Origin: an uncultured Candidatus Saccharibacteria bacterium
GTDB lineage: Bacteria > Patescibacteriota > Minisyncoccia > RBG-13-40-8-A
Assembly: GCA_965231075.1 (NCBI GenBank)
Contig: OZ246412.1
Location: forward strand, 321,587-385,586
Direction: 5' to 3'
DNA length: 64,000 nucleotides
Shown: positions 1 through 64,000 of the stretch, piece by piece
How the letters are laid out: every line of letters starts with the position of its first letter
How positions within the stretch are numbered: position 1 is the first letter of the stretch
The notes under the pieces: generated by a model
The model's input: only the letters and a program-made list of their open reading frames with translations
What the model was told of the DNA's origin: nothing
Databases searched by the model: none
Translations under genes and position numbers: made by a program

Positions 1-380
1 CTTTCCAGTTCCTTCAACTAAGGAAGTCTTAGTTTTGTATCCACTTTCCCGAGATTTCTCTCGACGTTATTATCTTACTACCCCTAATAAATTTTTCTTG
101 CGAAAAATTTACCAGGTTTGGGCTGTTCCCTTTTCGCTCGCCACTACTTGGGGAATTACTTTTATTCTCTGTTCCTTCGGCTACTGAAATGTTTTACTTC
201 GCCGAGTTCGCTCTCCGACGCAAGGTCGGAGTAATTCCAGTTTATTGGAATTGAGTTTCCTCATTCGGAGATTCCCGGATCATAGGTTGCTACACACCTC
301 CCCGAGACTTATCGCAGTTACGCCACGTCCTTCTTCGCCTTCTAGTGTCAAGGCATCCACCATATACCCTTACTAACCTG
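1..380 (-). rRNA. rrl: 23S rRNA, 5' portion; the gene runs off the window start
   Basis: Reverse complement reads GGTTAGTAAGGGTATATGGTGGATGCCTTGACACTAGAAGGCGAAGAAGGACGTG...GTAGTGGCGAGCGAAAAGGGAACAGCCC, matching the conserved 23S 5' domain of E. coli (GGTGGATGCCCTGGCAGTCAGAGGCGATGAAGGACGTG...AGTAGCGGCGAGCGAA). Confidence 0.85.
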
Positions 381-520
381 CTTAATTTAGCTGGCAATTT
401 ATAGACATTACTACTTAGACTTTAATTGCTTTAATTTAACTAATTTTACTCGATATAAAATGCTTTATTTTTTTTGTTTACTTGATGTCGAAACATATTC
501 AGTTATCAAGGTTCAAGATT

Positions 521-552
521 TTATGATTTAAAAAAACCGCTTTCTAGCGGTT
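521..552 (-). terminator. Rho-independent terminator upstream of the 23S promoter region
   Basis: Hairpin AACCGCTTTCTAGCGGTT (535-552) followed on the minus strand by a T7 run. Confidence 0.5.
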
Positions 553-684
553 CAAGTAACTTAAGGTATGAAAATACCTGGTTTCATCAACCGCCTGTTT
601 TCATAAATTGTTTTTGGTTTTTTCTCATAATTCTTTATGTTGTTAGTTTATGCGAAAAAAAATAGCGTGTCAAGCCCCAAACTA

Positions 685-720
685 AAAGGGCCGGAAACAA
701 AAGTTTCCGGCCCCTAAATA
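685..720 (-). terminator. Rho-independent terminator after the CDS at 735-1403
   Basis: GGGCCGGAAAC-AAAA-GTTTCCGGCCC hairpin (688-714) followed on the minus strand by a T-rich tract. Confidence 0.6.
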
Positions 721-734
721 TCTGTATAATTCAA

Positions 735-1403
735 TTATTTTTCAGTTAAATCGTTCTTGATTTTTTCTAGAGTTTTTTCGGCCATGTTCTTACCGCCCAG
801 TCCGAATGCTAGTCCGCCAGCGATTGCTAACATCGCAATAATTCCCATAACAATGGTTTGAATTAAAGTTGTGGCAATGCCTAGTTGCGTTAAAGCAATT
901 ATGAATCCAAAAATTAAAATTGCCCACTTTACAATTGTTCCAATGGTTGACGATGATTGTAATCCTGCCGCATCAGCGCTGGCTTGCACTAATTTTTGCA
1001 TAAACTTCGCAACAATTCCCGCGGCTAACAAAATAATTGCCGCCACAATCACGCTAGGAATATAATACAAAATACTTTGTAAAAACATCGTTACTTGCGT
1101 TAATCCCAAAATATCAACTGCGGTCATCAAGAATACGATGATTAAAAACCATTTCACAAGTTCTTCAAAAAACTTTGCTGAATCTAACTTGATTTTTGTT
1201 TTTGACAAAACTTTTGCAAAACCAATTTTTTCTAAAAGCGAATCTAATTTTATGGTTTTGATTAACTTGTTGATTAATTTACCAATAAAAATGGAAATTA
1301 ACCAACCCACAATAAAAACAATCAGGGCAGCAATTAAGGTTGGCAAAAAACCAATAACGCTTACCCAGACTTGTTTTAACGAATTCAATAAAATTTCGAT
1401 CAT
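735..1403 (-). CDS. Integral membrane protein with repeated TM-helix modules, possibly small mechanosensitive-channel-like
   Basis: 222-aa ORF, several hydrophobic helices, K/E-rich C-terminus, own terminator. Confidence 0.5.
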   Translation of the reverse strand: MIEILLNSLKQVWVSVIGFLPTLIAALIVFIVGWLISIFIGKLINKLIKTIKLDSLLEKIGFAKVLSKTKIKLDSAKFFEELVKWFLIIVFLMTAVDILGLTQVTMFLQSILYYIPSVIVAAIILLAAGIVAKFMQKLVQASADAAGLQSSSTIGTIVKWAILIFGFIIALTQLGIATTLIQTIVMGIIAMLAIAGGLAFGLGGKNMAEKTLEKIKNDLTEK

Positions 1404-1491
1404 ATTGTTTGCCCTGTTAAATTCGCCTTTCGGCGACCCGCTTCGCGGGATTTAACGGGGTGAATTTAATTATTATCCCCTCCAAAATGAA

Positions 1492-2376
1492 TTATAGCAC
1501 ATATTGGATCATTAATCCAGCAAAAGCACTAATTCCAAAAAGCAAGGCTAAAATTTTAACTGCGTTTCTTTTATTTTTTTCTTCTTTAAACAAAATTAAT
1601 ATGCCCAGTCCGCCACCAGCACAAAGCCCAGAAATCATTGCTCCAAAAGTGATTATTTCTTTCAAATATAATTGAGCGATTAGAACCGATGACGCACAAT
1701 TAGGAATTAATCCAATTATTGCTGTTAAAAACGGTTGTAAAAATTTTTGTGTCGAGAAAAATTTGTAAAAATTTTCTTCTCCAATTAAAGAAATTAAAGC
1801 GCCGATTAGAAATGAAGCGCAAAATATAAAAAGAAAAATTTTCAACGTGTGAATTATGGGGTGCGAAAAATTAATTTTACTATGTCCACAACAGGCATGT
1901 TTGTCTACTGTTAATTCGTGATGATGTGTTTTGTCGTCGGTACCGTGTTTATAATTTTCGATATGAGTTAAAATGTTTTGATTGTGCTTTTTAAAAACAA
2001 AATCAATAAAATATCCGGCAATGAAGGCAATTACAATTTTTGTTAAAATCAATGGAAAAATTATTTTTGTCTTTTCGGGTTGAGATAAAATCACGGGAAT
2101 TGCTTCATCAGACGTGGATAAATAAACCGCCAACAATGTTCCAATCGTGATTAATCTTTGATTGTATAGTGCGGTAGCAATAACCGAAAATCCGCATTGC
2201 GGAAAACTCCCAGCAATTGATCCAATCGCTGGACCGGCTTTCCCGGCGTTTTGCATCTTTTCGCGAATTCTATTGCCAAATTTATATTCCACTAATTCAA
2301 TCGCAACATAAACCACCAACAGCAATGGAATCATTTTTGCACTATCAATCAATGCGTCTTTAAAAATCTCAAACAT
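1492..2376 (-). CDS. Multi-pass permease with duplicated Cys motifs and a His-rich loop; putative metal or organoarsenical exporter-like (ArsP_2-like)
   Basis: 294 aa, about 8-10 TM helices. Two repeat halves carry PQCGFS and PNCASS. Central loop KHGTDDKTHHHELTVDKHACCGH. Confidence 0.45.
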   Translation of the reverse strand: MFEIFKDALIDSAKMIPLLLVVYVAIELVEYKFGNRIREKMQNAGKAGPAIGSIAGSFPQCGFSVIATALYNQRLITIGTLLAVYLSTSDEAIPVILSQPEKTKIIFPLILTKIVIAFIAGYFIDFVFKKHNQNILTHIENYKHGTDDKTHHHELTVDKHACCGHSKINFSHPIIHTLKIFLFIFCASFLIGALISLIGEENFYKFFSTQKFLQPFLTAIIGLIPNCASSVLIAQLYLKEIITFGAMISGLCAGGGLGILILFKEEKNKRNAVKILALLFGISAFAGLMIQYVL

Positions 2377-2414
2377 ATAGTCATATTATATATTAATAAA
2401 TGTTTTGTAAAACA

Positions 2415-2442
2415 TTGACAAATTCTGTGTATATGTTATAAT
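2415..2442 (+). promoter_or_regulatory. Sigma-70 promoter TTGACA-N16-TATAAT of the TPM cassette
   Basis: TTGACA at 2415-2420, TATAAT at 2437-2442, then AAGGAGGT Shine-Dalgarno 6 nt before GTG 2470. Confidence 0.6.
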
Positions 2443-2469
2443 TAGGTCAATACCAAAAGGAGGTATCGC

Positions 2470-3219
2470 GTGAAAAAAACATTTGCTCTCTTTATCTTCG
2501 TTCTTCTGGTGTTCTCTGGAGCGGTTGCTCAGCAATTCCCAAAGAACACGGGCATGGTCAACGATTTTGCTAACATCATTCCTGATGATGTTCAGCAACA
2601 ACTCGAAGAAAACCTGAGAGAATTCAACGGTAAAACGTCGATTGAAATTGCCGTGGTAACGGTAAATTCTCTGGACGGCATGGTCATCGAAGACTACGCC
2701 GCAAGGCTCTTCAAAGAGTGGGGCATTGGCAAAAAAGACAACGATAACGGCGTTTTATTTCTCGTTGCAATGCGGGAGAAAAAAATGCGAATCGAAACCG
2801 GTTACGGTATCGAACCATTTTTAACCGATGCAACTTGCGGCAGGATAATCAATGACCAAATCGTACCGATCTTCAAGAGCGGCGCATACGCTTCGGGCAT
2901 TGCCCTAGGAATAAAAAAAATCATTGAAAAACTCGAGCAAGCCCACACAGAAGAACCTGAAGCACTGACTTCCGGCGACAAAAAAGTGAGGACGTTTAAA
3001 AATAACAGCGAAGTGGTTCTTATTGTCGTTCTCGTAATATTGTTGCTTGTTATAGTCGTGTTCGTTGCCTGGTTTGATGATGGCACGGGCGGTTCTAACG
3101 ATTCCGGCGGGGGGTTCATCAGTGGTAGTGGCTTTTCTTCGGGAGGTTCCGACTCTGGCGGAGGATTCAGCTTTGGTGGTGGATCGTCCGGAGGCGGAGG
3201 AGCCAGTGGTGGTTGGTAA
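2470..3219 (+). CDS. TPM-domain (TLP18.3/Psb32/MOLO-1, YgcG-like) protein with signal peptide, C-terminal TM helix and Gly/Ser-rich tail. GC-rich alien cassette.
   Basis: Motif GVLFLVAMREKKMRIETGYGIEPFLTD matches the TPM consensus. GC content is far above the surroundings. Perfect SD, GTG start. Confidence 0.7.
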   Translation: MKKTFALFIFVLLVFSGAVAQQFPKNTGMVNDFANIIPDDVQQQLEENLREFNGKTSIEIAVVTVNSLDGMVIEDYAARLFKEWGIGKKDNDNGVLFLVAMREKKMRIETGYGIEPFLTDATCGRIINDQIVPIFKSGAYASGIALGIKKIIEKLEQAHTEEPEALTSGDKKVRTFKNNSEVVLIVVLVILLLVIVVFVAWFDDGTGGSNDSGGGFISGSGFSSGGSDSGGGFSFGGGSSGGGGASGGW

Positions 3220-3325
3220 GTATTTAGAACGTTTAGGGGAAATCGCTTCGGCGATCTCCCCTATTTTTTTCTCGACCTTACGTTGGGATTTTGTCTTTAG
3301 ATTTTTGGCATGATAGAATCAATTT

Positions 3326-4666
3326 ATGGAAAATTATAAAGAATATTTCAAGAACAAAAAAATCATCATTATGGGACTCGGGCTACTTGGCCGAGGCATT
3401 GGCGTGGCAAAATTTTTGGCAAAACATGGCGCCGAACTTTTAATCACTGACTTGAAAACTGAACAACAGCTCGCTTCTTCCTTAAAACAACTCAAAAAAT
3501 TTAAAAACATTAAATATATTTTGGGTCAACATCGCATTGAAGATTTTCAACAAGGAGATATGTTAATCAAGGCCGCAGGGGTTCCGTTGGATTCAATTTA
3601 TCTTGCCGAGGCAAGAAAAAACAATATTCCCATCGAAATGGATGCTTCCTTGTTTGCTAAATTTACTAAAGCAAAAATTATTGGCATCACTGGCACGCGT
3701 GGAAAATCAACCGTAACACAAATGATTTATCATGGGCTGAAAAAATATTACAGAAAAGGAAATGTATTTTTGGGTGGAAATGTACGTGGACTTGCGACTT
3801 TGCCACTACTCGAAAAAGTTAAAGATAATGATGTTGTTGTTCTCGAGTTAGATTCTTGGCAATTACAAGGTTTTGGCGAAGCCAAAATTAGCCCACAGAT
3901 TGCCGTATTTACAACTTTTATGAACGACCACATGAATTACTATAAAAATGACATGCAAAGATATTTTGACGACAAGGCAAAAATTTTCGAACACCAAACC
4001 GAAAAAGATTTTCTAGTAATCAGTGAACAAGCGATGTTACAAATTAAAAAAAGGACCCAATACGGAAAAATAAAAAGTAAAATAACCGTTGTAAATGAGG
4101 ATGCAATTAGAAACCTAAAAACTAAATTAATTGGTGAACACAACAAAACTAATATTGCTTTAGCGGTTGAAGTTCTAAAATTAATGAAATTAAATCAAAA
4201 GCAAATTAAACAAGCAATTGCCACTTATCCTGGTGAGCCCGGACGATTACAAATGATTTTAAAAAGAAATGGAGTTGCTTATTACAACGACAATAATGCT
4301 ACTTCACCTGACGCTTGCGTAGCTGCCTTAAATTCTCTTTATAAAAACGAAAAAAATATTGTTTTGATTTGTGGTGGAGCTGACAAGGAATTTAATTTTA
4401 ATGATATGTTAGAAGTTATCGCCAATACAACTAAAAATGTTGTATTCATAAAAGGCACAGCAACTGATAAGATTTTAAATATTTTGCCGAAAGACTTTCC
4501 TGAATATGTTGTTGTTGATTCAATGCCATTGGCAGTTAAAGAAGCGAGAAAATCTGTTAAAAAAGGAGACGTTATTTTATTGTCTCCTGGTGCCGCATCA
4601 TTTGGTGTTTTCAAAAACGAATACGACCGCAATGATCAATTTGTAAAATACGTTAAAAAATATTGA
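3326..4666 (+). CDS. murD: UDP-N-acetylmuramoyl-L-alanine--D-glutamate ligase
   Basis: N-terminal IMGLGLLGRGIG Rossmann motif, GITGTRGKST P-loop, Mur ligase C-terminal domain. No SD; likely -10 TAGAAT 6 nt before the ATG. Confidence 0.85.
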   Translation: MENYKEYFKNKKIIIMGLGLLGRGIGVAKFLAKHGAELLITDLKTEQQLASSLKQLKKFKNIKYILGQHRIEDFQQGDMLIKAAGVPLDSIYLAEARKNNIPIEMDASLFAKFTKAKIIGITGTRGKSTVTQMIYHGLKKYYRKGNVFLGGNVRGLATLPLLEKVKDNDVVVLELDSWQLQGFGEAKISPQIAVFTTFMNDHMNYYKNDMQRYFDDKAKIFEHQTEKDFLVISEQAMLQIKKRTQYGKIKSKITVVNEDAIRNLKTKLIGEHNKTNIALAVEVLKLMKLNQKQIKQAIATYPGEPGRLQMILKRNGVAYYNDNNATSPDACVAALNSLYKNEKNIVLICGGADKEFNFNDMLEVIANTTKNVVFIKGTATDKILNILPKDFPEYVVVDSMPLAVKEARKSVKKGDVILLSPGAASFGVFKNEYDRNDQFVKYVKKY

Positions 4667-4691
4667 CAAATATCGCATATTATGATAAAAT
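4663..4691 (+). promoter_or_regulatory. Sigma-70 promoter TTGACA-N17-TAAAAT for the small membrane protein cassette
   Basis: TTGACA 4663-4668, TAAAAT 4686-4691, followed by GAGGAGGT SD and TTG start at 4724. Confidence 0.55.
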
Positions 4692-4723
4692 AAAGTAGTT
4701 CGAATCAATTAGAGGAGGTTCGT

Positions 4724-5017
4724 TTGATCGAACAACTGTGTGCTGTTTTCTCTGTTTCGGACGTGGTGGCGCAAGTGATCGGGTCGGTCAAGACCTGGAT
4801 CATCAAGATGGATCGGGCGTTCTTGCGTAAGGACCCCTTTCTACTGCTGACGGCGGTATCCTATGTCGTCGCGATGGCTATCGGGACGATGACGGGGCTG
4901 CTGTTCAGCAACGAACTCACCCAATTCATCGTCTTCTTATCGGCGTGGTTGGTGGTGTTCGTGGGCTTGGGCGTCACCTATTGGTTTTTCTTCGCCAAGC
5001 TGGCGCGGAAAAACTAG
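4724..5017 (+). CDS. Small (97 aa) GC-rich integral membrane protein of unknown function; alien cassette
   Basis: Three predicted TM helices, G/C-ending codon bias, perfect SD, TTG start, own terminator. Confidence 0.55.
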   Translation: MIEQLCAVFSVSDVVAQVIGSVKTWIIKMDRAFLRKDPFLLLTAVSYVVAMAIGTMTGLLFSNELTQFIVFLSAWLVVFVGLGVTYWFFFAKLARKN

Positions 5018-5030
5018 ACAGAGAGCGGAC

Positions 5031-5068
5031 AAAGGCCGAGTGGGAAACCACTCGGCCTATTTTATTTT
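5031..5068 (+). terminator. Rho-independent terminator of the 4724-5017 cassette
   Basis: AGGCCGAGTGG-GAAA-CCACTCGGCCT hairpin followed by TATTTTATTTT. Confidence 0.7.
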
Positions 5069-5085
5069 GCTAACGCATATTTAAA

Positions 5086-6396
5086 ATGTTAAAATTTAAA
5101 CTTATGCTAGATCACGTTAAAAAAATACATTTTATTGGGGTTGGAGGCGTGGGAGTTTCGGCAATTGCCAGAATGGCCCGACTTAAAGGCATAAAAGTTA
5201 CCGGCTCTGATGTTTCCATGAATAAAATGGCCGAAAGAATTCAAACCATTCACGGCAAAATTTTTATTGGTCACAAGCGCGAAAATTTACCCCAAGACAC
5301 TGATATGGTTGTTTATTCCCCCGCCATAACCGAAGATAATCCCGAAATGATTTACGCTAAAGAATTAAACATTCCCACCTATTCATATCCCGAAATTCTA
5401 GGAATAATTTCTAAGGACATGCACACAATTGCCGTTTCCGGAACTCACGGCAAAACTACCACCACTTCCATGCTTGCGGAATTATTTATTTATGGAAATT
5501 TAGATCCCACAGTTGTTGTTGGGGGTCTTTTAAAAAAACAAGAAGATAATTTTGTTTTGGGAAGCAGTAAACACTTTATTGTTGAGGCCTGCGAATATAA
5601 GGAGTCGTTTCTGAACTTAACTCCCAATATTTTAATAATTTTAAACATTGATAATGATCATTTAGATTATTATGGGACAATTGAAAATGTTAAAACCGCA
5701 TTCAAAAAATTAATCGAAAAAGTGCCCGATGACGGATATATAATTTACAACGGAGATGACGAAAATGTTTTAGATGTCTTGGGTAATGCAAGTACAAATG
5801 CTAAAAAATTAAATTATTTAGACGTAAAAGCCGAAATTAAACTTTCTGTTCCTGGCGAACATAATTTAAAAAATGCCAAAGCCGCATTTACGGTTGCGAG
5901 ATTAAACGGAATCACAGAAAATGTGGCCTTAAAAATTTTAAAAAATTATACCGGCACTTGGCGCAGGTTTGATTTTATGGGAAACACAAAAACTGGCGCT
6001 TTAATTTATAACGATTATGGCCATCATCCCACAGAAATTAAAGCGACTATTGCTGCAGCAGAACAATTATATTACGATAATAGAATTTTTGTTGTCTTTC
6101 AGCCACATTTATTTTCACGCACAAAACTTTTATTAAACGATTTCGCAACTGCTTTTGATTTGGCGGATGAAGTAATTATCACCGATATTTATGCTGCCAG
6201 AGAAAAAGATGATCACTCAATCCATGCTAAAGATTTAGTTGATGCGATAAATAAAAAAATCATTAAAGCAAAATACGTTAATGATTTTGATAATATTAAA
6301 AAATATTTAGAACTTAAAGCACAAAAAGACGACATCATCCTCCTCCAGGGCGCGGGGGATGTTTACAAGATTGGAGAAGAAATTGTAAAAAAATAA
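5086..6396 (+). CDS. murC: UDP-N-acetylmuramate--L-alanine ligase
   Basis: HFIGVGGVGVSAIA N-terminal motif, GTHGKTTTTSM P-loop, Mur ligase domains. Confidence 0.85.
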   Translation: MLKFKLMLDHVKKIHFIGVGGVGVSAIARMARLKGIKVTGSDVSMNKMAERIQTIHGKIFIGHKRENLPQDTDMVVYSPAITEDNPEMIYAKELNIPTYSYPEILGIISKDMHTIAVSGTHGKTTTTSMLAELFIYGNLDPTVVVGGLLKKQEDNFVLGSSKHFIVEACEYKESFLNLTPNILIILNIDNDHLDYYGTIENVKTAFKKLIEKVPDDGYIIYNGDDENVLDVLGNASTNAKKLNYLDVKAEIKLSVPGEHNLKNAKAAFTVARLNGITENVALKILKNYTGTWRRFDFMGNTKTGALIYNDYGHHPTEIKATIAAAEQLYYDNRIFVVFQPHLFSRTKLLLNDFATAFDLADEVIITDIYAAREKDDHSIHAKDLVDAINKKIIKAKYVNDFDNIKKYLELKAQKDDIILLQGAGDVYKIGEEIVKK

Positions 6397-6398
6397 AT

Positions 6399-7424
6399 TT
6401 ATTTAATACCCTCTCCGCCGAACCATTTTTTGTATAGCGTGTCGTAAAGTCCGCTCTCTTGGACAGTTAAGATTGCACGATTTATTTTCTCTCTTAATGG
6501 GCTGTTGTTTTCTAGAACAAAACCGTAATCTTGTTTATCAAATAACTCTCCTACAATTTTAACTTTTCCCGCTCCTTCATTAAGGGCATAATATTCTAAA
6601 ATTGGTGCATCAAACACAACGACTTCAACTTCGTTGTTTTTTAATTTTTCGTATGCTTCTTCTATCTTAATCACAGGTACAATTATCGCTCCCAAACTTT
6701 TTAATACCGGTTCAGTGGTTGTCCCTTGGACCGTAGCAACAACTTTTCCCGACAAATCTTTGGGGCCCTCGATATTAAGTTTTATTTTTCTGGTTGTTAA
6801 AAATGCCGTAAATTGTCCGATAATCAACCCTAGCGCAGCCAGTTTAACTAATTGTCCGAATTGAACAACAATAAACCCCGCCCAAGATTGAACCTTGTAA
6901 ACTGTTATCATTGCCGGAGAACCAAGAATCATTGATAAAGAAAACCAAATTGCCTGAAAAATTCCTGGAAAATACGTTTTTGAAAATGTTTCGGCACTTT
7001 TTTCTGTTAACCACAACACATTACCAAAAACAATAATTATTAGAGCCAAAAGAAGTATTGGTTTTAATAATTTTTTATATCCTTGTGTAAAAAATGTCTT
7101 TATCGTACTACCAATATTTACTCTCGATCTGTCTTTTGACAACAGAATACGCAACCCGGAATGAAAGGTTGCGTGTGAAAAATCAATAACTTCTTCGCGT
7201 TTCTCGTTAATCGTTATCGAAGCCATAGCAATGTCTGCCTTTTTGTCGGCAACAAGTGGAATCAATTCTTGAAAATTATATTTGCTATATTCAAAATCTG
7301 TTTGGATTTCCTTGGCAATCATTTCCCATAATTCAATTTCAAACCCAGAATATTTTCCATCTTTCTCAAAAACGAAAGGAGAAAGATTTGTCACCGCGAT
7401 TTTTAATTTATTTGTCATATACAT
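6399..7424 (-). CDS. Ionotropic-glutamate-receptor-like ligand-gated channel: a split periplasmic amino-acid-binding (SBP_bac_3) domain interrupted by an M1-pore-M2 channel module
   Basis: Lobe 1 (LKIAVTNLSPFVFEKDGKYSGFEIELW...ADIAMASITINEKREEVIDFSH), TM/pore segment, lobe 2 (GKVVATVQGTTTE...VVVFDAPILEYY...YGFVLENNSPLREKINRAILTVQESGLYDTLYKKWFG). Confidence 0.65.
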   Translation of the reverse strand: MYMTNKLKIAVTNLSPFVFEKDGKYSGFEIELWEMIAKEIQTDFEYSKYNFQELIPLVADKKADIAMASITINEKREEVIDFSHATFHSGLRILLSKDRSRVNIGSTIKTFFTQGYKKLLKPILLLALIIIVFGNVLWLTEKSAETFSKTYFPGIFQAIWFSLSMILGSPAMITVYKVQSWAGFIVVQFGQLVKLAALGLIIGQFTAFLTTRKIKLNIEGPKDLSGKVVATVQGTTTEPVLKSLGAIIVPVIKIEEAYEKLKNNEVEVVVFDAPILEYYALNEGAGKVKIVGELFDKQDYGFVLENNSPLREKINRAILTVQESGLYDTLYKKWFGGEGIK

Positions 7425-7440
7425 TTATTATATCATAAAC

Positions 7441-7470
7441 AAAAAAATCCCGTAATGTGGGATTTTTAAG
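7441..7470. terminator. Bidirectional hairpin terminator between tRNA-Ala and the channel gene
   Basis: AATCCCGTAATGTGGGATT flanked by A7 and T5. Confidence 0.55.
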
Positions 7471-7544
7471 TGGTGGACCATAGGAGAATCGAACTCCTGT
7501 CCTCCGGATGCAAACCGGGAGCTCTACCACTAAGCTAATGGCCC
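7471..7544 (-). tRNA. tRNA-Ala (anticodon UGC), CCA encoded
   Basis: GGGCCAT acceptor with G3:U70, anticodon loop TTTGCAT, T-arm GGAGTTCGATTCTCC, 3' CCA. Confidence 0.85.
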
Positions 7545-7556
7545 TCAAATAAAATT

Positions 7557-7630
7557 TGCGCGTGCATGGACTCGAACCATGGACCTCGTCATTATCAGTG
7601 ACGCGCTCTAACCGCCTGAGCTACACGCGC
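7557..7630 (-). tRNA. tRNA-Ile (anticodon GAU), no encoded CCA
   Basis: GCGCGTGTAGCTCAGGCGGTTAGAGCGCGTCACTGATAATGACGAGGTCCATGGTTCGAGTCCATGCACGCGC; the classic rRNA spacer tRNA. Confidence 0.85.
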
Positions 7631-7638
7631 GAAAAATC

Positions 7639-7797
7639 TTAGGCCTTGCCTAAAATTTTAAACATTCCTGTTCCACAAACTGGACAAACACCTTTTAATG
7701 CTCTTCTGTCCCCTCCCTTTCCTTTCATTTTAACTTCTTTGGCGTCTTTCATTTCTTGTTTTGCTCTACACTTAACACAATATGCAATATCTGCCAT
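7639..7797 (-). CDS. 52-aa C4 zinc-ribbon protein encoded between 16S and tRNA-Ile (MADIAYCVKCRAKQEMKDAKEVKMKGKGGDRRALKGVCPVCGTGMFKILGKA)
   Basis: Below the 60-aa ORF-track cutoff; found by hand translation. CxxC...CxxC, highly basic. Own promoter TTGATT-N18-TATAAT (about 7841-7870, minus strand). Stop lies 4 nt from tRNA-Ile. Confidence 0.5.
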   Translation of the reverse strand: MADIAYCVKCRAKQEMKDAKEVKMKGKGGDRRALKGVCPVCGTGMFKILGKA

Positions 7798-7870
7798 AAA
7801 AATAAAATTTATTAATTATTAATAAACTTACTTTATTATACAGCTAAAATAATAATAAAATCAAGCACAA

Positions 7871-7906
7871 ATAAAAAAATCGTCTAATAGACGATTTTTT
7901 TATTTC
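7871..7906 (-). terminator. Hairpin terminator downstream of the 16S 3' end
   Basis: AATCGTCTA-AT-AGACGATT followed by T7ATTT on the minus strand (and A-run/T-run on both sides). Confidence 0.55.
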
Positions 7907-8042
7907 GAATTCTTTATGGTTTTCCCGATACTTATTATTTGTTTAGTACAAATAATTAAAAAACTTTTTATGTTACTGCCTTATCGGCAAATAATCGACT
8001 CTTACTTAATAAATTTTATTTACTAAGTAAAAATATTTTCCA

Positions 8043-9503
8043 TCCACAGGTTCCCCTACGGATGCCTTGTTATGACTTCACCCTAGTCACCGAATTTACC
8101 TTAGGACTCTGAAATCAGAGCACGTCAGGTACTCCCGGCTTCTCTGGTGTGACAGGCGGTGAGTACAAAGCTTGAGAACGTATTCACCGCAGCGTAGCTG
8201 ATCTGCGATTACTAGCGATTCCGGCTTCATGGGGTCGAATTGCAGACCCCAATCCGAACTGGGGCCGATTTTGATGAGATTGGCTCCATCTTACGACTTG
8301 GCGACTCATTGTATCGGCCATTGTAGCGCCTGTGTTGCCCAGGGTATCAAAGGGCCATGCTGATTTGGCGTCATCCCTACCTTCCTCCTCGTATCACGAG
8401 GCAGTCTTGTCTGACACTTATAACAGACAACAGGGGTTGCGCTTGTTACCCGAATTAACGGAGCAACTCACGCCACAAGCTGACGACAACCATGCAGCAC
8501 CTGTTCTAGTGTCCTTGTAGAAGACCCGACTTTCATCAGGCTTTCACTAGAATTTCAAACCCTGGTAAGGTTCTCCGCTTACCGTCGAATTAAACCAGAC
8601 GCTCCACCGCTTGTGCAAGCTCCCGTCTATTCCTTTGAGTTTTAGTCTTGCGACCGTACTTCCCAGGCGGAGTACTTAACGCGTTAGCTTCGTCACCTGA
8701 AGGGTCGATACTTCAGACAACTAGTACTCATAGTTTAGGGCGTGGACTACAAGGGTATCTAATCCTTTTTGCTCCCCACGCTTTCGTCTCTCAGGGTCAG
8801 AAATGCACCAGCCAAATGCCTTCGCCTTTGGTATTCCCTAAGGTATCAACGGATTTCACCCCTACTCCTTAAGTTCTATTGGCCTCTCACACTCTCTAGT
8901 CTGACCGTTTCCCCTGCAGTTTCGATGTTGAGCATCGAAATTTAACAGAAGACGTATCAAACGCCCTACAGACGCTTTACGCCCAGTAATTCCGGACAAC
9001 GCTTGGGGTACTCGTATTACCGCTGCTGCTGGCACGAGTTTAGCAACCCCTTATTCATAGAGTACACTCAAAAATTGCTCCTCTATAAAAGTACTTTACA
9101 TCCCGAAGGACTTCTTCATACACGCGGCGTCGCTCCATCAGACTTTCGTCCATTGTGGAAGATTCTCGACTGCAGCCTCCCGTAGGAGTAAGGCCCGTAT
9201 CTCAGTGCCATCGTTGGGGAACACGCTCTCACGCCCCCTACCCGTCATCGCCTTGGTAAGCCATTACCTTACCAACTAGCTGATAGGACGCAGGCCACTC
9301 TCTCACCATCTTATCTTGCGATAAGACTTTACTCTTGCGAGACCATCGGAAATTATCTTGCCTTTCGGCAAGTTATGTCCGAGTCAGAGGGATGTACCTA
9401 CGTATTACTAACTCGTTCGCCATGGGTCTAAACCCATTCGACTTGCATGCCTAATCCACGCCGCCAGCGTTCGTCCTGAGCTAGGATCAAACTCTCAATA
9501 AAG
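8043..9503 (-). rRNA. rrs: 16S rRNA, complete, about 1.46 kb
   Basis: 5' end AGAGTTTGATCCTAGCTCAGGACGAACGCTGGCGG (reverse complement at about 9470-9503). 3' end ...GTCATAACAAGGCATCCGTAGGGGAACCTGTGGATGGA (8043-8080). The 530 loop reads GTGCCAGCAGCAGCGGTAATAC (9014-9035), carrying the C-to-A change in the 515F site reported for Patescibacteria. Confidence 0.9.
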
Positions 9504-9759
9504 ATTCAGAAGTAGATTGGCCGAAACGGCCTGCCTACTTCTGATTGTATCAGAAAAACCATAAAAAATTCGATTCCTGACTAACTCACACAAACTACTG
9601 TAAATTACTTAAACATATTTAATTTATAGTGTACCTGTTTTTGATTAAAAAACAGAGCTCAATTTTTGAACATGGTTCCAAAACTAAACTCTGTTTTAAA
9701 GTACGTTTGTTGTTTTCGCTCTTTTACATAAAAATTATATTAATGATTATGTGCTTACA

Positions 9760-9788
9760 AATATATATCAGAAAAATTCACGTGTCAA
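9760..9788 (-). promoter_or_regulatory. Probable 16S promoter TTGACA-N17-TATATT
   Basis: Minus strand CCTTGACACGTGAATTTTTCTGATATATATT about 260 nt upstream of the mature 16S 5' end. Confidence 0.45.
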
Positions 9789-10405
9789 GGGTTTTTCCTC
9801 CACTCGTTTATTTTTTTGTGATCGCCGGATAAGAGGGTTTTTGGAACGGGCCATTTATTGAAAACTTCTGGTCTAGTGTAAACGGGATAACTGCCTTTGA
9901 TTTCTTCAAGTGATTCGTGTTTTCCTAAAACGCCAGGAATCAAACGACTGACTGCGTCCACAACGATCATCGCTGGAATTTCCCCGCCAGTTAAAACATA
10001 ATCACCAATCGAAACTTCTTCGTCAGCAATATGTTTTGCCACTCTTTCGTCGACTCCTTCGTATCGTCCACAAATCATAATTAAATTATCTAATTTTGAA
10101 AATCTTTTCGCCATCGCTTGATCAAACTTTTTCCCGCGAGTAGAGAAAAGAATTACCTTCGTCTTCGAACTTCGAACCTTCAACTTTTTAACCGCTTTAA
10201 AAATTGGCTCCAGCATCATAACCATTCCCGGCCCTCCACCATACGGCGTATCATCCACGGTCTTTCTTTTGTCGTCCGTAAAATCTCTCAAATTATGAAT
10301 TTTGATATTCACCAATTTCTTTTCCTGCGCACGCTTAATAATGCTCTCATTAAAATAGCTTTGAAATATATCCGGAAATATTGTTATTATATTGAACTTG
10401 ATCAT
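9785..10405 (-). CDS. trmD: tRNA (guanine37-N1)-methyltransferase
   Basis: [13 protein letters not shown] motif, SPOUT-fold length. Downstream of rpsP and the KH protein, as in the canonical operon (rimM is absent). Confidence 0.8.
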
Positions 10406-10577
10406 ATTAATGTATCGGTCCCGCGGAGCGGGATCCCGCTTTGCGGGAGAAAAATTGTAATAATATTGAATTTCATAATCTTATGTCGCACCCCGCAATA
10501 GCGGGGTTGTTTTTCGCTTCGCTCAAAACAAAAACCGCACTAATTATATAGTAGCACGGTTTTCGACAAGTTTCTAT

Positions 10578-10904
10578 TTAAATCTTTAAATCGTCAACGA
10601 CGCTATCAACGTCTCTTCCTTTTGGTTCCACAACTCTGCGGCCACCTTCTGGTTCTTCGATTTTAAGATTGACACGAGCATTGTTCTTGGCACCAACTAT
10701 CCTCAATAAAGTTCGAATAGCTCTTGCAGTTGAACCTCCACGACCGATTAAAGCTCCCATATCTTCTGGGTTAACCTTTAAGGTCAAGAGTACGCCCATT
10801 TCATCAACATTTCTATCAATCTTTATGTCTTTGGGATTGTTAACAATTCCTTCGACTATTGATTCAAGAAATTCCTGATCTTTTGGTTTTGACATGTTCT
10901 TCAA
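10578..10904 (-). CDS. KH-domain RNA-binding protein (YlqC/UPF0109 family)
   Basis: LIGRGGSTARAIRTLL GXXG-loop KH motif. Located between rpsP and trmD. Confidence 0.7.
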   Translation of the reverse strand: MKNMSKPKDQEFLESIVEGIVNNPKDIKIDRNVDEMGVLLTLKVNPEDMGALIGRGGSTARAIRTLLRIVGAKNNARVNLKIEEPEGGRRVVEPKGRDVDSVVDDLKI

Positions 10905-10992
10905 TGTTAAATGAATTACTTTCCTGCGACCTTTTACTTACTATATATGAATAATATTATTTTGATTTAAGGTTGTCAACTCTAACAATGGA

Positions 10993-11418
10993 TTATTTCC
11001 CGACGTTATCAGTCGGGACCCCGACCTCTTCGGGCGTCGGGGCTGTTTTTGTTTCCGTGTCAACAATTACTGGCTCTTCGGTTTTTGGTTCTTCTTTGGG
11101 AGTTTCGGCTATTGCTGTCGGTGCGACTGCTGGTTTTTCTGATTCCGCTTTCTTTTTCGGTTTCCACGCTTTCACTTTTGATTTATCAATAATTTTTTCA
11201 TCAACCAACATATTGTGTATGGTTTCTGAAAGTTGTGCGCCTTTGGAAATCCAATGTAAAATTCTTTCTTTATTAAAACTTTTTTGTTTTTGAACTTTAT
11301 TGTATGAACCTAATAATTCAAGAAATTTTCCTTGTGGTCTAAATGTGTGTTCAACCAAAACAACCCGGAAACTCGGGCTATTCTTTTTTCCAACTTTTTG
11401 TAATCGTATTTTTAACAT
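10993..11418 (-). CDS. rpsP: 30S ribosomal protein S16 with a K/E/P/T-rich C-terminal extension
   Basis: MLKIRLQKVGKKNSPSFRVVLV N-terminus. Promoter TTGTCA-N17-TATATT at 11428-11456 places the transcription start within a few nt of the ATG (leaderless). Confidence 0.85.
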   Translation of the reverse strand: MLKIRLQKVGKKNSPSFRVVLVEHTFRPQGKFLELLGSYNKVQKQKSFNKERILHWISKGAQLSETIHNMLVDEKIIDKSKVKAWKPKKKAESEKPAVAPTAIAETPKEEPKTEEPVIVDTETKTAPTPEEVGVPTDNVGK

Positions 11419-11427
11419 ATTAAAATC

Positions 11428-11456
11428 AATATAACAGATAATTAATTTTGTGACAA
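11428..11456 (-). promoter_or_regulatory. rpsP promoter giving an essentially leaderless mRNA
   Basis: -35 TTGTCA (11451-11456), -10 TATATT (11428-11433), ATG at 11418. Confidence 0.5.
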
Positions 11457-11475
11457 GTCCTACATATTCTCTAGC

Positions 11476-11577
11476 AAAAAATTTGTTTTCACTGAGACAA
11501 TTTCGGAAGCCCCGCCACGCGGGGCTGAGAATTAGCGCGCCTCTGACAATTTGCAGGGGCGACGCGTGTCGACATGG
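11476..11577. repeat. Copy A of a roughly 100-bp structured intergenic element (second copy at 40188-40287)
   Basis: TTTCACTGAGACAATTTCGGAAGCCCCGCCACGCGGGGCTGAGAATTAGCGCGCCTCTGACAATTTGCAGGGGCGACGCGTGTCGACATGG. Two hairpins plus a CGAC(A/G)CGTGTCG palindrome. About 85% identical to copy B, with compensatory stem changes. Confidence 0.7.
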
Positions 11578-11593
11578 AAATAAATTTTGAGCG

Positions 11594-12334
11594 TTATTCC
11601 CAACACTTCTTTTTTAGCGCCTTTCTGGCTGCGTCTTCCTGTGCTGCTTGTTTTGAAGGACCCTCGCCCTCAGCAACCAAACTATCTTTTAGATAAACCC
11701 CGACAACAAATTTTTTGCAATGATCGGGGCCTTCTTCGTTTCTTACTTGATAACTCGGCGTAATTCCTACCTTCCCCTGGGCTTGTTCTTGGAAATAGCT
11801 TTTTGGATCAACGTAAAGCTTTTCATCTAAAACTCTTTTTAATTCACAAACAATATTTTTTAAAATAAATTCTTCGGCTTTGTCATATCCTCGATCTAAA
11901 TAAATTGCCCCGATTGTTGCTTCTAGTGTGTTGGCCAAAATAAATTGTCTGGCGCGACCATTGTCTTGTGATTCGCCCTTAGATAAAATTAGATATTCAT
12001 TAAATTCTAATTTTGAAGCAACCTCAGAAAGCATTTTTGAATTCACCAATGCTGCTCTCCAGGCAGTTAAATCCCCTTCCGGATTTTTGGGGTATTTATT
12101 AAACAGATAATTTGTCACTACTAATTCCATTACTGCATCACCCAAAAACTCTAATCTTTCGTTTTGCTCTAGTTTGCAACCCGGATTTTCATTTAAATAA
12201 GAGCGGTGCACGAATGCCTGCTCTAATAATTTCTTGTTCTTAAATTTTATTTTAAGATTCTTTTCTAATTTTTCAAAATCTTTATTTATCATTGGTTTTC
12301 TCCATTTCTCTAAAAATTGTTCCCAAAACGCCAT
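11594..12334 (-). CDS. rnc: Ribonuclease III
   Basis: [15 protein letters not shown] signature and C-terminal dsRBD. The 5' end overlaps the nusB 3' end; the true start may be the internal Met at about 12292. Confidence 0.85.
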
Positions 12335-12719
12335 TTACAAATCTGCCTGAACTTTCTCCGCCATAACCTTTGGCCAATTCAATTGCTTCATTAATTGCGA
12401 CTTTGGGTGGAACCTGTTGTTTGTCGCCAAATAATAATTCGTAAATTCCAATTCTTAAAACGTTTCTATCAACAATTGTAATTTGAGCTAACGGCCATTC
12501 TGGGGCTGATTTAATAATAATTTCATCAATCTGTGCTTGATGCTTTAAAACCCCGTGCGCTAGATCATTTATAAATGCTTCTTCGTTGACACCCGGACCA
12601 AACTCTTCGGCATTTCTTTTTAATGCTTCATCGATATTAATCTCTTTTTTGTCTTTATTAAAATCTATCTCGTAAAGAGACTGAAGAACTATTGACCTTG
12701 CTATGTGTCTTGATGACAT
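12282..12719 (-). CDS. nusB: Transcription antitermination factor NusB
   Basis: All-helical 145 aa; N-terminal [17 protein letters not shown] and other NusB family motifs. Confidence 0.75.
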
Positions 12720-12721
12720 AA

Positions 12722-13006
12722 TTACTTTTTAGACATCGTTTCTAAATCTAACGGTTTTGATTCTTTGGCTTCGTGTTCGTGTTCCTTTAACTCTTTCTCT
12801 TTCTTCTTTTTGTCTTTCTTTTCGAGTTTGGCTAGAACATTGATCACTTCTTTTCCGTCATAAAAACCGCAAAAAGCACAAACATGATGTGGTAGAACTG
12901 GTTCTCCACACTTTGAACAACTCGCCACAGTTCTCTTTTTTAGTTTAAGATGTGATCTGCGTCGGTTGCGTCTTGATTTTGTATGTCTTTGTCTTGGTAT
13001 TGGCAT
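12722..13006 (-). CDS. rpmF: 50S ribosomal protein L32 with a Lys/Glu-rich C-terminal extension
   Basis: [19 protein letters not shown]...[25 protein letters not shown] zinc ribbon. Confidence 0.85.
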
Positions 13007-13053
13007 ATTGGTTTTATAATATCAGAAAAAATAAATTAATGCAAATCGACATT

Positions 13054-13082
13054 TTGCCTATATCTATTTTTAGTGTTAAAAT
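13054..13082 (+). promoter_or_regulatory. dnaE promoter TTGCCT-N17-TAAAAT; the -10 lies 6 nt before the ATG (leaderless)
   Basis: -35 13054-13059, -10 13077-13082, ATG 13089. Confidence 0.45.
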
Positions 13083-13088
13083 TATTGC

Positions 13089-16000
13089 ATGGAAGAAAAA
13101 TTTACTCACCTACATGTCCATACCCATTATTCTCTTTTAGATGGACTAGCAAAAATTGACGAATTAGTGGAAAAAGCCAAGGCGACCGGAATGGATTCCT
13201 TGGCTATTACTGACCATGGCGCAATGTATGGTGTGGTTGAGTTTTATAAAAAAGCCACTGCCGCTGGAATTAAGCCAATTATTGGCGTAGAAACCTATAT
13301 TACTCCCGGAAGTCGATTCGATAAAACCATGGGCAAAGGCGATGTCCGACATCATTTGATTTTATTGGCAAGAAATAAAACTGGTTATCACAATTTAATT
13401 AAATTAGTAACCAAGTCATATCTTGAGGGATTTTATTATAAACCACGCATTGATTGGGAAATTTTAAAAGAATATCACGAAGGATTAATTGCATTAAGTG
13501 CTTGCCCACAAGGCGAAGTACCTTCGGCACTAGCATCTGATGATTTAGCGAAAGCAAAAAAAATTGCATTAGAATATTCTAAACTTTTCGGCAAGGATCA
13601 TTTCTATTTGGAGATTATGGACCACCCCAATGATTTAGAACAAGTAAGAATTAATGAGAAATTAATTCAATTAGCCAAAGAAACTAGCTTGCCACTAGTT
13701 GCCACTAATGATGTCCATTATTTAAATAAAGAGGACGCTGAAGTGCACGATGTCTTATTGTGTGTACAAATGGTTAGAACTGTCGACGAAAAAGACAGGA
13801 TGTCTATGACCAATGAAGATTATTCTTTAAAATCGCCCGATGAAATGATTCGCGCATTTAGGAATGTTCCCGAGGCTATTGCCAATACTCAAAAAATTGC
13901 CGAAATGTGCAATATTGAATTAGAGCTTGACAAAACAGAACTCCCACATTTTCCTCTTCCTGACGACCAAACTGCTGACGGATATCTAAAAGAACTATGC
14001 GAACAAGGAGTTGTTAAAAGATATCCTGTTTCGTTGTTTAAATCTGACGAGGGCAAGCAATATATTGAACAAGCCAAAAAACAATTAGAATACGAATTAA
14101 GCATAATTAAAAAAACTGGCTTTGCTTCCTATTTTTTGATTGTGCAAGATCTTGTTAATTGGGCAAAAAATCAAGGTATTGTTGTCGGTCCGGGTCGAGG
14201 TTCGGCTGCCGGTTCAATTGTTTCATATCTTCTTAATATTACCAATGTTGATCCTTTAAAATATAAACTTCTTTTTGAAAGATTTTTGAACCCTGAAAGA
14301 ATTTCTATGCCTGATATTGATATGGACTTTGCCGATATTAGACGCGATGAAGTTGTTGCCTACGTAAGCAAAAAATATGGAGCTGATCATGTTGCTCAAA
14401 TTATAACCTTTGGAACTATGGCTGCACGCGCAGCTATTCGTGACGCCGGCAGAGCACTAGGATATCCCTATGCTTTTTGTGACCAACTTTCTAAAATGAT
14501 TCCTTTTGGCTCTTCACTAAAAGAAGCTCTCGAGAGAGTGCCTGAACTTTCACAAGCCTATGATACTGACGATCAAACCAAAAAATTGCTTGATATCGCC
14601 AAAAAACTTGAGGGCGTTGCCAGGCACGCCTCCACTCATGCTTGTGGAATTGTAATCACAAAAAATTCTCTTGATTTTTATACACCGCGCCAATTTGCTC
14701 CACAAGACGAAAATGCGATTGTCACTCAATATGAAATGCATTCTATTGAATCTTTGGGGCTTTTAAAAATGGACTTTCTGGGATTAAAGAACTTAACCAC
14801 TATTGAAACCGCCCTGAATTTAATTGAAAGATTGCGTGGAATTAAAATTAATATCGATAATATTCCACTCGATGATCAAAAAGTTTTTGATTTGTTTAAA
14901 AAAGCAAACACCGTGGGAGTGTTTCAACTTGAATCATCGGGCATGAGAAAGTATTTACAAAAATTAAAGCCCAACGACCTAGAAGACATTATCGCCATGG
15001 TTGCTCTGTATCGACCCGGCCCAATGGAGCTTATTCCTGATTATATTGCTAGAAAACATGGCGAAAAAAAAGTCAAATATGCTCATCCTAAGCTAGAACC
15101 AATTTTAAAGAATACTTACGGCATTACGGTTTATCAAGAACAGTTAATGCAAATTGCTAAAGATTTGGCTGGGTTTAGCTTGTCAGAAGCCGATGTTTTA
15201 AGAAAGGCCGTAGGAAAGAAAATCAGAAAATTGCTTGAACAACAGGCCGATAAAATGATTGAAGGAATGATTAAAAATGGAGTCGACAAAGAAACCGCTC
15301 AAGGAATTTGGGATTCCATTGAACCCTTTGCTCAATATGGATTTAATCGTTCACATGCAACTTGTTATGCCTTAATCGCCTATCAAACCGCTTACCTAAA
15401 AGCAAATTACCCCGAAGAATTTATTACGGCTCTAATGCAAGCAGATCAGAAAGATTTAGATAGAATTAATATTCTTGTTGACGAAGCCAAAAAAATGAAA
15501 ATTCAGGTTTTACCCCCGGACGTTAATGAAAGTTTTGACAATTTTACACTCGTCCCACCTTCATCTATCCGTTTTGGCATGGCCGCTGTAAAAAATGTTG
15601 GCCACAACGTTGTGGCGGGAATTGTTGCCGAAAGAAAACAAAACGGAGAATACAAAAACATGGCTGATTTTCTTATTCGTTTGTCCCCCAAAGCCGGACA
15701 ATCCGCCATTATTAATAAAAAGTCTTTAGAAAGCTTAATTCGTGCGGGTGCGTTTGATGCCCTAGGCTCAAGAAAAGAATTACTAGATAAGATCGAAGAT
15801 TTGTTAGAGTTTTCCAAGGAATCGAAAAAGACCAAAAATCTCGGACAAACTAGTTTGTTTGGCGAAGAACCTGCGCCACAAAAAAATCAATTTTTATTTA
15901 CTAACGGTAATGGCGAAAAAAGAAAACTACTCCAAGAAGAAATCCAGTGGGAAAAAGATCTTCTGGGAATGTATATTTCCGACCATCCCTTAAATGATCA

Positions 16001-16316
16001 TAAGGAGTTTTTAAGACAGCGCACAATTCAAATTAAAGACTTGATAAAAGAGAAAAAAGATAGTAAAGTGAAAGTTGCGGGAGTAATTATAAAAATTACT
16101 AAATTTATTACAAAGTCGGGCAAACCGATGTTGTTTGTGAAAATCGAGGATTTAACTGCAACCGTAGAAATATTGGTTTTCGCCACAATTTTAGAAAAAA
16201 ATCCCACGATTTGGCAAGAAGGAAAAATTGTTATGGTTACCGGTCGCTTAACCGACAAAGACGACCAATTAAAAATTCTCTGTGACGATGCAGAACAATT
16301 AATAAGTCAAAGATAA
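13089..16316 (+). CDS. dnaE: DNA polymerase III alpha subunit
   Basis: PHP domain HLHVHTHYSLLDG, polymerase core, OB fold. 1075 aa. Confidence 0.9.
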   Translation: MEEKFTHLHVHTHYSLLDGLAKIDELVEKAKATGMDSLAITDHGAMYGVVEFYKKATAAGIKPIIGVETYITPGSRFDKTMGKGDVRHHLILLARNKTGYHNLIKLVTKSYLEGFYYKPRIDWEILKEYHEGLIALSACPQGEVPSALASDDLAKAKKIALEYSKLFGKDHFYLEIMDHPNDLEQVRINEKLIQLAKETSLPLVATNDVHYLNKEDAEVHDVLLCVQMVRTVDEKDRMSMTNEDYSLKSPDEMIRAFRNVPEAIANTQKIAEMCNIELELDKTELPHFPLPDDQTADGYLKELCEQGVVKRYPVSLFKSDEGKQYIEQAKKQLEYELSIIKKTGFASYFLIVQDLVNWAKNQGIVVGPGRGSAAGSIVSYLLNITNVDPLKYKLLFERFLNPERISMPDIDMDFADIRRDEVVAYVSKKYGADHVAQIITFGTMAARAAIRDAGRALGYPYAFCDQLSKMIPFGSSLKEALERVPELSQAYDTDDQTKKLLDIAKKLEGVARHASTHACGIVITKNSLDFYTPRQFAPQDENAIVTQYEMHSIESLGLLKMDFLGLKNLTTIETALNLIERLRGIKINIDNIPLDDQKVFDLFKKANTVGVFQLESSGMRKYLQKLKPNDLEDIIAMVALYRPGPMELIPDYIARKHGEKKVKYAHPKLEPILKNTYGITVYQEQLMQIAKDLAGFSLSEADVLRKAVGKKIRKLLEQQADKMIEGMIKNGVDKETAQGIWDSIEPFAQYGFNRSHATCYALIAYQTAYLKANYPEEFITALMQADQKDLDRINILVDEAKKMKIQVLPPDVNESFDNFTLVPPSSIRFGMAAVKNVGHNVVAGIVAERKQNGEYKNMADFLIRLSPKAGQSAIINKKSLESLIRAGAFDALGSRKELLDKIEDLLEFSKESKKTKNLGQTSLFGEEPAPQKNQFLFTNGNGEKRKLLQEEIQWEKDLLGMYISDHPLNDHKEFLRQRTIQIKDLIKEKKDSKVKVAGVIIKITKFITKSGKPMLFVKIEDLTATVEILVFATILEKNPTIWQEGKIVMVTGRLTDKDDQLKILCDDAEQLISQR

Positions 16317-16320
16317 TTTT

Positions 16321-18066
16321 ATGGAAAAACAAATTGAATTAATCAGACATTCACTAAGCCATGTGATGGCGAGTGCAATAAAAGACATTTTTAAAGATGT
16401 TAAATTTGGCATTGGTCCGATAATCGAAAATGGTTTTTATTACGACTTAGATATTAAGCAATCAATCACTCCTGAAGATTTACCCAAGATTGAAGCTCGG
16501 ATGAAAGAAATAATCAAACAAAACATTGAATTTAAGAAAAGCTTAAAAACGAAAGCCGATGCAAACAAGGTTTTTAAAGACCAACCATATAAATTAGAAC
16601 TGATTAAGGAATTGAAGTCGGCAAAAGCAACAATTTATGTCTCTGGTGAATTTACAGATCTCTGTGCTGGCCCCCACGTCAAATCAACCAAAGAAATCGA
16701 CCCAGAAGCATTTAAGCTCACCAAAATCGCTGGAGCGTACTGGAAAGGTAGCGAAAAAAATAAAATGCTACAAAGAATTTATGGAGTCGCATTCGAATCA
16801 AAACAAGAATTAGAAAATTACCTCAAACAACAAGAAGAGGCAGAAAAACGAGATCATCGTAAGCTTGGTAAGGATTTGGATCTGTTTACCGTTGATGATT
16901 ATATTGGACCAGGGTTGGTGTTGTGGCACCCTAAACTTTCCGTGGTTAGAGAAGAAATTGAATTATACTGGAGAAAGCAACACCGAAAGAAAGGATATCA
17001 ATATGTTTATACTCCCCACGTTGGACTTTCAAATTTATGGGAAAAGTCGGGACACCTAGAAAATTTCAGCGGAATGATGTATCCTCCAATGCAGATGTCT
17101 TTAAAAGATAAAACTGAAAATGTGGCATATTACACTAAACCGATGAATTGTCCGTTTCATATTAGAATTTATAAGTCCAAACCACGAAGTTATAAAGAAT
17201 TACCAATTCGCTGGTGCGAACTTGGTAGCGTCTACAGATATGAAGAGTCCGGTGTTTTGCATGGCATGCTTAGGGTAAGGGGTTTCACACAAGATGATGC
17301 ACATATTATTTGTACCGAAGATCAATTTGTTGAGGAGGTAAACAAAATTTTTGATTTCGCAATCGAAATTAACAAGGCTTTCGGGTTTGATAAATTAAAT
17401 GTTTATCTTTCTGTTCGTGATCTTAAAAACAAGGAAGCAAAATACATTAAGAATGAGAAAATTTGGAAATTCGCCGAACAAACCCTAGAAGACATTCTCC
17501 AAAAAAGAAAAATTATATATCAAAAAGATATTGGCGGGGCAAAATTTTACGGTCCATCAATCGATTTAAAGGCAGTTGATTCTATGGGTCGTGAATGGCA
17601 AGGCACAACAATTCAATTGGACATGAACTTACCTACTCGTTTTGGAATGACTTATATTGGTCCGGATGGCAAAGAACACACTCCGATTATGCTTCACCGA
17701 ACATTGCTTGGCTCAATGGAAAGATTTGTTGGTACGCTGATTGAACATTATGCTGGAGCATTTCCGTTTTGGTTGGCACCGGTACAAATTACAATTTTAC
17801 CCGTCGGGAAAAACCATATAGATTTTGCCAAGAAAATTCAAAACAAGTTTCAAGAACATAGTTTTCGAGTTGAGGTTGATGATTCTGACGATACTGTGGG
17901 CAAAAAAATCCGTGAAGCCGAAATGCAAAAAATCCCCTACATTATTGTGGTCGGAGACAAAGAAATGAATTCTAGTGAATTGGCCGTTCGCTCTCGAGGC
18001 CAGAAAGACATTGAAACAATTAATATTGATGAGTTTATCGAAAAAATTAAAACAGAGTTGAAATGA
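16321..18066 (+). CDS. thrS: Threonyl-tRNA synthetase, short form lacking the N-terminal TGS domain
   Basis: Class II motifs, HRKLGKDLDLF, anticodon-binding C-terminus. Confidence 0.85.
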   Translation: MEKQIELIRHSLSHVMASAIKDIFKDVKFGIGPIIENGFYYDLDIKQSITPEDLPKIEARMKEIIKQNIEFKKSLKTKADANKVFKDQPYKLELIKELKSAKATIYVSGEFTDLCAGPHVKSTKEIDPEAFKLTKIAGAYWKGSEKNKMLQRIYGVAFESKQELENYLKQQEEAEKRDHRKLGKDLDLFTVDDYIGPGLVLWHPKLSVVREEIELYWRKQHRKKGYQYVYTPHVGLSNLWEKSGHLENFSGMMYPPMQMSLKDKTENVAYYTKPMNCPFHIRIYKSKPRSYKELPIRWCELGSVYRYEESGVLHGMLRVRGFTQDDAHIICTEDQFVEEVNKIFDFAIEINKAFGFDKLNVYLSVRDLKNKEAKYIKNEKIWKFAEQTLEDILQKRKIIYQKDIGGAKFYGPSIDLKAVDSMGREWQGTTIQLDMNLPTRFGMTYIGPDGKEHTPIMLHRTLLGSMERFVGTLIEHYAGAFPFWLAPVQITILPVGKNHIDFAKKIQNKFQEHSFRVEVDDSDDTVGKKIREAEMQKIPYIIVVGDKEMNSSELAVRSRGQKDIETINIDEFIEKIKTELK

Positions 18067-19967
18067 AGCAATATCATTTAAAAGTTTTCGGATGCCAAAT
18101 GAACGAAAGCGATTCTCAAAGAATCGCTTCGTTTTTAGAACAACAAAATTATCGGACTACAGATAAGATGGAAAACGCAGACCTAATTGTAATCACTGCT
18201 TGCTCTGTGCGACAAAGTGCAATTGATAGGGTTTTTGGTTTAAACAGAAAATTCAGACAATTAAAAGCGAAAAAAATATTGACTGGGTGCGTAATTAAGA
18301 CAGATAAACCCAAGTTCTTAAAATTCTTTGATGAAGTTTTATCTATTGATGAATTATTGGGGAAAAATTATTTAGAGCTACAACCGAAAAATTCAAACAT
18401 TAAATCGGCTTACGTGCCAATAATGACCGGGTGTAATAATTTTTGCACTTACTGTGCCGTCCCCTACACTCGTGGAAGAGAGGTTTCTAGGCCAGCAAAA
18501 AATATCATTACAGAAATAGTTAAACTAATCAAAAATGGTTGCAAAGAAATAATTTTATTAGGACAGAATGTTAATTCCTACAAAGGCGATAAAATTAATT
18601 TTCCCAAACTATTAAAAAGGATTTCTGATATTAAGGGTGATTTTACAATTAAATTCCTCACTTCTCACCCCAAAGATTTTTCTGAAGAACTAATTGATGT
18701 AATCGCTGGTTCTCCTAAAATTAGCCGAGAGATTCACTTGCCAGTGCAAAGTGGCGACAACAACATTCTCGAAAAAATGAATCGTAAATATACGCGCGAA
18801 CACTATATTAACTTAATTAAAAAAATAAAAAATAAAATTCCTGACGTAAGATTTACCACTGATGTTATTGTAGGTTTTCCTGGCGAAACAAAAAAACAAT
18901 TTGAAAATACGGTTAAATTATTTAAAGAAATAAATTTTGATTTGGCCTATATTAATAAATATTCAACCCGCCAAGGCACTGCTGCGGCAAAATTAGAAGA
19001 TAATGTTTCGCTTATTGAGAAAAAACGCAGATGGGAAGTTCTAGAAAAACTTGTAAATCAGAAGCCCAAGATAATTGTCGTCCTCGGTCCTACCGCCTCT
19101 GGTAAATCTAATTTAGCGGTAGAAATTGCTAAAAAATTTAACGGAGAGATAATTTCCGCTGATTCAAGACAAGTTTACAAGGGAATGGATATTGGAACAG
19201 GGAAAATTACCAAAAAAGAAATGTCTGGTGTCCCCCATTATTTATTAGACATTGCTAGTCCTCAGAAACAATTTAGTGTTGGAGAATATAAAAAATTGGC
19301 ACAAAAAGCAATAAATAAAATTATCTCTAAGAACAAAGTACCAATCATTTGTGGAGGTACGGGGTTTTATATCCAAGCCATAACTGAAAATTTGGATATT
19401 CCTGAAGTGGCTCCGGACTGGAAACTGAGAAAACAATTAGAAAAAAGGACAACTGAAAAATTATTAGAACAATTAAAAAAACTTGATCCAGACAGAGCAA
19501 GCAGTATTGATGTTAAAAATCGTCGAAGATTAATTAGAGCAATTGAAATTGTTCTAAAAACAGGGAGGCCGGTGCCACCATTAAATTATGCCGCCCGAGG
19601 CGGACCAGCCGTAGGTTGGGATGTTTTATATATCGGCATTAAAAAATCAATTCCCGAATTAAAAAAATTAATTCATAAACGATTAATTAAACGAATTAAC
19701 GCAGGAATGATTGGAGAAATAAAAAAACTCCACGATCGAGGAGTTAATTGGAATCGTTTAGATGATTTTGGCCTAGAATATCGCTATGTAGCACGTTATC
19801 TGCAAAGAATATTGACCAAAGAGCAAATGATTGAACAATTAGAACAGCAAATTATCAACTTCGCCAAACGTCAAATGACCTGGTTTAAAAAATATCCAGG
19901 CAAAAAAATAAACTGGGTCTTAGGCCCAGTTCAAGCTAAAAATCTCATAAAAAGATTTCTAGAATAA
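18063..19967 (+). CDS. Fusion protein: MiaB-like radical-SAM methylthiotransferase (N-terminal, about 1-330) plus tRNA dimethylallyltransferase MiaA (C-terminal, about 335-634)
   Basis: N-terminus HLKVFGCQMNESDSQ plus CNNFCTYCAVPYTRG radical-SAM motif. The TRAM domain is replaced by IIVVLGPTASGKSNLAVEIAKKFNGEIISADSRQVYKGMDIGTGK, the MiaA P-loop. One uninterrupted 634-codon ORF. Confidence 0.75.
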   Translation: MKQYHLKVFGCQMNESDSQRIASFLEQQNYRTTDKMENADLIVITACSVRQSAIDRVFGLNRKFRQLKAKKILTGCVIKTDKPKFLKFFDEVLSIDELLGKNYLELQPKNSNIKSAYVPIMTGCNNFCTYCAVPYTRGREVSRPAKNIITEIVKLIKNGCKEIILLGQNVNSYKGDKINFPKLLKRISDIKGDFTIKFLTSHPKDFSEELIDVIAGSPKISREIHLPVQSGDNNILEKMNRKYTREHYINLIKKIKNKIPDVRFTTDVIVGFPGETKKQFENTVKLFKEINFDLAYINKYSTRQGTAAAKLEDNVSLIEKKRRWEVLEKLVNQKPKIIVVLGPTASGKSNLAVEIAKKFNGEIISADSRQVYKGMDIGTGKITKKEMSGVPHYLLDIASPQKQFSVGEYKKLAQKAINKIISKNKVPIICGGTGFYIQAITENLDIPEVAPDWKLRKQLEKRTTEKLLEQLKKLDPDRASSIDVKNRRRLIRAIEIVLKTGRPVPPLNYAARGGPAVGWDVLYIGIKKSIPELKKLIHKRLIKRINAGMIGEIKKLHDRGVNWNRLDDFGLEYRYVARYLQRILTKEQMIEQLEQQIINFAKRQMTWFKKYPGKKINWVLGPVQAKNLIKRFLE

Positions 19968-19969
19968 CC

Positions 19970-20167
19970 TTATTCTTCTAGTTTTTTTAGTTTTATCCGT
20001 AATTCTGCTAATTCGTTTAGTCGTGGATCTGGATATTTGTGCTGAACGCCAAGTTTCTTAGACATTTTTTCGTCTGCACTTATTGCTTCTTGCAATTTTT
20101 CTATTTCGTCAATTATTCGATTAATCTCCTCTATCCTTGATAACGAGGGAAATCCTTCTTTCTTCAT
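19970..20167 (-). CDS. Small coiled-coil protein, hypothetical
   Basis: 65-aa ORF immediately downstream of gatB; no recognisable GatC motifs. Confidence 0.35.
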   Translation of the reverse strand: MKKEGFPSLSRIEEINRIIDEIEKLQEAISADEKMSKKLGVQHKYPDPRLNELAELRIKLKKLEE

Positions 20168-20173
20168 ATAGAT

Positions 20174-21595
20174 TTATTTTAATTTTCTAATAATTATTTC
20201 TGCCGCAATATTTGGATTGGCCTTGCCTTTTGATTCTTTCATTGCTAAGCCAATTAAAAACTGTAACGCAGTCCCCTTGCCTTTTTTGTAATCCTCAACT
20301 GGTTGAGGGTTATTTTTTATTATCTTATCGATGATCTCATCCATTTCTCCTGTATCGGTCATTTGTTTTAAATTTTTTAACTCCACAATTTGTGATGGAT
20401 CGCCTCCAGTTCTAAACATTTCTTTTAAAACTTCTTGCGCTCCACTCGAAGAAACGTCCCCAATAAATGTCATATAAATGAGTTCGGCAAAGTTTTCTGG
20501 TGTAATTTTTATCTCTCCAGTTATTGGCACAAATTTAGGGAATTCAGTAATAATATAATTTGCGCTCAACACAATTAATCGATCAATGTCAGTTTTAATC
20601 TTCCCACCTTCTAACCATCCCTTTAATTCACTTACGGTTTGTTCAAAAAATTCTGATAAATATTTAGATCCCACCAAAACGTCGGCATTTTGTTCCGACA
20701 ACTTGTATTCTTGCGTAAATCTTTCTTTCCTTGCAAATGGTAATTCGGGAATTTCTTGTTTTAATTTTTCTATGTCTTCTCTGCTAAAATTCATTGGTGG
20801 CAAGTCTGGTTCTGGAAAATATCGATAATCATCCGAAGTTTCTTTGATTCTTTGAGAAAAGGTTTCTCCTTTGGCATCGTTCCATCCACGCGTTTCGTGA
20901 ATAACTTTTTGGTCTTCTTCTAAAATCGCTTGCTGTCTAATAATTTCAAATTCAATCGCCTTTTCTACGGATCTAAATGAATTAAGATTTTTTACCTCAA
21001 CTTTTGTGCCCATGTTTAAAGAAATGTTTGCTTCCACGCGCATTTGTCCTTTTTCCATATCGGCATCAGAAATTCCTAAATATTTAAAAATTAATTGCAA
21101 GTCCTGCGCAAATTTCTTTGCTTGTTGAGCATTATGAATGTCTGGCTCCGTAACCAATTCCATCAAAGGAACGCCTGCACGATTATAATCAACTAAAGAA
21201 TAGTCCCCTTTATCGTGAATTGATTTACCAACATCTTCTTCTAAATGAATTCTTCTGATTCTAATATTGTCTAGTTTTCCTTCATAACACAATGGTGATT
21301 CGAATTGTGTAATTTGGTATCCCTTCGGCAAATCGGGATAAAAATAATTCTTTCTCTCGAACCAAGTTTTTTCGTTAATTTTACAATTTAAGGCCAATCC
21401 TGCTTTAATCACATCGTGTGCTGCTTCTTCATTAATGACTGGCATCGAACCCGGTTGCGCAGTACAAACTGGGCAAATATTAACATTGGGATCCTTTTGT
21501 AAAGGATCATTCAAACAAGAACAAAACATTTTCGTTTTGGTCTTTAATTCCACGTGAATTTCTAATCCAATTGTCGGCTCATATTTATTTGCCAT
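20174..21595 (-). CDS. gatB: Asp-tRNA(Asn)/Glu-tRNA(Gln) amidotransferase subunit B
   Basis: N-terminus EPTIGLEIHVELKTKTKMFCSC plus a full-length GatB core. Confidence 0.85.
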   Translation of the reverse strand: MANKYEPTIGLEIHVELKTKTKMFCSCLNDPLQKDPNVNICPVCTAQPGSMPVINEEAAHDVIKAGLALNCKINEKTWFERKNYFYPDLPKGYQITQFESPLCYEGKLDNIRIRRIHLEEDVGKSIHDKGDYSLVDYNRAGVPLMELVTEPDIHNAQQAKKFAQDLQLIFKYLGISDADMEKGQMRVEANISLNMGTKVEVKNLNSFRSVEKAIEFEIIRQQAILEEDQKVIHETRGWNDAKGETFSQRIKETSDDYRYFPEPDLPPMNFSREDIEKLKQEIPELPFARKERFTQEYKLSEQNADVLVGSKYLSEFFEQTVSELKGWLEGGKIKTDIDRLIVLSANYIITEFPKFVPITGEIKITPENFAELIYMTFIGDVSSSGAQEVLKEMFRTGGDPSQIVELKNLKQMTDTGEMDEIIDKIIKNNPQPVEDYKKGKGTALQFLIGLAMKESKGKANPNIAAEIIIRKLK

Positions 21596-21596
21596 A

Positions 21597-22136
21597 TTAT
21601 ACCTGTTTTTCTTTTTTCTTGGTTGTTACTCGACCGCCTTGCCACTGACCACGATAAAGATGTGACTTGCCATCAACTTTAAAAAACATCGCGTGTGCAA
21701 CTCTTGCGCCAAGTTCAATTTCAACATCAACCGGACCAATGTTAGCGATTCCAAAAGTTAATTCTCCGCAATAACCAGGAGCACAATTGCCGGTAATAAT
21801 TGTCATCCCTGAACGAAATATAGTTGTACGTGGCCTAAACAAAATTACAATATCTTTTGGCGTGTTTACTTTCTCAACTGTCTTCATTAAATAATATGTG
21901 CCAGGTTTAAATAAAAATTTCTCTTTTTTGTTTCCGTTAAACTTCGCCAATAATTTAATTTCTGGGGTTTTTCTCTCTTCGATACCCAAAAATGATTTTC
22001 CTTCTAATTGGTAAATTTCGCCCAATCTCAAATCAAAACCTGCACCCTCCGGATTTTCCAACTCCCTTTGGCATAAATTTTCTACCAATTTTTTATCTTT
22101 GACCAACTTATGTAATTTATCAATTCCTAAAATCAT
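21597..22136 (-). CDS. dcd: dCTP deaminase (dUTPase superfamily)
   Basis: N-terminal MILGIDKL...DLRLG, C-terminal RSGMTIITGNCAPGYCGELTFGI, collinear with E. coli Dcd. AT-rich native composition. Confidence 0.65.
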   Translation of the reverse strand: MILGIDKLHKLVKDKKLVENLCQRELENPEGAGFDLRLGEIYQLEGKSFLGIEERKTPEIKLLAKFNGNKKEKFLFKPGTYYLMKTVEKVNTPKDIVILFRPRTTIFRSGMTIITGNCAPGYCGELTFGIANIGPVDVEIELGARVAHAMFFKVDGKSHLYRGQWQGGRVTTKKKEKQV

Positions 22137-22154
22137 ATATCTATATCTTATATT

Positions 22155-22200
22155 AAAATAATAAAAAAATGAAGTCCTACCGGCTATCCGGTAGGACTTC
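22155..22200 (-). terminator. Terminator of the GC-rich dCMP-deaminase/thyX cassette
   Basis: GAAGTCCTACCGG-CTAT-CCGGTAGGACTTC followed by T7ATTATTTT on the minus strand. Confidence 0.7.
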
Positions 22201-22208
22201 TTCGATTT

Positions 22209-22487
22209 TTAAAGACCGAGTCGTTTTTTGAGTTCCTCCTCACCCTCAATCCTGATAGGATCAATCTTAAACGGTTCGCCCTCTAGTGGTTCACAGATAC
22301 TTTCTCCTGATCTGCGTAAATCACAGAGTTTGCCGTTTATCCCGTGTTCCAGGACTTTTGGGCTTACCCCCGTCCCCATGTCGATGTCTTCGACGGTTTC
22401 ACCGTGTACACTGCAACAGGAATAGGTTCCATCCGGTTCTGGCTTGAAAAACAATCGATACATGCAGGTAAAGCACTGTCCTTTCAT
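22209..22487 (-). CDS. 92-aa Cys-rich protein of unknown function, translationally coupled to thyX (ATGA overlap); GC-rich
   Basis: MKGQCFTCMYRLF...YSCCSVHGETVED...; seven Cys, GC-rich codons. Confidence 0.45.
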   Translation of the reverse strand: MKGQCFTCMYRLFFKPEPDGTYSCCSVHGETVEDIDMGTGVSPKVLEHGINGKLCDLRRSGESICEPLEGEPFKIDPIRIEGEEELKKRLGL

Positions 22488-23200
22488 TTCGAGTACCCCT
22501 TTGTTGCCATTTCCTGAAAATCCTTAAACAAAGATGGTGCTTGCTGCATCACGATATCGTAAAACAGTTTATGGAGCCGCCGAATCTCCCACTCGGCATC
22601 TTGAGCCAATCGAAGATTAAACAGATACCGCAGAGATCTGGCGTTGCAATAAGCGTAGCATGGCGTGCACCAGAAAACCGGCATGTTTTTCCTCGAATCT
22701 TGCTTTGTGGCACCCAGAGCGATTTTGGAATCATATTCCGCGATTGCTCTTTTGGCGGTTTTTTCATCGATGCTCAGAAGTTGTTTGACCGAATCTTCAT
22801 CTTCGACGTAATGATAGGTATTGTAAACAAATCTGTTCTGACTTGCCGAGATAAATCTCGTGCTTCTGAATGTCCATCCAATACCGATTCTGTGCCGAAC
22901 CCATTGGTTCTGTAGACTTTTGGTAATACCGTCTACGTCAAAGACGAAAGATAGTGCCTCAAGAGGAGTGTGATGCCCCTTCTTGATTAGCCACTCGTTC
23001 AGTCTTAGGTCGTCGATTATTGTCCCCAAAGATTCGTGGCTTCTTCGTGCGGTGAAGGCCGGAAGAGTCTCGGGTGTAACCAACTCGATGTACCTGCCAA
23101 CCGGTTGTGTCATTGCCACCAATTCAGCAACCGGTTCGACGTTTCTGAACAACCCTTCCCTCAAATGTTTCCATTTGTCGATGTCCGCGTATTCGATCAT
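22484..23200 (-). CDS. thyX: Flavin-dependent thymidylate synthase
   Basis: RHRIGIGWTFRSTR (ThyX RHR...S signature), 238 aa, GC-rich. Confidence 0.8.
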   Translation of the reverse strand: MIEYADIDKWKHLREGLFRNVEPVAELVAMTQPVGRYIELVTPETLPAFTARRSHESLGTIIDDLRLNEWLIKKGHHTPLEALSFVFDVDGITKSLQNQWVRHRIGIGWTFRSTRFISASQNRFVYNTYHYVEDEDSVKQLLSIDEKTAKRAIAEYDSKIALGATKQDSRKNMPVFWCTPCYAYCNARSLRYLFNLRLAQDAEWEIRRLHKLFYDIVMQQAPSLFKDFQEMATKGYSK

Positions 23201-23201
23201 G

Positions 23202-23663
23202 TTAAACCTCCTCAGTATCGGTGATTTGTATCAATTCGATGCCAACTCCGGCAAAAAGTTCGGAAACCTGCGGAAACTCTTCTTCATAGCGCTTGACGTA
23301 AAAAACTCTTTTGACGCCCAGGTTGTTAAGATGCTTGGCACAGTCGTAACACGGCGAATAAGTGCAATAGAGATCGCAATCCGATAAATTAATGCCATTT
23401 TTCGCGGCATTTACAATGGCATTCATTTCTGCGTGAGCACCTCTGCACCTTTTTGATCCTGAAGGAAGAAATTTTCCATCGACTTTTTTGGCGCACCCCA
23501 CCGCGTCACAGTGTTTATCGCCGGCAGTTGGACCATTATAGCCAACCTGCAAGAGTTGCTTTCCACGAACAAAAACGGCGCCAATTTGATAAAGCTGACA
23601 TCTTGATTTTTTTGCCAGAAGATTAACCATCTCCACGAATAGTTTCTGCCAAGAAATAGCCAT
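23202..23663 (-). CDS. dCMP deaminase (cytidine/deoxycytidylate deaminase family)
   Basis: HAEMNAI zinc motif and SPCYDCAK second zinc ligand pair; 153 aa; GC-rich. Confidence 0.8.
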   Translation of the reverse strand: MAISWQKLFVEMVNLLAKKSRCQLYQIGAVFVRGKQLLQVGYNGPTAGDKHCDAVGCAKKVDGKFLPSGSKRCRGAHAEMNAIVNAAKNGINLSDCDLYCTYSPCYDCAKHLNNLGVKRVFYVKRYEEEFPQVSELFAGVGIELIQITDTEEV

Positions 23664-23744
23664 GTTTTTTTGTCCTTTCTTGTTAAATTGTAAGGAGCTT
23701 TCCCCCTTTATTTATAAAAATCTCATCTTATCAATGAGATTTTT

Positions 23745-23773
23745 ATAATATCAAATTAAATTAATAATATCAA
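23745..23773 (-). promoter_or_regulatory. Cassette promoter TTGATA-N17-TATTAT, followed by a 5'-UTR hairpin
   Basis: -35 at 23768-23773, -10 at 23745-23750. The hairpin AAAATCTCAT-TGATAAG-ATGAGATTTT (23716-23745) sits in the leader. The promoter overlaps the 3' end of trxB. Confidence 0.5.
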
Positions 23774-24684
23774 GCTTTATTTTTTAAATAATCCGTCGCT
23801 GCTAACATTGCTTTTGCGCCTTCACCACAAGCAATTGTAATTTGTTCATATTTAATATCAGTAATATCGCCAGCAGCAAATAGTCCCGGCGTTTTTGTGT
23901 TGTTGTTTTTATCAATAACGATTTCGCCAACCTTATTTAATTCAACCCACTTTTCGGCAAATCCAACTTTCGCCGACATGCCCACAGAAATAAATACTCC
24001 ACCAACATTAATTTCCGAATCCTCGCCAGTTTTTCTGTCTTCATAAACTAAGCTCTCGACAAATTTTGTCCCCTTAATCTCCTTAACCGAAACATTGGTG
24101 ATAAATTCTACAATTCCACTTTGTGCTAATTTCTCTTTAGTTATTGGATCTCCTTTCATTTCTTCAAAAAATTCTAAAATGTAAACTTTCTTGGCATATT
24201 TAATCATGTCTAATGCAACTCCAAACCCAGCATTACCACCTCCGATTACTGCCACATCTTTGTCTTTAAACATTGGCGCATCACAAGTAGAACAAATACT
24301 TACCCCTTTACCTTTAAATTGATCTTCTCCGGGAATATTTAATGATCGAGGAATCTTGCCGGTTGCAATCACCACTGTCCTGGCTTCGTATTTTTCTTCG
24401 CCATCATTAATTATAAAATTATCACCGTTTTTATCTAGATCAATAACTTCTTTGTTTTCTTTAATTTCTATTTCAAAGTTCTTCAAATGTTCGGTCATTT
24501 GCTTCATTAAATCCATTCCGGAAATTTTCTTAATTCCTGGCCAATTTTCAATTTCAATCGCTTTAGTAACCTGACCACCCCATTCTTTGGTGATTAAAAG
24601 TGTTTTTAATTTTTTTCTGGCAGCATAAATTCCCGCCGTAATTCCAGCCGGTCCCCCGCCGATAATTATTACATCGTAAATCAT
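23770..24684 (-). CDS. trxB: Thioredoxin reductase
   Basis: VIIIGGGPAGITAGIYAAR FAD motif and CSTCDAP redox-active site. Confidence 0.85.
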   Translation of the reverse strand: MIYDVIIIGGGPAGITAGIYAARKKLKTLLITKEWGGQVTKAIEIENWPGIKKISGMDLMKQMTEHLKNFEIEIKENKEVIDLDKNGDNFIINDGEEKYEARTVVIATGKIPRSLNIPGEDQFKGKGVSICSTCDAPMFKDKDVAVIGGGNAGFGVALDMIKYAKKVYILEFFEEMKGDPITKEKLAQSGIVEFITNVSVKEIKGTKFVESLVYEDRKTGEDSEINVGGVFISVGMSAKVGFAEKWVELNKVGEIVIDKNNNTKTPGLFAAGDITDIKYEQITIACGEGAKAMLAATDYLKNKA

Positions 24685-24685
24685 A

Positions 24686-24931
24686 TTATTTTATGTTTAA
24701 CAATTGGTTTATTCGTTCTTGATTAAATCCAATAATAATCTCTCCATTAATTTCCGCTACTGGCACTCCGTATTGACCAGATTTTTCAATCATTTCTTTT
24801 TGTGCTTCTAAATTTTGAGAAACATCAATATATTCGAACTCAACATTGTGTTCCTGAAGATAACTTTTCAACGCCACACAATATGGACAGGTTGGTGTTG
24901 AAAATACGCGTACTTTTGGTTTTTGTTCCAT
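24686..24931 (-). CDS. Glutaredoxin-like (NrdH/YruB-type) small redox protein
   Basis: 81 aa, CPYC active site. Confidence 0.7.
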   Translation of the reverse strand: MEQKPKVRVFSTPTCPYCVALKSYLQEHNVEFEYIDVSQNLEAQKEMIEKSGQYGVPVAEINGEIIIGFNQERINQLLNIK

Positions 24932-25356
24932 TATATTTTTATACCTTCTTTTATTTTGTTCATTAAATCATCGACCATTTTTTCAAGTTGTTGTTTTAAA
25001 CTTTCTTTCCCTTTATCCATAGCCTTTTGAATTTCTTTATTTAAAGCGTCTTTGGCTTTATTTAAATATGTTTGATAAATATTTTTTAATTTTTCGGCTA
25101 TTTCTGGTTTACCAGCAGCAATCATTTGCTTTATTTCTTCTGCTCTTTGTTCGGCAAAAACCTGATATTTCTCTGCTCTTTTTTGTGCGTCAAATGTAAA
25201 TATTAATACAATTTTCTCCCACCAAACTTTCAAAAAATATAATTTGCTGTCTGGACTAATGTTAGGACCGGAAAGATTATCAGAGGTCGCCGCCAACACG
25301 CCACTTGCGATTACAAAAAAACCAACTAAAACTATTAAAATAATTGTTTTTTTCAT
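24931..25356 (-). CDS. Secreted coiled-coil protein, hypothetical
   Basis: Signal peptide plus K/E-rich helices. Confidence 0.45.
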   Translation of the reverse strand: MKKTIILIVLVGFFVIASGVLAATSDNLSGPNISPDSKLYFLKVWWEKIVLIFTFDAQKRAEKYQVFAEQRAEEIKQMIAAGKPEIAEKLKNIYQTYLNKAKDALNKEIQKAMDKGKESLKQQLEKMVDDLMNKIKEGIKI

Positions 25357-25377
25357 ACGATTTTATTATATCACAAA

Positions 25378-25424
25378 TAAAAAACAAAATAAAAAGAGGG
25401 TGGAACCTTGCGGAACCACCCTCG
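25378..25424 (-). terminator. Terminator of the 25459-26034 cassette
   Basis: GAGGGTGG...CCACCCTC stem followed by T5ATTTTGTTTT on the minus strand. Confidence 0.6.
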
Positions 25425-25458
25425 TGCTTTGCCTTAAAAGAACACGTCTGTTCAGCGT

Positions 25459-26034
25459 TCAAAGCTTAACGCTGAAACTCGCTTCTCCGGTCCAGCCAGA
25501 GTTGATCGTGTCCCAAGCGAACCAGAACTGGATCGCCCCGAACTTGACCGTAGGACCGATTTGGAAGAAAATCGTCTTTTCTCCAAACGTCCCGCAACCG
25601 GACCAGCGGAGACCCCAGCCGTCCTTGCCAACCGTGTGACGAACGAACCAGATCCCCTTACCATCGCGGTCGATCCCAACTTCGTTGACGAACGCCCCGA
25701 ACAGGCCGAAGGCCGAAATCACGGGCGTCACATCCATGGTCACGGAATTGACCAATTCCTTGGTCTTCTTCGCGGCCAGATTGAAGTGGGGACCAATGGC
25801 TACCTGGACCGATCCGATCTTGCCCAGCTTGAATGCCGGGGGACCGAATTTGGTCAGCAGAGACCCGGACCCGGGCCAGGTCAGCATGAAGTAGTAGTTC
25901 ATGCCCTTAGGCGCGTCGTGGAAATACCACGCATTCGCCTTCGAAGGAAAGACCTGGAACTGAGCCCGGTCTTCCGCCACGGCCATCGGAACCATGAACA
26001 GGACGAGCAGAACAACGATCATAAGATTTTTCAT
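25459..26034 (-). CDS. GC-rich secreted beta-rich protein (191 aa, signal peptide, aromatic/Gly-rich; ends ...FSVKL); alien cassette
   Basis: AGAGGAG SD, consensus promoter at 26074-26102, G/C codon bias. Alternating aromatic strands suggest a beta-barrel or beta-sandwich. Confidence 0.55.
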   Translation of the reverse strand: MKNLMIVVLLVLFMVPMAVAEDRAQFQVFPSKANAWYFHDAPKGMNYYFMLTWPGSGSLLTKFGPPAFKLGKIGSVQVAIGPHFNLAAKKTKELVNSVTMDVTPVISAFGLFGAFVNEVGIDRDGKGIWFVRHTVGKDGWGLRWSGCGTFGEKTIFFQIGPTVKFGAIQFWFAWDTINSGWTGEASFSVKL

Positions 26035-26073
26035 CAGAAACTCCTCTCTTGTTTAGTTGTAGGGTACTCTTAT

Positions 26074-26102
26074 ATTATACACCCGATTACATGATTTGTC
26101 AA
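26074..26102 (-). promoter_or_regulatory. Perfect consensus sigma-70 promoter TTGACA-N17-TATAAT
   Basis: Minus strand TTGACAAATCATGTAATCGGGTGTATAAT. Shares the CGGGTGTATAATAT core with the promoter at 60645-60673. Confidence 0.6.
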
Positions 26103-26129
26103 GCACATTAGTCGCGTTTCTGGTTTTAG

Positions 26130-26168
26130 AATAATTTAAAAAGAGGAGACCAACCATCTCCCCTTTTT
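26130..26168 (-). terminator. Terminator after the DsbA-like gene
   Basis: GGAGA-CCAACCA-TCTCC hairpin followed by a T-run on the minus strand. Confidence 0.4.
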
Positions 26169-26191
26169 AAGACTACTAACTATTTTATAAT

Positions 26192-27130
26192 TTATTCACA
26201 ACTCCCATCAGCCGTACTCGTGGTCGAACTTAAGGATTGTGAACATTCTGTTGGTTCGTCCTCAAATCCGGCACAAATTCCTGCCTTGTATCCCTCTGCG
26301 CTTCTTGCTCCGTTAAATTCTTTTTCGTTAATTAATAGCATTGGTGAGCCTTGCACTTCATATTTTTCGTTTAAAGCAACTTCTTCTTGTAGTAAATTAA
26401 TTGCTTCATCCTTTTGGCAGGTCTTGATTTTCGCAACATCTATTCCAATTGTCTTGGCAATTGGTTCCCAACAACTATCGACATTCCCTGAACTACAAGC
26501 ATTATTGATCTGTAAAACAAAATCCCAAAGCTTGTCTGACTGATATTTCTGCACACACAACTCTCTGACGCCTTGATTCAGCTCTTGAATTCCATGCATT
26601 GAACAATACTTGTTTTCTTTGTCTAGACAATAATTTGCACCACCACCATTATAATTACTATAGATCACATAATGCAACTTGATGTCTGCTTTGTCGCCCA
26701 ATAAATCTACAACTGGCGCCATTGCATCTTCGGCTTGATTGCCATAAGGGCAAAAACTCATCACAAATAACATTGCCTGCGATTTTTCTTTTTTAGGAAT
26801 ATCTTTGGTTACCTGCGTATTATCTTCTTCTGCGGGAGTAATTTCCGCTCCCTGGGGGAATAAAATTTTTCCATCCTTGGTAATATAGGTAAAATATTCT
26901 TGACCCTGTACGTCGATTTTAATCTTATAAACACCGCTCTGGCTGGTTATTTCTTTGGTGGTTGCTGTCGCTTGTCCTTGCAGTAAATTAGTGTTAATAA
27001 AATCAATTGCAATTTTATTTGCTTTATCTTTTGAAATCGTATTGCCATTTATATAATAAAGTCCGGCCGCAACCCCCAACAAGATTACAACCACAATGAC
27101 TGGTAATATAATTTTTTTTATTTTTTCCAT
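26192..27130 (-). CDS. Membrane-anchored thioredoxin-fold (DsbA-like) protein
   Basis: N-terminal TM helix; SFCPYG motif where a CxxC would be expected; multiple Cys in the C-terminal domain. Confidence 0.4.
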   Translation of the reverse strand: MEKIKKIILPVIVVVILLGVAAGLYYINGNTISKDKANKIAIDFINTNLLQGQATATTKEITSQSGVYKIKIDVQGQEYFTYITKDGKILFPQGAEITPAEEDNTQVTKDIPKKEKSQAMLFVMSFCPYGNQAEDAMAPVVDLLGDKADIKLHYVIYSNYNGGGANYCLDKENKYCSMHGIQELNQGVRELCVQKYQSDKLWDFVLQINNACSSGNVDSCWEPIAKTIGIDVAKIKTCQKDEAINLLQEEVALNEKYEVQGSPMLLINEKEFNGARSAEGYKAGICAGFEDEPTECSQSLSSTTSTADGSCE

Positions 27131-27134
27131 AAAT

Positions 27135-27512
27135 TTAATTTACTTCTGAATATTTATTGATCGCATCTTTTAATGCTTCAGTGACTAACTGAGCACAATG
27201 AATTTTAAGTGGAGGCAATGTCCCCAATTCAGTTGAGACATCCTGAAAACCTATATTTAGTGCTTGTTGCATTGTCTTTCCCTTCGCTAGTTGGCAAATC
27301 ATGTCTGAAGAAGCAATCGCCGAAGCACAACCCAAAGTTTCAAACTTAATCTCTTTTATTTTTTTAGTTTTTTTATCAATTTTCAAATATAAAGTTAATA
27401 AATCTCCGCAGCGGGGGTTGCCTGCTTTTCCAGTCACGTCTGGGTTATCGATTCTTCCAAAATATTTAGGATGCGTAAAATGCTCCATTATTTTTTTATT
27501 ATAAATTGCCAT
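27135..27512 (-). CDS. iscU: Fe-S cluster assembly scaffold (IscU/NifU N-terminal type)
   Basis: NPRCGD...GCASAIASS...HCAQL conserved Cys triad. Confidence 0.8.
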   Translation of the reverse strand: MAIYNKKIMEHFTHPKYFGRIDNPDVTGKAGNPRCGDLLTLYLKIDKKTKKIKEIKFETLGCASAIASSDMICQLAKGKTMQQALNIGFQDVSTELGTLPPLKIHCAQLVTEALKDAINKYSEVN

Positions 27513-27516
27513 AATT

Positions 27517-28707
27517 TTATCTGCCCGATATTTTTCTTAATTTTTCAATCACTTTTGGTAAAATTTTTACAAATTGATCTATTTCTGCGATAGTTGTATG
27601 CTTTCCCATGCTTATTCTAAGACTTGAGTGCGCATCTAATTCAATTAATCCCATGGCAATCAAAACATGTGATGGCAAGAGTGCCGTAGAAGTACAAGCC
27701 GAACCAGTTGAAACTGCGATTCCTTCTTGATCAAGGGCAATAACCAAACTTTCCCCCTCCACACCCAAAAAACTAAAATTAGCAATATTCGGTAATTGCT
27801 CTTCTGGCTTTCGAGAACCATTTAATTTACTTCCCTGTACATTGTTTAATACTCCTTTAACTAATCTATCTTTCAATTTTAACATCTCGGCAATCTCGGT
27901 TTTGGTGTGCTTAATTTGAGAGACCGCGGCACCCATGCCAACTATTCCGGCAACATTTTCTGTTCCTGCTCTTAATTTCCATTCCTGATCACCGCCAGAG
28001 ATTAATGGCATTATTGGCGTTCCTTCTTTAATATACAAAACCCCCACCCCCTTTGGTCCATAAATTTTATGGCCCGACAATGTAAGTAAGTGTACCCCCA
28101 AATTATCAACATCCAAATCCAACCAGTTAGCGGCCTGTACGGCATCAGTATGAAAATAGATTGGACGTTCTTCGACTTTATTAATCTCAGCAACCATCTT
28201 GCCGATTTTTTTAATCGATTGGATTGAACCAACTTCATTATTGGCATACATAATCGATATTAAATCAGTTTCTGGGACAATTTCTGCTTTTAAATCGTCT
28301 AAATTAATTAGTCCATCTGGACCTACCGGCAAATAAACAACTCTCACCCCCTCTTTTTCTAGTTCTTTAAAAACCTCTAAAACAGCCTTGTGTTCTATTT
28401 TTGTGGTGATTACATGGATTCTATCGCCAGCTTGTTTTTTGCGTCTAATGGCCTTAATTACGCCCCTAATAGCTAAATTGTCACTCTCTGATGCTGAGCC
28501 CGTAAAAATAACTTCTGTCGGTTTACAATTCAAAAATTTAGCCACTTTTTCTCTAGCGTCATCAATCGCTTCGCTTGCCTCTTGTCCGAATTTATGAATC
28601 GATGATGGGTTGCCATATTTGTTTTCCAAATACGGCATCATTTTCTTTAAAACAGAAGCGTCAAGAGGGGTTGTGGCGGCATAATCTAAATAGATTTTTT
28701 TGTTCAT
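27517..28707 (-). CDS. Cysteine desulfurase (NifS/IscS family)
   Basis: PLP-binding SGHKIYGPKGVGVLY and active-site loop SGSACTS. Confidence 0.8.
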   Translation of the reverse strand: MNKKIYLDYAATTPLDASVLKKMMPYLENKYGNPSSIHKFGQEASEAIDDAREKVAKFLNCKPTEVIFTGSASESDNLAIRGVIKAIRRKKQAGDRIHVITTKIEHKAVLEVFKELEKEGVRVVYLPVGPDGLINLDDLKAEIVPETDLISIMYANNEVGSIQSIKKIGKMVAEINKVEERPIYFHTDAVQAANWLDLDVDNLGVHLLTLSGHKIYGPKGVGVLYIKEGTPIMPLISGGDQEWKLRAGTENVAGIVGMGAAVSQIKHTKTEIAEMLKLKDRLVKGVLNNVQGSKLNGSRKPEEQLPNIANFSFLGVEGESLVIALDQEGIAVSTGSACTSTALLPSHVLIAMGLIELDAHSSLRISMGKHTTIAEIDQFVKILPKVIEKLRKISGR

Positions 28708-28711
28708 ATGT

Positions 28712-29623
28712 TTATATTACCAAAATTCCCAGGCCTAGACAAATTAACAAAATTGCTACAATTTTCTGTAAAATTAATTCTCGACTAAATTGCTCTTTAA
28801 GACTAGGAATTTTCTTGAATAATATTAAGGCTAAAATTAAAATAAATACATATTGTAATCCTTGTAGGGCATTAGTTAAAACCACACTCCCCAAAAATAC
28901 CGCACCATATAAAAACAAACTTCCCAAAACATTCAAAACTCTTCCTAACATAAAAAATTTAGTTGTTTTTGGTTTTGCCTCTTTGGTGTTAACCAAAATT
29001 TCTTTTCGGTTCTTTTTAGAGAACAATAGAAATAGAGCGACTATCGCCACTCCTACTCTTACCCAAACTACCCCACTAATGAAGTTTGTCCCCAAAAATA
29101 AGTATTTTGTAATTACCCAAAAAAGAGCAAACAAGAACGAAGAAAAAACCACTGGCCAAAAAACTCCTTTATCGAAGAATTCATTCTTTTTGACTCCAAC
29201 GATTAAACTTCCTAGTACCAGTAATACAAAAGCGACTAATTGGTTTGTGGTAAGAAATTCTTTAATCCAGAAAGAATTTAATATTAAAACAAAAACCGAG
29301 CTAATGCCACCAACAAAGGGCACTAATCGAGAGACCTCGACTCGATTCAAGGCCCTATAAAAGATGATCATTGCCCAAATCTGAGAAATTCCGGCAACGA
29401 TGCTCCAAAAAATTTCTGAACCATTGGGCATTATAAATCTATTATTGGGGATTACTAAACCCAAGGGTATAAGAACTAATGTTGTAATGCCCATAAATCC
29501 AACCCAAAAAGTATATACGGTTGGATGTGGCATTGGCTTAACCAAAATGTATTTATCTAAAATAAATACTAGAGCATAAAATAGATGCGCCAATACTAAA
29601 ATTAAAATCCAGGAGATTATCAT
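28712..29623 (-). CDS. 10-TM membrane transporter, DMT/EamA-like
   Basis: 303 aa, about 10 helices, duplicated halves; 4-nt overlap with the GH1 gene. Confidence 0.4.
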   Translation of the reverse strand: MIISWILILVLAHLFYALVFILDKYILVKPMPHPTVYTFWVGFMGITTLVLIPLGLVIPNNRFIMPNGSEIFWSIVAGISQIWAMIIFYRALNRVEVSRLVPFVGGISSVFVLILNSFWIKEFLTTNQLVAFVLLVLGSLIVGVKKNEFFDKGVFWPVVFSSFLFALFWVITKYLFLGTNFISGVVWVRVGVAIVALFLLFSKKNRKEILVNTKEAKPKTTKFFMLGRVLNVLGSLFLYGAVFLGSVVLTNALQGLQYVFILILALILFKKIPSLKEQFSRELILQKIVAILLICLGLGILVI

Positions 29624-30768
29624 ATATTTATTGTATTGTTTTTACAAATTTCAGAGTAAATTTTGCTACTTTCGCGTGGAATGCGTTTTAAATTGTTGTT
29701 GCGGTCTATTTCCATTAACCCAAACCTCGGCCAAAAACCTTTATCCCATTCAAAGTTGTCTAACAGAGACCAGTGAAAATATCCCTTGATATCAGCGCCA
29801 TTTTCTATTGCTTTATGAATCCATTTTAAGTGATCAATAATGAATTTTGCGCGTTTTTCATCTTTTGCGTCAGCCAATCCGTTTTCTGTGACATAAATTG
29901 GTCTATTGTATTTTTTTAGATCCATTAAAACATGGTAAATTCCTTCGGGCACAATTTTCCATCCCATATCTGTGAGTTGATTGTTTGTTGTGTTCTGCTT
30001 AATCCTTAAGTGGTTTATAGCAGAAAATAAACTATGCGTGAAATAATAATTTAAGCCAATAAAATCATAATAATTTTTAATTTTATTTAGAAACCAATGG
30101 TTGTAAGTGTAGTCACCAAAAATTCTTATAATCCCTTTAAGCCAAGTATTGTTTGTGACTAAACCCACCTTTGAATCTGGCGCAACTTTTTTTATAATTT
30201 CGAAAGATGACTTGTGGGCTTTGACTAATTGTCTTGCGACTTTTATTGTTTTAATAATGTTCTTGGTGAATGGGGGCCAAACACCTTGTAAATAACAATT
30301 TGGCGCATATATATTCGGCTCATTTAATGTAATCCAGAATTTTACCGAATCTTTATATTCTGAAACAATTTTTTCTGTAAATCTAGCAAAATATTCTGGC
30401 GCTTTTGGGTTTAACCAGCCTCCTTTTTCTGTAAACCATATTGGCAATGTCCAGTGATATAAACCTACGAACGGTTCCAGTCCGCGTTGTTTTAGGGCCA
30501 AAATTACTTTTCTATAATGAGCAATTTCATTTTGATCAAATTTTCCTTCTTCGGGTTCAATTCGAGCCCACTCGATTGAAAATCTGTGGGCATTATTATT
30601 CATCGATTTTGCTAAATCGAAATCTTCTTCAAATCGATTATAGTGATCACAGGCGGTTTCCGCATCATATCTATTTCCGGCGTTAGACCAGTCGTTTTTA
30701 ATTCCTCCTTCAACTTGATATGAAGCAGTTGCCGTTCCCCAATAGAATTTATCAGGAAATTTTAACAT
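29620..30768 (-). CDS. Glycoside hydrolase family 1 beta-glucosidase
   Basis: FYWGTATASYQVEGG N-terminus, ITLNEPN acid/base and YVTENG nucleophile motifs. Confidence 0.8.
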   Translation of the reverse strand: MLKFPDKFYWGTATASYQVEGGIKNDWSNAGNRYDAETACDHYNRFEEDFDLAKSMNNNAHRFSIEWARIEPEEGKFDQNEIAHYRKVILALKQRGLEPFVGLYHWTLPIWFTEKGGWLNPKAPEYFARFTEKIVSEYKDSVKFWITLNEPNIYAPNCYLQGVWPPFTKNIIKTIKVARQLVKAHKSSFEIIKKVAPDSKVGLVTNNTWLKGIIRIFGDYTYNHWFLNKIKNYYDFIGLNYYFTHSLFSAINHLRIKQNTTNNQLTDMGWKIVPEGIYHVLMDLKKYNRPIYVTENGLADAKDEKRAKFIIDHLKWIHKAIENGADIKGYFHWSLLDNFEWDKGFWPRFGLMEIDRNNNLKRIPRESSKIYSEICKNNTINI

Positions 30769-31928
30769 TATTGTATGATCAAAATATTATTATAGTTCTC
30801 AGTTAAAACTGTCTCGGCTTTTTGGTTTTTAATATTCAACCTAATAATTTTAAACATATTCACTACATCACTATCTGATTTTTCAAGAAAATATAAATAA
30901 TTACTAGAATCTTCGTACCCTAACTGACTAATATAGCTTCCGGAATATAATTTTGTGTCTGTCTCTTTATATAGGTCAATTAAATGAATTGTTTCTTTCA
31001 CATTTTGACCACTAATCGTTTCTTGTTCTGTATAAAAAAATTCTTTTTCACTATCAGACCAAATTTTATCACTAATCCTGTCGGTGGTTAAAATTGGTTT
31101 GTATTCTTTGGTTTCGAAACTTCCTAAATATAATTCGGTAATTTCCTTTTCGTTCTTTTTGCTGTAAATTTCATATAGGAATAACTTTCCACTCGGTGAA
31201 AATTCTATGTTTTGACAATAAACCATACCCTCCCCACACCCCTTTGGTTCAATATATTCTATTTGCTTGGTTTGAACGTTTATTCTGCCCAGGGTCTTGT
31301 TGTTAACATCAAAAATTCCTTGGAAATAAATATAATCACCATCCCAACGTTTTAGTAAAACAACATTCTCTTCGAGGCTGAGCAAAAGTCTTGCATTTTC
31401 TCCGTCAACACGACTGATCCACAATTCTCTTTTTTCCCTGCTTTGTTCAATCTCTTCGTAGGTTGAACCCTGAACTTCTTTTATCCAGGCGATATTGTTG
31501 CTATCAGATGAAAAAACCATTGAAGTAGAATCGATTGGTTGTTCAATTTTTTTCTCTTTTCCGGTTTTTAAATTAACTAAAATTAAATCATAAAAAATCC
31601 TACTAGCAACCATGTTGTCTCCGAAATTTTCAATAATTTCTTCTTTATCCTTCTTTAAATAGATTAATTGTCGATTATCGTTCGAAATAAAAGATCTTTT
31701 TGGTGGCTTATATTTATTCAAATCAATTTCTTGGGCGTCGACAGTAATCACTTTTTCTCCTTCGCCACTACCATTTAATAGGAATAGGTCTGCTTTGTTT
31801 TTGTTTAAACGATAATAAAAAACCCCCGCACCTAATTGGGGAGCAAAAATTTTCCAGGCCAAAATGCCTAGAATAATACCTATTAATACAGCGATTAAAA
31901 CAAAGAAAGTTGTACGCTTCCTCTCCAT
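30768..31928 (-). CDS. Membrane-anchored protein, likely beta-propeller (TolB/PD40-like)
   Basis: N-terminal TM helix plus a repetitive beta-rich body. Confidence 0.4.
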   Translation of the reverse strand: MERKRTTFFVLIAVLIGIILGILAWKIFAPQLGAGVFYYRLNKNKADLFLLNGSGEGEKVITVDAQEIDLNKYKPPKRSFISNDNRQLIYLKKDKEEIIENFGDNMVASRIFYDLILVNLKTGKEKKIEQPIDSTSMVFSSDSNNIAWIKEVQGSTYEEIEQSREKRELWISRVDGENARLLLSLEENVVLLKRWDGDYIYFQGIFDVNNKTLGRINVQTKQIEYIEPKGCGEGMVYCQNIEFSPSGKLFLYEIYSKKNEKEITELYLGSFETKEYKPILTTDRISDKIWSDSEKEFFYTEQETISGQNVKETIHLIDLYKETDTKLYSGSYISQLGYEDSSNYLYFLEKSDSDVVNMFKIIRLNIKNQKAETVLTENYNNILIIQ

Positions 31929-31987
31929 ATAAAATATATCCTATCACAATTTTAATCCCTGATCAATAAGTTATCCCCATGTTTCGT

Positions 31988-32015
31988 TTGACTTTCTCAT
32001 AAATTTTGTTACACT
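31988..32015 (+). promoter_or_regulatory. Candidate promoter TTGACT-N16-TACACT for the GC-rich non-coding island
   Basis: 31988-31993 TTGACT, 32010-32015 TACACT. Confidence 0.35.
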
Positions 32016-32019
32016 TAAA

Positions 32020-32476
32020 TTAGCGGTCCGATGGAGGAGGTGATCCAAGCATCTGACTTCGGTCCGATCCCACTGAAAGGAGAGTTATGACAATTTGATT
32101 GTCTAAGGTCGAGGCATTCGGTAAAATCCCACTGACCGGCCAAAGGAAGAGAGGAGGATACTGTTTGCTTGCGTAGGTGTACCTTCAAAGACATCGCCCT
32201 AATATAGGGGCACCGAGGATTGGTCTTAGGACCTCCGGACAATAGTCCCAGTGTATCGCGTTTCTTCGGAAATGCGAATGACTAGAGGATGAGTCCCCTC
32301 GAACAAAAGAGGCAATTGCCTAACGTTCACTTTTGCGTGCCGTGTGCACTGCATAAAGTACTCAAGAACCGTTAGGGTTCGCCTTACCTCCGGGTAAAAA
32401 TTAAAACCCGACAGGTCGCACCATAGGGGCCAAAAAAACAGGGCTTCTCCCGGCGGGAGAAGCCCTTTATTATTTT
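32020..32476 (+). ncRNA. Candidate structured ncRNA of unknown class (about 450 nt, GC-rich, no ORF longer than 75 aa)
   Basis: GC is far above the local background, as for rRNA and tRNA in this genome. UUCG-loop hairpins on the plus strand (GAC-UUCG-GUC; CGCGUUUC-UUCG-GAAAUGCG). Internal repeat AUCCCACUGA..GG..AAAGGA. Ends in a strong bidirectional terminator GGGCTTCTCCCG-GCG-GGAGAAGCCC (32441-32465). Begins with GGAGGAGGTGATCCAAGC. Confidence 0.4.
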
Positions 32477-32493
32477 AAAATTAGTATTTTATA

Positions 32494-33762
32494 TTATTTC
32501 CACGGACCCCAAAAATAATTTTTTTTACCCTTACGAATAATAACAAGGTCGTGTAGCCTGTCTTTTTTTGTTAAAACCATTCCCGTGTCGTTAACAAGAT
32601 TACCGTTTATAGTTACTGAATTGCTCAAAATAAACTCTTTCGCCTCCCTTTTAGATTCGACGACTTTGGCATCAACCAAAAGGTCAATCGGTTGAATACT
32701 TTCTTTGTTTTTATCAATTTCGAAATGAAATGGGCTACTAAACGCATTATAGGTATCTTTTTTTGAAAGCTTTTTAATGTCTCCCCCAAACAGAACATTG
32801 GTAATCTCCTCTGCCTTTTTTAGTTCTTTTTCTCCGTGAATCATTTTGGTTAATTCTCGGGCCAAAACCTTTTGCGCAACTCGATTTTGAGGATTCTTTG
32901 CTACTTCTTCGGTTTCTAATCTTGAGATCTCTTCGTTTGATAAAAACGTAAAATATTTTATAAAATTAATCACTTCTTTGTCGTCGACATTGATCCAGAA
33001 TTGATAAAATTGGTACGGGCTAGTTTTTTTGGCATCAAGCCAGATTGCCCCAGTTTCAGTTTTCCCAAACTTAGAACCATCAGACTTGGTAATCAGGGGA
33101 ATGGTTAGTGCGAACACCTCTTTTTGTTCTGTTTTACGAATTAAATCAATTCCCGCCGTAATATTTCCCCACTGATCACTTCCACCAATTTGGAGTTCAC
33201 AATTGTATTTTTTATAAAGATTCAAAAAGTCATACGACTGCAAAAGCATATAACTAAACTCTGTAAAAGAAATTCCCGTCTCAATTCGTGACTTAATCGA
33301 TTCCTTGGCCAACATTGCACCAATTGAAAAATGTTTACCAACATCACGAATAAAATCAATCATTTTAACTTCGCCCAGCCAATCAATATTGCCAACAACT
33401 TTTGTTCTTCTGCCATCAAATGACATTGTATTTTCTATCTGCTTTTTAATCTCTTTTGACCAGGTGTCTACTGTTTTTTTGGAATTTAAGACTCTTTCTG
33501 ATTTTTTTCCGCTCGGATCACCAATTAAGCTTGTGCCGTTACCTAAAAGCACAATTGGTTGATGACCAGCCATTTGAAATCGTTTTAATGTCAATAGTGG
33601 CAAAAGATTCCCAACATGCAAACTGTCTGCGGTTACATCAAAACCACAATACAAAACACACGACTTTTCCAATCGTTTTCTTAAAACATCAATATCGGTA
33701 GTTTGATTTAATAATCCCCTAAATTTTAAATCTTCTAATATATGCATGATTTTATTATACAA
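32494..33762 (-). CDS. tyrS: Tyrosyl-tRNA synthetase
   Basis: LYCGFDVTADSLHVGNLLPL (HIGH region), KFGKT (KMSKS), C-terminal S4 domain. Confidence 0.85.
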   Translation of the reverse strand: MYNKIMHILEDLKFRGLLNQTTDIDVLRKRLEKSCVLYCGFDVTADSLHVGNLLPLLTLKRFQMAGHQPIVLLGNGTSLIGDPSGKKSERVLNSKKTVDTWSKEIKKQIENTMSFDGRRTKVVGNIDWLGEVKMIDFIRDVGKHFSIGAMLAKESIKSRIETGISFTEFSYMLLQSYDFLNLYKKYNCELQIGGSDQWGNITAGIDLIRKTEQKEVFALTIPLITKSDGSKFGKTETGAIWLDAKKTSPYQFYQFWINVDDKEVINFIKYFTFLSNEEISRLETEEVAKNPQNRVAQKVLARELTKMIHGEKELKKAEEITNVLFGGDIKKLSKKDTYNAFSSPFHFEIDKNKESIQPIDLLVDAKVVESKREAKEFILSNSVTINGNLVNDTGMVLTKKDRLHDLVIIRKGKKNYFWGPWK

Positions 33763-33767
33763 TTCTG

Positions 33768-33838
33768 CTGCGGGACCTGGATTCGAACCAAGATCGACTC
33801 CTTCAAAGGGAGCTGTCCTACCATTAGACGATCCCGCA
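33768..33838 (-). tRNA. tRNA-Gln (anticodon UUG), U1:A72, no encoded CCA
   Basis: TGCGGGATCGTCTAATGGTAGGACAGCTCCCTTTGAAGGAGTCGATCTTGGTTCGAATCCAGGTCCCGCAG. Confidence 0.8.
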
Positions 33839-33842
33839 ATAT

Positions 33843-34958
33843 TTACCTTTCACAGATTTCTACTACCGCTAATTCCATATTGATTTGCTGGAAAGATGAA
33901 CGTTTCATATCATACAACGTCTGAATTAAAATTTCAATGGTTTTGGACAGTTCCTGCAAAGAAAATTGTTCAGCTTGTTTTGTCGCTGTGCCTAATTGTT
34001 CGGCACTCAATTCTTCTTTGATTAATTTTGACAAATCATTGCTCACTCTTAATAGCATCAGTTTCCTAAAATAATTTATCAAAGATTCCATAAATTGTAC
34101 TAAATCATAACCTTGATTTACAAACTTATCAACAAACGACAATGCCTCTTTGGAGTCTTTTTTGGCTAAAATTTCTACAAGTTTAATCGCCAGATTAATA
34201 TCTACAATTCCCAAAATATGTTCGATATCCTCAATCGTAATTTCTTTGTCTCCGGAAAACGCAATCGCCTGCCCCAACATGCTTTCGGCATCTCTCATAA
34301 ATCCTTCTGAATTTAAGGCGATGATTCTTAATGCTTTATCGCTAATTTTAACCTGCTCTTTTTTGGCAACAATTTCCAGTTTTTTAATTACGTCTGCTAA
34401 GGAAAGCTTTTTAAAATCAAACCTCTGTACACGCGATAGAATCGTTGGTAACATCTTGTGCGCCTCAGTTGTAGCTAAAATGAAAATTGCATGCGCTGGG
34501 GGCTCTTCTAGGGTCTTTAGAAGCGCATTAAACGCTTCCTTGGTTAGTTGATGAGCTTCATCAATCACAAACACCTTATACTTGCTATGTGTTGGCGCAA
34601 ATCTAATTCTTTCACGCAATTCCCTAATCTCATCAATCCCGCGGTTAGAAGCAGCATCAATTTCAATTAAATCCATAGCTCGATTTTCTATGATTTCTAC
34701 GCAGGATTCACATTTATTGCAAGGCTCATAACTAGAAGTGTCTGTACAGTTTACGGCCTTAGCCAAAAGACGAGCAATAGTTGTTTTTCCTGTACCGCGT
34801 GGACCCGCAAATAAATAAGCGTGCGCAATTTTATTATTATTAATTGCGTTAATTAAGGTTTTCACGACGTGTTCTTGTCCGACAACGTCAGAAAATTTTT
34901 GCGGTCGATATTTACGATAGATTGCTAGGTTGTTCTCCATTTTTTTCTTTAAACACAA
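33843..34958 (-). CDS. dnaX: DNA polymerase III gamma/tau subunit, short form
   Basis: AYLFAGPRGTGKTTIARLLAKAVNC P-loop plus zinc module CTDTSSYEPCNKCESC. Confidence 0.8.
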   Translation of the reverse strand: MCLKKKMENNLAIYRKYRPQKFSDVVGQEHVVKTLINAINNNKIAHAYLFAGPRGTGKTTIARLLAKAVNCTDTSSYEPCNKCESCVEIIENRAMDLIEIDAASNRGIDEIRELRERIRFAPTHSKYKVFVIDEAHQLTKEAFNALLKTLEEPPAHAIFILATTEAHKMLPTILSRVQRFDFKKLSLADVIKKLEIVAKKEQVKISDKALRIIALNSEGFMRDAESMLGQAIAFSGDKEITIEDIEHILGIVDINLAIKLVEILAKKDSKEALSFVDKFVNQGYDLVQFMESLINYFRKLMLLRVSNDLSKLIKEELSAEQLGTATKQAEQFSLQELSKTIEILIQTLYDMKRSSFQQINMELAVVEICER

Positions 34959-35535
34959 TCAATTTATAACCAATAAAGTTCCATGCTAACGATATCACAG
35001 TTGCTATAATTTTTACAACATTTATCCATGCGCTCTGATTTAGATTAAACATCGGATTAACCAAGCTACTTAGAGCGTAAACAATACCAGTGTTGATAAA
35101 TACTCCAATTATACTAACTATTAAAAATTGGATGAATTGGGTAGCGCTGTTGGTTTTGTCACCGGATTTAAATGTCCAAAATTTATTCCAAAAATAACTA
35201 TGTGTTACAGCAATCAGAAACGAAATCGTATTAAACAATACAATTGTTTTTCCGTTGTTTATTCCACTAGACCACATTAATAGATTTAATACGCCAAAAT
35301 CAACAGCGGTGTTGGCCAAACCGACGATGGCATATTTAGCAAGTTGAAAAATAATTGATATCTTCTTGCCGACTAAATATGCAATATAAATTCCGGTTAT
35401 CGCCAAAATTGGCAATACCACAAACAAAATTCCTAGCGGGAAAAAATTAAATTGCAATGATTTCAAAATAAAAAACAAAAACAGCGCAATAATTTCACTT
35501 AAAACAAAAACCACGATCAAGTCTTTTTTTTTCAT
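34912..35535 (-). CDS. GtrA-family membrane protein
   Basis: KYAIVGLANTAVDFGVLNLL and WNFIGYKLIVFK family motifs. Confidence 0.6.
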   Translation of the reverse strand: MKKKDLIVVFVLSEIIALFLFFILKSLQFNFFPLGILFVVLPILAITGIYIAYLVGKKISIIFQLAKYAIVGLANTAVDFGVLNLLMWSSGINNGKTIVLFNTISFLIAVTHSYFWNKFWTFKSGDKTNSATQFIQFLIVSIIGVFINTGIVYALSSLVNPMFNLNQSAWINVVKIIATVISLAWNFIGYKLIVFKEKNGEQPSNLS

Positions 35536-35546
35536 AAAGTTTGTTT

Positions 35547-37994
35547 TTACCTTAGATCCAATTCTTCCGGAAGGGTGTCGGCTCCTCGAGAATAAGAAAT
35601 TTTGTCAGAAATTTTTGATCTCTCAAAAATCTCTTTTTCTACAACTGCTTTATCTCGACCATATTTCAGACGAGATAGTTCTTTAATTTTCTCGGCGATC
35701 AGTGGATCACCCTTGGCTGGCGAGTTTGCCTTCATATTAAACGGCACACTAACCATATTATTAATTAATAATTTGACGTAAGCATTAAAATTATCAATAT
35801 TTACGATATCTTGTTGATCAAAAACTGGTTCGAATTGTTTAACCAAAAATTCTGCGTCTTCCGCGCCGACTCGATAAACTGCCATACTGCCAACATTGCC
35901 AAAAACCGCATCCTTAATCTTGTCTTCTAATTGTCCAATGAATTGATGTGCAAGAATTAAATTCAATTTAAATTTTCTTGCCTCAGATAATATTGTGGCA
36001 ATAGTATCGGTTGTAAAATTTTGAAATTCATCAATATAAAGATAAAAATCTTCTAGATTTTTGGCGTTTGTATCGACCCTAGAGAACGCTGCCATCAGAA
36101 ATCTACCAACAATGATTAAACCCAACAAATAACTGTTTATATCTCCCAGGCGCCCTTTCGATAAATTAGCTAAGAAAATTTTCTTTTCGTCCATGATTTT
36201 CCTAAAATCAAAAGCGCTTTTTTGTTGACACAAAATTGGGCGCATAATATCATTGGCCAAAAACACATTTGTTTTAGAGGTAATATAAGGAACCATGTTT
36301 GCCAAAGACGCTTCTCCTCCGGCTTTCTCAGCCTCCTTCTCCCAAAAATCTTTAACTACAATATTGTTGGTTTTGGAAAGCTTGTATTTCCTGAATTGTG
36401 GATCAGCCAATACTTTAGGAACCTCTAAAAGCGTTGCGCCAGACGCAATATCGTCCATAACTAGAAGTATTGCGCCTCGCATATATTGTTGAAACATTGG
36501 ACCCATTGCTTCTAATGACTCTGGAAAAACTTTTCTAAAAATATTGAGCATTTCATTAGAGAGAAATGTTTTCTGTTCGGGAAAATTGGGATCGTATTCA
36601 AGCATATTCAAACCCATCGGTCTTTCTGTGTCCCCAGGATTAAAATAAATTACATCTTCGGCACGTTCTGGTGGGATCATCCCCAAGAGTTCTTCAACGT
36701 CCTTGCCATGAGGATCGATATAACAAACCCCTTTCCCTGCCAAAATATCTTGCTTGATCATGTTTATCGCCAAAGTGGTTTTACCGGTACCAGTCTGTCC
36801 AATAATGTAAAAATGTCTGCGTCTATCGTCATCGGTCATCCTAATTTCTGTTTCTTCTCCTCTGAAAATGTTTTTACCAAGAATCACCCCCTCTTTGGGC
36901 AAAACTGTTGGTGGACATGATTCTTTTGACTTAAGCCACTTCAATTTCGGTGAACTTAAATTAGTTAGTGGAAAATGAAAAACACTAGCAATTTCCTCGC
37001 TATTTAAAACTAATCTCTGTTTACGTTCAAATAACCTAAACGAAAAACTAAAGAAAAGTTTTTTTAATCCACTCTTTTTCATTTTTTCTAGTTTGAAAGA
37101 GTTTAAATTTGGCGAACTAAACTGCTGAAACGAACCACTGAGGTGCGACAATAATTCATCCGACCTGTCTTTGGTTTTGGAAGAAAACAAGAGACGAATA
37201 TTAACTTCAAATCCAGTTTTAGAAATTTTTGATTGCAAACTTTTAATTATCTCTTCGTCAACGGGCGATGTTCTCGGTTGAACAACTGGCGCATCTTTTT
37301 CTTGTTTTTTCTTGGGCTTGTTTTTGAGCGCGTCCTTAAAACTTTGACCCTGATTCATCTTTTGGATTATGTTTAATCCAAATTTTGCCCAATTTTTTCC
37401 CGCCACCTTCAAAACGATCTGCACCGCTCCACCTTCACCGTTTTCCGCTATTTTACTTAGGGCTGTAGAAAGATTCTCTAGTGGATCAATCTCTAATTCT
37501 TTGTAGGTTTTAATTGGCAAAACACTATTCTTGTCTAATTTCAAAAATCCGCCCGATGATTCTCCTTCGGGATTAAAAATATTGTAGTCTTCTGTTTTTT
37601 GTACGATCGCTTTGGGATAGAATCCATAAATTTGTTTTTCTAGAAAATTATCATATTTCTTAGGCACGGCAACATAAAAAGAAATTTCTGAGCCAGAAAA
37701 TGGAACTGCCATTTCTAAAACAATATAAGGTTGGCCATATTTTGCTTTTTTTTCGTACAGTGCGCCCAGACTCGACAAAAACTGCTCCATTACAGCAATT
37801 CGATTCTTCCTTTCGTCCGCAGATAAATCTTGTTTGGCTTCTCTGGGGATTCTAACCAAAAATAGGCTCATGTCTAGGGCCTTGATAATTATTTTTCTTC
37901 CTCGCGATTTATCGATAATAAAAATCAAAAACAACCCTCCCAACAAGAGAGCTATGAAACCCGACACGATATATACGAGCTGCATCGTAGTCAT
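35547..37994 (-). CDS. 815-aa membrane-anchored P-loop ATPase of the HerA/FtsK/VirD4 (DUF87 / type-IV coupling-protein-like) clade. Fused version: membrane N-domain plus ATPase.
   Basis: N-terminal TM helix; Walker A IIGQTGTGKTT then YIDPHGKD; Walker B FYLYIDEFQNF; ILAHQF. The N-domain (1-390) is homologous to the separate ORF at 47115-48386; the ATPase is homologous to the ORF at 45574-47118. Confidence 0.7.
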   Translation of the reverse strand: MTTMQLVYIVSGFIALLLGGLFLIFIIDKSRGRKIIIKALDMSLFLVRIPREAKQDLSADERKNRIAVMEQFLSSLGALYEKKAKYGQPYIVLEMAVPFSGSEISFYVAVPKKYDNFLEKQIYGFYPKAIVQKTEDYNIFNPEGESSGGFLKLDKNSVLPIKTYKELEIDPLENLSTALSKIAENGEGGAVQIVLKVAGKNWAKFGLNIIQKMNQGQSFKDALKNKPKKKQEKDAPVVQPRTSPVDEEIIKSLQSKISKTGFEVNIRLLFSSKTKDRSDELLSHLSGSFQQFSSPNLNSFKLEKMKKSGLKKLFFSFSFRLFERKQRLVLNSEEIASVFHFPLTNLSSPKLKWLKSKESCPPTVLPKEGVILGKNIFRGEETEIRMTDDDRRRHFYIIGQTGTGKTTLAINMIKQDILAGKGVCYIDPHGKDVEELLGMIPPERAEDVIYFNPGDTERPMGLNMLEYDPNFPEQKTFLSNEMLNIFRKVFPESLEAMGPMFQQYMRGAILLVMDDIASGATLLEVPKVLADPQFRKYKLSKTNNIVVKDFWEKEAEKAGGEASLANMVPYITSKTNVFLANDIMRPILCQQKSAFDFRKIMDEKKIFLANLSKGRLGDINSYLLGLIIVGRFLMAAFSRVDTNAKNLEDFYLYIDEFQNFTTDTIATILSEARKFKLNLILAHQFIGQLEDKIKDAVFGNVGSMAVYRVGAEDAEFLVKQFEPVFDQQDIVNIDNFNAYVKLLINNMVSVPFNMKANSPAKGDPLIAEKIKELSRLKYGRDKAVVEKEIFERSKISDKISYSRGADTLPEELDLR

Positions 37995-38004
37995 TAATTT
38001 GAAT

Positions 38005-38376
38005 TTATTTTAATTTTTCATTAGCAACTAATTGATTGTAAAAATAATCAATCAAAGCATCGTGAAATTCGTCTAACAAATAAGGATTATCGAGATTTCG
38101 AGCAATATTTATCGCTTCAATTACCCCTTTGTCCATAGCCATTTGTACCAATAACTGGATCTGTCTTTCCTTGGGTTCGTCTTTTAATTTTTGGGTTGTT
38201 TGCGCGATAACTTGTTGTTGGTTTTGCGTAATTGGCTGTGCGTTAGAGATTTTTTCATTAACCGCTTCTTTTAAAATTTCTTTTTGTTTTTCCACGCTTA
38301 ATTCGCCCTCTTGATTATCCATTTGTCTTAAGGCTTCGGTTTTTTTGTTTTCAAAATTTTTAAATATTTCTTCCAT
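38005..38376 (-). CDS. Hypothetical 123-aa helical protein upstream of the fused ATPase
   Basis: ORF only; Q-rich middle region. Confidence 0.35.
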   Translation of the reverse strand: MEEIFKNFENKKTEALRQMDNQEGELSVEKQKEILKEAVNEKISNAQPITQNQQQVIAQTTQKLKDEPKERQIQLLVQMAMDKGVIEAINIARNLDNPYLLDEFHDALIDYFYNQLVANEKLK

Positions 38377-38417
38377 ATGTTTTTAATTATATCACAAAAA
38401 TGATACAATAAAAACAT

Positions 38418-40190
38418 ATGAAAAAATTATCACCCATTATAGCAATAGCTTGTGTTTTTTTAATGCTTGTTTTGGCGACAATCAGTCAGCAACAAGAATC
38501 GGCAATTATGGACGAAGTAGCGCACATTCCAGCTGGATATTCTTATCTCACCCAAAATGATATGCGCTTAAACCCAGAACATCCTCCGTTACTTAAAGAT
38601 CTATCTGCAATCCCCTTACTTTTTATAAACAACATTAAGTTTCCTATGGGATTGAGTGCTTGGACATCGGAAATTAATAGCCAATGGGATTTTGGTTTTA
38701 ATTTTTTATATAGGTTTGGCAACGATGCCGATAAAATCGTTTTTTGGTCCAGAATACCAATGTTGTTGTTGTTAATTCTGTTAGGATATTTTGTCTATCA
38801 ATGGACAAAAAAATTATACGGCAAGATTCCGGCATTATTCGCAATAATTTTATTCGCTTTTTCGCCAACATTTATCGCTCATGGTCGATATGTAACAACC
38901 GATGTTGGTGCGGCTTTTGCATTTTTTTTCGCCTCTTATTTTTTTATTAAGTGGTTAAGAAGTCAAACCAGCAAAAATCTATTTATTGCCGGCATTGCTT
39001 TTGGCGTTGCTCAATTAATAAAATTTTCTTTGATTTTACTAATTCCCTATTTTGGAATTTTAATTTTGATCTATGTTTATATTAAGTGGCGAGAAGATAA
39101 AAAATTCTGGAAGAACTTTATTAAATATGTTTGGAAATTTGTTTTAATTATGATTATCGGCTTTGTTCTTGTTTATCCGGTATACGCATTTCACGTCGCG
39201 GGCTATCCCGTTGAAAAACAACTTTCTGATACCAAATTTATAGCCTCTACATTTCCTCTTAAGCCCGCTGGAGATCTTGTGGTATGGATGTCTGAACAAC
39301 CAATATTGAGGCCGTATGCTCAATATACAATGGGATTGTTTATGGTATTTATTAGAGCAACCGGCGGTAACACAACTTTTTTCTTAGGCGATGTTACCAA
39401 CAAGGGATGGAAAAGCTACTTTCCGATAGTTTATGCGATTAAGGAACCGTTGGCGCTACACATTCTCACGATTATCGCTCTTTTGGTTCTAGCGGCTGGA
39501 GGGACAATAATTGCATGGAAAAAGATATTTAAATCATTTCCGCAATTTTTGAAAAACAATTTTACAGAAATTGCCATGTTAATTTTCTTAGCGATTTATT
39601 GGGGGGCCAGTCTAACCAGCAATCTCAATATCGGCGTTAGACATATCTTACCCACGTTTCCATTTGTTTACGTTCTAATTTCTGGTCAAATTAAAAAATT
39701 GTTTGAAAAAATCCACAACAAAAAAATAATTACCATCGTTTGGATATTAATTATTGGATTAACTGGTTGGTATGTTGTATCTTCGCTTTCTTCTTTCCCT
39801 TATTATTTGTCTTATTTTAACGAATTAACCGGTGGTAGTAAAAATGGATATAAATATGTTACCGACTCTAATCTTGATTGGGGTCAGGACCTGAAACGAC
39901 TTGCCAAATGGGTTGAGGAAAACAAAATCCCCAAAATTTATGTAGATTATTTTGGAGGCGGAATTCCCAATTATTATTTGTGGGATAAAGTTGAAAATTG
40001 GTCGGGAAACAACAGTCCCGAAGAAGCCAAAGGAAAATGGATAGCGGTCTCGGCAACGTTTAAGCAACAAGGCCAGGCATTGCAAACAAAAGGCTGGACA
40101 CAAAAAACTGACTTCTATTTCTGGCTTAATCAATACGAACCCGTAACGGTCATCGGTAATTCTATTTTTGTATATTATATAGATAAATAA
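38418..40190 (+). CDS. GT-C fold glycosyltransferase (PMT/ArnT-like, GT39/GT83 family)
   Basis: N-terminal loop-1 DE motif (AIMDEVAH), at least 11 TM helices, C-terminal soluble domain. Confidence 0.6.
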   Translation: MKKLSPIIAIACVFLMLVLATISQQQESAIMDEVAHIPAGYSYLTQNDMRLNPEHPPLLKDLSAIPLLFINNIKFPMGLSAWTSEINSQWDFGFNFLYRFGNDADKIVFWSRIPMLLLLILLGYFVYQWTKKLYGKIPALFAIILFAFSPTFIAHGRYVTTDVGAAFAFFFASYFFIKWLRSQTSKNLFIAGIAFGVAQLIKFSLILLIPYFGILILIYVYIKWREDKKFWKNFIKYVWKFVLIMIIGFVLVYPVYAFHVAGYPVEKQLSDTKFIASTFPLKPAGDLVVWMSEQPILRPYAQYTMGLFMVFIRATGGNTTFFLGDVTNKGWKSYFPIVYAIKEPLALHILTIIALLVLAAGGTIIAWKKIFKSFPQFLKNNFTEIAMLIFLAIYWGASLTSNLNIGVRHILPTFPFVYVLISGQIKKLFEKIHNKKIITIVWILIIGLTGWYVVSSLSSFPYYLSYFNELTGGSKNGYKYVTDSNLDWGQDLKRLAKWVEENKIPKIYVDYFGGGIPNYYLWDKVENWSGNNSPEEAKGKWIAVSATFKQQGQALQTKGWTQKTDFYFWLNQYEPVTVIGNSIFVYYIDK

Positions 40191-40287
40191 AAAAATATTC
40201 TCACTGAGACAACTTCGGAAACCGACTGCAGTCGGTTGAGAATTAGTGCGCCATTGACAATTTGCAATGGCGACACGTGTCGACATG
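40188..40287. repeat. Copy B of the roughly 100-bp structured intergenic element
   Basis: TCTCACTGAGACAACTTCGGAAACCGACTGCAGTCGGTTGAGAATTAGTGCGCCATTGACAATTTGCAATGGCGACACGTGTCGACATGAG, lying between convergent genes. Confidence 0.7.
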
Positions 40288-40298
40288 AGAATATTTCT

Positions 40299-40907
40299 TT
40301 ATTTATAGTAAATACGATTTTCGATCCGCAAATCAATATATTGGAGACTCATTCGATCTTCAATTTTTTCATCTAGAACAACTTTTAGCGATAAAAGTTG
40401 TTTTTTAATTTCTTGTTTTAGGCCAAATAAGACATACCAGCTTTCATTGGTCACAACTCTTAATTTATTTACAGGGTAACTGTCGATATCAAAACTAACA
40501 GCACTCAAACCAATTTCTGAAGATAAATAATTTTTTATTTCTGTGATCATATTAATCGTTTCGAGATTTAAAACTTGATCATATAACTTAATTTCTTTAT
40601 CAGAGTAATCTTTAATCAATAAAACTAGTCCTCCGCTTGTTCTGGGAGCGTCTTCAAAAATAACCCCTTGTTTGTCAACGTAAAAACACTTATTTTCCTG
40701 CAAAGAATTCTCTTTGCAAAAAATTCCGATTTGTTCGTATTTTTTAATATCCTCTCTTTTTGTTTGAAAATTTAAATAGGGGATCAAAATGTAAATTAAA
40801 TACAGTGTTAATAAAATCAAAACAATCAGAAGAATTTTTTTTCTTTTTTTTCCTCTCGGCCTGCGCTGATATTGATTTAAATCGATTTTTTTTCTCTTCT
40901 TAAACAT
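40299..40907 (-). CDS. Single-pass membrane protein, possibly FtsQ/DivIB-like (POTRA)
   Basis: Basic N-terminus, TM helix, about 150-aa periplasmic domain; follows alr. Confidence 0.3.
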   Translation of the reverse strand: MFKKRKKIDLNQYQRRPRGKKRKKILLIVLILLTLYLIYILIPYLNFQTKREDIKKYEQIGIFCKENSLQENKCFYVDKQGVIFEDAPRTSGGLVLLIKDYSDKEIKLYDQVLNLETINMITEIKNYLSSEIGLSAVSFDIDSYPVNKLRVVTNESWYVLFGLKQEIKKQLLSLKVVLDEKIEDRMSLQYIDLRIENRIYYK

Positions 40908-42025
40908 TATTTGATTATTCTGGGAATTAATGGATTGATTCTCGACACGATCTCATAGTTTATTGTCCCGACTTTTTGCGCCACCTCTTCTGCGATAACG
41001 AACTCTTTTCCTTGCCCACCAATTAAAACTACCTCATCTTCAATCTGAACGTTATTAATGTGGGTTACATCTACAATCATCATATTCATGCAAATCCTGC
41101 CCAAGACCTTGCATCTTTTATTGCGAATTAAAACATTGCCGACTCCAGACAACTTGCGATCGTAACCATCGTAATAACCAACGGGGATCACCGCAACCTT
41201 TGATTTTTTGAATACTTTTTCCGTTAAACCATAACCGATTGCTGCCCCGGATTTGATGTTTTTTATTTGTGCAACTTTTGTTTTCCAACTTAACACCGGC
41301 TCTAAAGTCAACTTTTTGTGTTCGTTTTTTGCAGAAACAAATGTTTCTTTAGATGGCCAAAGCCCGTAAATTCCAATTCCCACTCTCACTAAATTAAAAT
41401 AGGTTTCCGGAAATAAAATTGTTGCAGCCGTACAGGCAGTATGTTTCACGGGAATTGTGGTGTTATTTCTTTCCAACAGATTTACAACTTCTTTAAATTT
41501 GTTGAGTTGTTTTTCGGCAAAGCTATAATTTGTTGTGTCCTCAATATTTGCAAAATGAGTATAAATTCCTTCGATTTCAATGCGTTGATATTTTTTAATT
41601 AATTTTACAAAATCCAAAACTTGATCTTTTTCTATACCCTGCCTTGAAGTTCCGGTTTCGATTTTTAAATGAACCCTGATCTTTTTATTGATCTTCCCCA
41701 ATTCAATAATTGTTTCTTCGTTGTAGACAACCTGTCTGAAACCGTATTTTACGACATCCTTTAATCTCGATTTTAAAGTATAACCCAATATTAAAATCGG
41801 GGAATTAATCCCCGCTTTTTTTAATCTTATCGCCTCGTTAATCGAGTCAACTCCAAGCCATGTTACGTTGCTGATTTTCAATATTTTTGCTGTTTCAATC
41901 AAACCGTGTCCGTAGGCATTCGACTTCACAACTGCCATTAAATTTACATTTCCGATTAGTTTTTGAAATTGACGAATATTATTCTTGAGAGCGTTTTTAT
42001 TTATCTCCACCCAAGTTTTGTGCAT
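40907..42025 (-). CDS. alr: Alanine racemase
   Basis: PLP site AVVKSNAYGHG. Confidence 0.85.
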   Translation of the reverse strand: MHKTWVEINKNALKNNIRQFQKLIGNVNLMAVVKSNAYGHGLIETAKILKISNVTWLGVDSINEAIRLKKAGINSPILILGYTLKSRLKDVVKYGFRQVVYNEETIIELGKINKKIRVHLKIETGTSRQGIEKDQVLDFVKLIKKYQRIEIEGIYTHFANIEDTTNYSFAEKQLNKFKEVVNLLERNNTTIPVKHTACTAATILFPETYFNLVRVGIGIYGLWPSKETFVSAKNEHKKLTLEPVLSWKTKVAQIKNIKSGAAIGYGLTEKVFKKSKVAVIPVGYYDGYDRKLSGVGNVLIRNKRCKVLGRICMNMMIVDVTHINNVQIEDEVVLIGGQGKEFVIAEEVAQKVGTINYEIVSRINPLIPRIIK

Positions 42026-42028
42026 AAA

Positions 42029-43252
42029 TTAACTAATTTTTTTAATTCCAATATATTTCTGAAGAACTTTGGGAACTTTAATTGTACCGTCTTTTTGTTG
42101 ATAGTTTTCAATAATCGCAATTAATGTTCTGCCAATAGCGAAAGCTGTACCATTTAAAGTGTGCACTAAATTTAGTTTTCCCTGACTATCTTTATATTTA
42201 ATGTTTAATCTTCTGGCTTGAAAATCGGTGCAATTTGACGTTGAATGTGTTTCTCGATACTCGTTTTGTCCCGGCATCCAAGCCTCAATATCATATTTCT
42301 TGGCTGCTGGATCACCTAAATCCCCCGTACAAATATCAATCACGCGGTAAGGAACTTCTAGTTTTTGCATTAACTTTTCTTCCATCGACAAAATTAGTTC
42401 ATGAGCTTTTGCAGATTCTTCTGGCTTACAAAATATAAACATTTCAACTTTATCAAATTGATGAACTCTCAAAATTCCTTTCGTGTCTTTGCCGTAAGAA
42501 CCGGCTTCGCGCCTAAAGCAGGTTGAAAAAGCGACGTATTTTTTGGGTAAATCTTTTTCTTCGAATGTCTCGTCGGCATGAAGTGGTCCGATTGATTGTT
42601 CCGATGTCCCAGTTAAATATAAATCATCTTTATCAAAATAATAAATTTCATCTCCGCCGCGCTCAACATAACCCATCGCCTTCATCATTTCTGGCTTAAT
42701 CATTACTGGCGGGACGACCGGAATAAACCCTTCTTTTCTAGTAATATCCATTGCTAATTGTATCAACCCGAACTCCATTAGCGCTAAATCCCCCTTCAGA
42801 TAGCCAAATCTTGCCCCAGAAACCTTTCCTGCCCGCTTAACATCGATCACGTCCAGTGTTTCTGCGATTTCCATATAATCTTTCGGTTGAAACGAAAATT
42901 TTGTTTTTTTACCCACTTCTCGTAAAATTTTGTTTTCGGTTTCATCTTTGCCAACAATAACATCATCTAGTGGTGGGTTGGGTATTTTGGAAAACATTTC
43001 TTTGAATTCTTTTTCCGCTTTTTCTAATTCCGGCTCCAATTCTTTAATTTTGTTTTTTAATTCTTTAGCCCGCTCGATCTGATCTTTGCCTAATTTTTTC
43101 TGTTCAGCTCTCAATCCTTCGATTTGTTGAATTAACTCTCGTCTTTTTTTGTCTAATTCTAAAACTTCGTCAACATTAACCTTGGCGCGCTTATTTTCAC
43201 ATGCTTGTTTAATTTTTTCCGGATTTTCTCGAAGTAATTTTATATCGATCAT
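42029..43252 (-). CDS. serS: Seryl-tRNA synthetase
   Basis: N-terminal coiled-coil arm plus class II core. Confidence 0.85.
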   Translation of the reverse strand: MIDIKLLRENPEKIKQACENKRAKVNVDEVLELDKKRRELIQQIEGLRAEQKKLGKDQIERAKELKNKIKELEPELEKAEKEFKEMFSKIPNPPLDDVIVGKDETENKILREVGKKTKFSFQPKDYMEIAETLDVIDVKRAGKVSGARFGYLKGDLALMEFGLIQLAMDITRKEGFIPVVPPVMIKPEMMKAMGYVERGGDEIYYFDKDDLYLTGTSEQSIGPLHADETFEEKDLPKKYVAFSTCFRREAGSYGKDTKGILRVHQFDKVEMFIFCKPEESAKAHELILSMEEKLMQKLEVPYRVIDICTGDLGDPAAKKYDIEAWMPGQNEYRETHSTSNCTDFQARRLNIKYKDSQGKLNLVHTLNGTAFAIGRTLIAIIENYQQKDGTIKVPKVLQKYIGIKKIS

Positions 43253-43346
43253 ATCGTTAAAAAATTAACCTAATTGACCTAATTAGTCTAATTAACCTAA
43301 ATTGGGATTTGATTAGAATAATTAGAGTAATTAGAAATTAGAATAA
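43253..43346. repeat. AT-rich degenerate tandem repeats upstream of serS
   Basis: CCTAATTGA / CCTAATTAG / TCTAATTAA / CCTAAATTG units, then AATTAGA x4. Confidence 0.5.
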
Positions 43347-43898
43347 TTATAAATTTAATTCTGTTGCAATTCCCTTCATGGCTTTCAGACCAATTTCGAC
43401 AAATTGTTCTAATGTTAATCCTGCATCCGAACATTTATTAATTATATCTCTGTTTGCGCCTTTAGCAAATCCTTTTTCTTTAAATCTATTTAAAACATTT
43501 TCCGTTGTTACTTCAGTAATCTTTTTGCTTGGCAGAACCAAGACTGAAGCAATAATTAATCCGGTTAATGGATCTACCGGCAATAAAACTTTACCCATCA
43601 AGCTTTCTGGTTTTAATCCGTGTGCTTCGTTGTGGGTTTTTACGGCTTCGCAAATTTCTTTGTCTAGTCCCGCATCCTCTGAAATCTTTGCACCCACAAG
43701 GGAATGTTGAGATAAATCGTCTTTTGTTGTTTCGTAGTCAACGTCATGCAATAATCCTGCCAGTCCCCACCGCTCCAAATCCTCATTGAAGTGCTCCGCA
43801 AATTCTCTCATACACGCTTCAACCGCCAAACAATGTTTAACTAGGTTTTTATTTTGAACCTTTTCGTTTAATAATTTTACTGCTTCTTCTCTGGTCAT
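43347..43898 (-). CDS. HD-domain phosphohydrolase
   Basis: H...HD motif (KHCLAVE...LLHDVDYE). Confidence 0.6.
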   Translation of the reverse strand: MTREEAVKLLNEKVQNKNLVKHCLAVEACMREFAEHFNEDLERWGLAGLLHDVDYETTKDDLSQHSLVGAKISEDAGLDKEICEAVKTHNEAHGLKPESLMGKVLLPVDPLTGLIIASVLVLPSKKITEVTTENVLNRFKEKGFAKGANRDIINKCSDAGLTLEQFVEIGLKAMKGIATELNL

Positions 43899-44009
43899 AA
43901 TATACTTATTTCTTTTTACTTTTTAAATGGGCGAGTCCGAAAAATCGTCGGGTTGGCAGTGGGATCATTATTATAATTATAAAATATAGGCGAGATTTTT
44001 AGGACTTGC

Positions 44010-45506
44010 CTATTTAATCTCTTTCTTTGGTCTCATTAACGGGAAAATAACGGTTTCGCGAATCGGTTTACCCTCTAAAAATGCAAACAACCTTTCAGAA
44101 ACACCAAAACCACAGGTCGGTGGCATGCCATATTCTAGGGCTTCCACAAAATCATTATCGGTCATCTGCGCTTCTTCGTCTCCACCCTCTCTTAGTTTTT
44201 GTTGGTCGTTAAATCTTCCCAGTTGATCAATTGGATCATTTAATTCCGAAAATCCCTTGCCTAGCTCTGACCCCGCCAAAATAACCTGAAATCTTTCCAC
44301 TAAGTTGTTGTCCTTTTCCATTCTTTTGGCTAACGGTTCCATGGTTACTGGCACGTTAATTAAAAATCCCGGACCAGCAATATCTTTTCGGCAATATTTC
44401 CATAAACCGTCAATTGCTCTAGTGATATTAAATCCTTTCTTGTCGTAATCAACTTTCAATTCATTCAATTTGTTTTCTATTGTTTTTAGATCAGAATTTA
44501 ATACATTGATTCCTGTCATTTTTTTTATTATCTCAATATAATCGTAGATTTCCCATTTTTTAGCAAAATCAATATTGAATCCCTTAATTTCAAATTTGGT
44601 TTTACCATAAACTTCTTTAGCAATTTTCTTATACATTTCTTCGATTAATTTCATTCCGTCATTATAATCGGCAAATGCCCAATAAAATTCCATTTGGGTA
44701 TAATCCTGTAAGTGTTCTGCGTCCATGCCTTCGTTTCTAAAAATTCTGCCAATTTCAAAAACTTTCGGATATCCCGCAACAATTAATCTTTTAAGCCATA
44801 ATTCATCAGAAATTCTTAAATAAACATCTAAATCTAAGGCGTTATGATGAGTGATAAATGGCCTGGCCTCTGCGCCACCGGTTGTGTTTTCTAAAACCGG
44901 AGTTTCAACCTCCATAAATCCTTTTTCGATTAAAAAATTTCTCATTGTTTGCCAGAATTTAAATTTTCTCACAAACATTTCTTTTATCTCTGAATTGATT
45001 AGAATATCTAAATATCTTTTTCGTAGTTTCTCTTCAGTGTCTTCAAGTCCATACCATTCACTGGGAATCGGCATTATCGATTTGGTTAAAATTCTCCAAC
45101 TCAAGACTTGAAGGGTTTGTTCGCCTTTTTGAGTTAAAAACAATTTTCCTTTTGCTTCAATAAAGTCCCCCAAATCAATGTTGTTGATAAATAAATCATA
45201 ATTTGTATCACTGATTAGATCTTTTTTGAAATAAAGCTGGATTTTGGCATAACCGTCCTCAATGTGACAAAAAGTTGAACCTCCGTGCCCTCTTAATGAA
45301 CGCACCCTACCCACCAAGGTTATTTCTTTGCCTTTTTGCACAACCCCGTTTTTGTCTGGCTTGCCAGCAAGTTTTTTAAAACCATCTATTGCTTCGGCGT
45401 TGGTGTGTGTAAATGAAACACCAGCCGTAAACGGATTCATTCCGGCTTTTTTTAGATTTTCTAATTTTTGTATCCTAACTTTTCGGATTTCTTCTAAATT
45501 GTCCAT
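44010..45506 (-). CDS. lysS: Lysyl-tRNA synthetase (class II)
   Basis: OB anticodon domain plus class II core. -10 TAAGAT lies 6 nt before the ATG (leaderless). Confidence 0.85.
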   Translation of the reverse strand: MDNLEEIRKVRIQKLENLKKAGMNPFTAGVSFTHTNAEAIDGFKKLAGKPDKNGVVQKGKEITLVGRVRSLRGHGGSTFCHIEDGYAKIQLYFKKDLISDTNYDLFINNIDLGDFIEAKGKLFLTQKGEQTLQVLSWRILTKSIMPIPSEWYGLEDTEEKLRKRYLDILINSEIKEMFVRKFKFWQTMRNFLIEKGFMEVETPVLENTTGGAEARPFITHHNALDLDVYLRISDELWLKRLIVAGYPKVFEIGRIFRNEGMDAEHLQDYTQMEFYWAFADYNDGMKLIEEMYKKIAKEVYGKTKFEIKGFNIDFAKKWEIYDYIEIIKKMTGINVLNSDLKTIENKLNELKVDYDKKGFNITRAIDGLWKYCRKDIAGPGFLINVPVTMEPLAKRMEKDNNLVERFQVILAGSELGKGFSELNDPIDQLGRFNDQQKLREGGDEEAQMTDNDFVEALEYGMPPTCGFGVSERLFAFLEGKPIRETVIFPLMRPKKEIK

Positions 45507-45529
45507 GATTTTATCTTAACAGATTTCTG

Positions 45530-45580
45530 AAAATAAAAAAAGAGGGGCGCCTAAGGCGCCCCTCTTTTTATTTTTATTCT
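45530..45580. terminator. Bidirectional terminator between lysS and the ATPase gene
   Basis: A-run, AGAGGGGCGCC-TAA-GGCGCCCCTCT, T-run. Confidence 0.7.
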
Positions 45581-47118
45581 TTTTTATCACCCACTGCTTT
45601 TTTGATTGCCTCGCGGACACTGGCTAGATCGATTTCCATTTTTTTCTTGACCTGTGATGGTGGGGGCATTTGTGGTTTTTTTTCTCGTTCTTTTTGTAAA
45701 CAATTCGCACAGTAAACTGGTCTTTTTCCGTCGGGAGCAAAAGCAACTTTAGTTTTCTTGCCACAATTTGCGCAAATAGTTTCGAATCTTTTCCCGCTTT
45801 TTTCCTCCTCGGGCTCGAGTCCTTCATTCCATCTCGCAATCTTTTCTTCAACAATCTTTCTCGGCACAGCATATCTTTCTCGAGAAATTTTAATTGTCGT
45901 TTCTTTATATGATTTATCAGGAACTGGAGGAATTTTGGTCGTGGAAGCACTGAAAGCGCGCGAAGCGAATCCATTAACCATTAATTTCAAATAGATATTA
46001 TAATTGGGAATATTGACTAAATCATCAATGGTAAATGCTGGCAGAAATTCTTTTTCCAAAAATTCCGCATCGTCGGCACCCACCCTGAATGTAATTATTG
46101 TTCCCACGTTTCCAAAAATTGCGTCTCTTACTTTTGTATTTCTACCCTTATCACCCATGGTTTCAAGTTGCGCAACATATTGGTGGGCAAGGATTAAACA
46201 TAATTTATATTTTCTGGCTTCTGATAATGTGGTTGCAAACGCATCAGTAGCAAAGTTTTGAAATTCATCAACATAAAGATAAAAATCCTTTCTTTCTTCT
46301 TCGGCCATATCGGCTCTTTCCATGGCTGCTAATTGTAATTTGGTAATCACTAACGCGCCCAATAACTGTGAAGCATCTTCTCCAATTTTGCCCTTGGGCA
46401 AATTAACAATCAAAATCTTTTGATTGTCCATTATCTCTCGCATATTAATCGAAGATTTGACTTGCCCGATAATATTTCGAATAAGTGGCGTAGTAATGAA
46501 TTGACCAACTTTATTTTGAATTGGTGCCACTGCTTCTTCTCTGAATTTGTCGGGATATTTGGCAAATTCATTATTCCAAAAAGATTTAACTCCTGGATCG
46601 GTAATTTTTTCTACTACCTTTTGTCGGTAATCTTTGTCAGCCAATAAACGATTAATGCCTAAAAGCGTTGCTCCGGGATATTCCAACAGCGCTAAGATTG
46701 AATTTCTTAAAATGTACTCCATTCTTGCCGACCAAACATCCGGCCAAATCTTTTTAAATACGCCCATTAATCCCGATGCAATCAGATAGCGATATTCTGA
46801 ATCCACTTTTTCCATAATATTAAAAGTTATGGGAAAATCAACATCAGCAGGATTAAAATAAATTACGTCATTTACCCTGTTTGAAGGAATATAATCCAAC
46901 ATTTTTTCAGCAAACTCACCGTGTGGATCAACAACTGCCAAACCACTTCCATTCTGAATGTCTTGAATCGCCATGTTCTTTAATAATTCTGACTTACCCA
47001 CACCAGTTTTTCCAATAATATAAGTATGCTGACGCCTGTCTTTGGTTTTAATACCAAATCTGACCTTATGATTACGAAAGCTGGTTTCACCTAGGATTGT
47101 AATATCTTGTTCACTCAT
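45574..47118 (-). CDS. 514-aa soluble HerA/VirD4-like (DUF87) P-loop ATPase with a C-terminal zinc ribbon; split version
   Basis: IIGKTGVGKSE...VVDPHGEF; FYLYVDEFQNF; ILAHQY; C-terminal CANCGKK...YCANC. Confidence 0.7.
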   Translation of the reverse strand: MSEQDITILGETSFRNHKVRFGIKTKDRRQHTYIIGKTGVGKSELLKNMAIQDIQNGSGLAVVDPHGEFAEKMLDYIPSNRVNDVIYFNPADVDFPITFNIMEKVDSEYRYLIASGLMGVFKKIWPDVWSARMEYILRNSILALLEYPGATLLGINRLLADKDYRQKVVEKITDPGVKSFWNNEFAKYPDKFREEAVAPIQNKVGQFITTPLIRNIIGQVKSSINMREIMDNQKILIVNLPKGKIGEDASQLLGALVITKLQLAAMERADMAEEERKDFYLYVDEFQNFATDAFATTLSEARKYKLCLILAHQYVAQLETMGDKGRNTKVRDAIFGNVGTIITFRVGADDAEFLEKEFLPAFTIDDLVNIPNYNIYLKLMVNGFASRAFSASTTKIPPVPDKSYKETTIKISRERYAVPRKIVEEKIARWNEGLEPEEEKSGKRFETICANCGKKTKVAFAPDGKRPVYCANCLQKEREKKPQMPPPSQVKKKMEIDLASVREAIKKAVGDKKE

Positions 47119-48386
47119 ATAATTGGAAGATCGGTTGGCGGACTACCCTTCTTCGCTCCGATCTTAGATAGTTTTTCGGCTTCAACAAATGTTCCTGGAA
47201 TATGAAAAATTGTCGCCAATTCTTCGGTATTAAAGATAAATCCTCTGGTTTTAATTTTATGTCCAGGAAAAACTCTTTTTTTAAACAATCCAACAAAAAA
47301 TCTTTTTTGACCAATTTCTCTTCTCTTTTTAAATATTTTCCCTCTGCCCGGAGTAACTTTTTTATTGGCCTTAAATCCATTTAAATTTAAAGTATTAAAT
47401 TGTCTAAAAAATCCTGCCGCAACAGTGGGCTTGTCTTTATTAAAAATTTCTTTCGGCGCCCAATACATAAATCGGATCATGGTCTTAAAACCAATTTTGG
47501 CGATGTTTTGTTCTATCGCTAAGACAATCTCCTTTTGTCCAGGTGTTAGAAATGGAGTTAGCGCTTTTACTTCTTCTTTCTTTTTTTCTCCTTCTCCGCC
47601 AAAACCAAAAAGTTCAGTTATTCCAAATCCGAGTGCGGTAAGCCAACTTTTACCTTCCTCTACAATCAATAATCCTTTTTTCTTGTCTGCTTTTACCTCT
47701 TTGCCAACTAACTTACCAACCAACTTTTCTCCTGCTTCCTTCCATTTATCATCTGCGGGATTAATGAGAATGTGTATCCCAATACTCTCTCTTGGGTCTA
47801 GACTACTCAAAAATTCAAATAGACCAGCGATTGGATCGGTTCTTTCTTCTTCCTCTTTGTCTTCGAAAAACACCGGATAAGTTCTTATAGGATAAGCATC
47901 GGGTTTGTTTAAAATCAGTTCCGTGCCCCAGGCATCAAAATCTTTGGTCGGCGTACCTGCCGGGATGTCGGAAACATAATCTTCTGCCTCAATGATTTCG
48001 ATTTGTGGATATTGTGCATATAAATGTGATTCAATTAAATTTCTGTATTTGGATTCGGTTCTGATATAAAAACGAATCTCTCCCCCGTGTCCTAAAATTT
48101 CAACACTAAACCAAGGCGGTAATGTGCCCTTTAAATATCGATCTTTTTTCTTGGGATTCTTTTCTGTGGCATGAAGACCAGCGAAAAACTGTTCCATTGC
48201 CTTGGGAGTTTTAATCACCTCGCGAGGAAATTTTATCTCTAGCATTATCCATTTTAGTCCCATTAAATACTTCTTAGTCATATAGTTAAGCCAGTATTTA
48301 TTTAAAAATAAAAAAAGAGCTACCGGTGCAATAATCCACCAAAAGCTCGAAAATATATCTTTATAGATATTTAAAATTTCCTCCAT
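47115..48386 (-). CDS. 423-aa membrane-anchored protein homologous to the N-domain of the fused ATPase at 35547-37994
   Basis: N-terminal TM helix. Collinear blocks LEIKFPREV / LVRIPREA, YPQIEI / YPKAIV, NTEELATIFHIPGT / NSEEIASVFHFPLT. ATGA overlap with the downstream ATPase. Confidence 0.65.
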   Translation of the reverse strand: MEEILNIYKDIFSSFWWIIAPVALFLFLNKYWLNYMTKKYLMGLKWIMLEIKFPREVIKTPKAMEQFFAGLHATEKNPKKKDRYLKGTLPPWFSVEILGHGGEIRFYIRTESKYRNLIESHLYAQYPQIEIIEAEDYVSDIPAGTPTKDFDAWGTELILNKPDAYPIRTYPVFFEDKEEEERTDPIAGLFEFLSSLDPRESIGIHILINPADDKWKEAGEKLVGKLVGKEVKADKKKGLLIVEEGKSWLTALGFGITELFGFGGEGEKKKEEVKALTPFLTPGQKEIVLAIEQNIAKIGFKTMIRFMYWAPKEIFNKDKPTVAAGFFRQFNTLNLNGFKANKKVTPGRGKIFKKRREIGQKRFFVGLFKKRVFPGHKIKTRGFIFNTEELATIFHIPGTFVEAEKLSKIGAKKGSPPTDLPII

Positions 48387-48433
48387 TTAGATTACTTACC
48401 CCAACACAAGACTAGGGTTAATTTAAAATTTAA

Positions 48434-49474
48434 CTAAGCAGCAACGTACTTACCGTCTTCCATTCTTCTGACTTTCGGAGAACGGTGAAGATTTAAAACA
48501 ATTGTATTTGGTCTCACCTGTCTTTTTTGTAGAACCAAATCAACAATCTCTTTCTTGGTTAACGGTTTTTTGTTTTCTGATAAAACCTTATAAATGACAT
48601 CTTCTACGGTTCCTGATTCATATCCCCATTCGTTAAGTGCATAGGTTCCGCGTCCAATTAAAATAAATCTCGGATCTTTGATTAGTTCGTTGTGAACTGT
48701 TTGGGTATATGCTGGCTTATCTACGAAGGTTTTGTTAATCAATTCTGTGATTGCTGTGAAGTGTTTGGGATTACCGTCTTTCTTTAATAATAAATAAGCT
48801 CGATCCTTCACTCCTTGTGGAGTAATGTCTGGCCATAAACTCAGGCCAATTTCGCCAAAAATATTTTTATTAATATCTCGTGCAATCTCTAAGACAACAC
48901 TAAACATTTTGGGCGGAATATTAGAATGTTTTTTAGAAAGTAAATCCATAACCTCCGTTTCATGAAAAACTTTATTATTCTTTTTGAAATGATCGATTAG
49001 AAAATCAACTATCTTTTGCGCCCTTTCTTTGGCGGTATCGTGACTAATCCAGTAAGGATGGAATTTATTGTCCTTAACCACTCTTTTAAATGGCTCTCCT
49101 ATGGTTAACGTTAAATAAACCTGACCTCTTATTGGACGTAATTCTTTTGTTCCAGTTGCTAAAGAATACAAATAATCTTCACCCATAATGTGTCCGTGTT
49201 CGGCAAATAGTTCATTCAAAAAATCAAAAGCGGCATTAAATAATGGTAACACTTTGTCGGATTTTAATATTTTTAATCCGTTTTCTTCTAATTGTCTCAC
49301 CCGTTCTCTGGTTATGCCATGATCTTTACCGATCGCCTCTAATGTTTCAGTTTTACCATCTTTTAAGCCAAATCTGCGCTCAACAACTTCCCGAACCCTA
49401 GGATTGGTTAGGTAATTGATGGCTTTTTCAATTTTTTTAGAAATATCTTTAGAAAAAGTTGATTTTTTTGACAT
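48434..49474 (-). CDS. Sigma-70 region-4 HTH domain protein with a large C-terminal domain
   Basis: REVVERRFGLKDGKTETLEAIGKDHGITRERVRQLEENGLKILK, the classic region 4.2 helix-turn-helix. Confidence 0.6.
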   Translation of the reverse strand: MSKKSTFSKDISKKIEKAINYLTNPRVREVVERRFGLKDGKTETLEAIGKDHGITRERVRQLEENGLKILKSDKVLPLFNAAFDFLNELFAEHGHIMGEDYLYSLATGTKELRPIRGQVYLTLTIGEPFKRVVKDNKFHPYWISHDTAKERAQKIVDFLIDHFKKNNKVFHETEVMDLLSKKHSNIPPKMFSVVLEIARDINKNIFGEIGLSLWPDITPQGVKDRAYLLLKKDGNPKHFTAITELINKTFVDKPAYTQTVHNELIKDPRFILIGRGTYALNEWGYESGTVEDVIYKVLSENKKPLTKKEIVDLVLQKRQVRPNTIVLNLHRSPKVRRMEDGKYVAA

Positions 49475-49579
49475 ACATTTTTTATCCCTCTTTTATTAAA
49501 AGATTATATTTTTTATAAATATAATATACTATATTAAAAATAACCTGTCAAGCCTGCTCCGACCCCGCGTTAGGGCCTT

Positions 49580-50467
49580 TTAATTCTTGCCCTTAAGTCC
49601 CCAAGAAACTAAAATTGAACTAGCGACAAATAAAGAAGTGTAGGTTCCAACAATAATCCCCACGATTAAAGTTAATGAGAAATATTTTAGTGTTTCTCCC
49701 CCCAGGAAGAACAAAACAAACAAAACAATCAACGTACAGGCTCCTGTACTTAACGATCTACCAAGTATTTGGTTTAAGCTTTTATTAACCGTATCAGAAA
49801 AATTATCGGATCTTTCTTTTAAAATATTCTCTCTTACTCGATCAAAAACAATAACCTTGTCATTGATCGTGTAACCTAAAATAGTTAATAGTGCTGCAAC
49901 AATCGCTACGTTGAATTGCACATTATAAAATCTTCCCAACAAAATTAAAACCAATAAAGTCACAATTAGGTCCAATAAAAGCGTGACGATAGAGACAATC
50001 CCATATTGCCAACTAGCAATTGGCCACTTTAATTTCCTAAAAGAAATGGCAATATAGGTCAACAAAGAAACCAAAGAAATAACCGCTAGAGCGATGGTTT
50101 TGTCTTTTAATTCCCTGCCAATGGTTGGACCAATGCTTTCAAATCTTTTCTCTTGTATCGGTGAAATTTCGTTTAACTTGGAAAGCATTTCTTGATGCGT
50201 GTCTTCGTTAATATCTTTAAATCTCAAAATCACACCATTATTATCGGTTGGTTGGATAACAATTTCGCCTAAATTAAAACTGTTCAACTTTTCTTGAATT
50301 GCAGCATTAGTCGGCCTATTTTCGAAGTTTACCTCCCAAAGTGTTCCACCTAGAAAATCGATACCTAAATTTAAGCCAAATATCATCAAACAACCAATTG
50401 TTGCCAATATCAACACGATGGCGAAAAAATAATTTAACTTATGATATTTGATAAAATTTATTTTCAT
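49580..50467 (-). CDS. secF: Protein translocase subunit SecF
   Basis: 295 aa, 6-TM SecF topology; 4-nt overlap with secD. Confidence 0.8.
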   Translation of the reverse strand: MKINFIKYHKLNYFFAIVLILATIGCLMIFGLNLGIDFLGGTLWEVNFENRPTNAAIQEKLNSFNLGEIVIQPTDNNGVILRFKDINEDTHQEMLSKLNEISPIQEKRFESIGPTIGRELKDKTIALAVISLVSLLTYIAISFRKLKWPIASWQYGIVSIVTLLLDLIVTLLVLILLGRFYNVQFNVAIVAALLTILGYTINDKVIVFDRVRENILKERSDNFSDTVNKSLNQILGRSLSTGACTLIVLFVLFFLGGETLKYFSLTLIVGIIVGTYTSLFVASSILVSWGLKGKN

Positions 50468-51870
50468 AGCCAGATTTTCTTTCTTCCTTCTCTTGATCCA
50501 GAAAAGAATTTAATTAAATATTTAGTAATGATAATTGCAGAAAATATACTAATAATGTTTCCCAAGATAAGTGTTAGTGCAAATCCTTTAACAAATCCTG
50601 TGCCAAATAAAAATAAAATAATTCCCACTAAAATTGTCGTAAAATTACCATCACGAATCGATGACCACGCCTTTTTAATTCCATTGTCCAGCGCATCTGA
50701 AAAATGTCTTCCTTGTTGTAGCTCTTCTTTGGTACGAGAAAATATTAAAATATTGGCATCCACGGCCATACCCATTGATAATAAAAATCCAGCGATACCA
50801 GCCAAGGTCAGGGTTACCGGAACAAGCTTAAATACGCTTAATAATGTAACAATGTAAATAATTAAAGAAATCGAAGCAAATAGCCCGCTTAATCGGTAAA
50901 ACACAATCATGAATAAAAATATAATCAAAAATCCGATAATTCCCGCTTTTAAGCTCTGGTTTAATGATTCTTGACCTAAAGAGGCCTCAATGTTTTGTTG
51001 GCTAACCAAGTTGATTGGTACTGGCAATGCCCCGGCGTTTAATCTTTCAGCAAGTTGTTTGGCTTCTTTCTGGGTAAAATTACCACTGATTTGCGCCTTG
51101 CCACTGGGAATTTCTTCGTTGACAGTTGGGATGCTTATTGGCGCTCCATCAAGATAAATTGCCAGTTTTTTACCGATGTTTTTCTTAGTTAATTCAGCAA
51201 ATAACTTTGTGCCCTCGTCATTAAAATCCAAAGTAACGTATGGTTGAATTGTGGTCTGATCAAAAGTTAATTGTGAATTCTTTAAGAATCTTCCGGTAAG
51301 TTGAGTGGAAACAAAATATGGATCAAGCATTAATGCATTTTCATCGCCCGCTTCTTGGGCTTTTAAAATCGCGTCTGTTTCTTCAGCACTTCTTTCTTCC
51401 TTGAATTCCAAATAAGGTGTTTCGCCAATCATTTTAATGGCTTCGTGGGTATCTTTAACCCCTGGTAAATCAACGATTAGTCGGTAGGAGTCCTCGGTTT
51501 TGTTAATTTGAACAATTGCCTCAGAAACACCAAACATATTTACTCTTCTCTCGATGACATCTCGGATACCACTTAAAGAACCGTCTCGATCTGCTTCATC
51601 GATACTGGAAAGATCAGCCAAATAAATTAAATGTGTCCCGCCCTGTAGATCTAGTCCCAATTTGAATGGCACCTTAAAAAATGTGGGCAATCCTAGATGG
51701 ATATTGTCGTTAATCCAATTAACTGAACTGTCCCAGATTTTGGGATATACTAAACTTCCTGTTAAAACAACAAAAATAAAAATCCCTAGCACAATAAGCC
51801 GGATTTTATTTTTTTGTTTTACTGCATGTCCTGTTTTTGGGACAACGGATTGATTCTTTATAAATGCCAT
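50464..51870 (-). CDS. secD: Protein translocase subunit SecD
   Basis: 468 aa, periplasmic P1 domain plus 6 TM helices. Confidence 0.8.
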   Translation of the reverse strand: MAFIKNQSVVPKTGHAVKQKNKIRLIVLGIFIFVVLTGSLVYPKIWDSSVNWINDNIHLGLPTFFKVPFKLGLDLQGGTHLIYLADLSSIDEADRDGSLSGIRDVIERRVNMFGVSEAIVQINKTEDSYRLIVDLPGVKDTHEAIKMIGETPYLEFKEERSAEETDAILKAQEAGDENALMLDPYFVSTQLTGRFLKNSQLTFDQTTIQPYVTLDFNDEGTKLFAELTKKNIGKKLAIYLDGAPISIPTVNEEIPSGKAQISGNFTQKEAKQLAERLNAGALPVPINLVSQQNIEASLGQESLNQSLKAGIIGFLIIFLFMIVFYRLSGLFASISLIIYIVTLLSVFKLVPVTLTLAGIAGFLLSMGMAVDANILIFSRTKEELQQGRHFSDALDNGIKKAWSSIRDGNFTTILVGIILFLFGTGFVKGFALTLILGNIISIFSAIIITKYLIKFFSGSREGRKKIWL

Positions 51871-51915
51871 AGAAATTCTATCCTACAATAAAAAAATTTT
51901 TTTGTAAACCCTTGA

Positions 51916-52014
51916 TCACTTAATTGAAGAAAACAGCATAATACTTGCGATTATAATCCCAATAATCGCGACCGCGTAAAGTACTTCTAAAAGACTAAAT
52001 TTTTTAAATTTCAT
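51916..52014 (-). CDS. Possible 32-aa hydrophobic peptide with a type-IV-pilin-like N-terminal segment (MKFKKFSLLEVLYAVAIIGIIIASIMLFSSIK)
   Basis: Hand-translated. FSLLEVL with Glu at the pilin position, but no Gly at the cleavage site. Confidence 0.2.
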   Translation of the reverse strand: MKFKKFSLLEVLYAVAIIGIIIASIMLFSSIK

Positions 52015-52075
52015 AAATTTATTATAACACAAAAAAACAATAATAATAACAAGTCAAGTAGTAATGTTTCTCCTA

Positions 52076-52104
52076 TTGACAAAAGGCAACCAAAATGTTA
52101 TACT
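52076..52104 (+). promoter_or_regulatory. Promoter TTGACA-N17-TATACT of the 52150 cassette
   Basis: Followed by AAGGAGGT SD 5 nt before the ATG. Confidence 0.55.
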
Positions 52105-52149
52105 TATGGTGTAGTTGAAATACACTACTATTCTGAAAAGGAGGTCGAT

Positions 52150-52545
52150 ATGACCAAGAAAATCCTTTACGCTCTTTTCATCGTGTTCGTGGTCGGTATC
52201 CTGGCCAACGCCGGGTACCACATCGGCGAGATCTGGGGTTCGGTCCAGGGGGACGTCGTCGACCCCACGTTCGTCCAGAGCTTTCTGGCCGGACCGGACA
52301 AGGTTCTCGATTTCGAGAAGGACATCGATTCGACAGTCCAGGGAATCGTCTTCACGTTACTGGGAATCCCCTTCCTGGTCATCGTGCTTCTTCTCTGGAT
52401 CGTCTACTTCCTGTTCTTCGGAGAGCTGTTCCGGTTCATCGGGGTTCTCCCGTCGATCCTGGCCACGCTGGCCAGCATCGTGATCGCGGTGATCTGCCTC
52501 AAGCGGAGCCGCGAGAACAAGACCACAACCACGACCACGACCTGA
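52150..52545 (+). CDS. GC-rich 131-aa membrane protein with a poly-Thr C-terminus; alien cassette
   Basis: About 3 TM helices, ...ENKTTTTTTT, G/C codon bias. Confidence 0.55.
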   Translation: MTKKILYALFIVFVVGILANAGYHIGEIWGSVQGDVVDPTFVQSFLAGPDKVLDFEKDIDSTVQGIVFTLLGIPFLVIVLLLWIVYFLFFGELFRFIGVLPSILATLASIVIAVICLKRSRENKTTTTTTT

Positions 52546-52569
52546 TCCTTCGGTCCTCGGAGGGGGACC

Positions 52570-52612
52570 AAATGGGCCAAGCGCAAGCGCTTGGCCCTAT
52601 TTTATTTCTTTA
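52570..52612 (+). terminator. Terminator of the 52150 cassette
   Basis: GGGCCAAGCGC-AA-GCGCTTGGCCC then TATTTTATTTCTTT. Confidence 0.7.
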
Positions 52613-52615
52613 AAA

Positions 52616-53635
52616 TTATTCGTATCTTTTTAGATCATCTTTAACCCTTTTAATAAACTTGCCGAACTGACGATCCTTTTGTCTTTTTTCTAGTTTATCC
52701 ATTTCGTAATATTCGGCCTCTTTCTTCAAATTGATATAATTATTGTATTGTTTTTTATCGAGCTCATTGGATTCAACAGCCGACAGAACCCTACATCCCG
52801 GTTCATGAGTATGTGTACAGTCAGCGTATTTGCACTCATTAGCTAAAACCGTTATTTTATCAAAAAAATTATCTATCCCTGTACTTATATCAGTTACCCC
52901 TACCTTGCGCATCCCGGGATTGTCTATAACCATGGCTCCGTTTTTTAGAAAAAACATTTCTCGGTTTGTGGTAACGTGTTTTCCTCTATTCGAATAAGTG
53001 CTAATGCTTTCAGTTTTAATAATATCTTCTTCGAGCAATTTGTTAATCAAAGAAGATTTCCCCACCCCCGAAGAACCAAGAAAACAATAGGTTTTATCTT
53101 TAATTAAATATTTTTTTAATTCATTTAGTCCTTCGTCTTTAATAACACTGGTGGGAATAAAATCAACGTCGGGAAATCGATTTTTTATTTCTAATATTTT
53201 TGAATTTAATTCTTCTTCTGTAATTAAGTCTGTTTTATTTAATATGATCACGGGCCTTATTCCTCCGTCGTTGACCATTGTGATATATCTTTCAAAGCGA
53301 TTTAAATTGTAATCCCTGCCAATCGATTCAACGATAAATGCCACATCAATATTTGTGGCAATAACTTGGTTCTCGTTTTTATCAACATATTTTCTTTTGA
53401 TAATCGTTCTTCTCGGCAATATTTTGCGGATTACTGCTTGCTCTTCGTTGAGTTCATCGATTTCTACCCAATCGCCAACGGCTGGATAATCTTCTCGGGA
53501 GGAAGCAACAAACATTTGCTTGCCGGTTATTTTGGCAAAATATTCTTTGTCTAAATTTTTAACCCGATAACCTCCCCGGTATTCCCCAATCACCCGCGCA
53601 GTTAAATTATTATTCTGTTCTGGTCCAGTTTTCAT
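52616..53635 (-). CDS. rsgA: Ribosome small-subunit-dependent GTPase A (circularly permuted GTPase)
   Basis: NKTDL (G4) precedes GSSGVGKSSLIN (G1); C-terminal CxxxHxxxPxC zinc motif. Confidence 0.85.
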   Translation of the reverse strand: MKTGPEQNNNLTARVIGEYRGGYRVKNLDKEYFAKITGKQMFVASSREDYPAVGDWVEIDELNEEQAVIRKILPRRTIIKRKYVDKNENQVIATNIDVAFIVESIGRDYNLNRFERYITMVNDGGIRPVIILNKTDLITEEELNSKILEIKNRFPDVDFIPTSVIKDEGLNELKKYLIKDKTYCFLGSSGVGKSSLINKLLEEDIIKTESISTYSNRGKHVTTNREMFFLKNGAMVIDNPGMRKVGVTDISTGIDNFFDKITVLANECKYADCTHTHEPGCRVLSAVESNELDKKQYNNYINLKKEAEYYEMDKLEKRQKDRQFGKFIKRVKDDLKRYE

Positions 53636-53638
53636 TTT

Positions 53639-53917
53639 TTATCTGTTTATATATTTTGCTTTTCTAATCGCGTATTTGGTCATTTCTTGTGCAGATATTC
53701 CAATCATTTCTGCGACCTGTTCAATGTAATCAGGATTTGCCGAATCGTTGCCTTCGTACGGAGCAAAAACTGCAAGATCCCCGATTATATCGTCGGGATT
53801 CATATCTTGTTCGGCAGCGATTTTTTCAATCAAACCATCAATTTCTTCTTCTCTTTGTTCAAAGCTTTTGATTTGTTCTGTTTTTGGTTTAAATGTTGGA
53901 AATTTTTCCTTTCCCAT
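53639..53917 (-). CDS. Hypothetical acidic 92-aa protein
   Basis: ORF only. Confidence 0.35.
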   Translation of the reverse strand: MGKEKFPTFKPKTEQIKSFEQREEEIDGLIEKIAAEQDMNPDDIIGDLAVFAPYEGNDSANPDYIEQVAEMIGISAQEMTKYAIRKAKYINR

Positions 53918-53924
53918 AATATTT

Positions 53925-54314
53925 TTACGTCTTATATTTTTCTACTATTTCGGTAGATACTATTTTTGCCTTAATTGTTTTATGTTCCAACTGGAATGCT
54001 TTTACGAGACGATGAACACCGTCGATTATCAACCATTTATCGTTTTTGTTTAATAACAGAATTGGAAATTGTAAATCGGCTTGCTCGACTCTTTGTTGGT
54101 GACCCATGCTCCCGTCAATTTTATTGATAACATCCCAAGGAGTTAAATTCCAGTCATCTGTTCCATCTTTTGCCCAAAATGGTATATCAAAGTTCCATAT
54201 TAATTTATCAATCTCGAAATCAACAACCGGCAAATCTAATTCTTGTATTTTCTTCACATCGCAATAAATTTCATATCCCGCATCAGTCAAAATTTTAGGT
54301 CTTTTCTCTGCCAT
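53925..54314 (-). CDS. Hypothetical 129-aa protein, possibly ParB/Srx-fold
   Basis: IIDGVHRL motif. Confidence 0.3.
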   Translation of the reverse strand: MAEKRPKILTDAGYEIYCDVKKIQELDLPVVDFEIDKLIWNFDIPFWAKDGTDDWNLTPWDVINKIDGSMGHQQRVEQADLQFPILLLNKNDKWLIIDGVHRLVKAFQLEHKTIKAKIVSTEIVEKYKT

Positions 54315-54320
54315 AACATA

Positions 54321-56750
54321 TTATTCCCCGCAACACTTTTTATACTTTTTCCCTGACCCACACGGGCAGGGATCGTTTCTGCCAACATGTTTTTTGATTT
54401 GAGTATTTTGATCATTAGATTTTCTTTGGTCATTGGCCATTGAAAATTGGGGATTTTGTTTTAGTTCCACCCTCAATAACATTTCTACAATCGAATTATT
54501 AATTTCGTCCATCATTTTACCAAACAATCGATGACCTTCGTTTTTGTATTCCACTAGTGGATCTTTTTGTCCGTAAGCGCGCAAATTTACGCTGTCGCGC
54601 AAACATTCCATTGTCTCTAAATGTTCCATCCAAAGCATGTCAATTGCTCTTAACATGACAAATTTTTCTAAATTACCTTTTTCGTTTTCGGGAGTTTCTT
54701 GGATTTTTCCCTCGTATTGTTTTAATTCTTCCTCGTTCATCAATTCCTTAACCTTGTTGTGAATTTCTTCATTTGTAGAATCAAATAAAATTTCCTTGCG
54801 CATATTATAAACCGCAGTTCTTTGTTTGTTCATTACTTCGTCATAATCTAAAACATGTTTTCGAATATCAAAATTATATCCTTCAATCTTTGCTTGTGCT
54901 TTTTCAATCGCGCTAGAAATCATTTTGTTTTCAATGGGCATGTCTTCAGGCACTTTCAGCATGTCCATCAACCCTTTAATTCTATCTGAACCAAATCTCT
55001 GCATTAATTCATCTTCTAAAGATACAAAAAACTGTGTTTCTCCTGGATCTCCTTGCCTTCCCGATCTTCCTCTTAATTGATTATCAATTCTTCTGGCTTC
55101 GTGTCTTTCGGTGCCCAAAACATATAAACCTCCCGCCTCTTTAACCTTCTGCGCTTCTTCTGTATCTTGTGGCACGCCCCCCAAAACAATATCAACTCCA
55201 CGACCCGCCATGTTAGTAGCCACTGTGACTGCGCCCAACTTACCGGCCTGGGCAACAATCGCTCCTTCCTGTTCGTGTTGCTTGGCATTCAAGATTTCGC
55301 ATCTAATACCTTCTCTTTTCAATAACATGCCTAAATATTCATTTTTTTCAATTGAAATCGTACCAATTAAAACTGGTTGCCCCTTAGCATGCCTTTTTTT
55401 GGTTTCTTCAACAATGGCTTTAAATTTTCCTTTTTCGGTTTTGTAGATTTGGTCTTGTAAATCCTTTCTCACCATGGGGTTGTTCGTGGGAATAACAATT
55501 GTGTCTAGTTTGTAAACCTTATCAAATTCTTCGGAATTGCTTAAAGCCGTTCCAGTCATGCCGGCCAATTTTTTATACATTCTAAAATAATTTTGAAAAG
55601 TAATTGTCGCTAGAGTTTTAGATTCTTTTTGTACAATAACATTCTCCTTGGCCTCAATGGCTTGATGCAAACCGCCAGAATATCTTCGGCCAGGCATTAA
55701 TCGTCCAGTAAATTCATCAACAATTATAATCTCGCCATCTTTAACAACATATTCTTTGTCTTTTTTAAACAAAACCTCTGCACGCAATGCCTGTTCTAAA
55801 TGATGAACAATCTGAATTCCTGTTTCCTCATAAATATTACTCATTCCCAAAATCTTTTCCATTTTATCCATGCCAGCATTGGTTAATGTTACTGAACGTT
55901 TTTTTTCATCAATTTTATAATCGATATCTTTTTCAAGTCGAGGTACAATCTTTGAGAATTTTTTGTATAAATCTGCTGATTCAGTGTCAGGCGCAGAAAT
56001 AATTAATGGCGTTCGTGCCTCATCAATCAAAATACTATCTACTTCATCAATGATTACGAAATTATGTTCCCGTTGCGAGATTTGTGATTTTTCATAGGCC
56101 ATGTTGTCCCGCAAATAATCAAACCCGAATTCATTGTTCGTGCCATATAAAATATCAGCATCATAGGCTTGTTTTCGAGTGCATGGCTTTAAATAGTCTT
56201 CAACAATTCTGAAGTTTCCCATTGCATCACGAATTTCATCTTTTTCGTTGTTTTTGTATTCAGGATCATAAATATATGATTTCTCATGATTAATACAGGC
56301 TACCGATAGGCCCAAAAAATTATAAACCTGTCCCATCCAAACCATATCTCTTTTTGCTAGATAATCATTAACAGTCACAAGTTGAACTCCCTGACCATCT
56401 AGGGCGTTTAAATAAAGCGCCAAAGTTGCAGTTAAAGTTTTTCCTTCTCCGGTTTTCATTTCAGCGATTTTTCCCTGATGTAGAACAATTCCACCAATTA
56501 ATTGCACGTCGAAATGTCTTTGTTTTAAAGTTCTTTTTGCGGCTTCACGAATATTGGCAAATGCTTCTGGCAAAATATCGTCCAATGTTTCGCCCTCAGT
56601 TAGTCTCTTTTTAAATTCTTCGGTTTTGTCTTTCAGTTCCTGATTTGAAAAATGCTCGAATTTTTGTTCGAGCTCATTTATTTTATCAACCAACATCTGA
56701 ATTTTATTTAAATATTTTTTGTTCGGATCCCCGAATAATTTTTCCAACAT
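54321..56750 (-). CDS. secA: Preprotein translocase ATPase SecA
   Basis: DEAD-like motor and C-terminal CPCGSGKKYKKCCG zinc finger. Promoter TTGTTT-N17-TAAAAT lies 6 nt before the ATG. Confidence 0.9.
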   Translation of the reverse strand: MLEKLFGDPNKKYLNKIQMLVDKINELEQKFEHFSNQELKDKTEEFKKRLTEGETLDDILPEAFANIREAAKRTLKQRHFDVQLIGGIVLHQGKIAEMKTGEGKTLTATLALYLNALDGQGVQLVTVNDYLAKRDMVWMGQVYNFLGLSVACINHEKSYIYDPEYKNNEKDEIRDAMGNFRIVEDYLKPCTRKQAYDADILYGTNNEFGFDYLRDNMAYEKSQISQREHNFVIIDEVDSILIDEARTPLIISAPDTESADLYKKFSKIVPRLEKDIDYKIDEKKRSVTLTNAGMDKMEKILGMSNIYEETGIQIVHHLEQALRAEVLFKKDKEYVVKDGEIIIVDEFTGRLMPGRRYSGGLHQAIEAKENVIVQKESKTLATITFQNYFRMYKKLAGMTGTALSNSEEFDKVYKLDTIVIPTNNPMVRKDLQDQIYKTEKGKFKAIVEETKKRHAKGQPVLIGTISIEKNEYLGMLLKREGIRCEILNAKQHEQEGAIVAQAGKLGAVTVATNMAGRGVDIVLGGVPQDTEEAQKVKEAGGLYVLGTERHEARRIDNQLRGRSGRQGDPGETQFFVSLEDELMQRFGSDRIKGLMDMLKVPEDMPIENKMISSAIEKAQAKIEGYNFDIRKHVLDYDEVMNKQRTAVYNMRKEILFDSTNEEIHNKVKELMNEEELKQYEGKIQETPENEKGNLEKFVMLRAIDMLWMEHLETMECLRDSVNLRAYGQKDPLVEYKNEGHRLFGKMMDEINNSIVEMLLRVELKQNPQFSMANDQRKSNDQNTQIKKHVGRNDPCPCGSGKKYKKCCGE

Positions 56751-56756
56751 GTGTTT

Positions 56757-56785
56757 ATTTTATCAGTTTTTTCGTAGAAAAACAA
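56757..56785 (-). promoter_or_regulatory. secA promoter giving a leaderless mRNA
   Basis: -35 TTGTTT, 17-nt spacer, -10 TAAAAT, 6 nt, ATG. Confidence 0.45.
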
Positions 56786-56850
56786 GAGATTTTAAAAAGA
56801 TACATTTTGGATGTATCTTTTTTGGGAAAATAAATCTAAAACTATTGCTT

Positions 56851-57618
56851 TTATTCTTCTTGATTTTTGTCGATTTCACTTAATATTTCATCTTTTTTTA
56901 TGTCCCATTCCTTTTCGGACATTTCTTGGACTGGTTTAAATTTTCCAGGAATTCTGTCTTTGTATGGCGTATCCAGTGATTCATTTAATATATTTTTCAA
57001 TCCTATTTTGTCTTTGCTAAGTATCTCTATTTGACTCTTTAAGTAGTCTATAGTGTTCTTATTAGAGTTTTCATTGATTTTTCTTATATTCTCCTCTATC
57101 AATTTAGTGGCTAAGTCAATTGAGCCAACCAAGATATCTTCGAATTTTTCTCGATTTACTGTTCTGTCTTTAAAGACGTCATCTGTTATGTGGCATTGAT
57201 TGTCTCTAATTTCACGAATTCCATCTAAAAAATCACAAAGTTCTTGTGTAGAAATTGGCAATTTTTTTATATTTTTATGAAGTTCGCTCTCCTTGTTTGA
57301 AACCAAAGAAGTATCAGTAAATAATGGATCTTTTCGTTCGGCAAAAATATGTATTTGTTTGCCATGCTTGTTAAATCCTATTCGATAATGACTTAATAAA
57401 ATATTGTGTGCTATTTTCTTTAATTGCTGGGTTTTTTCTTCTAATTTACGTACTTCTTCTAATATTGGCCCAACTATTTCTGCTGTTTTTGCAGAAATAT
57501 CCTCGAAACACGTATAATATTTCTCTATTGATTTTTGTAATTCGGTTTTTTCTTTTTTGTCATCATCCGCTGATTGAGATTGTATATTTATATTTTCTTT
57601 AGATTTCTTCCTGAACAT
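56851..57618 (-). CDS. Hypothetical 255-aa helical protein containing an R-x4-H (HEPN-like) motif
   Basis: IREIRDNQCHITDD. Confidence 0.35.
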   Translation of the reverse strand: MFRKKSKENINIQSQSADDDKKEKTELQKSIEKYYTCFEDISAKTAEIVGPILEEVRKLEEKTQQLKKIAHNILLSHYRIGFNKHGKQIHIFAERKDPLFTDTSLVSNKESELHKNIKKLPISTQELCDFLDGIREIRDNQCHITDDVFKDRTVNREKFEDILVGSIDLATKLIEENIRKINENSNKNTIDYLKSQIEILSKDKIGLKNILNESLDTPYKDRIPGKFKPVQEMSEKEWDIKKDEILSEIDKNQEE

Positions 57619-57694
57619 TGTATATTTTTACTTATTTATTTTAATTAATCTTCCCTATTTTAATTTTACCCCCCCAGCAGAAAGTCAAGTGTAA

Positions 57695-57735
57695 ACAAAA
57701 AATTCGGAGGTGCAATCTCCGAATTTTATAATCTT
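57695..57735. terminator. Bidirectional terminator
   Basis: A-run, AATTCGGAG-GTGCAAT-CTCCGAATT, T-run. Confidence 0.6.
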
Positions 57736-57745
57736 TTAACAACAA

Positions 57746-58030
57746 TTATTCCTGTAATTTCAGACCCAACTTTTCAGCGAGTTGAAAGATCCATTTTTCG
57801 TGAATATCCATCTTTGCTTTTATGGCCATTTGTTCTTGATGATAATCTGTAATTAATTTAGCAAGTTTATCAATCGAAGTAGTTAAACTATCAACCCGTT
57901 CTATGAGTACATCCAAATCTTTCTGTTTGGCACATTGATCAATTCGTCCTTCTATTACATCGAACTTCTTGTCTATTTTGACAAACTTTCCATCTAAATA
58001 TTCAACTAATTCACTAAAATCCTTATTCAT
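57746..58030 (-). CDS. Hypothetical 94-aa coiled-coil protein
   Basis: ORF only. Confidence 0.35.
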   Translation of the reverse strand: MNKDFSELVEYLDGKFVKIDKKFDVIEGRIDQCAKQKDLDVLIERVDSLTTSIDKLAKLITDYHQEQMAIKAKMDIHEKWIFQLAEKLGLKLQE

Positions 58031-58072
58031 ATAATCTATATTATATTTTTTATAAATTACGATGTCAATGTC

Positions 58073-59866
58073 TTATATCGCAGTTTTGTCTGCACCTTTG
58101 GGATACCAGTTTAATTCTGATTTATTAATTGTGAAAATCGATTCTGATTTTGCGCCTGAAGATAAAAACTGGTTAGCGGTTATATTTAACCAGTATAATT
58201 TCCCTGTGTCCGCACCGGTTACTTCTAATTCATAAACTTTTGGCGAATCAGAATATTTGTAATAATTTGAAGTCTTGAATGCATCCCGAACCTGTGGTTT
58301 TACTGTTTTAATACTTTTCCAACCCCCTAGATGTCCATACATATTAAAAATTTCTGGGTTTAGAAATAATCTCTTATATCCAAATTGATTAATAATAAAA
58401 ACATCAAAATCGCCTTCGGCTCTAATTAAATCACCCTCCTTTAATCCATAATCTTCTGGTTTGGTCTGAATTGTAGTATCAGGTAGTTCGGTTGGTTCAT
58501 CAAAAATAGTTGTGTAAGCCGAAAGAGTAAATTGGGTAGCTGGATCATTATTCGTAAAACCACTATTGCGAGACTGATTTGAAACAATAATCGTTACAGA
58601 ATCAAAGTTATCCCTGAAGTTGGGGATTTTTATCGTGCCTTGTTGGTTGATTAGATTTAAGTTTCCAATAATTGGTCCCTTGGATTGATCAATATAATCG
58701 ATTACATAAAGAACGTTAAAATTTCCGCCATTAATTTCTCCTTCAAATTCCAATTCCAGGTCTTTGGTGGTGGTGCCACGCTCTTGGCGATTGGTAAATT
58801 TATACCAATGTGGCGCCCAATCTTTAACATCTTGAGAAATATTGATTACATTTGCCGAGACAATTCCGTAGCTTATTGGCGAAACAAATAAATTTCCTTT
58901 TAAATAGGGGTTTTTGTATCCATATATTCCTCCCAGTAAGATTTTATCGTTTAAATAGCTAGCAACTGTCCATTGATTGAATATTTTTGAAAAATTAACA
59001 TTGTATCCTTTATCAATTAAGGCTTGCTCTAAACTAGCAATTCCGGTTTTGTTGTTTTGCGCAGTCATGCCAATAATTTCTTCTCCGTATTGTTCGGCAA
59101 TATAGTGTCCCAAAACATTAACTGATGGATAATCAATTCTTTCTCCCTTCCATTCGGTTAACGAATCAAAGGGATAAGATAAAAAATCATCAACCCTTCT
59201 TTCTAAATTACTTCCCACATAATCGCTATCATAACCACAAAGTGTTGGAGCGTATTCACTTCTTAATTCGTTAAGCCAAATATCGTCTCGAACTCCCCTT
59301 TCGCGCTCTTTCTGGTTCCAGCTAATTAAGTGTTGCATTTCGTGAGCCAGTAAACTATAAATCAGTGGATTGGTAATTTGATTGGCATTTAAATAAATCA
59401 TCTCGCGCATATTTGACCTTGGTTCGTGGGTTTGATTTTTTTCGTCTTTCTCGTTGAAATATCCTCCTGCGGTCGCATCAAGCTTGGTTAATAAAATTGT
59501 TATCTTGGCATCGTCATCGATTCCCGGGTTCCATTCTGAACCAAAAAAATAAGTCAACGTAGGATAAATTATTTGATCAAATTCCTCTGCCAATAAATTA
59601 ATATCACCCAAATAATCCTGTTGTTGTAACAGCGTTAAATTGTCCCAATATTCATCTTCTATATAAAAATAAGCATTGTCAGAAATTTTTCTCAAAGTCG
59701 CTGAAGTTTCTATGCGATTATTATAATCGTATTCTGGATCTAGATAGAATCCTACGTTCTTATTTAAATCATCAATAGCGAAAGCACACTGAAAGAAAAC
59801 AATAAAAACCCCACCCGAAACAAGTAAGGTTAAAACTATTCTCTTTTTTATTGAAAAGAATTTCAT
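58073..59866 (-). CDS. Secreted HExxH zinc-metallopeptidase-like protein
   Basis: Signal peptide/TM helix; LLAHEMQHLISWNQ. Confidence 0.5.
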   Translation of the reverse strand: MKFFSIKKRIVLTLLVSGGVFIVFFQCAFAIDDLNKNVGFYLDPEYDYNNRIETSATLRKISDNAYFYIEDEYWDNLTLLQQQDYLGDINLLAEEFDQIIYPTLTYFFGSEWNPGIDDDAKITILLTKLDATAGGYFNEKDEKNQTHEPRSNMREMIYLNANQITNPLIYSLLAHEMQHLISWNQKERERGVRDDIWLNELRSEYAPTLCGYDSDYVGSNLERRVDDFLSYPFDSLTEWKGERIDYPSVNVLGHYIAEQYGEEIIGMTAQNNKTGIASLEQALIDKGYNVNFSKIFNQWTVASYLNDKILLGGIYGYKNPYLKGNLFVSPISYGIVSANVINISQDVKDWAPHWYKFTNRQERGTTTKDLELEFEGEINGGNFNVLYVIDYIDQSKGPIIGNLNLINQQGTIKIPNFRDNFDSVTIIVSNQSRNSGFTNNDPATQFTLSAYTTIFDEPTELPDTTIQTKPEDYGLKEGDLIRAEGDFDVFIINQFGYKRLFLNPEIFNMYGHLGGWKSIKTVKPQVRDAFKTSNYYKYSDSPKVYELEVTGADTGKLYWLNITANQFLSSGAKSESIFTINKSELNWYPKGADKTAI

Positions 59867-59891
59867 TAATTTAAATACAACAAATTACGTC

Positions 59892-59964
59892 GCCTGAGGA
59901 GCTTGGAAGGTAAAAACCCCAATACTTGGTATTGAATGGGTACCGGTTCCAGAGCTCCTCAGGC
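59892..59964 (-). promoter_or_regulatory. Large 5'-UTR hairpin (12-bp perfect stem) in the leader of the metallopeptidase gene
   Basis: GCCTGAGGAGCT...AGCTCCTCAGGC with internal substructure; candidate promoter TTGACA-N18-TATACT at 59983-60012 (minus strand). Confidence 0.4.
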
Positions 59965-60029
59965 AACACAATCTCCTAATTAAGTATAACCGAAATAAAT
60001 AATGAGTGTCAAACCCCGACGCAAGGTCG

Positions 60030-60076
60030 GGGTAAATAAAAAATGTCCTCGTCGGGCCGAAGCCCAACAAGGACAA
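60030..60076 (-). terminator. Terminator of the 60080-60610 cassette, preceded by a second GC hairpin
   Basis: GTCCTCGTCGGGC-CGAA-GCCCAACAAGGAC followed by a T-run on the minus strand; CCCCGAC-GCAAG-GTCGGGG at 60014-60032. Confidence 0.65.
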
Positions 60077-60079
60077 AAC

Positions 60080-60610
60080 CTATTTCAGAAAATTCCACCA
60101 AAGTTCGAAAGTGCAGACGAGGAGCATTAGGGCCGTACTAATCAGAATTTCCTTTCTGATTTTGGTCGGATAACCCCACTTTCTGACCCATGACTTGCCC
60201 CACGGATAGAAGAAGGACGCATAAGGATAAGTTTCATCGTTTTTCTGGAAACGATCGATCATCATGTGTACGAACCAGAACGTAAACGGAACCCACCATA
60301 AACGGTGAAAAAATATTAATCCGCACACAAACGACATGATTGCTCCGGGCCAAAGATGAAACCAGCATGCAGGGATTTTTACTCCCGGAGACGGCTTGCC
60401 AACATCACCGCCCCTGAGAAATCGCGGAATACGCACGAAAAAAATGTCCGCGACATAACTCGGCGAGGTGAAGTGATCGGCAAAGTCCATTACCGAACCC
60501 CAGAAATAAATGAGTGCGAGCTGGAGAATAGAAAACTCCATCCCGAACCCGAAAAGCAGAATCGCCCGAAACGCGAACGTAATGTCAAAGTGCGTCATTG
60601 GTGCGGCCAT
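60080..60610 (-). CDS. GC-rich 176-aa Trp/Phe-rich membrane protein; alien cassette
   Basis: AAAGGAGGTG SD 5 nt before the ATG; perfect consensus promoter at 60645-60673. Confidence 0.55.
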   Translation of the reverse strand: MAAPMTHFDITFAFRAILLFGFGMEFSILQLALIYFWGSVMDFADHFTSPSYVADIFFVRIPRFLRGGDVGKPSPGVKIPACWFHLWPGAIMSFVCGLIFFHRLWWVPFTFWFVHMMIDRFQKNDETYPYASFFYPWGKSWVRKWGYPTKIRKEILISTALMLLVCTFELWWNFLK

Positions 60611-60644
60611 CCTGCACCTCCTTTCTTAAATTCTAATAATATAT

Positions 60645-60673
60645 ATTATACACCCGAAACACAATTATGTCAA
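60645..60673 (-). promoter_or_regulatory. Perfect consensus promoter TTGACA-N17-TATAAT
   Basis: Minus strand TTGACATAATTGTGTTTCGGGTGTATAAT, a near-twin of the promoter at 26074-26102. Confidence 0.6.
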
Positions 60674-60859
60674 CCAAAAAGAAAAACGTCGACATAAAGC
60701 CAGACGTTTTTCCCCAAGTATAGAGTCCTCCCTTGCGGGATTTCCCATTCAATAACTATATATTAGCAGATAAAAAATCCGTTGTCAACCCCTGTTAAAT
60801 AAAAACCTTTGGTTTTTGATTTTAATATAAAATCATTTAACGGGGTCAAGACCCTAGAT

Positions 60860-61621
60860 TTAATATTTAAATTCTGCATCAACCACAATGTCGTGAGCGA
60901 ACTCTTGGCAACCAATGGCGAAAATTCTAAACATTGGCGAAATATCAGCACCATCTAAAAACTTTAACGATTTGCCGTTGTTTCCCAAACACTCACCTCC
61001 TTGTATTTTCTCGCATTTTAATTCAATCAAGATTTCAAATTCTAAAACTGTTTCTTTGTCATATGGATAAATATCTCCTAAGGGATAGTTGTCTAGTTCG
61101 AGTAACATATATTCGTCGCCACCCAATTTTATTTCTTGGGCTTGATCATTGACAATCAGTGTCATTTTGGCGACATAGGATTTCTCTAGAGCGTAAACCT
61201 TGTCATCGCGATCGCTTAATTTGTTGCTTTCAAAATATAGCCACAATTTCGGAATATCCATTAAGGTGTAAATTGGATTTTTGATTTTGTATTTGCCTAA
61301 ACTAATTGTATTAGTGGACCCGTCTTTGGGAATTGTCCATGTCGCATTTGCTTCTTTGGTGACAGCAGGAACAATTGTTGCCGGGCTGGCGCAACCATAT
61401 TTTGAATTATCAACAATTGCCTCTGATCTTCTAGGGTTATCAGTCTTAGAAACTGGCACTGGCCTATATTCTTCTTGAGAAGTTGGCGGATTTCCAGGAT
61501 TGTTTTCGTTCTTACGATAATCTTGATAGATAAAAATTCCCACAATAATAAGAACAGCAATTAGGGGCAAGATTATCTTCCAATTTATTTTTTTGTTTTC
61601 CGAATTTTCTAAGTTCTCCAT
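60860..61621 (-). CDS. Membrane-anchored hypothetical protein
   Basis: N-terminal TM helix, Pro-rich linker, globular C-terminus. Confidence 0.4.
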   Translation of the reverse strand: MENLENSENKKINWKIILPLIAVLIIVGIFIYQDYRKNENNPGNPPTSQEEYRPVPVSKTDNPRRSEAIVDNSKYGCASPATIVPAVTKEANATWTIPKDGSTNTISLGKYKIKNPIYTLMDIPKLWLYFESNKLSDRDDKVYALEKSYVAKMTLIVNDQAQEIKLGGDEYMLLELDNYPLGDIYPYDKETVLEFEILIELKCEKIQGGECLGNNGKSLKFLDGADISPMFRIFAIGCQEFAHDIVVDAEFKY

Positions 61622-61636
61622 AATTTTTAATTTTAC

Positions 61637-62212
61637 TTATTTAATTTTAAAATTCTCTGCAACTTGACTAAACAATTCTTTATATTCCGCCCATTTTTCT
61701 TCTAGGGTGTTGAAGGAAATTATCCAAACATCGTGATCTTTGATTCTAATTGCCAAAAAAACCTTAAAATCAACTTCGTTTTGCCTGAACTGTGACTCAA
61801 TAAAATAAATCTCCCCATCTTCGGTGGCTTGGATTTCTTCGTTCAAAACTTGTAATCCTTTAAAGCTTTGAGTTAATGATTCTTTAATTTTGTTGAGGTA
61901 TTCCGGAATTGTTGCTTCCGCAAAAACGTCTTTAATCACAGAGTAATAACTGGCGAAATTTAATTCTTTGATCTTTGGGTCGCCAAACTGTTCAACTTCC
62001 TTCATTGCCATGGCATAAGCGCCGTAGGCCGGAGGATTTATTTCAACCCAACCTTGGATTAATTTAATTTTAAAAAATTCGTTCTCAATGTTTTCTTTAG
62101 GCGCTTTAACCTGATTGCTTGTTTCCGGCTTTAAAACCAGAAAATAAACAACAACCAAAACAACCAATAAAAAGACTAGTATTCCGGCAAAAATTAAGGT
62201 TTTTTTATTCAC
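61637..62212 (-). CDS. Membrane-anchored hypothetical protein
   Basis: N-terminal TM helix plus a 160-aa domain. Confidence 0.4.
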   Translation of the reverse strand: MNKKTLIFAGILVFLLVVLVVVYFLVLKPETSNQVKAPKENIENEFFKIKLIQGWVEINPPAYGAYAMAMKEVEQFGDPKIKELNFASYYSVIKDVFAEATIPEYLNKIKESLTQSFKGLQVLNEEIQATEDGEIYFIESQFRQNEVDFKVFLAIRIKDHDVWIISFNTLEEKWAEYKELFSQVAENFKIK

Positions 62213-62220
62213 CTGTTTGT

Positions 62221-63975
62221 TTACTTGGGTAATGAGTTAATAAATTTCTCTGCATCTTTTTCAAAATTGGGATCAATTTCCGCTGACATTAATGCGGCTG
62301 CCCTAGCCCTAACATAGTCACCTGTTATAGCGTAAGCAGCAGCCAAAGAAGCATGGAGTTGGGCATTATTTGGCTCTTCAATAACGGCAAGTTCATAAAT
62401 GTCTCGTACTTTTTGATAATCTTTAACTTTTTCATAAATGAATACCATGCGCATCATATCAGTAATACTGTTTTGGTAATTAGAATACCCCTTATCAATC
62501 GCTTGGTTTAAGTATTTTGCAGCCGTTTCATAATCCCCCAAATAAGAGGCTGCCACAGCCAAAAGCCAATGAGAAACATTAACCTCTGGATTTAAATCTA
62601 GCGCCGTTTTAAAGCTATTAAAGGCGTCTTGGAATTTCTTTTGTGATATTTGTGCCTGCCCCAATTCGTACCAAATTCGAGGATTTTTATCATTAATTTT
62701 CACTGCATTGCGTATGCTTTCTTCTGCCAGCACTCCAAACTTATTGTCGGCATTAATTAATAAAATATACATTCTGCCTAAATACAAATAGGGGTTGGTA
62801 TCTAGGGGGTATTTTTCAATATTCTTTTTTATTTCTTTGGCGCCAAAGTTCAATAGATTAACCACGCTTTGACTTAGTTTGTCTTCTTGAGATTTTTGTG
62901 CTTCAACCACCTGCACAACAAATGAAGCAAATTTATGTCTAATTTCGTAAGCCCCTTGATTGGTATTGTAATTTAATGCTTTTTGATAGTACTGTAGCGC
63001 TTTATTAGCATCTCCGGCACCTGTGGCCAGAATTGCTCGAGTAGAGGCATAGTTGGCTTTCGCTGGCTCAATGTTTAATTGAAAAATTGAAACTAGCGCA
63101 AGAACCAACAGAATCGTCGCTAAAATAATCGATGGCTCTTTACTTACGATCACTTCTTGTTTGTTTTTGGGTTCTGGTTCGTTGTTCAAAAACAAGAAAT
63201 AAACATATCCCAATACCAGAAAAAACATTAAATAATTTGCTGTGGTATCGAAAATAAATAGATTTTGTATAAAATAAGCAATAATCATCGCCGACAAGAT
63301 TCCTAAAACCAGAGCCGATATTTTATTTTCCTTAAATTTTTTATACAAATAATAAAAAATAAAAAAGAAAACGCTTAAATAGCTAATCAGACCTACAACA
63401 CCCATGGTACATAAAATTTCTAAGGGCATATTGTGAGCGCGATCCCAAATTGTTTCTGATCCAAAACCAGTAAAGTGTTTGGGGTTAAAATATTTCATAT
63501 GTAAAAACATGAAATTTTCTGGTCCCCAACCCAAAATCGGTCTATCTTTAAATCCCTGTAAACCACTACTCCACGACCATAAACGAGTCTGTACCGTACT
63601 TGTGCCCAGAGAAATATCCGCTAATCGACTTAACCAACTTGTGTTTTTTACCCACGCCTGGTTTTTGCTAAAAGCAACAACCAAAACCAACAACACAAAA
63701 ATTGCCAAACTAATAATAAGATATTTTTTAACCCTGGCCGACCCGGACTTAAAAATCAAAAATAAAATCAAAAGAAATAGTGATCCAAGAAAGGCAACCA
63801 TTGCTCCACGCACTGCTGTAATAAAAACAATCGGCACACCCAAGATAAATGTTAATAGGAAAAAATTTCTCTGCCATCGTGGAAAATCTTTTTTAAAAAA
63901 CAGAAACAGGGCCAGAAACAAAACAAACAACAAATAACCGGCAAAAAGCGCGGGGTTGCCAATTGTACCAATCAA
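62221..63975 (-). CDS. O-antigen-ligase-like (Wzy_C) polytopic membrane protein with C-terminal TPR repeats; the N-terminus probably continues beyond the window
   Basis: WGPENFMFLH-type Wzy_C region, TPR helices at the C-terminus. The frame is still open at nt 64000 (TTG start at 63975 is the first in-window start). Confidence 0.55.
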   Translation of the reverse strand: MIGTIGNPALFAGYLLFVLFLALFLFFKKDFPRWQRNFFLLTFILGVPIVFITAVRGAMVAFLGSLFLLILFLIFKSGSARVKKYLIISLAIFVLLVLVVAFSKNQAWVKNTSWLSRLADISLGTSTVQTRLWSWSSGLQGFKDRPILGWGPENFMFLHMKYFNPKHFTGFGSETIWDRAHNMPLEILCTMGVVGLISYLSVFFFIFYYLYKKFKENKISALVLGILSAMIIAYFIQNLFIFDTTANYLMFFLVLGYVYFLFLNNEPEPKNKQEVIVSKEPSIILATILLVLALVSIFQLNIEPAKANYASTRAILATGAGDANKALQYYQKALNYNTNQGAYEIRHKFASFVVQVVEAQKSQEDKLSQSVVNLLNFGAKEIKKNIEKYPLDTNPYLYLGRMYILLINADNKFGVLAEESIRNAVKINDKNPRIWYELGQAQISQKKFQDAFNSFKTALDLNPEVNVSHWLLAVAASYLGDYETAAKYLNQAIDKGYSNYQNSITDMMRMVFIYEKVKDYQKVRDIYELAVIEEPNNAQLHASLAAAYAITGDYVRARAAALMSAEIDPNFEKDAEKFINSLPK

Positions 63976-64000
63976 TCTTTCTCCGTGTTGCCAACCGACA

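Follow-up and report, generated by a model that had tools for sequence, protein, structure and literature searches.

A single open reading frame in the 64-kb window (the whole stretch of DNA that was analysed) joins a TRAM-less MiaB methylthiotransferase to a complete MiaA tRNA dimethylallyltransferase. We confirmed that this fusion ORF is real and not an assembly artefact. It probably represents a conserved Patescibacteria (Parcubacteria/Paceibacteria-type) fusion encoding a bifunctional enzyme, predicted from its sequence to make ms2i6A in two steps at A37 of UNN-reading tRNAs. The ORF starts with ATG in the ORF listing of the window, and its ATGA overlap with thrS suggests translational coupling of the two genes (Table 1). 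In agreement with a sequence-only reading of the window, which had described one in-frame ORF with a MiaB N-terminal domain and radical-SAM core followed by a complete MiaA, Pfam and NCBIfam both support this organization of the single 634-aa product. The Pfam comparison proposed in that reading (UPF0004, Radical_SAM, TRAM and IPPT) returned matches to all families but TRAM.

Table 1. Features of the miaB(dTRAM)-miaA fusion ORF (positions in the window).
Feature	Position	Strand	Basis
Whole miaB(dTRAM)-miaA fusion ORF, 634 aa + stop	18063..19967	+	ORF list, Pfam, NCBIfam
ATGA overlap of fusion start codon and thrS stop codon	18063..18066	+	sequence
MTTase N-terminal domain UPF0004 (PF00919), aa 4-91	18072..18335	+	Pfam, E 9e-20
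Radical-SAM core (PF04055), aa 118-286	18414..18920	+	Pfam, E 2e-30; Foldseek
CxxxCxxC radical-SAM cluster motif, C124/C128/C131	18432..18455	+	sequence, conservation
Last MiaB-core helix, aa 317-331, EKKRRWEVLEKL...	19011..19055	+	alignment, AF2 model
Junction, minimal linker, aa 332-337 VNQKPK	19056..19073	+	alignment
Complete MiaA (tRNA dimethylallyltransferase) module, aa 336-634	19068..19964	+	Pfam, NCBIfam, Foldseek, AF2
MiaA P-loop GPTASGKS, aa 342-349	19086..19109	+	sequence, conservation
MiaA DSRQVY motif with catalytic Asp, aa 367-372	19161..19178	+	sequence, conservation
MiaA helical insertion domain, aa ~446-500	within 19068..19964	+	AF2 model

Among the methylthiotransferase subfamilies of NCBIfam, the MiaB equivalog TIGR01574 scored best against the query protein, with 361.7 bits relative to a cutoff of 355.3. 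The alignment to the 437-position profile breaks off at ~370, and the margin over the cutoff is small because TRAM is absent. The MtaB and RimO models reached 262.3 and 208.6 bits, respectively, each below the cutoff of 357. The auxiliary [4Fe-4S] cluster is coordinated by C11, C47 and C76 of the UPF0004 domain; C47 and C76 are present in all 108 homologues, and C11 in all 75 sequences that cover this site. The three cysteines of the radical-SAM cluster motif (C124, C128 and C131) are likewise each found in 108 of 108 homologues, and Foldseek matched the radical-SAM core to the MiaB structures 7mjz and 7mjv-y.

The MiaA half matched the equivalog TIGR00174 with 253.4 bits (cutoff 148.65) over aa 337-618, corresponding to profile positions 1-282 of 288, while the IPPT match (PF01715; aa 370-610, E 1e-69) spans profile positions 1-242 of 243. 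In MiaA enzymes a helical insertion domain clamps the anticodon stem-loop, and helices at aa 453-500 of the AF2 model correspond to this domain. Foldseek superposed the module on the E. coli MiaA-tRNA complex 3foz with a TM score of 0.85 over 308 columns. G342 and K348 of the P-loop are invariant in the 108 homologues, T344 is found in 105 of them, and D367, S368, Q370 and Y372 are again present in all 108.

TRAM counts among the three domains that define methylthiotransferases, and in canonical MiaB the last core helix runs on into it. Each of the three domains of MiaB makes contact with the tRNA (PMC10702137). Pfam detected no TRAM domain (PF01938) in the 634-aa protein even at E<=1, while a control MiaB from a related locus (L009) did score for TRAM in the profile search. 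Consistent with this, alignment revealed a clean TRAM-sized gap in the query, with MiaA starting where TRAM would start, and a tblastn search of the window found no second copy of miaA or miaB, nor a TRAM gene. We also considered W324 (in 'KKRRW') as a marker compensating for the loss of TRAM and rejected it, as W and E occur at this site in TRAM-less and TRAM-containing proteins alike.

Since the catalytic residues of both halves are kept across the 108 homologues, a bifunctional ms2i6A37 enzyme is the natural reading of the fusion. It seems improbable that one of the halves has lost its enzymatic function, or that the methylthiotransferase half acts on another substrate, for example in an MtaB-like synthesis of ms2t6A. 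The missing TRAM, the marginal MiaB equivalog score and the fact that the MtaB and RimO models score too (262 and 209 bits) would fit such a scenario. However, the MiaB model clearly outscores the others (362 versus 262 bits), the cluster ligands and MiaA catalytic residues do not vary among 108 sequences, and lasting linkage or fusion to miaA is what would be expected of an i6A-dependent MiaB. In addition, recognition of the N6-substituent takes place outside TRAM (PMC2952846).

The boundary between the MiaB part (aa 1-335) and the MiaA part (aa 336-634) lies at aa 335/336 (nt ~19065-19070), inside the interval at which the sequence-only reading had located it (about nt 19060-19080), and only 2-3 residues link the MiaB core to MiaA. 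Many relatives have miaB and miaA as two genes overlapping by a few bases, an arrangement in which a one-base error could give the appearance of a fusion, and an assembly or sequencing indel might have merged two ordinary neighbouring genes. We consider this extremely unlikely: the Logan assembly of run SRR12133404 (11,189 bp) provides an independent sequence that is 100% identical to window positions 9250-20438, the in-frame junction has the same position in relatives from other samples that are 78-82% identical, and inspection of the junction showed neither a stop codon nor an alternative start context. Furthermore, linker length differs among more than 100 clusters without loss of the frame, with homologues carrying 0-12 extra residues, often Pro-rich, relative to the query. 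A frameshift, or a TRAM hidden in another frame, was rejected as well, given that the junction is in-frame and conserved and leaves no spare sequence in which a domain of ~65-85 aa could hide.

The combination of UPF0004, Radical_SAM and IPPT in a single ORF recurs across independent genomes. The survey of related genomes that the earlier reading had called for recovered more than 110 clusters at 90% identity with the fused TRAM-less architecture (sources: NCBI, JGI, ENA and Logan), which are 53-82% identical to the query; at the 50% identity level there are about 20 fused clusters. We additionally found MiaB-MiaA fusions that contain TRAM (P0078, P0107, P0109 and P0120; ~14 clusters at 50% identity), in which a TRAM-sized segment of 64-86 residues lies between the MiaB core and MiaA. 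Over the MiaB-core and MiaA columns that they share with the query, these are 58-62% identical to it; in the BLAST table the identity is 46-57%.

Split TRAM-less miaB genes with real stop and start codons were present in many Patescibacteria. The closest of these to the query (L082-L086) are syntenic with it, lying in the same dnaE-thrS ... gatB neighbourhood, and encode a TRAM-less MiaB core 62-68% identical to that of the query, with miaB(dTRAM) and miaA as separate genes ~0.5 kb apart. Other split TRAM-less MiaB proteins are encoded at L013, L028, L031, L050 and L075. Overall, split pairs either overlap by a few bases (ATGA-type) or are separated by a gap of 0.1-1.1 kb, and in some pairs an opposite-strand membrane-protein gene lies between miaB and miaA. 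The intervening ORF at L082, L083 and L086 was evaluated as a detached TRAM and dismissed, as it resembles a small membrane protein with several hydrophobic stretches and weak Sm_multidrug_ex similarity. Adjacency of miaB and miaA in this order on a shared strand is the rule among the surveyed relatives' loci; at four TRAM-less miaB loci, including one in a complete Berkelbacteria genome, we found no miaA within ~6 kb. The core-only protein search was biased against fusions, with the 100%-identical P0001 missing from its list, and is evidence for the existence of split TRAM-less forms, not for their frequency. A TRAM-less MiaB is thus a clade-wide trait of these Patescibacteria, independent of fusion.

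In neighbour-joining (NJ) trees, in which strict clade support was weak (4-18%), the TRAM-containing fusions formed the sister group of the TRAM-less clade. A first NJ tree had suggested that adjacent genes gave rise to a TRAM-containing fusion that later lost TRAM, an order that bootstrap values this low do not establish. The sample behind this tree was biased towards fusions because a full-length query ranks fusions first. Once the syntenic split pairs were added, the nearest non-fused relatives were TRAM-less split forms: L082-L086 nest within the TRAM-less clade and were the sole nearest non-fused relatives of the query in 66 of 80 bootstrap replicates. TRAM-less split forms and TRAM-containing fusions both exist, so that the loss of TRAM can be separated from fusion; as TRAM is missing from fused and split forms alike, covalent fusion is not what makes it dispensable. 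The conserved miaB-to-miaA gene order accounts for the repeated fusion of the pair: small indels or deletions where the two genes adjoin or overlap can fuse them, and probably split them too.

These findings bear on a further proposal of the sequence-only reading, that MiaA has replaced TRAM. TRAM is indeed absent and MiaA begins at its position, but 'replaced' is unsupported, as TRAM-less MiaB also occurs as a separate protein, including in the syntenic L082-L086, and other fusions retain TRAM. The MiaA module, whether fused or a non-covalent partner, might still functionally replace the TRAM clamp and make MiaB(dTRAM) dependent on MiaA, a possibility that we hold only tentatively; equally tentative is the suggestion that MiaA docks the tRNA for the TRAM-less core. 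MiaA starts exactly at the TRAM start position, TRAM-less miaB mostly adjoins or overlaps miaA, and the sister position of the TRAM-containing fusions fits TRAM loss after association of the two proteins. TRAM is, moreover, thought to be a generic and perhaps non-specific RNA clamp, discrimination between i6A and t6A lying outside it (PMC2952846). In contrast, close syntenic relatives encode a separate TRAM-less MiaB about 0.5 kb from miaA, the four loci mentioned above, that of the complete Berkelbacteria genome included, have no miaA within ~6 kb, and the AF2 model contains no confident interface. It also appears that MiaA cannot hold the loop while MiaB acts on A37 of the same tRNA, because both enzymes bind one anticodon loop (3foz, 7mjv).

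A more elaborate version, which we consider rather doubtful, is that the MiaB of this clade lost TRAM because it is active only in complex with MiaA, covalently in fused and non-covalently in split forms, such that MiaA would recruit the tRNA and pass the isopentenylated loop straight to the MiaB core. If true, this would be the first physical coupling of the two A37 modification steps, in an 'ms2i6A synthase' holoenzyme, and the first methylthiotransferase to rely on the upstream enzyme for docking its substrate.

For the bifunctional enzyme itself, family membership suggests that the C-terminal MiaA module would transfer a dimethylallyl group from DMAPP to N6 of A37, and that the N-terminal MiaB module would attach a methylthio group at C2 with the help of SAM and its two [4Fe-4S] clusters. 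As MiaA and MiaB engulf one anticodon loop, the tRNA must leave the first site and rebind at the second. A tether of 2-14 residues would keep the second site at high local concentration, favouring a quick proximity hand-off and not a tunnel, and the fusion would fix MiaA and MiaB activities at a 1:1 ratio. The AF2 model (pTM 0.63) showed no confident fixed interface between the halves, and with inter-domain geometry of this confidence the proximity hand-off is without structural support; the channeling suggested by the sequence-only reading is putative too.

On the substrate side, three UNN-reading tRNAs (Leu-CAA, Trp-CCA and Tyr-GTA), from related loci only, all have A36-A37-A38, and no UNN-reading tRNA was found within the 64-kb window. 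There was no DMAPP-pathway gene among the annotated ORFs of the window, an absence that is uninformative because the genome measures at least ~626 kb, of which the window covers only 64 kb. The premise of the earlier reading that translation proceeds without SD pairing held, the 16S 3' end lacking CCUCC and SD-like motifs being rare; a link between missing SD pairing and A37 modification is speculation.

The query shares the three-Cys N-domain, the CxxxCxxC core and the fold of canonical MiaB (Bacteroides uniformis, PDB 7MJV-7MJZ; TIGR01574), with 36-38% identity over Foldseek alignments. Whereas canonical MiaB ends in a C-terminal TRAM, the query core lacks it and continues covalently into MiaA. 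Similarly, the P-loop, the DSxQxY motif and the helical insertion are shared with canonical MiaA (E. coli 3FOZ/2ZM5; S. epidermidis 3D3Q; TIGR00174), but the MiaA of the query has no free N-terminus and is joined to the last MiaB-core helix. The TRAM-containing Patescibacteria fusions have the same domain order and both enzymes, the TRAM-sized segment being theirs only, and the split TRAM-less relatives have the same MiaB core type and partner enzyme on two polypeptides. MnmC also carries out two consecutive steps on one tRNA nucleoside in one polypeptide; the two systems are alike in this respect, but their folds and chemistry are unrelated and there is no homology. To our knowledge, MiaA and MiaB, textbook consecutive enzymes, have always been studied as separate proteins, and our search of the literature outside subscription-only papers turned up neither a MiaB-MiaA fusion nor a TRAM-less MiaB described for CPR/Patescibacteria. 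Fused MiaB-MiaA proteins are already present in automatic annotation, where database names call them either 'MiaA' or 'MiaB', and such a single name hides half of the function of the fusion.

Finally, the fusion offers a compact, single-polypeptide predicted ms2i6A synthase for heterologous use. With hundreds of TRAM-less MiaB proteins and four states (with or without TRAM, fused or split), often among close relatives, the family is a natural experiment that makes testable both the contribution of TRAM to tRNA methylthiolation and the physical cooperation of the A37 enzymes. It also provides a further example of domain loss combined with gene fusion in the genome reduction of small-genome Patescibacteria.

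The MiaB-MiaA protein is encoded by a single ORF in the ORF listing of the window, whose ATG start shares bases with the TGA that ends thrS upstream (ATGA at 18063-18066). Pfam matched the domains expected from the sequence-only reading (UPF0004, Radical_SAM and IPPT); for TRAM, the fusion protein gave no match even at E ≤ 1. In NCBIfam, the MiaB equivalog TIGR01574 scored 361.7 bits against a cutoff of 355.3, the match stopping at approximately profile position 370 of 437, while the MiaA equivalog TIGR00174 scored 253.4 bits (cutoff 148.65) over aa 337-618, corresponding to profile positions 1-282 of 288. The end of the first match and the start of the second therefore place the junction at aa 335/336 (nt ~19065-19070), where ...EKKRRWEVLEKLVNQK meets PKIIVVLGPTASGKS... 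A frameshifted TRAM hidden at the junction was rejected, since MiaA profile position 1 lies only two residues past the end of the MiaB core, leaving no spare sequence. We additionally observed an insert, AARGGPAVG, in the MiaA half, which is specific to the query, not found in the aligned relatives and modelled by AlphaFold2 with pLDDT <50.

An assembly or sequencing artefact was ruled out by an identical contig from an independent assembly, by a family of related fusions and by in-frame variation of the linker. An 11,189-bp Logan contig from run SRR12133404 is 100% identical to window 9250-20438 and encodes the same 634-aa protein. A survey of relatives for the same fusion, covering 5.8 billion proteins, returned 120 clusters from NCBI, JGI, ENA and Logan, all with MiaB and MiaA domains and at 53-82% identity; the organisms that the sources name are Patescibacteria, Pacebacteria or Nealsonbacteria. 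Four of the 120 carry a TRAM-sized segment, their YSxRxGT motif and P-loop being 112-123 residues apart; among the remaining 116, this distance is only 40-54 residues in the 87 with both motifs measurable. When 108 TRAM-less fusions were aligned, their linkers, frequently rich in Pro, proved to differ by 0-12 residues without loss of frame, as genuine interdomain linkers usually do. The in-frame fusion proposed from the sequence was thus borne out by the ORF listing, Pfam, NCBIfam and the Logan contig. Such proteins are already present in automatic annotation, named MiaA, MiaB or both; full-text literature searches found no paper describing a MiaB-MiaA fusion or a TRAM-less MiaB in CPR/Patescibacteria.

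Features of the window and of related loci (window coordinates unless a locus or aa is given)
Feature	Coordinates	Strand	Remark
Fusion ORF	18063-19967	+	634 aa
UPF0004	aa 4-91	+	Pfam
Radical_SAM	aa 118-286	+	Pfam
IPPT	aa 370-610	+	Pfam
AARGGPAVG insert	19584-19610 (aa 508-516)		MiaA half
65-aa ORF	19970-20167	-	between fusion and gatB
rRNA operon	1-9502	-	interrupted
16S rRNA	8028-9502	-	
tRNA-Ile	7557-7630	-	
tRNA-Ala	7471-7544	-	
23S rRNA	starts at 383	-	
trmD-like gene	9785-10405	-	tRNA_m1G_MT
Thioredoxin-reductase-like flavoprotein	23770-24684	-	
Class-V aminotransferase	27517-28707	-	Aminotran_5
TrwB/TraG-like ORF	35547-37994	-	
TrwB/TraG-like ORF	45574-47118	-	
Five consecutive ORFs	56851-62212	-	176-597 aa
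Intervening ORF	L082:5034-5504	-	between TRAM-less miaB and miaA
Intervening ORF	L083:1917-2441	-	between TRAM-less miaB and miaA
Intervening ORF	L086:2955-3425	-	between TRAM-less miaB and miaA

Judged from residue conservation, both active sites are intact in the fusion. All 108 aligned TRAM-less fusions keep the three radical-SAM cysteines (C124, C128 and C131) and, for the auxiliary cluster, C47 and C76; the 75 that reach position 11 all have Cys there. In the MiaA half, G342, K348, D367, S368, Q370, Y372, R489 and R492 are likewise invariant, with T344 kept in 105 of 108. Using phmmer, the MiaB half aligned to Bacteroides uniformis MiaB (7mjv-7mjz) and the MiaA half to 3d3q, 2qgn and 2zm5. 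The AlphaFold2 model of the fusion had a mean pLDDT of 86.1; its N-terminal half matched MiaB with a TM of ~0.67 of the target, whose TRAM was left unmatched, and its C-terminal half matched the E. coli MiaA-tRNA complex 3foz with a TM of 0.85. The pTM was only 0.63, and the relative orientation of the halves is therefore predicted without confidence.

Loci classified from a scan of GTDB representative genomes displayed, among the matches listed, four architectures: a TRAM-containing miaB with miaA as a separate gene behind it, fusions containing TRAM, a miaB without TRAM and likewise with miaA as a separate gene behind it, and fusions without TRAM. The split TRAM-less forms are real. Their MiaB ORF ends at a true stop directly after the core helix, and miaA has its own ATG ~9 codons ahead of the P-loop; the genes overlap by ATGA in L028, L031 and L050 and by 11 nt in L075, and are separated by 80-1150 nt in L012, L049, L020, L004 and L022. 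Pfam found no TRAM in MiaB of L012, L013, L020, L028, L064 and L070, while the TRAM control L009 scored it. In at least four TRAM-less miaB loci, miaA does not lie within ~6 kb; these include the complete genome of Berkelbacteria GW2011_GWE1_39_12 (L064, CP011213.1 691380-704411), where a 400-aa MiaB ORF has UPF0004 and Radical_SAM only and no miaA was found within ~6 kb either side. The range of TRAM-less MiaB thus extends beyond Parcubacteria-type lineages, and to places where miaA is not nearby.

These loci bear on the possibility that MiaA stands in for TRAM, either in cis or via a non-covalent complex. As the sequence-only reading held, TRAM is absent from the fusion and MiaA starts at its position. 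However, that MiaA has taken over its role is weakened by TRAM-less MiaB being a separate protein in split relatives, even where miaA is distant, and by a steric argument, as both modules would enclose the same anticodon loop. Domain swaps placed i6A/t6A discrimination outside TRAM, which was suggested to be a non-specific RNA clamp (PMC2952846), and MiaB crystal structures, as summarised in PMC10702137, show tRNA contacted by all three domains.

At 50% clustering, the closest relatives included about 20 fused clusters (~14 with a TRAM-sized linker of 64-86 residues, ~6 TRAM-less) and about 20 clusters of standalone MiaB lacking TRAM. When only the MiaB core served as query, the resulting list, biased to short proteins, had 81 proteins that are standalone and TRAM-less and 31 whose tail is TRAM-sized. 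This search missed the 100%-identical full-length P0001 and near fused relatives; much longer targets appear to be penalised by its candidate filter, and architecture frequencies are therefore biased in opposite directions in the core-only and full-length-query (120-cluster) searches.

The nearest standalone TRAM-less MiaBs (P0270, P0272 and P0276; 62-68% identity to the query core) share the genomic neighbourhood of the fusion, with the order dnaE, thrS, miaB, ..., miaA, ftsH, gatB and with miaB and miaA as separate genes 0.5-0.6 kb apart. Over both halves, the syntenic split pair L082 shares 66.7% identity with the query, compared to 61.5% at most for TRAM-containing forms, and is nearer to it than 105 of the 120 fused sequences sampled. 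In four of five syntenic split loci, an opposite-strand ORF of 156-174 aa separates the genes. Several hydrophobic stretches in its translation suggest a small membrane protein, and together with weak similarity to Sm_multidrug_ex they led us to reject it as a TRAM. This ORF may mark an insertion that split a fusion, or DNA deleted to make one. On the gatB side, these relatives have ftsH between miaA and gatB, whereas the window has an ORF of 65 aa, helical and charged by prediction, which is also a called gene in the independent identical contig and had no match in a family search.

On a neighbour-joining tree built on shared MiaB-core and MiaA columns, the architectures are interspersed, with ~19 fused/split and ~12 TRAM changes by Fitch parsimony, and the query falls in a large TRAM-less clade. 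When the syntenic split pairs were left out, TRAM-containing fusions were among its nearest different relatives in 96 of 100 replicates. When they were added, split TRAM-less pairs nested within the TRAM-less clade and in 66 of 80 replicates were alone in being nearest among non-fused relatives, with P0107 and P0109, both TRAM-containing fusions, as the next group out; strict clade bootstraps were weak (4-18%). Judged on this tree, TRAM loss is a clade-level trait, and fused and split forms coexist inside the TRAM-less clade. With miaA kept behind miaB, often so close that stop and start codons overlap, small indels or deletions can readily fuse the two genes time and again.

The proposal that translation here operates without Shine-Dalgarno pairing was supported. 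The 16S rRNA 3' end (8028-8060) reads ...GGAACCTGTGGATGGAAAATATTTTT and is missing the canonical TCACCTCCTTA tail with its anti-Shine-Dalgarno CCUCC, and just 7 of 46 long ORFs have an SD-like 4-mer in front, the background being 7.7%. Between tRNA-Ala and 23S, the rRNA operon is broken by a ~7-kb stretch that encodes a solute-binding protein, two Mur ligases, a TPM-domain protein, an ArsP_2-like exporter and an MS-channel protein. Elsewhere, two ORFs resemble type-IV-secretion coupling proteins, one with a treble-clef zinc finger, and five consecutive ORFs gave no Pfam match.

TrmD is the m1G37 methyltransferase, and a trmD-like gene ~8 kb upstream of the fusion encodes a second enzyme for tRNA position 37; as annotated on the identical Logan contig, it shares a block with rpsP, nusB, rpmF and the genes for RNase III and a KH-domain protein. 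Class-V aminotransferases include cysteine desulfurases; the one in the window, with the flavoprotein, could be a source of sulfur, Fe-S clusters and reducing power for the MiaB half. No UNN-reading tRNA was found in the 64-kb window. Three in related loci (Leu-CAA, Trp-CCA and Tyr-GTA) all have A36-A37-A38, the MiaA determinant.

MiaA makes i6A37 from DMAPP and MiaB then forms ms2i6A37 using two [4Fe-4S] clusters and SAM. Enzymes for successive steps of a pathway have commonly become fused in evolution. We infer that the protein is a bifunctional ms2i6A synthase. With one loop enclosed by each module, the substrate would have to be released and then rebound, and the short tether would provide a proximity hand-off, not a tunnel, and a fixed 1:1 ratio of the two activities.

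Follow-up and report, generated by a model that had tools for sequence, protein, structure and literature searches.

In this study, we revisited a GC-rich group of three genes, encoding a dCMP deaminase, the flavin-dependent thymidylate synthase ThyX and a 92-aa Cys-rich protein, which is flanked by AT-rich genes in the window (the whole 64-kb stretch of DNA that was analysed). In a preliminary description, this group had been taken for a foreign cassette inserted beside a native dcd gene. We consider it probable that it is not a new insertion and that we are dealing with an ancestral operon whose synthase slot has been replaced in place. Positions 22171-23773 would then carry this genome's version of an operon for thymidylate supply that is ancestral in a Paceibacteria/Portnoybacteria-type CPR lineage. 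As judged from family membership, the dCMP deaminase would provide dUMP, which ThyX would methylate to dTMP using CH2-THF and reduced flavin; the small Cys4 protein would be co-translated with the synthase, and the DCD/dUTPase-family protein would come next. The GC anomaly beside AT-rich genes would here mark a recombination-prone slot in an ancestral operon rather than a pathway-completing insertion, and it seems advisable for this reason that GC islands in CPR genomes are checked against synteny before they are called acquisitions.

Organization and composition of the locus

On the minus strand, the gene order is trxB, a hairpin, dCMP deaminase, thyX, the 92-aa ORF, a terminator, the DCD-family gene and gatB (Table 1). 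The three ORFs of the GC-rich unit are present as previously described, with GC3 values of 0.42-0.52 against a median of 0.31 among 60 window ORFs (0.307, robust sd 0.037). GC and GC3 are 0.44 and 0.42 for the dCMP deaminase gene (GC3 z = 3.1), 0.46 and 0.52 for thyX (z = 5.9) and 0.47 and 0.47 for the 92-aa ORF (z = 4.5), and the elevation is weaker in GC1 and GC2 than in GC3; the flanks are AT-rich (GC3 0.28 in trxB and 0.29 in the DCD-family gene), and the compositional borders are sharp and coincide with the two hairpins. The described ATGA overlap between the thyX stop and the start of the small ORF was also seen, as was the terminator behind it, which folds with z = -6.2 and lies in a region 88-95% identical in the relative L016. 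The gap between the dCMP deaminase gene and thyX is 1 nt and not 2 nt; a 1-nt gap also separates the DCD-family gene from gatB.

Table 1. Features of the thymidylate locus and its neighbours
Feature	Position	Strand	Evidence or remark
trxB (thioredoxin reductase)	23770-24684	-	PF07992, E 2.8e-47; native upstream neighbour
Sigma-70-like TTGATA-17-TATTAT match, candidate promoter	23745-23773	-	Overlaps trxB stop
Perfect 15-bp AU-rich palindromic hairpin	23712-23748	-	A run before, T run after
dCMP deaminase	23202-23663	-	PF00383, E 4.6e-22
ThyX (flavin-dependent thymidylate synthase)	22484-23200	-	PF02511, E 3.7e-30
Replaced tract 1 (thyX body)	22500-23097	-	40-70% nt identity to L016
92-aa acidic Cys-rich ORF	22209-22487	-	Orphan family, downstream of thymidylate synthase gene
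Replaced tract 2 (small-ORF body)	22234-22413	-	52-60% nt identity to L016
Intrinsic terminator of the three-gene operon	22171-22200	-	13-bp stem, 8 GC pairs, T run
DCD/dUTPase-superfamily protein, 179 aa	21597-22136	-	PF22769, E 3.5e-22
gatB	20174-21595	-	PF02934 and PF02637 (L001 annotation); downstream synteny anchor

No meaningful direct repeats were found around the three-gene unit, no mobility genes, integrase included, were seen, and the nearest tRNAs are 7.5 kb and 33.8 kb away. When the unit was considered as a genomic island or recent horizontal insertion, its composition was atypical as in such elements, while an empty site in close relatives and mobility signatures were not found. 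Using tblastn, thyA, SHMT, FolD and Dut were not detected elsewhere in the 64-kb window.

Conservation of the operon upstream of gatB

The relatives available for comparison are metagenomic contigs. In the nearest relative, L016 (a Ca. Portnoybacteria contig), the order trxB-dCMP deaminase-thyX-93-aa ORF-DCD-gatB is the same as in the window, with amino acid identities of 89% for trxB, 90-91% for dCMP deaminase, 94% for the DCD-family protein and 96% for gatB, and the three genes again have a raised GC3 (0.45, 0.47 and 0.40, compared with 0.21-0.30 in the flanks). The synteny reaches into more distant contigs of Paceibacteria type, and the dCMP deaminase-thyX pair is also found directly upstream of gatB in L003, L006, L008, L011, L013, L024 (labelled Nanohaloarchaea but probably mis-binned) and L030, and the arrangement trxB-dCMP deaminase-thyX-(small)-(DCD)-gatB-(miaB/A)-(thrS)-(dnaE) is seen in L003, L004, L008, L011, L013, L016, L024 and L030. 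Identity of gatB over all syntenic loci is 55-96%; the trxB synteny is kept in L008, with 83% identity, and in L016. It had been suggested that relatives be searched for adjacent dcd and gatB genes free of the insert; none of those examined has trxB-dcd-gatB without the cassette. Gene order thus shows that the operon already stood just ahead of gatB before the divergence of these lineages.

The synthase itself varies. In L014, L018, L020, L022, L023, L025, L028 and L031-L034 the slot is occupied by ThyA, as in the order dCMP deaminase-ThyA-small-DCD-SHMT-FolD-gatB of L028.

The window dCMP deaminase, of the ComEB/Dctd type, matches PF00383 with 78.3 bits (cutoff 25) and phrog_174 with E 1.9e-36, and both zinc motifs, HAE (GAHAEMNAI) and PCxxC (SPCYDCAKHL), are present; it is not ComEB proper, as its score against TIGR02571 (100 bits) is below the equivalog cutoff of 219. 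In NJ trees with few taxa and 200 bootstraps, dCMP deaminase groups (window, L016) with 100% and (L003, L008) with 100% support, and this is congruent with gatB, in which (L003, L008) has 98%. The proposal that this gene is alien was therefore not borne out, and the trees show it to be vertically inherited in this clade.

Probable in-place replacement of the synthase

ThyX is well assigned, with 105.6 bits to PF02511 (cutoff 24.8) and 103.5 bits to the TIGR02170 equivalog (cutoff 87.9). The T. maritima motif RHRxxxxxxxS.R and the dUMP-binding arginines comprise R78, H79, R80, S88, R90, R147 and R174. When aligned to T. maritima ThyX (3n0b and 1kq4-type chains), the window protein keeps RHR, S..R, sRknmP (the R147 equivalent) and NARSL, with a one-residue insertion in the motif and Phe in place of Y91.

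Its history differs from that of its surroundings. ThyX is only 55% identical to L016 at the amino acid level, whereas the flanks are at least 89% identical. In a sliding-identity profile on a MAFFT global alignment, the window and L016 share approximately 80-93% of nucleotides in trxB, the intergenic region, dCMP deaminase, the first ~100 nt of thyX, the terminator, the DCD-family gene and gatB (flanks about 85%), and identity falls with sharp borders in the two tracts listed in Table 1, which are divided by a 90%-identical patch at 22414-22473. Using blastn, tract 1 gave a single 214-nt match to L016 at 69%. The first ~35 codons of thyX are thus native-like, and the remainder is a divergent allele. 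A second pair, L003 and L008, shows 93-98% identity in dCMP deaminase, 46-70% in thyX and 87-90% from just before gatB onwards; by alignment, this thyX-only swap is an independent replicate of the mosaic pattern. In the ThyX tree, L008 and L016 are grouped with 100% bootstrap support and the window is placed elsewhere. Homologous (xenologous) replacement is therefore indicated by a segment-limited drop in identity in two pairs together with tree incongruence. Of the foreign history proposed earlier, what stands is that the bodies of thyX and of the small ORF differ in history from the flanks; what falls is the cassette as an alien whole, and the two suggested phylogenies point in opposite directions, with ThyX incongruent and dCMP deaminase congruent with gatB. 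As all database relatives of the window ThyX share only 64-69% identity with it, no donor was identified.

The sharp identity breaks and the tree incongruence suggest a hot spot of gene replacement, homologous or xenologous, at the thymidylate synthase slot. Either in the window genome or in its sister, recombination would have brought in a divergent CPR allele in place of the bodies of thyX and of the small ORF, anchored in the conserved 5' end of thyX and in the region downstream. Another pair of relatives would have swapped thyX alone, and others carry ThyA there. Lateral gene transfer of ThyA and ThyX, as well as their non-homologous displacement, has been documented as widespread (PMC2826268). 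As regards composition, we infer that the higher GC belongs to the recombining segment in certain lineages only (the window, L016 and L011), and that alleles imported from GC-richer relatives and/or GC-biased gene conversion would explain it best, rather than insertion of a new module. A counterpoint is that dCMP deaminase is vertical yet GC3-raised, and import of thyX alone is insufficient to account for this.

Three other explanations have to be weighed against in-place replacement. That a GC-rich tri-cistronic foreign cassette, possibly from a phage, entered recently between trxB and a native dcd and newly gave a dTMP route to an organism that scavenges nucleotides is suggested by the GC3 excess of three adjacent genes (z 3.1-5.9) with sharp borders at two hairpins, by the presence of other insertion-like GC-rich islets in the window (25459-26034) and by the fact that dCMP deaminase and ThyX families do occur in phages. 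However, the preliminary description had itself named the finding that would speak for an ancestral origin, the same genes with the same GC content at this locus in relatives, and L016 has exactly these, in the same order. At least seven further lineages keep the pair ahead of gatB, the trees of dCMP deaminase and gatB agree, the DCD-family gene is itself a part of the conserved module, and repeats and an integrase are absent. A phage link also fails, as the best phage ThyX is 31% identical (tblastn against 50,697 phage records), and no relative of either ThyX or the small protein was returned by IMG/VR scans. We regard recent insertion as highly improbable. An alternative that goes further back is that dCMP deaminase, DCD and ThyX were acquired once, in a CPR ancestor, from a GC-richer Desulfobacterota-like donor, in which case the GC excess would be what incomplete amelioration has left of that event, and the ThyX incongruence mostly rate variation. 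The closest non-CPR ThyX proteins belong by name to Deltaproteobacteria/Thermodesulfobacteriota/Desulfomonilia (49-56% identity), and L037/L038 has dCMP deaminase-DCD-ThyX-NDK with a DCD of the same non-canonical motif variant. However, the GC3 excess occurs in the window, L016 and L011 alone and is absent in L003, L006, L008, L013, L024, L026 and L030, that is, in most CPR lineages with the operon, and is therefore not a shared fossil; rate variation cannot explain sharp thyX breaks in two independent sister pairs, and L037 itself has just 40% GC. An ancient acquisition of this kind seems improbable to us.

The remaining explanation is compatible with in-place replacement and departs from it only in what causes the GC excess, which would be a by-product of GC-biased gene conversion at an often-recombining locus and not the signature of a donor. 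Recombination at the locus has been demonstrated twice, the vertical dCMP deaminase is GC3-raised in exactly those lineages where thyX is, and the smaller rise in GC1 and GC2 than in GC3 fits as well. However, a conversion bias of this kind is hypothetical for CPR, and L003 and L008 have recombined at thyX yet show little GC3 excess. We find conversion as the sole cause rather unlikely, although it is the most serious of the three.

Comparison with known thymidylate operons

Lateral or non-homologous displacement of ThyA and ThyX among bacterial thymidylate synthases was reportedly described by Myllykallio et al. in 2002. Bacterial thymidylate operons with such displacement (Stern et al., 2010; PMC2826268) share with the present one a patchy, transfer-prone history of the synthase, an alternation of ThyA and ThyX between related genomes and linkage of the synthase to the dUMP suppliers dCMP deaminase and Dcd/Dut. 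Unlike in those operons, the displacement described here takes place within one conserved operon slot, with breakpoints mapped in two independent sister pairs and the first ~20-35 thyX codons retained, and it includes ThyX-for-ThyX allele swaps besides the alternation of ThyA and ThyX. This provides base-level examples of in-place thymidylate synthase replacement, which was earlier inferred mainly from phyletic patterns. In the Desulfobacterota locus L037/L038 (GCA_021162585.1) the same three enzyme families are adjacent, its ThyX is 53% identical, and its DCD-like protein shares the non-canonical motif [AS]P.Y.G.LT.G with that of the window. It differs in that DCD precedes ThyX, a small Cys protein is lacking, NDK follows, and the dCMP deaminase is only 32% identical.

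The DCD-family protein

The gene immediately downstream had been described as a native dcd, converting dCTP to dUTP and being the only native step of the pathway. Neither part of this was upheld. In 13 of 19 contexts the gene stands after the small one, and the protein has 70-94% amino acid identity across loci; from these comparisons, it is a member of a non-canonical subfamily and part of the conserved module rather than a lone native step. It has the same superfamily fold, as judged by sequence (E 1e-8 to 1e-11), as the DCD-family dUTPases and dCTP deaminases 8y1w, 9ln0, 9w59, 2yzj and 4xjc. Its scores are below the cutoffs for dCTP deaminase (Dcd, TIGR02274; 74.9 bits vs 92.8), for the archaeal dUTPase PRK02253 (69.4 vs 130) and for TIGR00576 (20.5 vs 102.6). 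The catalytic Glu of dCTP deaminase lies in the TLE motif. The window motif GNCAPGYCGELTFG aligns with GWVDPGFNGQITLE of 4xjc, and in LTFG a Gly, which is conserved in the subfamily, stands opposite the Glu of ITLE; in this, the protein resembles archaeal dUTPases, which also lack the TLE Glu of dCTP deaminases. Unlike archaeal dUTPases and dCTP deaminases, it also lacks the aligned motif-III Asp: this position is Ala in the window (CAPGY) and Ser in other members, and Asp in 8y1w, 4xjc, 9w59, 2yzj and the Dut of L018. In Dut, the motif-III Asp is the catalytic base, and a D83N variant is practically inactive (PMC5519681). With the aligned catalytic Asp and Glu absent, the activity is uncertain and the dCTP-to-dUTP assignment unproven.

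The 92-aa Cys4 protein

The product of the third gene had no match in Pfam, NCBIfam, PHROG or a PDB profile search. When its family members were scanned one by one against Pfam (E<=10), scattered single matches were obtained, and zinc-ribbon models (Pfam/NCBIfam) were inconsistent across the 27 members. The conserved residues are C5, C8, C25, C55, E30, S42, G61, S63, P72, F73, R79 and E83, and by these comparisons the protein belongs to a rare, undescribed orphan family with four conserved Cys, which probably binds zinc. The AF2 model has a pLDDT of 96.8, and a Foldseek search with it against PDB and BFVD returned nothing with an E-value below 2. As in small zinc-ribbon and zinc-knuckle proteins, the model of this ~90-aa protein suggests an N-terminal CxxC, behind which come a beta-hairpin and two more conserved Cys; unlike in those proteins, a consistent model match across the family and a Foldseek match below that value are missing, and metal binding is putative.

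The small gene is located directly 3' of thyX or thyA in 19 of 19 distinct contexts, a sample biased by the fact that the ThyA contexts were reached via the small protein itself. The ThyA- and ThyX-linked members are mixed with each other in an NJ tree, and co-evolution with the synthase type gave no clear signal there. In the ThyA loci, the gene stands at the place commonly taken by folA in thyA-folA operons of Firmicutes. We suggest tentatively, giving it somewhat less than an even chance, that the protein founds a new fold family and is a dedicated component of CPR thymidylate/dUMP metabolism, whether the synthase is ThyA or ThyX. It is possible that it acts as a zinc-dependent adaptor or regulator coupling dCMP deaminase, the synthase and the non-canonical DCD-like protein, or that it supplies an otherwise missing function. 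If this is true, the 92-aa family and a DCD-like subfamily without canonical catalytic residues would constitute an undescribed variant of the dUMP-supply branch. The synthase-linked Cys4 protein and the highly conserved DCD-like protein without the canonical Asp and Glu are two leads in streamlined bacteria with a poorly understood nucleotide economy.

Transcription signals and neighbouring islets

The intergenic region between trxB and the dCMP deaminase gene folds with -26.6 kcal/mol (z = -5.5), and no RNA element was found in this spacer at Rfam gathering thresholds (the window gave rRNA and tRNA only). Its AU-rich hairpin had been read as a 5'-UTR element of the three-gene unit. One compensatory change (A-U to G-C) is found in L016; in L008 this place is taken by another terminator hairpin, which is GC-rich, and for this reason the hairpin is at least equally well read as a terminator. 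It is most likely the intrinsic terminator of trxB; another possibility is that it serves the operon as a leader or attenuator hairpin. The promoter that had been placed over the trxB stop does have a counterpart in the TTGATA-17-TATTAT match, with 10 of 12 positions plus TG, which is kept in L016 and not in L008, but promoter-like matches in the region are no commoner than in shuffles (7 vs 6.1 +/- 2.5).

Other small GC-rich islets in the window do resemble insertions, such as that at 25459-26034 (GC3 0.74), which occupies the site of a radical-SAM gene in L008.

Layout and composition of the operon

All genes at window positions 20174-24684 lie on the minus strand, and were assigned to families with Pfam, NCBIfam and PHROGs. 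The ThyX protein passes the TIGR02170 equivalog cutoff and, aligned to Thermotoga ThyX structures, keeps RHR, the Ser/Arg of the ThyX motif, the R147-equivalent and NARSL, while the 92-aa ORF had no match in any of the three databases. Measured against 60 window ORFs (median 0.307, robust sd 0.037), GC content at third codon positions (GC3) is 0.42 in the dCMP deaminase gene (z = 3.1), 0.52 in thyX (z = 5.9) and 0.47 in the 92-aa ORF (z = 4.5), compared with 0.28-0.29 in the flanking trxB, DCD-family gene and gatB. The folding of the spacer and terminator hairpins far exceeds that of shuffled sequences. ORF calls, GC3 scores and folds therefore bear out a three-gene unit with hairpins and atypical composition, as preliminarily described. 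However, thyX starts 1 nt past the deaminase stop, a gap earlier given as 2 nt, and the match put forward as the promoter of the unit does not stand out statistically from background.

The pairing of the spacer hairpin is retained in the nearest relative (L016, Ca. Portnoybacteria, GCA_026395495.1) through one compensatory change; another relative, L008, has a different, GC-rich terminator at this place. In the simplest reading the hairpin is the trxB terminator; possibly it is a candidate attenuator downstream of a TTGATA/TATTAT match.

Features of the window, with nucleotide identity to L016 where aligned
Feature	Position	Strand	Remarks
trxB	23770-24684	(-)	first gene in order
Spacer			106 nt, between trxB and deaminase gene
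Spacer hairpin	23712-23748		perfect 15-bp palindrome
dCMP deaminase	23202-23663	(-)	HAE and PCxxC zinc motifs
ThyX	22484-23200	(-)	
92-aa Cys-rich ORF	22209-22487	(-)	ATGA overlap with thyX stop
Terminator hairpin	22171-22200		13 bp, GC-rich; between 92-aa ORF and DCD-family gene
DCD-family gene	21597-22136	(-)	179 aa
gatB	20174-21595	(-)	1 nt past DCD stop
trxB, spacer, deaminase, first ~100 nt of thyX			80-93% identity (spacer 93%)
thyX body	23097-22500		40-70% identity
Small-ORF conserved N-terminus	22473-22414		90% identity
Small-ORF body	22413-22234		52-60% identity
Terminator, DCD, gatB	~22230 onward		85-95% identity
miaB-miaA fusion	18063-19967	(+)	634 aa
191-aa ORF	25459-26034	(-)	GC 0.56, GC3 0.74 (z = 11.8)
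GC3-outlier ORF	2470-3219	(+)	GC3 0.49; TPM phosphatase domain
GC3-outlier ORF	4724-5017	(+)	GC3 0.79
GC3-outlier ORF	52150-52545	(+)	GC3 0.84
GC3-outlier ORF	60080-60610	(-)	GC3 0.57
16S	8028-9502	(-)	
tRNA-Ile/tRNA-Ala	7471-7630	(-)	
23S 5' end	383	(-)	

A conserved operon with probable in-place replacement of the synthase gene

The three genes had been proposed to be an alien cassette inserted beside a native dcd, thereby completing a route to dTMP. The arrangement is not an assembly chimera, since two Logan assemblies and an NCBI contig of 626 kb also contain the identical ThyX protein. ThyX homologues with 55-69% identity are found on CPR contigs, the named ones from Paceibacterota or Portnoybacteria, and their contexts share the window-type neighbourhood. 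The order is trxB-dCMPdeam-thyX-93aa-DCD-gatB in L016, dCMPdeam-thyX-small-DCD-gatB in L024 and L030, dCMPdeam-thyX-92aa-gatB in L013, dCMPdeam-thyX-gatB-miaB/A-thrS-dnaE in L003, L004 and L011, and GH1, EamA, nifS, nifU, TRX-like, DUF5667, grx, trxB, dCMPdeam, thyX, gatB, miaB/A, thrS, dnaE in L008. An empty trxB-DCD-gatB site was found in no relative examined, nor were flanking repeats, tRNA targets or mobility genes found at the cassette. L016 carries the same genes at the same locus with equally raised GC3 (0.45, 0.47 and 0.40 in deaminase gene, thyX and 93-aa gene, against 0.21-0.30 in the flanks), precisely the outcome that had been stated in advance as refuting the proposal; neither the insertion nor the completion of the pathway holds. 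In neighbour-joining (NJ) trees (200 bootstraps) of dCMP deaminase, gatB and ThyX, the deaminase pairs the window with L016 (100) and L003 with L008 (100), congruent with gatB, where L003 and L008 group at 98; the deaminase gene is thus resident and vertically inherited. What stands of the alien origin is the atypical composition and a partly foreign ancestry, confined to the synthase position.

At that position the two closest loci differ sharply. Window and L016 share only 55% amino acid identity in ThyX and 63% in the small protein, whereas their surroundings are at least 89% identical (trxB 89%, deaminase 90-91%, DCD 94%, gatB 96%), and a global DNA alignment places the breaks within the genes (see table). 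In an independent pair, L003 and L008, the deaminase genes are 93-98% identical and identity is 87-90% from just before gatB, while thyX drops to 46-70% from about codon 20 to the stop. Furthermore, the ThyX tree (NJ) groups L008 with L016 at 100% bootstrap, in conflict with the species signal, and ThyA occupies the thyX position in L014, L018, L020, L022, L023, L025, L028 and L031-L034, for example as dCMPdeam-ThyA-small-DCD-SHMT-FolD-gatB in L028. These findings make in-place replacement the best reading: recombination would repeatedly have swapped the synthase gene of an ancestral operon, in some cases along with the small gene. As a whole, the locus is a conserved thymidylate operon of an ordinary kind, in which exchange of the synthase in place is documented. 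That ThyA and ThyX evolution is transfer-prone is well documented (PMC2826268); new here is the resolution of the swaps at base level.

The window ThyX is 64-69% identical to all its relatives, and none of them stands out as donor; the swap may have taken place in the window lineage or in that of L016. A phage link, also suggested preliminarily, finds no echo: phage ThyX proteins reach at most 31% identity, and no relative was found in IMG/VR. The closest non-CPR ThyX proteins are from Desulfobacterota (49-56% identity), where one of the nearest sits in a dCMPdeam-DCD-ThyX-NDK operon, and the enzyme trio is therefore an old, transferable module.

Import of thyX explains the GC signal only incompletely, since the vertically inherited deaminase gene shows it too. 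The GC3 excess of the three genes over their flanks is found only in the window, L016 and L011, and is absent in L003, L006, L008, L013, L024, L026 and L030; it thus does not belong to the gene families as such, and it is not a fossil common to all CPR carriers. We infer two candidate sources: import of alleles from GC-richer relatives, at a time before window and L016 diverged, or a recombination hot spot with GC-biased gene conversion.

Several features of these loci may be recorded. The L016 ThyX (2078-2881) has RQR in place of the canonical RHR in its ThyX motif and a Lys/Glu-rich C-terminal extension of about 30 aa (267 aa vs 238 aa). SHMT and FolD lie directly downstream in ThyA-type operons (L014, L020, L022, L028) and not in ThyX-type ones (window, L016, L024, L030), though ThyX also needs CH2-THF. 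In L018 (Ca. Wolfebacteria, GCA_016219775.1) ThyA is part of a 471-aa fusion protein (4571-5986) whose C-terminal region matches PterinBD-DUF4346 weakly and MtrA faintly, a hint that this synthase uses a pterin or C1 carrier of a non-standard kind; next come the small Cys protein and a classical dUTPase. L024 (DAOVKX010000091.1), a 3.6-kb contig labelled Candidatus Nanohaloarchaea that also bears nusG/L11-like ORFs, is probably a mis-binned CPR contig; its dCMPdeam-thyX-small-DCD-gatB genes are 65-75% identical to those of the window. The miaB (radical SAM methylthiotransferase) and miaA (IPP transferase) genes are fused in the window and most relatives and split in L006.

The small Cys4 protein and the DCD-like protein

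An exhaustive profile search over 1.84 billion representatives returned only about 20 clusters of the 92-aa protein at E<=1e-10, nearly all of 87-115 aa, with named members from Portnoybacteria and Wolfebacteria. C5, C8, C25, C55, E30, I35, G40, S42, G61, S63, P72, F73, R79 and E83 are near-invariant. Counted from its sequence, the net charge of the window protein is about -5, and this acidity argues against DNA binding. AlphaFold, with 27 sequences, predicts a CxxC turn, a beta-hairpin, a helix and a C-terminal helix (pLDDT 96.8, pTM 0.86), and Foldseek gave no match with E below 2 in PDB or BFVD. The gene lies directly 3' of a thymidylate synthase gene in all 19 distinct contexts (ThyX in 8, ThyA in 11), often overlapping it or 1-30 nt away, with dCMP deaminase 5' of the synthase in every contig reaching that far; this ties the gene strongly to dUMP/dTMP metabolism, whichever type of synthase is present. 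On its 3' side lies the 179-aa DCD-like gene in 13 of the 19 and a classical Dut in one. As it was the small protein that led to the ThyA contexts, these counts do not estimate how frequently the gene is present; among independently found ThyX loci it occurs in three of seven, and the other four also lack the DCD-like gene. From gene context, our best guess is a Cys4 protein that would bind metal and work as adaptor or regulator alongside the operon enzymes, perhaps with the DCD-like protein. This orphan family is one modestly novel lead.

The other is the DCD-like subfamily itself. The window protein, taken before as a native dCTP-to-dUTP enzyme and the only native step, falls by Pfam into the DCD family, and its NCBIfam scores stay under the cutoffs for dCTP deaminase and for archaeal dUTPase alike. 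In an alignment with solved structures, two substitutions show in its motif GNCAPGYCGELTFG: Ala replaces the motif-III Asp of Dcd and Dut enzymes, the catalytic base in Dut, where D83N is practically inactive (PMC5519681), and Gly replaces the Glu of TLE in dCTP deaminases. Given these scores and substitutions, the dCTP-to-dUTP role is unproven. CPR homologues and the Desulfobacterota operon share this conserved variant ([AS]P.Y.G.LT.G). Nor is the gene the only native step, because it belongs to the same module as deaminase and synthase, of which it is the most conserved member (70-94% amino acid identity, with 50-70% for gatB of the loci compared). The subfamily with Ala/Ser for the catalytic Asp and Gly for the deaminase Glu (window, L014, L016, L022, L028 and L037, the last from Desulfobacterota) is extremely conserved all the same, and its gene is in every case linked to those for dCMP deaminase and thymidylate synthase.

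Other observations in the window

A 191-aa ORF with a signal peptide separates the TRX-like gene from DUF5667; at this place the syntenic L008 carries a radical-SAM gene. The ORF has no Pfam, NCBIfam or PHROG match and occurs in each of the two Logan assemblies (L001, L002). As a candidate for recent insertion of foreign DNA it is far better than the thyX cassette. Four further GC3 outliers (see table) are unrelated small membrane or secreted proteins, only one with a recognized domain; with a genome GC of 36%, the genome appears peppered with short GC-rich islets. Finally, the rRNA operon at 1-9502 is split, with about 7 kb between the 16S/tRNA genes and the 23S 5' end; the genes in this stretch encode a solute-binding protein, an ArsP-like exporter, two Mur ligases, an MscL-like protein and a TPM-domain protein.

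Follow-up and report, generated by a model that had tools for sequence, protein, structure and literature searches.

The described systems closest to this locus are the CsrB and RsmX/Y/Z RNAs, which are targets of CsrA/RsmA and copy the ribosome-binding sites of the mRNAs they help to regulate; small RNAs of Gram-positive bacteria with C-rich seeds (RsaE/RoxS, LhrC and the RNAIII hairpins); STAB-SD elements, which Agaisse and Lereclus reportedly found in 1996 near the 5' end of Bacillus transcripts, where they bind the 30S subunit and protect the RNA; and orphan structured RNAs that the GC-IGR approach detects as GC-rich spacers in AT-rich genomes (such as the Rfam motifs raiA, ROOL and OLE). 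The locus analysed here very probably is an independent gene whose product is a structured non-coding RNA of ~455 nt; it is read from the plus strand of the window (the whole 64-kb stretch of DNA under analysis) and equipped with its own strong promoter and terminator. In all likelihood the RNA family is previously undescribed and confined to a narrow clade of Patescibacteria (Parcubacteria; closest named relatives Candidatus Portnoybacteria); no RNA of this kind was found described in the literature on Patescibacteria.

Patescibacteria form a very large, mostly uncultured part of the bacterial tree, and to our knowledge almost nothing is known about their regulatory RNAs. The locus supplies an RNA family whose ends are defined, whose structure has partial support from covariation, and whose long, short and deleted versions form a natural series. 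It also presents a puzzle: look-alikes of ribosome-binding sites occur in a lineage without the matching 16S sequence, yet the accessory genes of that lineage keep strong Shine-Dalgarno sequences. Should the RNA be tied to this puzzle, it would open a way to study how such genes can be translated or regulated when classical pairing is missing; if not, it is one more narrowly distributed orphan structured RNA.

The locus and its transcription signals

The initial annotation described a GC-rich non-coding island on the plus strand at 31988-32476, between tyrS and a membrane protein gene, and both points hold. The GC content is 0.477 at 32001-32400 compared with 0.33-0.36 in both flanks (0.48 versus ~0.35 in rounded figures), and both neighbors lie on the minus strand (Table 1). 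The 386-aa gene carries its own conserved promoter, 6-9 nt upstream of its ATG. The longest open reading frame of the island is indeed a 75-codon antisense frame, which starts with TTG on the minus strand (32015-32242). The further claim that no other GC-rich island of the window lacks an open reading frame stands if the rRNA genes are set aside and fails otherwise; the remaining islands are open reading frames with start signals. Each of the GC-rich accessory cassettes of the window has a TTGACA-N17-TATAAT promoter, a Shine-Dalgarno sequence and a strong terminator. The only inverted repeat flanking the RNA locus is an AT-rich 10-mer (31927-31936 and 32485-32494), taken as chance.

Table 1. 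Positions of the RNA gene, its parts, its neighbors and the other GC-rich islands in the window
Feature	Position	Strand	Remarks
386-aa gene	30768-31928	minus	neighbor of the island; product has an N-terminal membrane anchor
Sigma-70-type promoter	31988-32015	plus	9 of 12 consensus matches
Predicted primary transcript (ncRNA, ~455 nt)	32022-32476	plus	promoter to end of terminator U-tail
5' hairpin (module A)	32030-32053	plus	short stem GAUG/CAUC, or alternatively UGGA/UCCA, around GGAGGAGGUGAUCC
Small hairpin GAC-UUCG-GUC	32055-32064	plus	insertion in window and L097; absent in L085
Repeat unit 1 (tandem duplication, ~59 nt)	32058-32116	plus	UUCGGU..AUCCCACUGA, box AAAGGAGAG, hairpin GACAAU-UUG-AUUGUC
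Repeat unit 2	32117-32176	plus	UUCGGU..AUCCCACUGA, purine box AAAGGAAGAGAGGAGG, 7-nt spacer, UUG CUU GCG UAG
Conserved core domain	32194-32308	plus	covariance model R1, compensatory changes
H1	32196-32211	plus	loop AAUAUA
Invariant GAGG	32215-32218	plus	
H2	32222-32233	plus	
Pyrimidine linker ACCUCCGG	32231-32238	plus	
H3	32237-32248	plus	
H4	32258-32275	plus	UUCG loop
H5	32287-32296	plus	
Invariant CCUC	32297-32300	plus	
Lineage-specific 3' extension	32305-32432	plus	several hairpins; alignment with homologues
Intrinsic terminator, bidirectional	32440-32476	plus	12-bp stem 32440-32466, U-rich tail UUUAUUAUUUU
tyrS	32494-33747	minus	neighbor of the island
Remaining GC-rich islands	2470-3219, 4724-5017, 22209-23663, 25459-26034, 52150-52545, 60080-60610		open reading frames with start signals

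The promoter that had been judged plausible on the plus strand consists of a -35 element TTGACT (31988-31993), a 16-nt spacer ending in TG and a -10 element TACACT (32010-32015), which places the predicted transcription start at ~32022-32023. A scan of the single sequence does not find promoters above chance alone (3 found, 2.5 expected). The same promoter recurs at the equivalent place in 10/10 homologous loci (L082, L085, L086, L091, L095, L096, L097, L098, L099 and L102) in the form TTGAC(T/A)-N16-18-TGnTAnAnT, conserved amid diverged flanking sequence. At the opposite end, the strong bidirectional terminator noted at the outset is a stem containing 8 G-C pairs, flanked by an A-run on its 5' side and a U-run on its 3' side (terminator-like sites: 5 found, 1.0 expected), and the convergent tyrS transcript ends at this same hairpin. 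A hairpin followed by a U-tail is present on the strand of the RNA in every homologue; on the tyrS strand, L091 and L098 have only a poor U-run.

The RNA is assigned to the plus strand because promoter, U-tail, UUCG loops and G.U pairs all point there. The eight G.U cells of the family alignment would be A.C mismatches if the minus strand were functional, and at three of the eight the window and its nearest relative, L097, differ by a single change. C(UUCG)G tetraloops are found in the window, L097, L085 and L095. The plus strand folds with z = -4.3 relative to dinucleotide shuffles.

An RNA family with a conserved core and variable modules

Homologous RNAs of 84-459 nt occur in 10 relatives, always in the spacer between tyrS and the 386-aa gene. 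The neighbors have diverged considerably, with 73-78% identity for TyrS (loci found via TyrS) and 53-76% for the 386-aa protein (loci found via that protein). The RNA is absent from L090 and L103 though synteny is intact. These two close relatives have lost the gene, and such loss fits the dispensability expected of a regulator. Among the species-representative genomes searched via tyrS, more distant lineages gave no RNA, and the two closest contigs end inside tyrS. The number of units differs between relatives, and the family appears to be modular, growing by tandem duplication and hairpin insertion.

The covariance model of the core domain, R1, scores 102.5 bits in the window and 75-101 bits in L097, L095, L085, L096 and L102. 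Related regions in which covariation could be checked, as the initial annotation had proposed, do exist, and compensatory base changes are seen in them. The available family comprises 11 sequences from a single clade. The hand-curated alignment of the core has 98.7% of its cells paired and 14/31 pairs changed on both sides; the alignment made with the covariance model has 84.7% paired and 12/18 pairs changed on both sides, and 0/500 shuffles reach that value in either case. H1, H2 and H4 are recovered in three ways (RNAalifold, hand curation and covariance-model alignment), and they keep their pairing through compensatory changes. The conserved nucleotides of the family sit in loops and junctions. 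At the position of the 3' extension L097 has unrelated sequence, and L085, L095, L096 and L102 lack an extension.

Upstream of the core, the 5' loop GGAGGAGGUGAUCC (32033-32046) is perfectly complementary to the canonical 16S 3' tail; it is placed ~11 nt from the predicted start, and no usable start codon follows it. The closing stem of this module varies yet pairs in five lineages (GAUG/CAUC, UUGGA/UCCAA, GAGA/UCUC, UUCGAGA/UCUCGAA and GAAG/CUUC), and GAUCACCUCCU is kept in five lineages. The exact sequence GATCACCTCC has its single occurrence in 64 kb here, on the minus strand of module A. Four family members (L082, L099, L095 and L091) lack the module. Both UUCG hairpins seen in the initial reading are present, GAC-UUCG-GUC in the 5' part and GCGUUUC-UUCG-GAAAUGC as H4, and so is the internal repeat (TTCGGTCCGATCCCACTGA at 32058-32076 and TTCGGTAAAATCCCACTGA at 32117-32135, 59 nt apart).

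The hairpin of repeat unit 1 (32089-32103) reads AAGCA-AUU-UGCUU in L102, with pairing kept. In addition, AUCCCAC of this unit can pair with GGUGAUC of the 5' loop, with a conserved 2-nt bulge, and the resulting helix, GGUGAUC:GAUC[CC]AC, has one compensatory change (G-C to A-U) in L102, read from the homologous loci. Since the GUGAUC half can pair internally, the extended Shine-Dalgarno likeness of the 5' loop may be partly structural. Repeat unit 2 contains GGAGG at 32153-32157 and UUG CUU GCG UAG at 32165-32176; its box is a look-alike of a ribosome-binding site, and a 3-codon frame comes after it. The arrangement AGGAGG-N6-7-UUG CUU GYN UAG/UGA is found in the window, L097, L085, L096, L082 and L099, and the frame is longer in L102.

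Comparison with known RNA classes covered all 4227 families of Rfam 15 (cmscan, at gathering scores and up to E = 10). In the island, the whole window and the 10 homologous loci, all matches were due to chance or to a terminator, and the check that had been recommended yields no match at gathering score in the window or in the 10 loci. The best match in the island, ncS011, reaches 29.2 bits where the gathering score is 48; it stems from the terminator hairpin, and the homologues do not repeat it. The initial failure to see signatures of RNase P, tmRNA and SRP RNA is borne out by Rfam up to E = 10 and by ARAGORN. RNase P RNA types A and B have no match up to E = 10 in the island and the 10 homologous loci, and the P4 motifs (GGAAAGUCC ... 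ACAGAA..GGCUUA) are absent from the island sequence. ARAGORN lists three tRNAs in the window, none of them in the island, and there is no match from the tmRNA clan of Rfam up to E = 10. SRP RNA, 6S RNA, T-box leader, riboswitches, OLE, ROOL, GOLLD, HEARO and raiA have no covariance-model match in the island. A tRNA-like 3' end (GCGGUC pairing with GGUCGC-ACCA, the latter at 32414-32423) and a tmRNA tag frame were considered and rejected: the segment belongs to the lineage-specific 3' extension, which the homologues do not share, and it lacks a T-arm.

Coding capacity was likewise not detected. Six-frame segments of the island have no Pfam or NCBIfam match better than E = 0.07, and the longest stop-free stretch (88 aa) has no relative among 5.8 billion proteins, so that the search for protein remnants suggested earlier found none. 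No candidate frame survives the indels between homologues. A 25-codon plus-strand frame (MSKVEAFGK...) in the window and L085 is shifted by a 7-nt insertion in L097, and a frame starting from a GUG inside GGAGGUGAUC has no spacing to a box and yields peptides that are not conserved; both were discarded. Two other origins were also rejected. For a mobile element, there is no target duplication, no terminal repeat and no second copy in the window or the other Patescibacteria loci searched; for a phage, pattern scans of viral contigs gave just ordinary ribosome-binding sites and one unrelated phage coding sequence. The original proposal of a novel structured plus-strand RNA of unknown class is therefore supported by the lack of an Rfam match, the compensatory changes and the lack of a protein remnant.

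Shine-Dalgarno-like boxes and candidate functions

The organism's own 16S rRNA gene ends ...CCUGUGGAUGG (...GGGGAACCUGUGGAUGG), followed by AAAAUAUUUUU; the canonical 3' tail is missing, and CCUCC is absent from the entire gene. Its own ribosome therefore cannot bind the boxes of the RNA classically. An earlier study reports that about half of Parcubacteria have lost the anti-Shine-Dalgarno sequence (PMC9297842). The duplex energy of the 5' loop is -26.1 kcal/mol with the canonical 16S tail versus -7.0 with the organism's own tail. Core genes are without Shine-Dalgarno sequences, and only the GC-rich accessory gene cassettes have them.

Boxes of this type are enriched in the RNA of the window, with 8 AGGA where 2.3 are expected, 8 GAGG (2.2 expected) and 3 GGAGG (0.6 expected), and the counts are similar in L097, L085, L096 and L102. 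Long members carry 3-4 GGAGG each compared with 0.3-0.6 expected (p <= 0.02 in 6/8 long members); L091 has none and L098 a single one. The RNA holds 2-4 boxes that resemble ribosome-binding sites, composed of an A-rich run and then GGAGG(G); in many cases UUG or AUG follows at a distance of 6-7 nt. Their context and start-codon spacing match those of the accessory genes (AAGAGAGGAG-N7-AUG in the gene at 25459-26034, AAGAGAGGAGG-N7-UUG in the RNA). The 5' box is enclosed by the stem that covaries in five lineages. In single-sequence partition-function folding the boxes are unpaired at 0.0-0.6 versus a mean of ~0.4, and are thus not more exposed than average. No CsrA domain was detected among the small and unassigned open reading frames scanned in the 64 kb, and we know of no CsrA in this clade. 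The boxes, the complementarity between 5' loop and 16S tail, the tail loss in the organism's 16S, and the dispensability and length variation of the RNA had no place in the initial annotation.

The best explanation of the whole, put forward tentatively, is a new RNA family that acts as a mimic of Shine-Dalgarno-type ribosome-binding sites; that such mimicry works in trans on Shine-Dalgarno-type translation start regions is possible, if somewhat doubtful. The RNA would display 2-4 look-alike boxes, one of them in the 5' hairpin loop closed by the covarying stem, and these would match the sites that precede the GC-rich accessory genes of the genome. It would thereby serve as a decoy or sponge and occupy the factor that recognizes such sites, following the logic of CsrB/RsmZ-type RNAs, and the copy number of the boxes would be adjusted through unit duplication. 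Exposure of the boxes, their binding and any regulatory effect are what we infer from this arrangement. A related idea, very unlikely in our estimate, is that the RNA belongs to a separate trans-acting system for the Shine-Dalgarno-led accessory genes or is aimed at host-cell ribosomes that possess the tail. The 5' loop is an 11-14-nt perfect complement of the canonical, near-universal 16S tail (GGAUCACCUCC), and by analogy with cultivated relatives these ultra-small bacteria presumably live on hosts; a host-directed RNA would block translation initiation in the cell lived on while sparing the tail-less producer.

Several other readings compete with mimicry. An unlikely one is a folded RNA or ribonucleoprotein scaffold unrelated to translation starts, in which GGAGG, GAGG and CCUC would be strands of long-range helices and the conserved loops (AAUAUA, UUUGCUUG and UCCCAC) would make tertiary contacts or bind protein. 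The invariant GAGG and CCUC bracket H2-H5, can pair in 6/6 long members (100% paired) and may merely close the core domain; this helix never varies, so covariation says nothing about it. Conserved loop and junction nucleotides are typical of complex folds, most boxes are paired in folding predictions, and the compensatory change in L102 supports the pairing of GUGAUC with GAUC[CC]AC. Purine boxes, however, outnumber possible pyrimidine partners by ~3:1 (8-10 GAGG versus 2-3 CCUC), helices need neither an A-rich context nor a spacing of 6-7 nt to UUG/AUG, and a length range of 84-459 nt together with loss in close relatives fits a fixed catalytic or scaffold fold poorly. A rather improbable reading is an antisense-type small RNA, whose conserved, pyrimidine-rich single-stranded linkers (UCCCAC, ACCUCCGG and CCCCUCGAAC) would pair with the Shine-Dalgarno regions of the GC-rich accessory genes and repress them in the manner of the C-rich small RNAs RsaE/RoxS and LhrC. 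Most members contain one to three copies of UCCCAC (p = 0.00 to 0.07), and every long member has the pyrimidine linker between H2 and H3 as well as CCUC(A/G)A ahead of the terminator; full CCUCC, by contrast, is found just in the window (2 copies) and L096 (1), the others having CCCUC, CCCCU or CCUCU. The top start regions of the window in a duplex scan are those of accessory genes (52150, 4724, 2470 and 60080), reached via GACCUCC and UACCUCC, but this simple energy-based target scan is too crude to interpret, its energies being inflated because huge internal loops are allowed and there is no accessibility term. UCCCAC is moreover probably paired with the 5' loop, and an antisense role leaves the many purine boxes unexplained.

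That the transcript is an mRNA for very small peptides, either the 3-codon UUG CUU GYN stop (M-L-V/A) downstream of a good ribosome-binding site or a 16-codon frame in L098, is quite improbable. Six members keep the order of Shine-Dalgarno sequence, 6-7 nt, UUG CUU GYN and stop, and within it GCG, GUG, GUC and GUA alternate as third codon, while the stop is UAG in some members and UGA in others. Yet three codons are shorter than any known functional peptide except ribosome-directed minigenes, L095 and L102 break the pattern, and indels that are not multiples of three disrupt the longer frames. The paralogous frame of unit 1 (UUG AUU GUC UAA), whose UUG forms the loop of a covarying hairpin, is without its stop in L097 and L085, and the organism's ribosome is without an anti-Shine-Dalgarno sequence. 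This last fact, a 16S gene that ends without its tail, is also one of the points in favor of a function on the minus strand, whether as an RNA ending ...GGAUCACCUCCUCC that would supply an anti-Shine-Dalgarno tail in trans, as a long leader of the 386-aa gene or as a tyrS 3' UTR. In addition, the sole GATCACCTCC of the window lies there, GAUCACCUCCU is conserved in five lineages, and the strong Shine-Dalgarno sequences of the accessory genes have to be accounted for. Such a function is nevertheless highly improbable and was rejected on the evidence of promoter, terminator, UUCG loops and G.U pairs. The island begins directly after the strong tyrS terminator and leaves no space for a minus-strand promoter, and the 386-aa gene has its own conserved promoter. 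On that strand the UUCG loops would become CGAA and the eight G.U cells mismatches; the motif of L102 is GAUUACCUCC, with the internal plus-strand helix still kept, and there is no SSU rRNA similarity even up to E = 10. Finally, the layout resembles that of the GC-rich accessory cassettes of the window and presence among relatives is patchy, as in a decaying, functionless remnant of a horizontally acquired gene cassette. This was the alternative offered by the initial annotation, and it is extremely improbable: no frame has protein similarity, hairpins are maintained by compensatory changes across relatives as diverged as the neighboring proteins indicate, and promoter and terminator are intact in 11/11 members.

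Comparison with known systems

The CsrB/RsmX-Y-Z RNAs resemble the present RNA in organization. Both are stand-alone transcripts with their own promoter and terminator, in which short hairpins are separated by purine-rich GGA boxes that copy the ribosome-binding sites of the regulated mRNAs, or here putatively regulated ones; box number and total length vary between lineages via unit duplication, and the gene is dispensable. Unlike these RNAs, the present one has boxes of the GGAGG(G) type rather than A(N)GGA in a CAGGAUG-type loop, and a conserved core of several hairpins (H1-H5), for which CsrB-type RNAs have no counterpart. It has no sequence or covariance-model similarity to CsrB, CsrC or RsmX/Y/Z (none up to E = 10), and the open reading frames scanned in the 64 kb include no CsrA gene.

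With the C-rich-seed RNAs it shares UCCC- and CCUC-type pyrimidine motifs between hairpins and an end at an intrinsic terminator. Unlike them, it is much longer, has more purine boxes than pyrimidine seeds and gives no Rfam match; its seeds are not conserved as CCUCC, and UCCCAC is probably engaged in an internal helix. Like STAB-SD elements, it places a strong Shine-Dalgarno-like sequence ~10-25 nt from the predicted 5' end with no gene after it. However, STAB-SD needs the 16S 3' tail, and the 16S of this organism has neither the tail nor CCUCC.

The GC-IGR orphan RNAs raiA, ROOL and OLE differ in that none of these families matches, in their far wider distribution (here one synteny block in one clade) and in their far less variable length. 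The present RNA is a new orphan family of narrow distribution, and it displays the same GC-rich, ORF-free signature bounded by promoter and terminator, the same kind of covarying hairpins and the same conservation of loop nucleotides.

The island and its search results

The island between tyrS and the gene for a 386-residue protein has a GC content of 0.477 over positions 32001-32400 in an AT-rich window (about 0.33-0.37), with GC and AT skews that are positive there and negative in the flanks. The features listed in the initial annotation (promoter, UUCG hairpins, repeat, terminator and no long ORF) were all recovered in place, the longest ORF being a minus-strand frame of 75 codons that starts with TTG.

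Features of the island RNA and of the rest of the window
Feature	Position	Strand	Remarks
Promoter TTGACT-16-TACACT	31988-32015	plus	TG before the -10
Module A (5' hairpin)	32030-32053	plus
First C(UUCG)G hairpin	32055-32064	plus
19-nt direct repeat	starts 32058 and 32117	plus	59 nt apart
Core domain, hairpins H1-H5	32194-32308	plus
GAGG / CCUC tracts	32215-32218 / 32297-32300	plus
Second C(UUCG)G hairpin	32258-32275	plus
Terminator	32440-32466		12-bp stem, able to act in both directions
tyrS	32494-33747	minus	flanking gene
386-aa protein gene	30768-31928	minus	N-terminal hydrophobic anchor; no Pfam domain
DnaA-box-like 9-mer	31971-31979
Palindromic hairpin	45499-45605
GC-rich cassette ORFs	2470-3219, 4724-5017, 52150-52545	plus
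GC-rich cassette ORFs	22484-23200, 25459-26034, 60080-60610	minus
16S gene	8028-9502	minus	3' end at about 8040-8028
Zinc-ribbon-like ORF	about 7796-7640	minus	small
tRNA-Ile	7630-7557	minus
tRNA-Ala	7544-7471	minus
23S gene	starts at 383	minus

The initial annotation had recognized no RNA class here. At gathering scores, the window's matches to Rfam 15 (4227 models) were 16S, the start of 23S and three tRNAs, none of them inside the island, where permissive filters to E = 10 added only weak hits around the terminator hairpin. The whole-window run and a scan of the ten homologous loci agree with this result, and ARAGORN found neither tRNA nor tmRNA inside the island. Among its six-frame stop-free segments, none matched Pfam or NCBIfam better than E = 0.07, and the longest (88 aa) had no relative among 5.8 billion proteins. 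Elsewhere, a near-perfect long palindromic hairpin in the 67-nt spacer of two co-oriented genes is probably a terminator for both directions; its weak Rfam hits, to mir-5881 (35 bits), sraA and L20_leader, fall on both strands, and none reaches its gathering score.

Distribution and synteny

By its TyrS, the window belongs to Patescibacteria: among species-representative genomes the nearest match is a 'Patescibacteria group bacterium' (80% identity), and homologues named Candidatus Portnoybacteria share 73-74%. Relatives keep the order dnaX - (variable genes) - tyrS - spacer - 386-aa gene - GH1 - EamA - cysteine desulfurase, with a tyrS-to-386-aa spacer of 69 to 565 nt. Ten further loci (L numbers) carry, on the strand opposite tyrS, a promoter, the RNA and a terminator shared with tyrS. 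The predicted RNA measures 457 nt in the window, 459 in L097, 427 in L095, 414 in L098, 341 in L085, about 326 in L102, 238 in L099, 235 in L082, >222 in L096 (contig ends within), 92 in L091 and 84 in L086. In L090 and L103 synteny is intact and the RNA is missing, leaving the terminator alone in a 69- or 101-nt spacer; in the more distant L104, synteny is lost. A covariance model of the core found no second copy within the window and none beside tyrS in Saccharibacteria, Tagabacteria or Paceibacterota loci, and two pattern scans of viral contigs returned chance matches only. The family comprises at least 11 members of one clade and appears confined to one synteny block of this Patescibacteria clade.

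Several side observations concern this locus. The DnaA-box-like 9-mer TTATCCCCA sits in the gap separating the divergent promoters, immediately ahead of the -35 element of the 386-aa gene, with equivalent sites in L082, L085, L086, L091, L095-L099, L102 and L103 (TTATCCACA in five loci, CTATCCACA in three, TTATCCCCA in four); because L103 keeps it despite deletion of the RNA gene, it is probably part of the 386-aa gene's promoter. Three NCBI-derived MAG records have a 100-N run at the spacer position of a short RNA, taking the RNA's place in L092 and L093 (about 4267-4366) and lying inside a duplicated spacer copy in L088 (about 5268-5367), and the two closest species-representative contigs (L002, L010) terminate within tyrS; these runs and contig ends may be an assembly or masking artefact. 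The dnaX-tyrS stretch holds only tRNA-Gln in the window and is variable in relatives (L082 1871-2230; L085 1865-3992; L086 2538-3978; L102 111-2494), with insertions encoding a GIY-YIG nuclease, AAA_33 kinase, Band_7, TspO, a SET domain and a tRNA.

Strand, fold and modular architecture

Four independent lines point to an RNA on the plus strand. All members share a TTGAC(T/A)-N16-18-TGnTAnAnT promoter, set at a constant distance from the RNA body; on the RNA strand a U-rich tail follows the terminator in each of them, and in L091 and L098 the tail of the tyrS strand is poor; the plus strand gives C(UUCG)G tetraloops, the minus strand C(CGAA)G; and eight G.U cells in helices would become A.C mismatches on the minus strand. 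Three G.U cells are single changes between the window and L097, its nearest relative: C-G to U.G (H4), U-A to U.G (H2) and G-C to G.U (H5). The 386-aa gene looks leaderless, with a conserved promoter of its own 6-9 nt upstream of its ATG; the island is therefore not its leader. A strong terminator sets the island apart from tyrS.

The structured RNA proposed in the initial annotation is borne out by the plus-strand fold, which beats every dinucleotide shuffle (z = -4.3), and by compensatory changes across relatives. RNAalifold already found H1, H2 and H4 on a plain MAFFT alignment. A hand-curated core alignment of six members, fitted to the structure and hence biased towards it, has 98.7% of cells paired and 14 of 31 pairs changed on both sides, values matched by 0 of 500 shuffles; sliding partners by one column lowers pairing to 52-65%. 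The covariance-model alignment, with the RNAalifold structure, gave 84.7% paired and 12 of 18 pairs doubly changed (0 of 500 shuffles). Eleven sequences, all of one clade, fall short of what formal significance testing needs. Support is best for H1 (loop AAYAUA) and H4 and weaker for H5 and H3, the latter broken in L097. The invariant GAGG and CCUC tracts could close the H2-H5 domain, a helix outside the reach of covariation because neither tract varies.

The family is built from modules. In module A, a short hairpin, the stem changes in sequence and keeps its pairing (GAUG/CAUC, UUGGA/UCCAA, GAGA/UCUC, UUCGAGA/UCUCGAA, GAAG/CUUC) around a (G)AGGAGGUGAUC(C) loop; the GGUGAU half of this loop can alternatively pair with a downstream AUC[CC]AC(U/C), keeping a 2-nt bulge, and in L102 the spacer sequence reads loop G to A with partner C to U. 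In the window RNA, a unit of approximately 59 nt (UUCGGU..AUCCCACUGA, AAAGGAG.., hairpin) is tandemly duplicated and makes up the 5' half. Module F (AGGAGG, a 6-7 nt spacer, then UUG CUU GYN UAG/UGA), present in six members, is followed by the core domain, lineage-specific hairpins and the terminator. Short members hold partial sets: L086 has module A and CUCAAC, and L091 has only the 3' module (GAGACAC, stem, AACUCAAC) common to L082, L099 and L098. In most long members GGAGG is 5-10 fold above composition-matched shuffles, and these boxes resemble real ribosome-binding sites in their A-rich surroundings and in their distance to a start codon.

Translation context and possible function

The 16S gene ends in GGGGAACCUGUGGAUGG followed by AAAAUAUUUUU (also given as AAAAUAUUUUUACUUAG); the canonical tail AUCACCUCCUUU is absent, CCUCC occurs nowhere in the gene, and GATCACCTCC has one exact occurrence in the 64 kb, as the complement of module A. 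The anti-Shine-Dalgarno motif is reported lost in about half of Parcubacteria (PMC9297842), and the tail-less 16S read here fits that loss. AT-rich core genes lack Shine-Dalgarno boxes, and many carry a TATAAT-like box 6-9 nt upstream of ATG, in relatives too; many look leaderless. Six GC-rich ORFs (0.46-0.57 GC) form self-contained cassettes that look acquired; besides a TPM-domain protein and ThyX, they mostly encode small proteins, membrane or secreted, that lack a Pfam domain. All six have a AAGGAGGU-type box 6-8 nt upstream of the start, within leaders of about 25-30 nt, and a TTGACA-N17-TATAAT promoter and a strong terminator accompany each of the four for which flanking sequence was read (4724, 25459, 52150, 60080). 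Shine-Dalgarno-led inserts also occur in relatives' variable regions (L085 1865-2425 and 2631-3062; L103 1943-2374; L090 2579-2932). The RNA gene shares the layout of these cassettes, and there is a likeness between its boxes and the cassettes' start sites.

Two further observations concern the ribosomal genes. AAAAAUAU(U), the complement of the unusual tail AAAAUAUUUUU, stands directly upstream of ATG in several core genes (e.g. ending at 53917, 24931 and 57618), which may well be chance in so AT-rich a genome. The rRNA operon (1-9502) is broken up: 16S is followed by a promoter with the zinc-ribbon-like ORF, tRNA-Ile and tRNA-Ala, and before 23S comes a stretch of about 7 kb with protein genes in both orientations.

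Across the loci, the RNA emerges as dispensable, folded, strongly promoted by prediction, and displaying or at least containing several ribosome-binding-site look-alikes, whose number changes through duplication. The most economical reading, which we hold possible rather than probable, is a trans-acting decoy for a reader of such boxes, with a logic that would be that of CsrB/RsmZ sponges. We grade it low because the reader is not the organism's own 16S tail and no CsrA gene was found among the small and unassigned ORFs scanned in the 64-kb window, because the boxes are predicted to be no more exposed than the molecule on average, and because an internal helix may account for some of module A's resemblance to an extended Shine-Dalgarno sequence. 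That module A's exact complementarity to the canonical tail is itself functional, through separate handling of Shine-Dalgarno-led accessory genes or action against host ribosomes, seems very improbable.

Instead of a decoy, the island may specify a folded RNA or RNP whose purine and pyrimidine tracts are merely helix strands, or, less probably, a minigene mRNA. It may also act as an antisense RNA whose pyrimidine linkers target start sites of accessory genes, for which a duplex scan was suggestive but crude. A minus-strand RNA providing the lost 16S tail in trans is contradicted by the strand evidence. A decaying cassette, akin to the decayed GC-rich gene that the initial annotation offered as its alternative, is contradicted by the compensatory changes and by the lack of protein similarity in any of the six frames.

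A STAB-SD-like role fails, the organism's own 16S tail being missing. At best the RNA's working resembles that of CsrB-type sponges or C-rich-seed sRNAs; it belongs to neither class, differing in its lack of a model match, its other box consensus and its conserved core. We class it as a new orphan family of structured bacterial RNAs, recognized from a GC-rich intergenic island.
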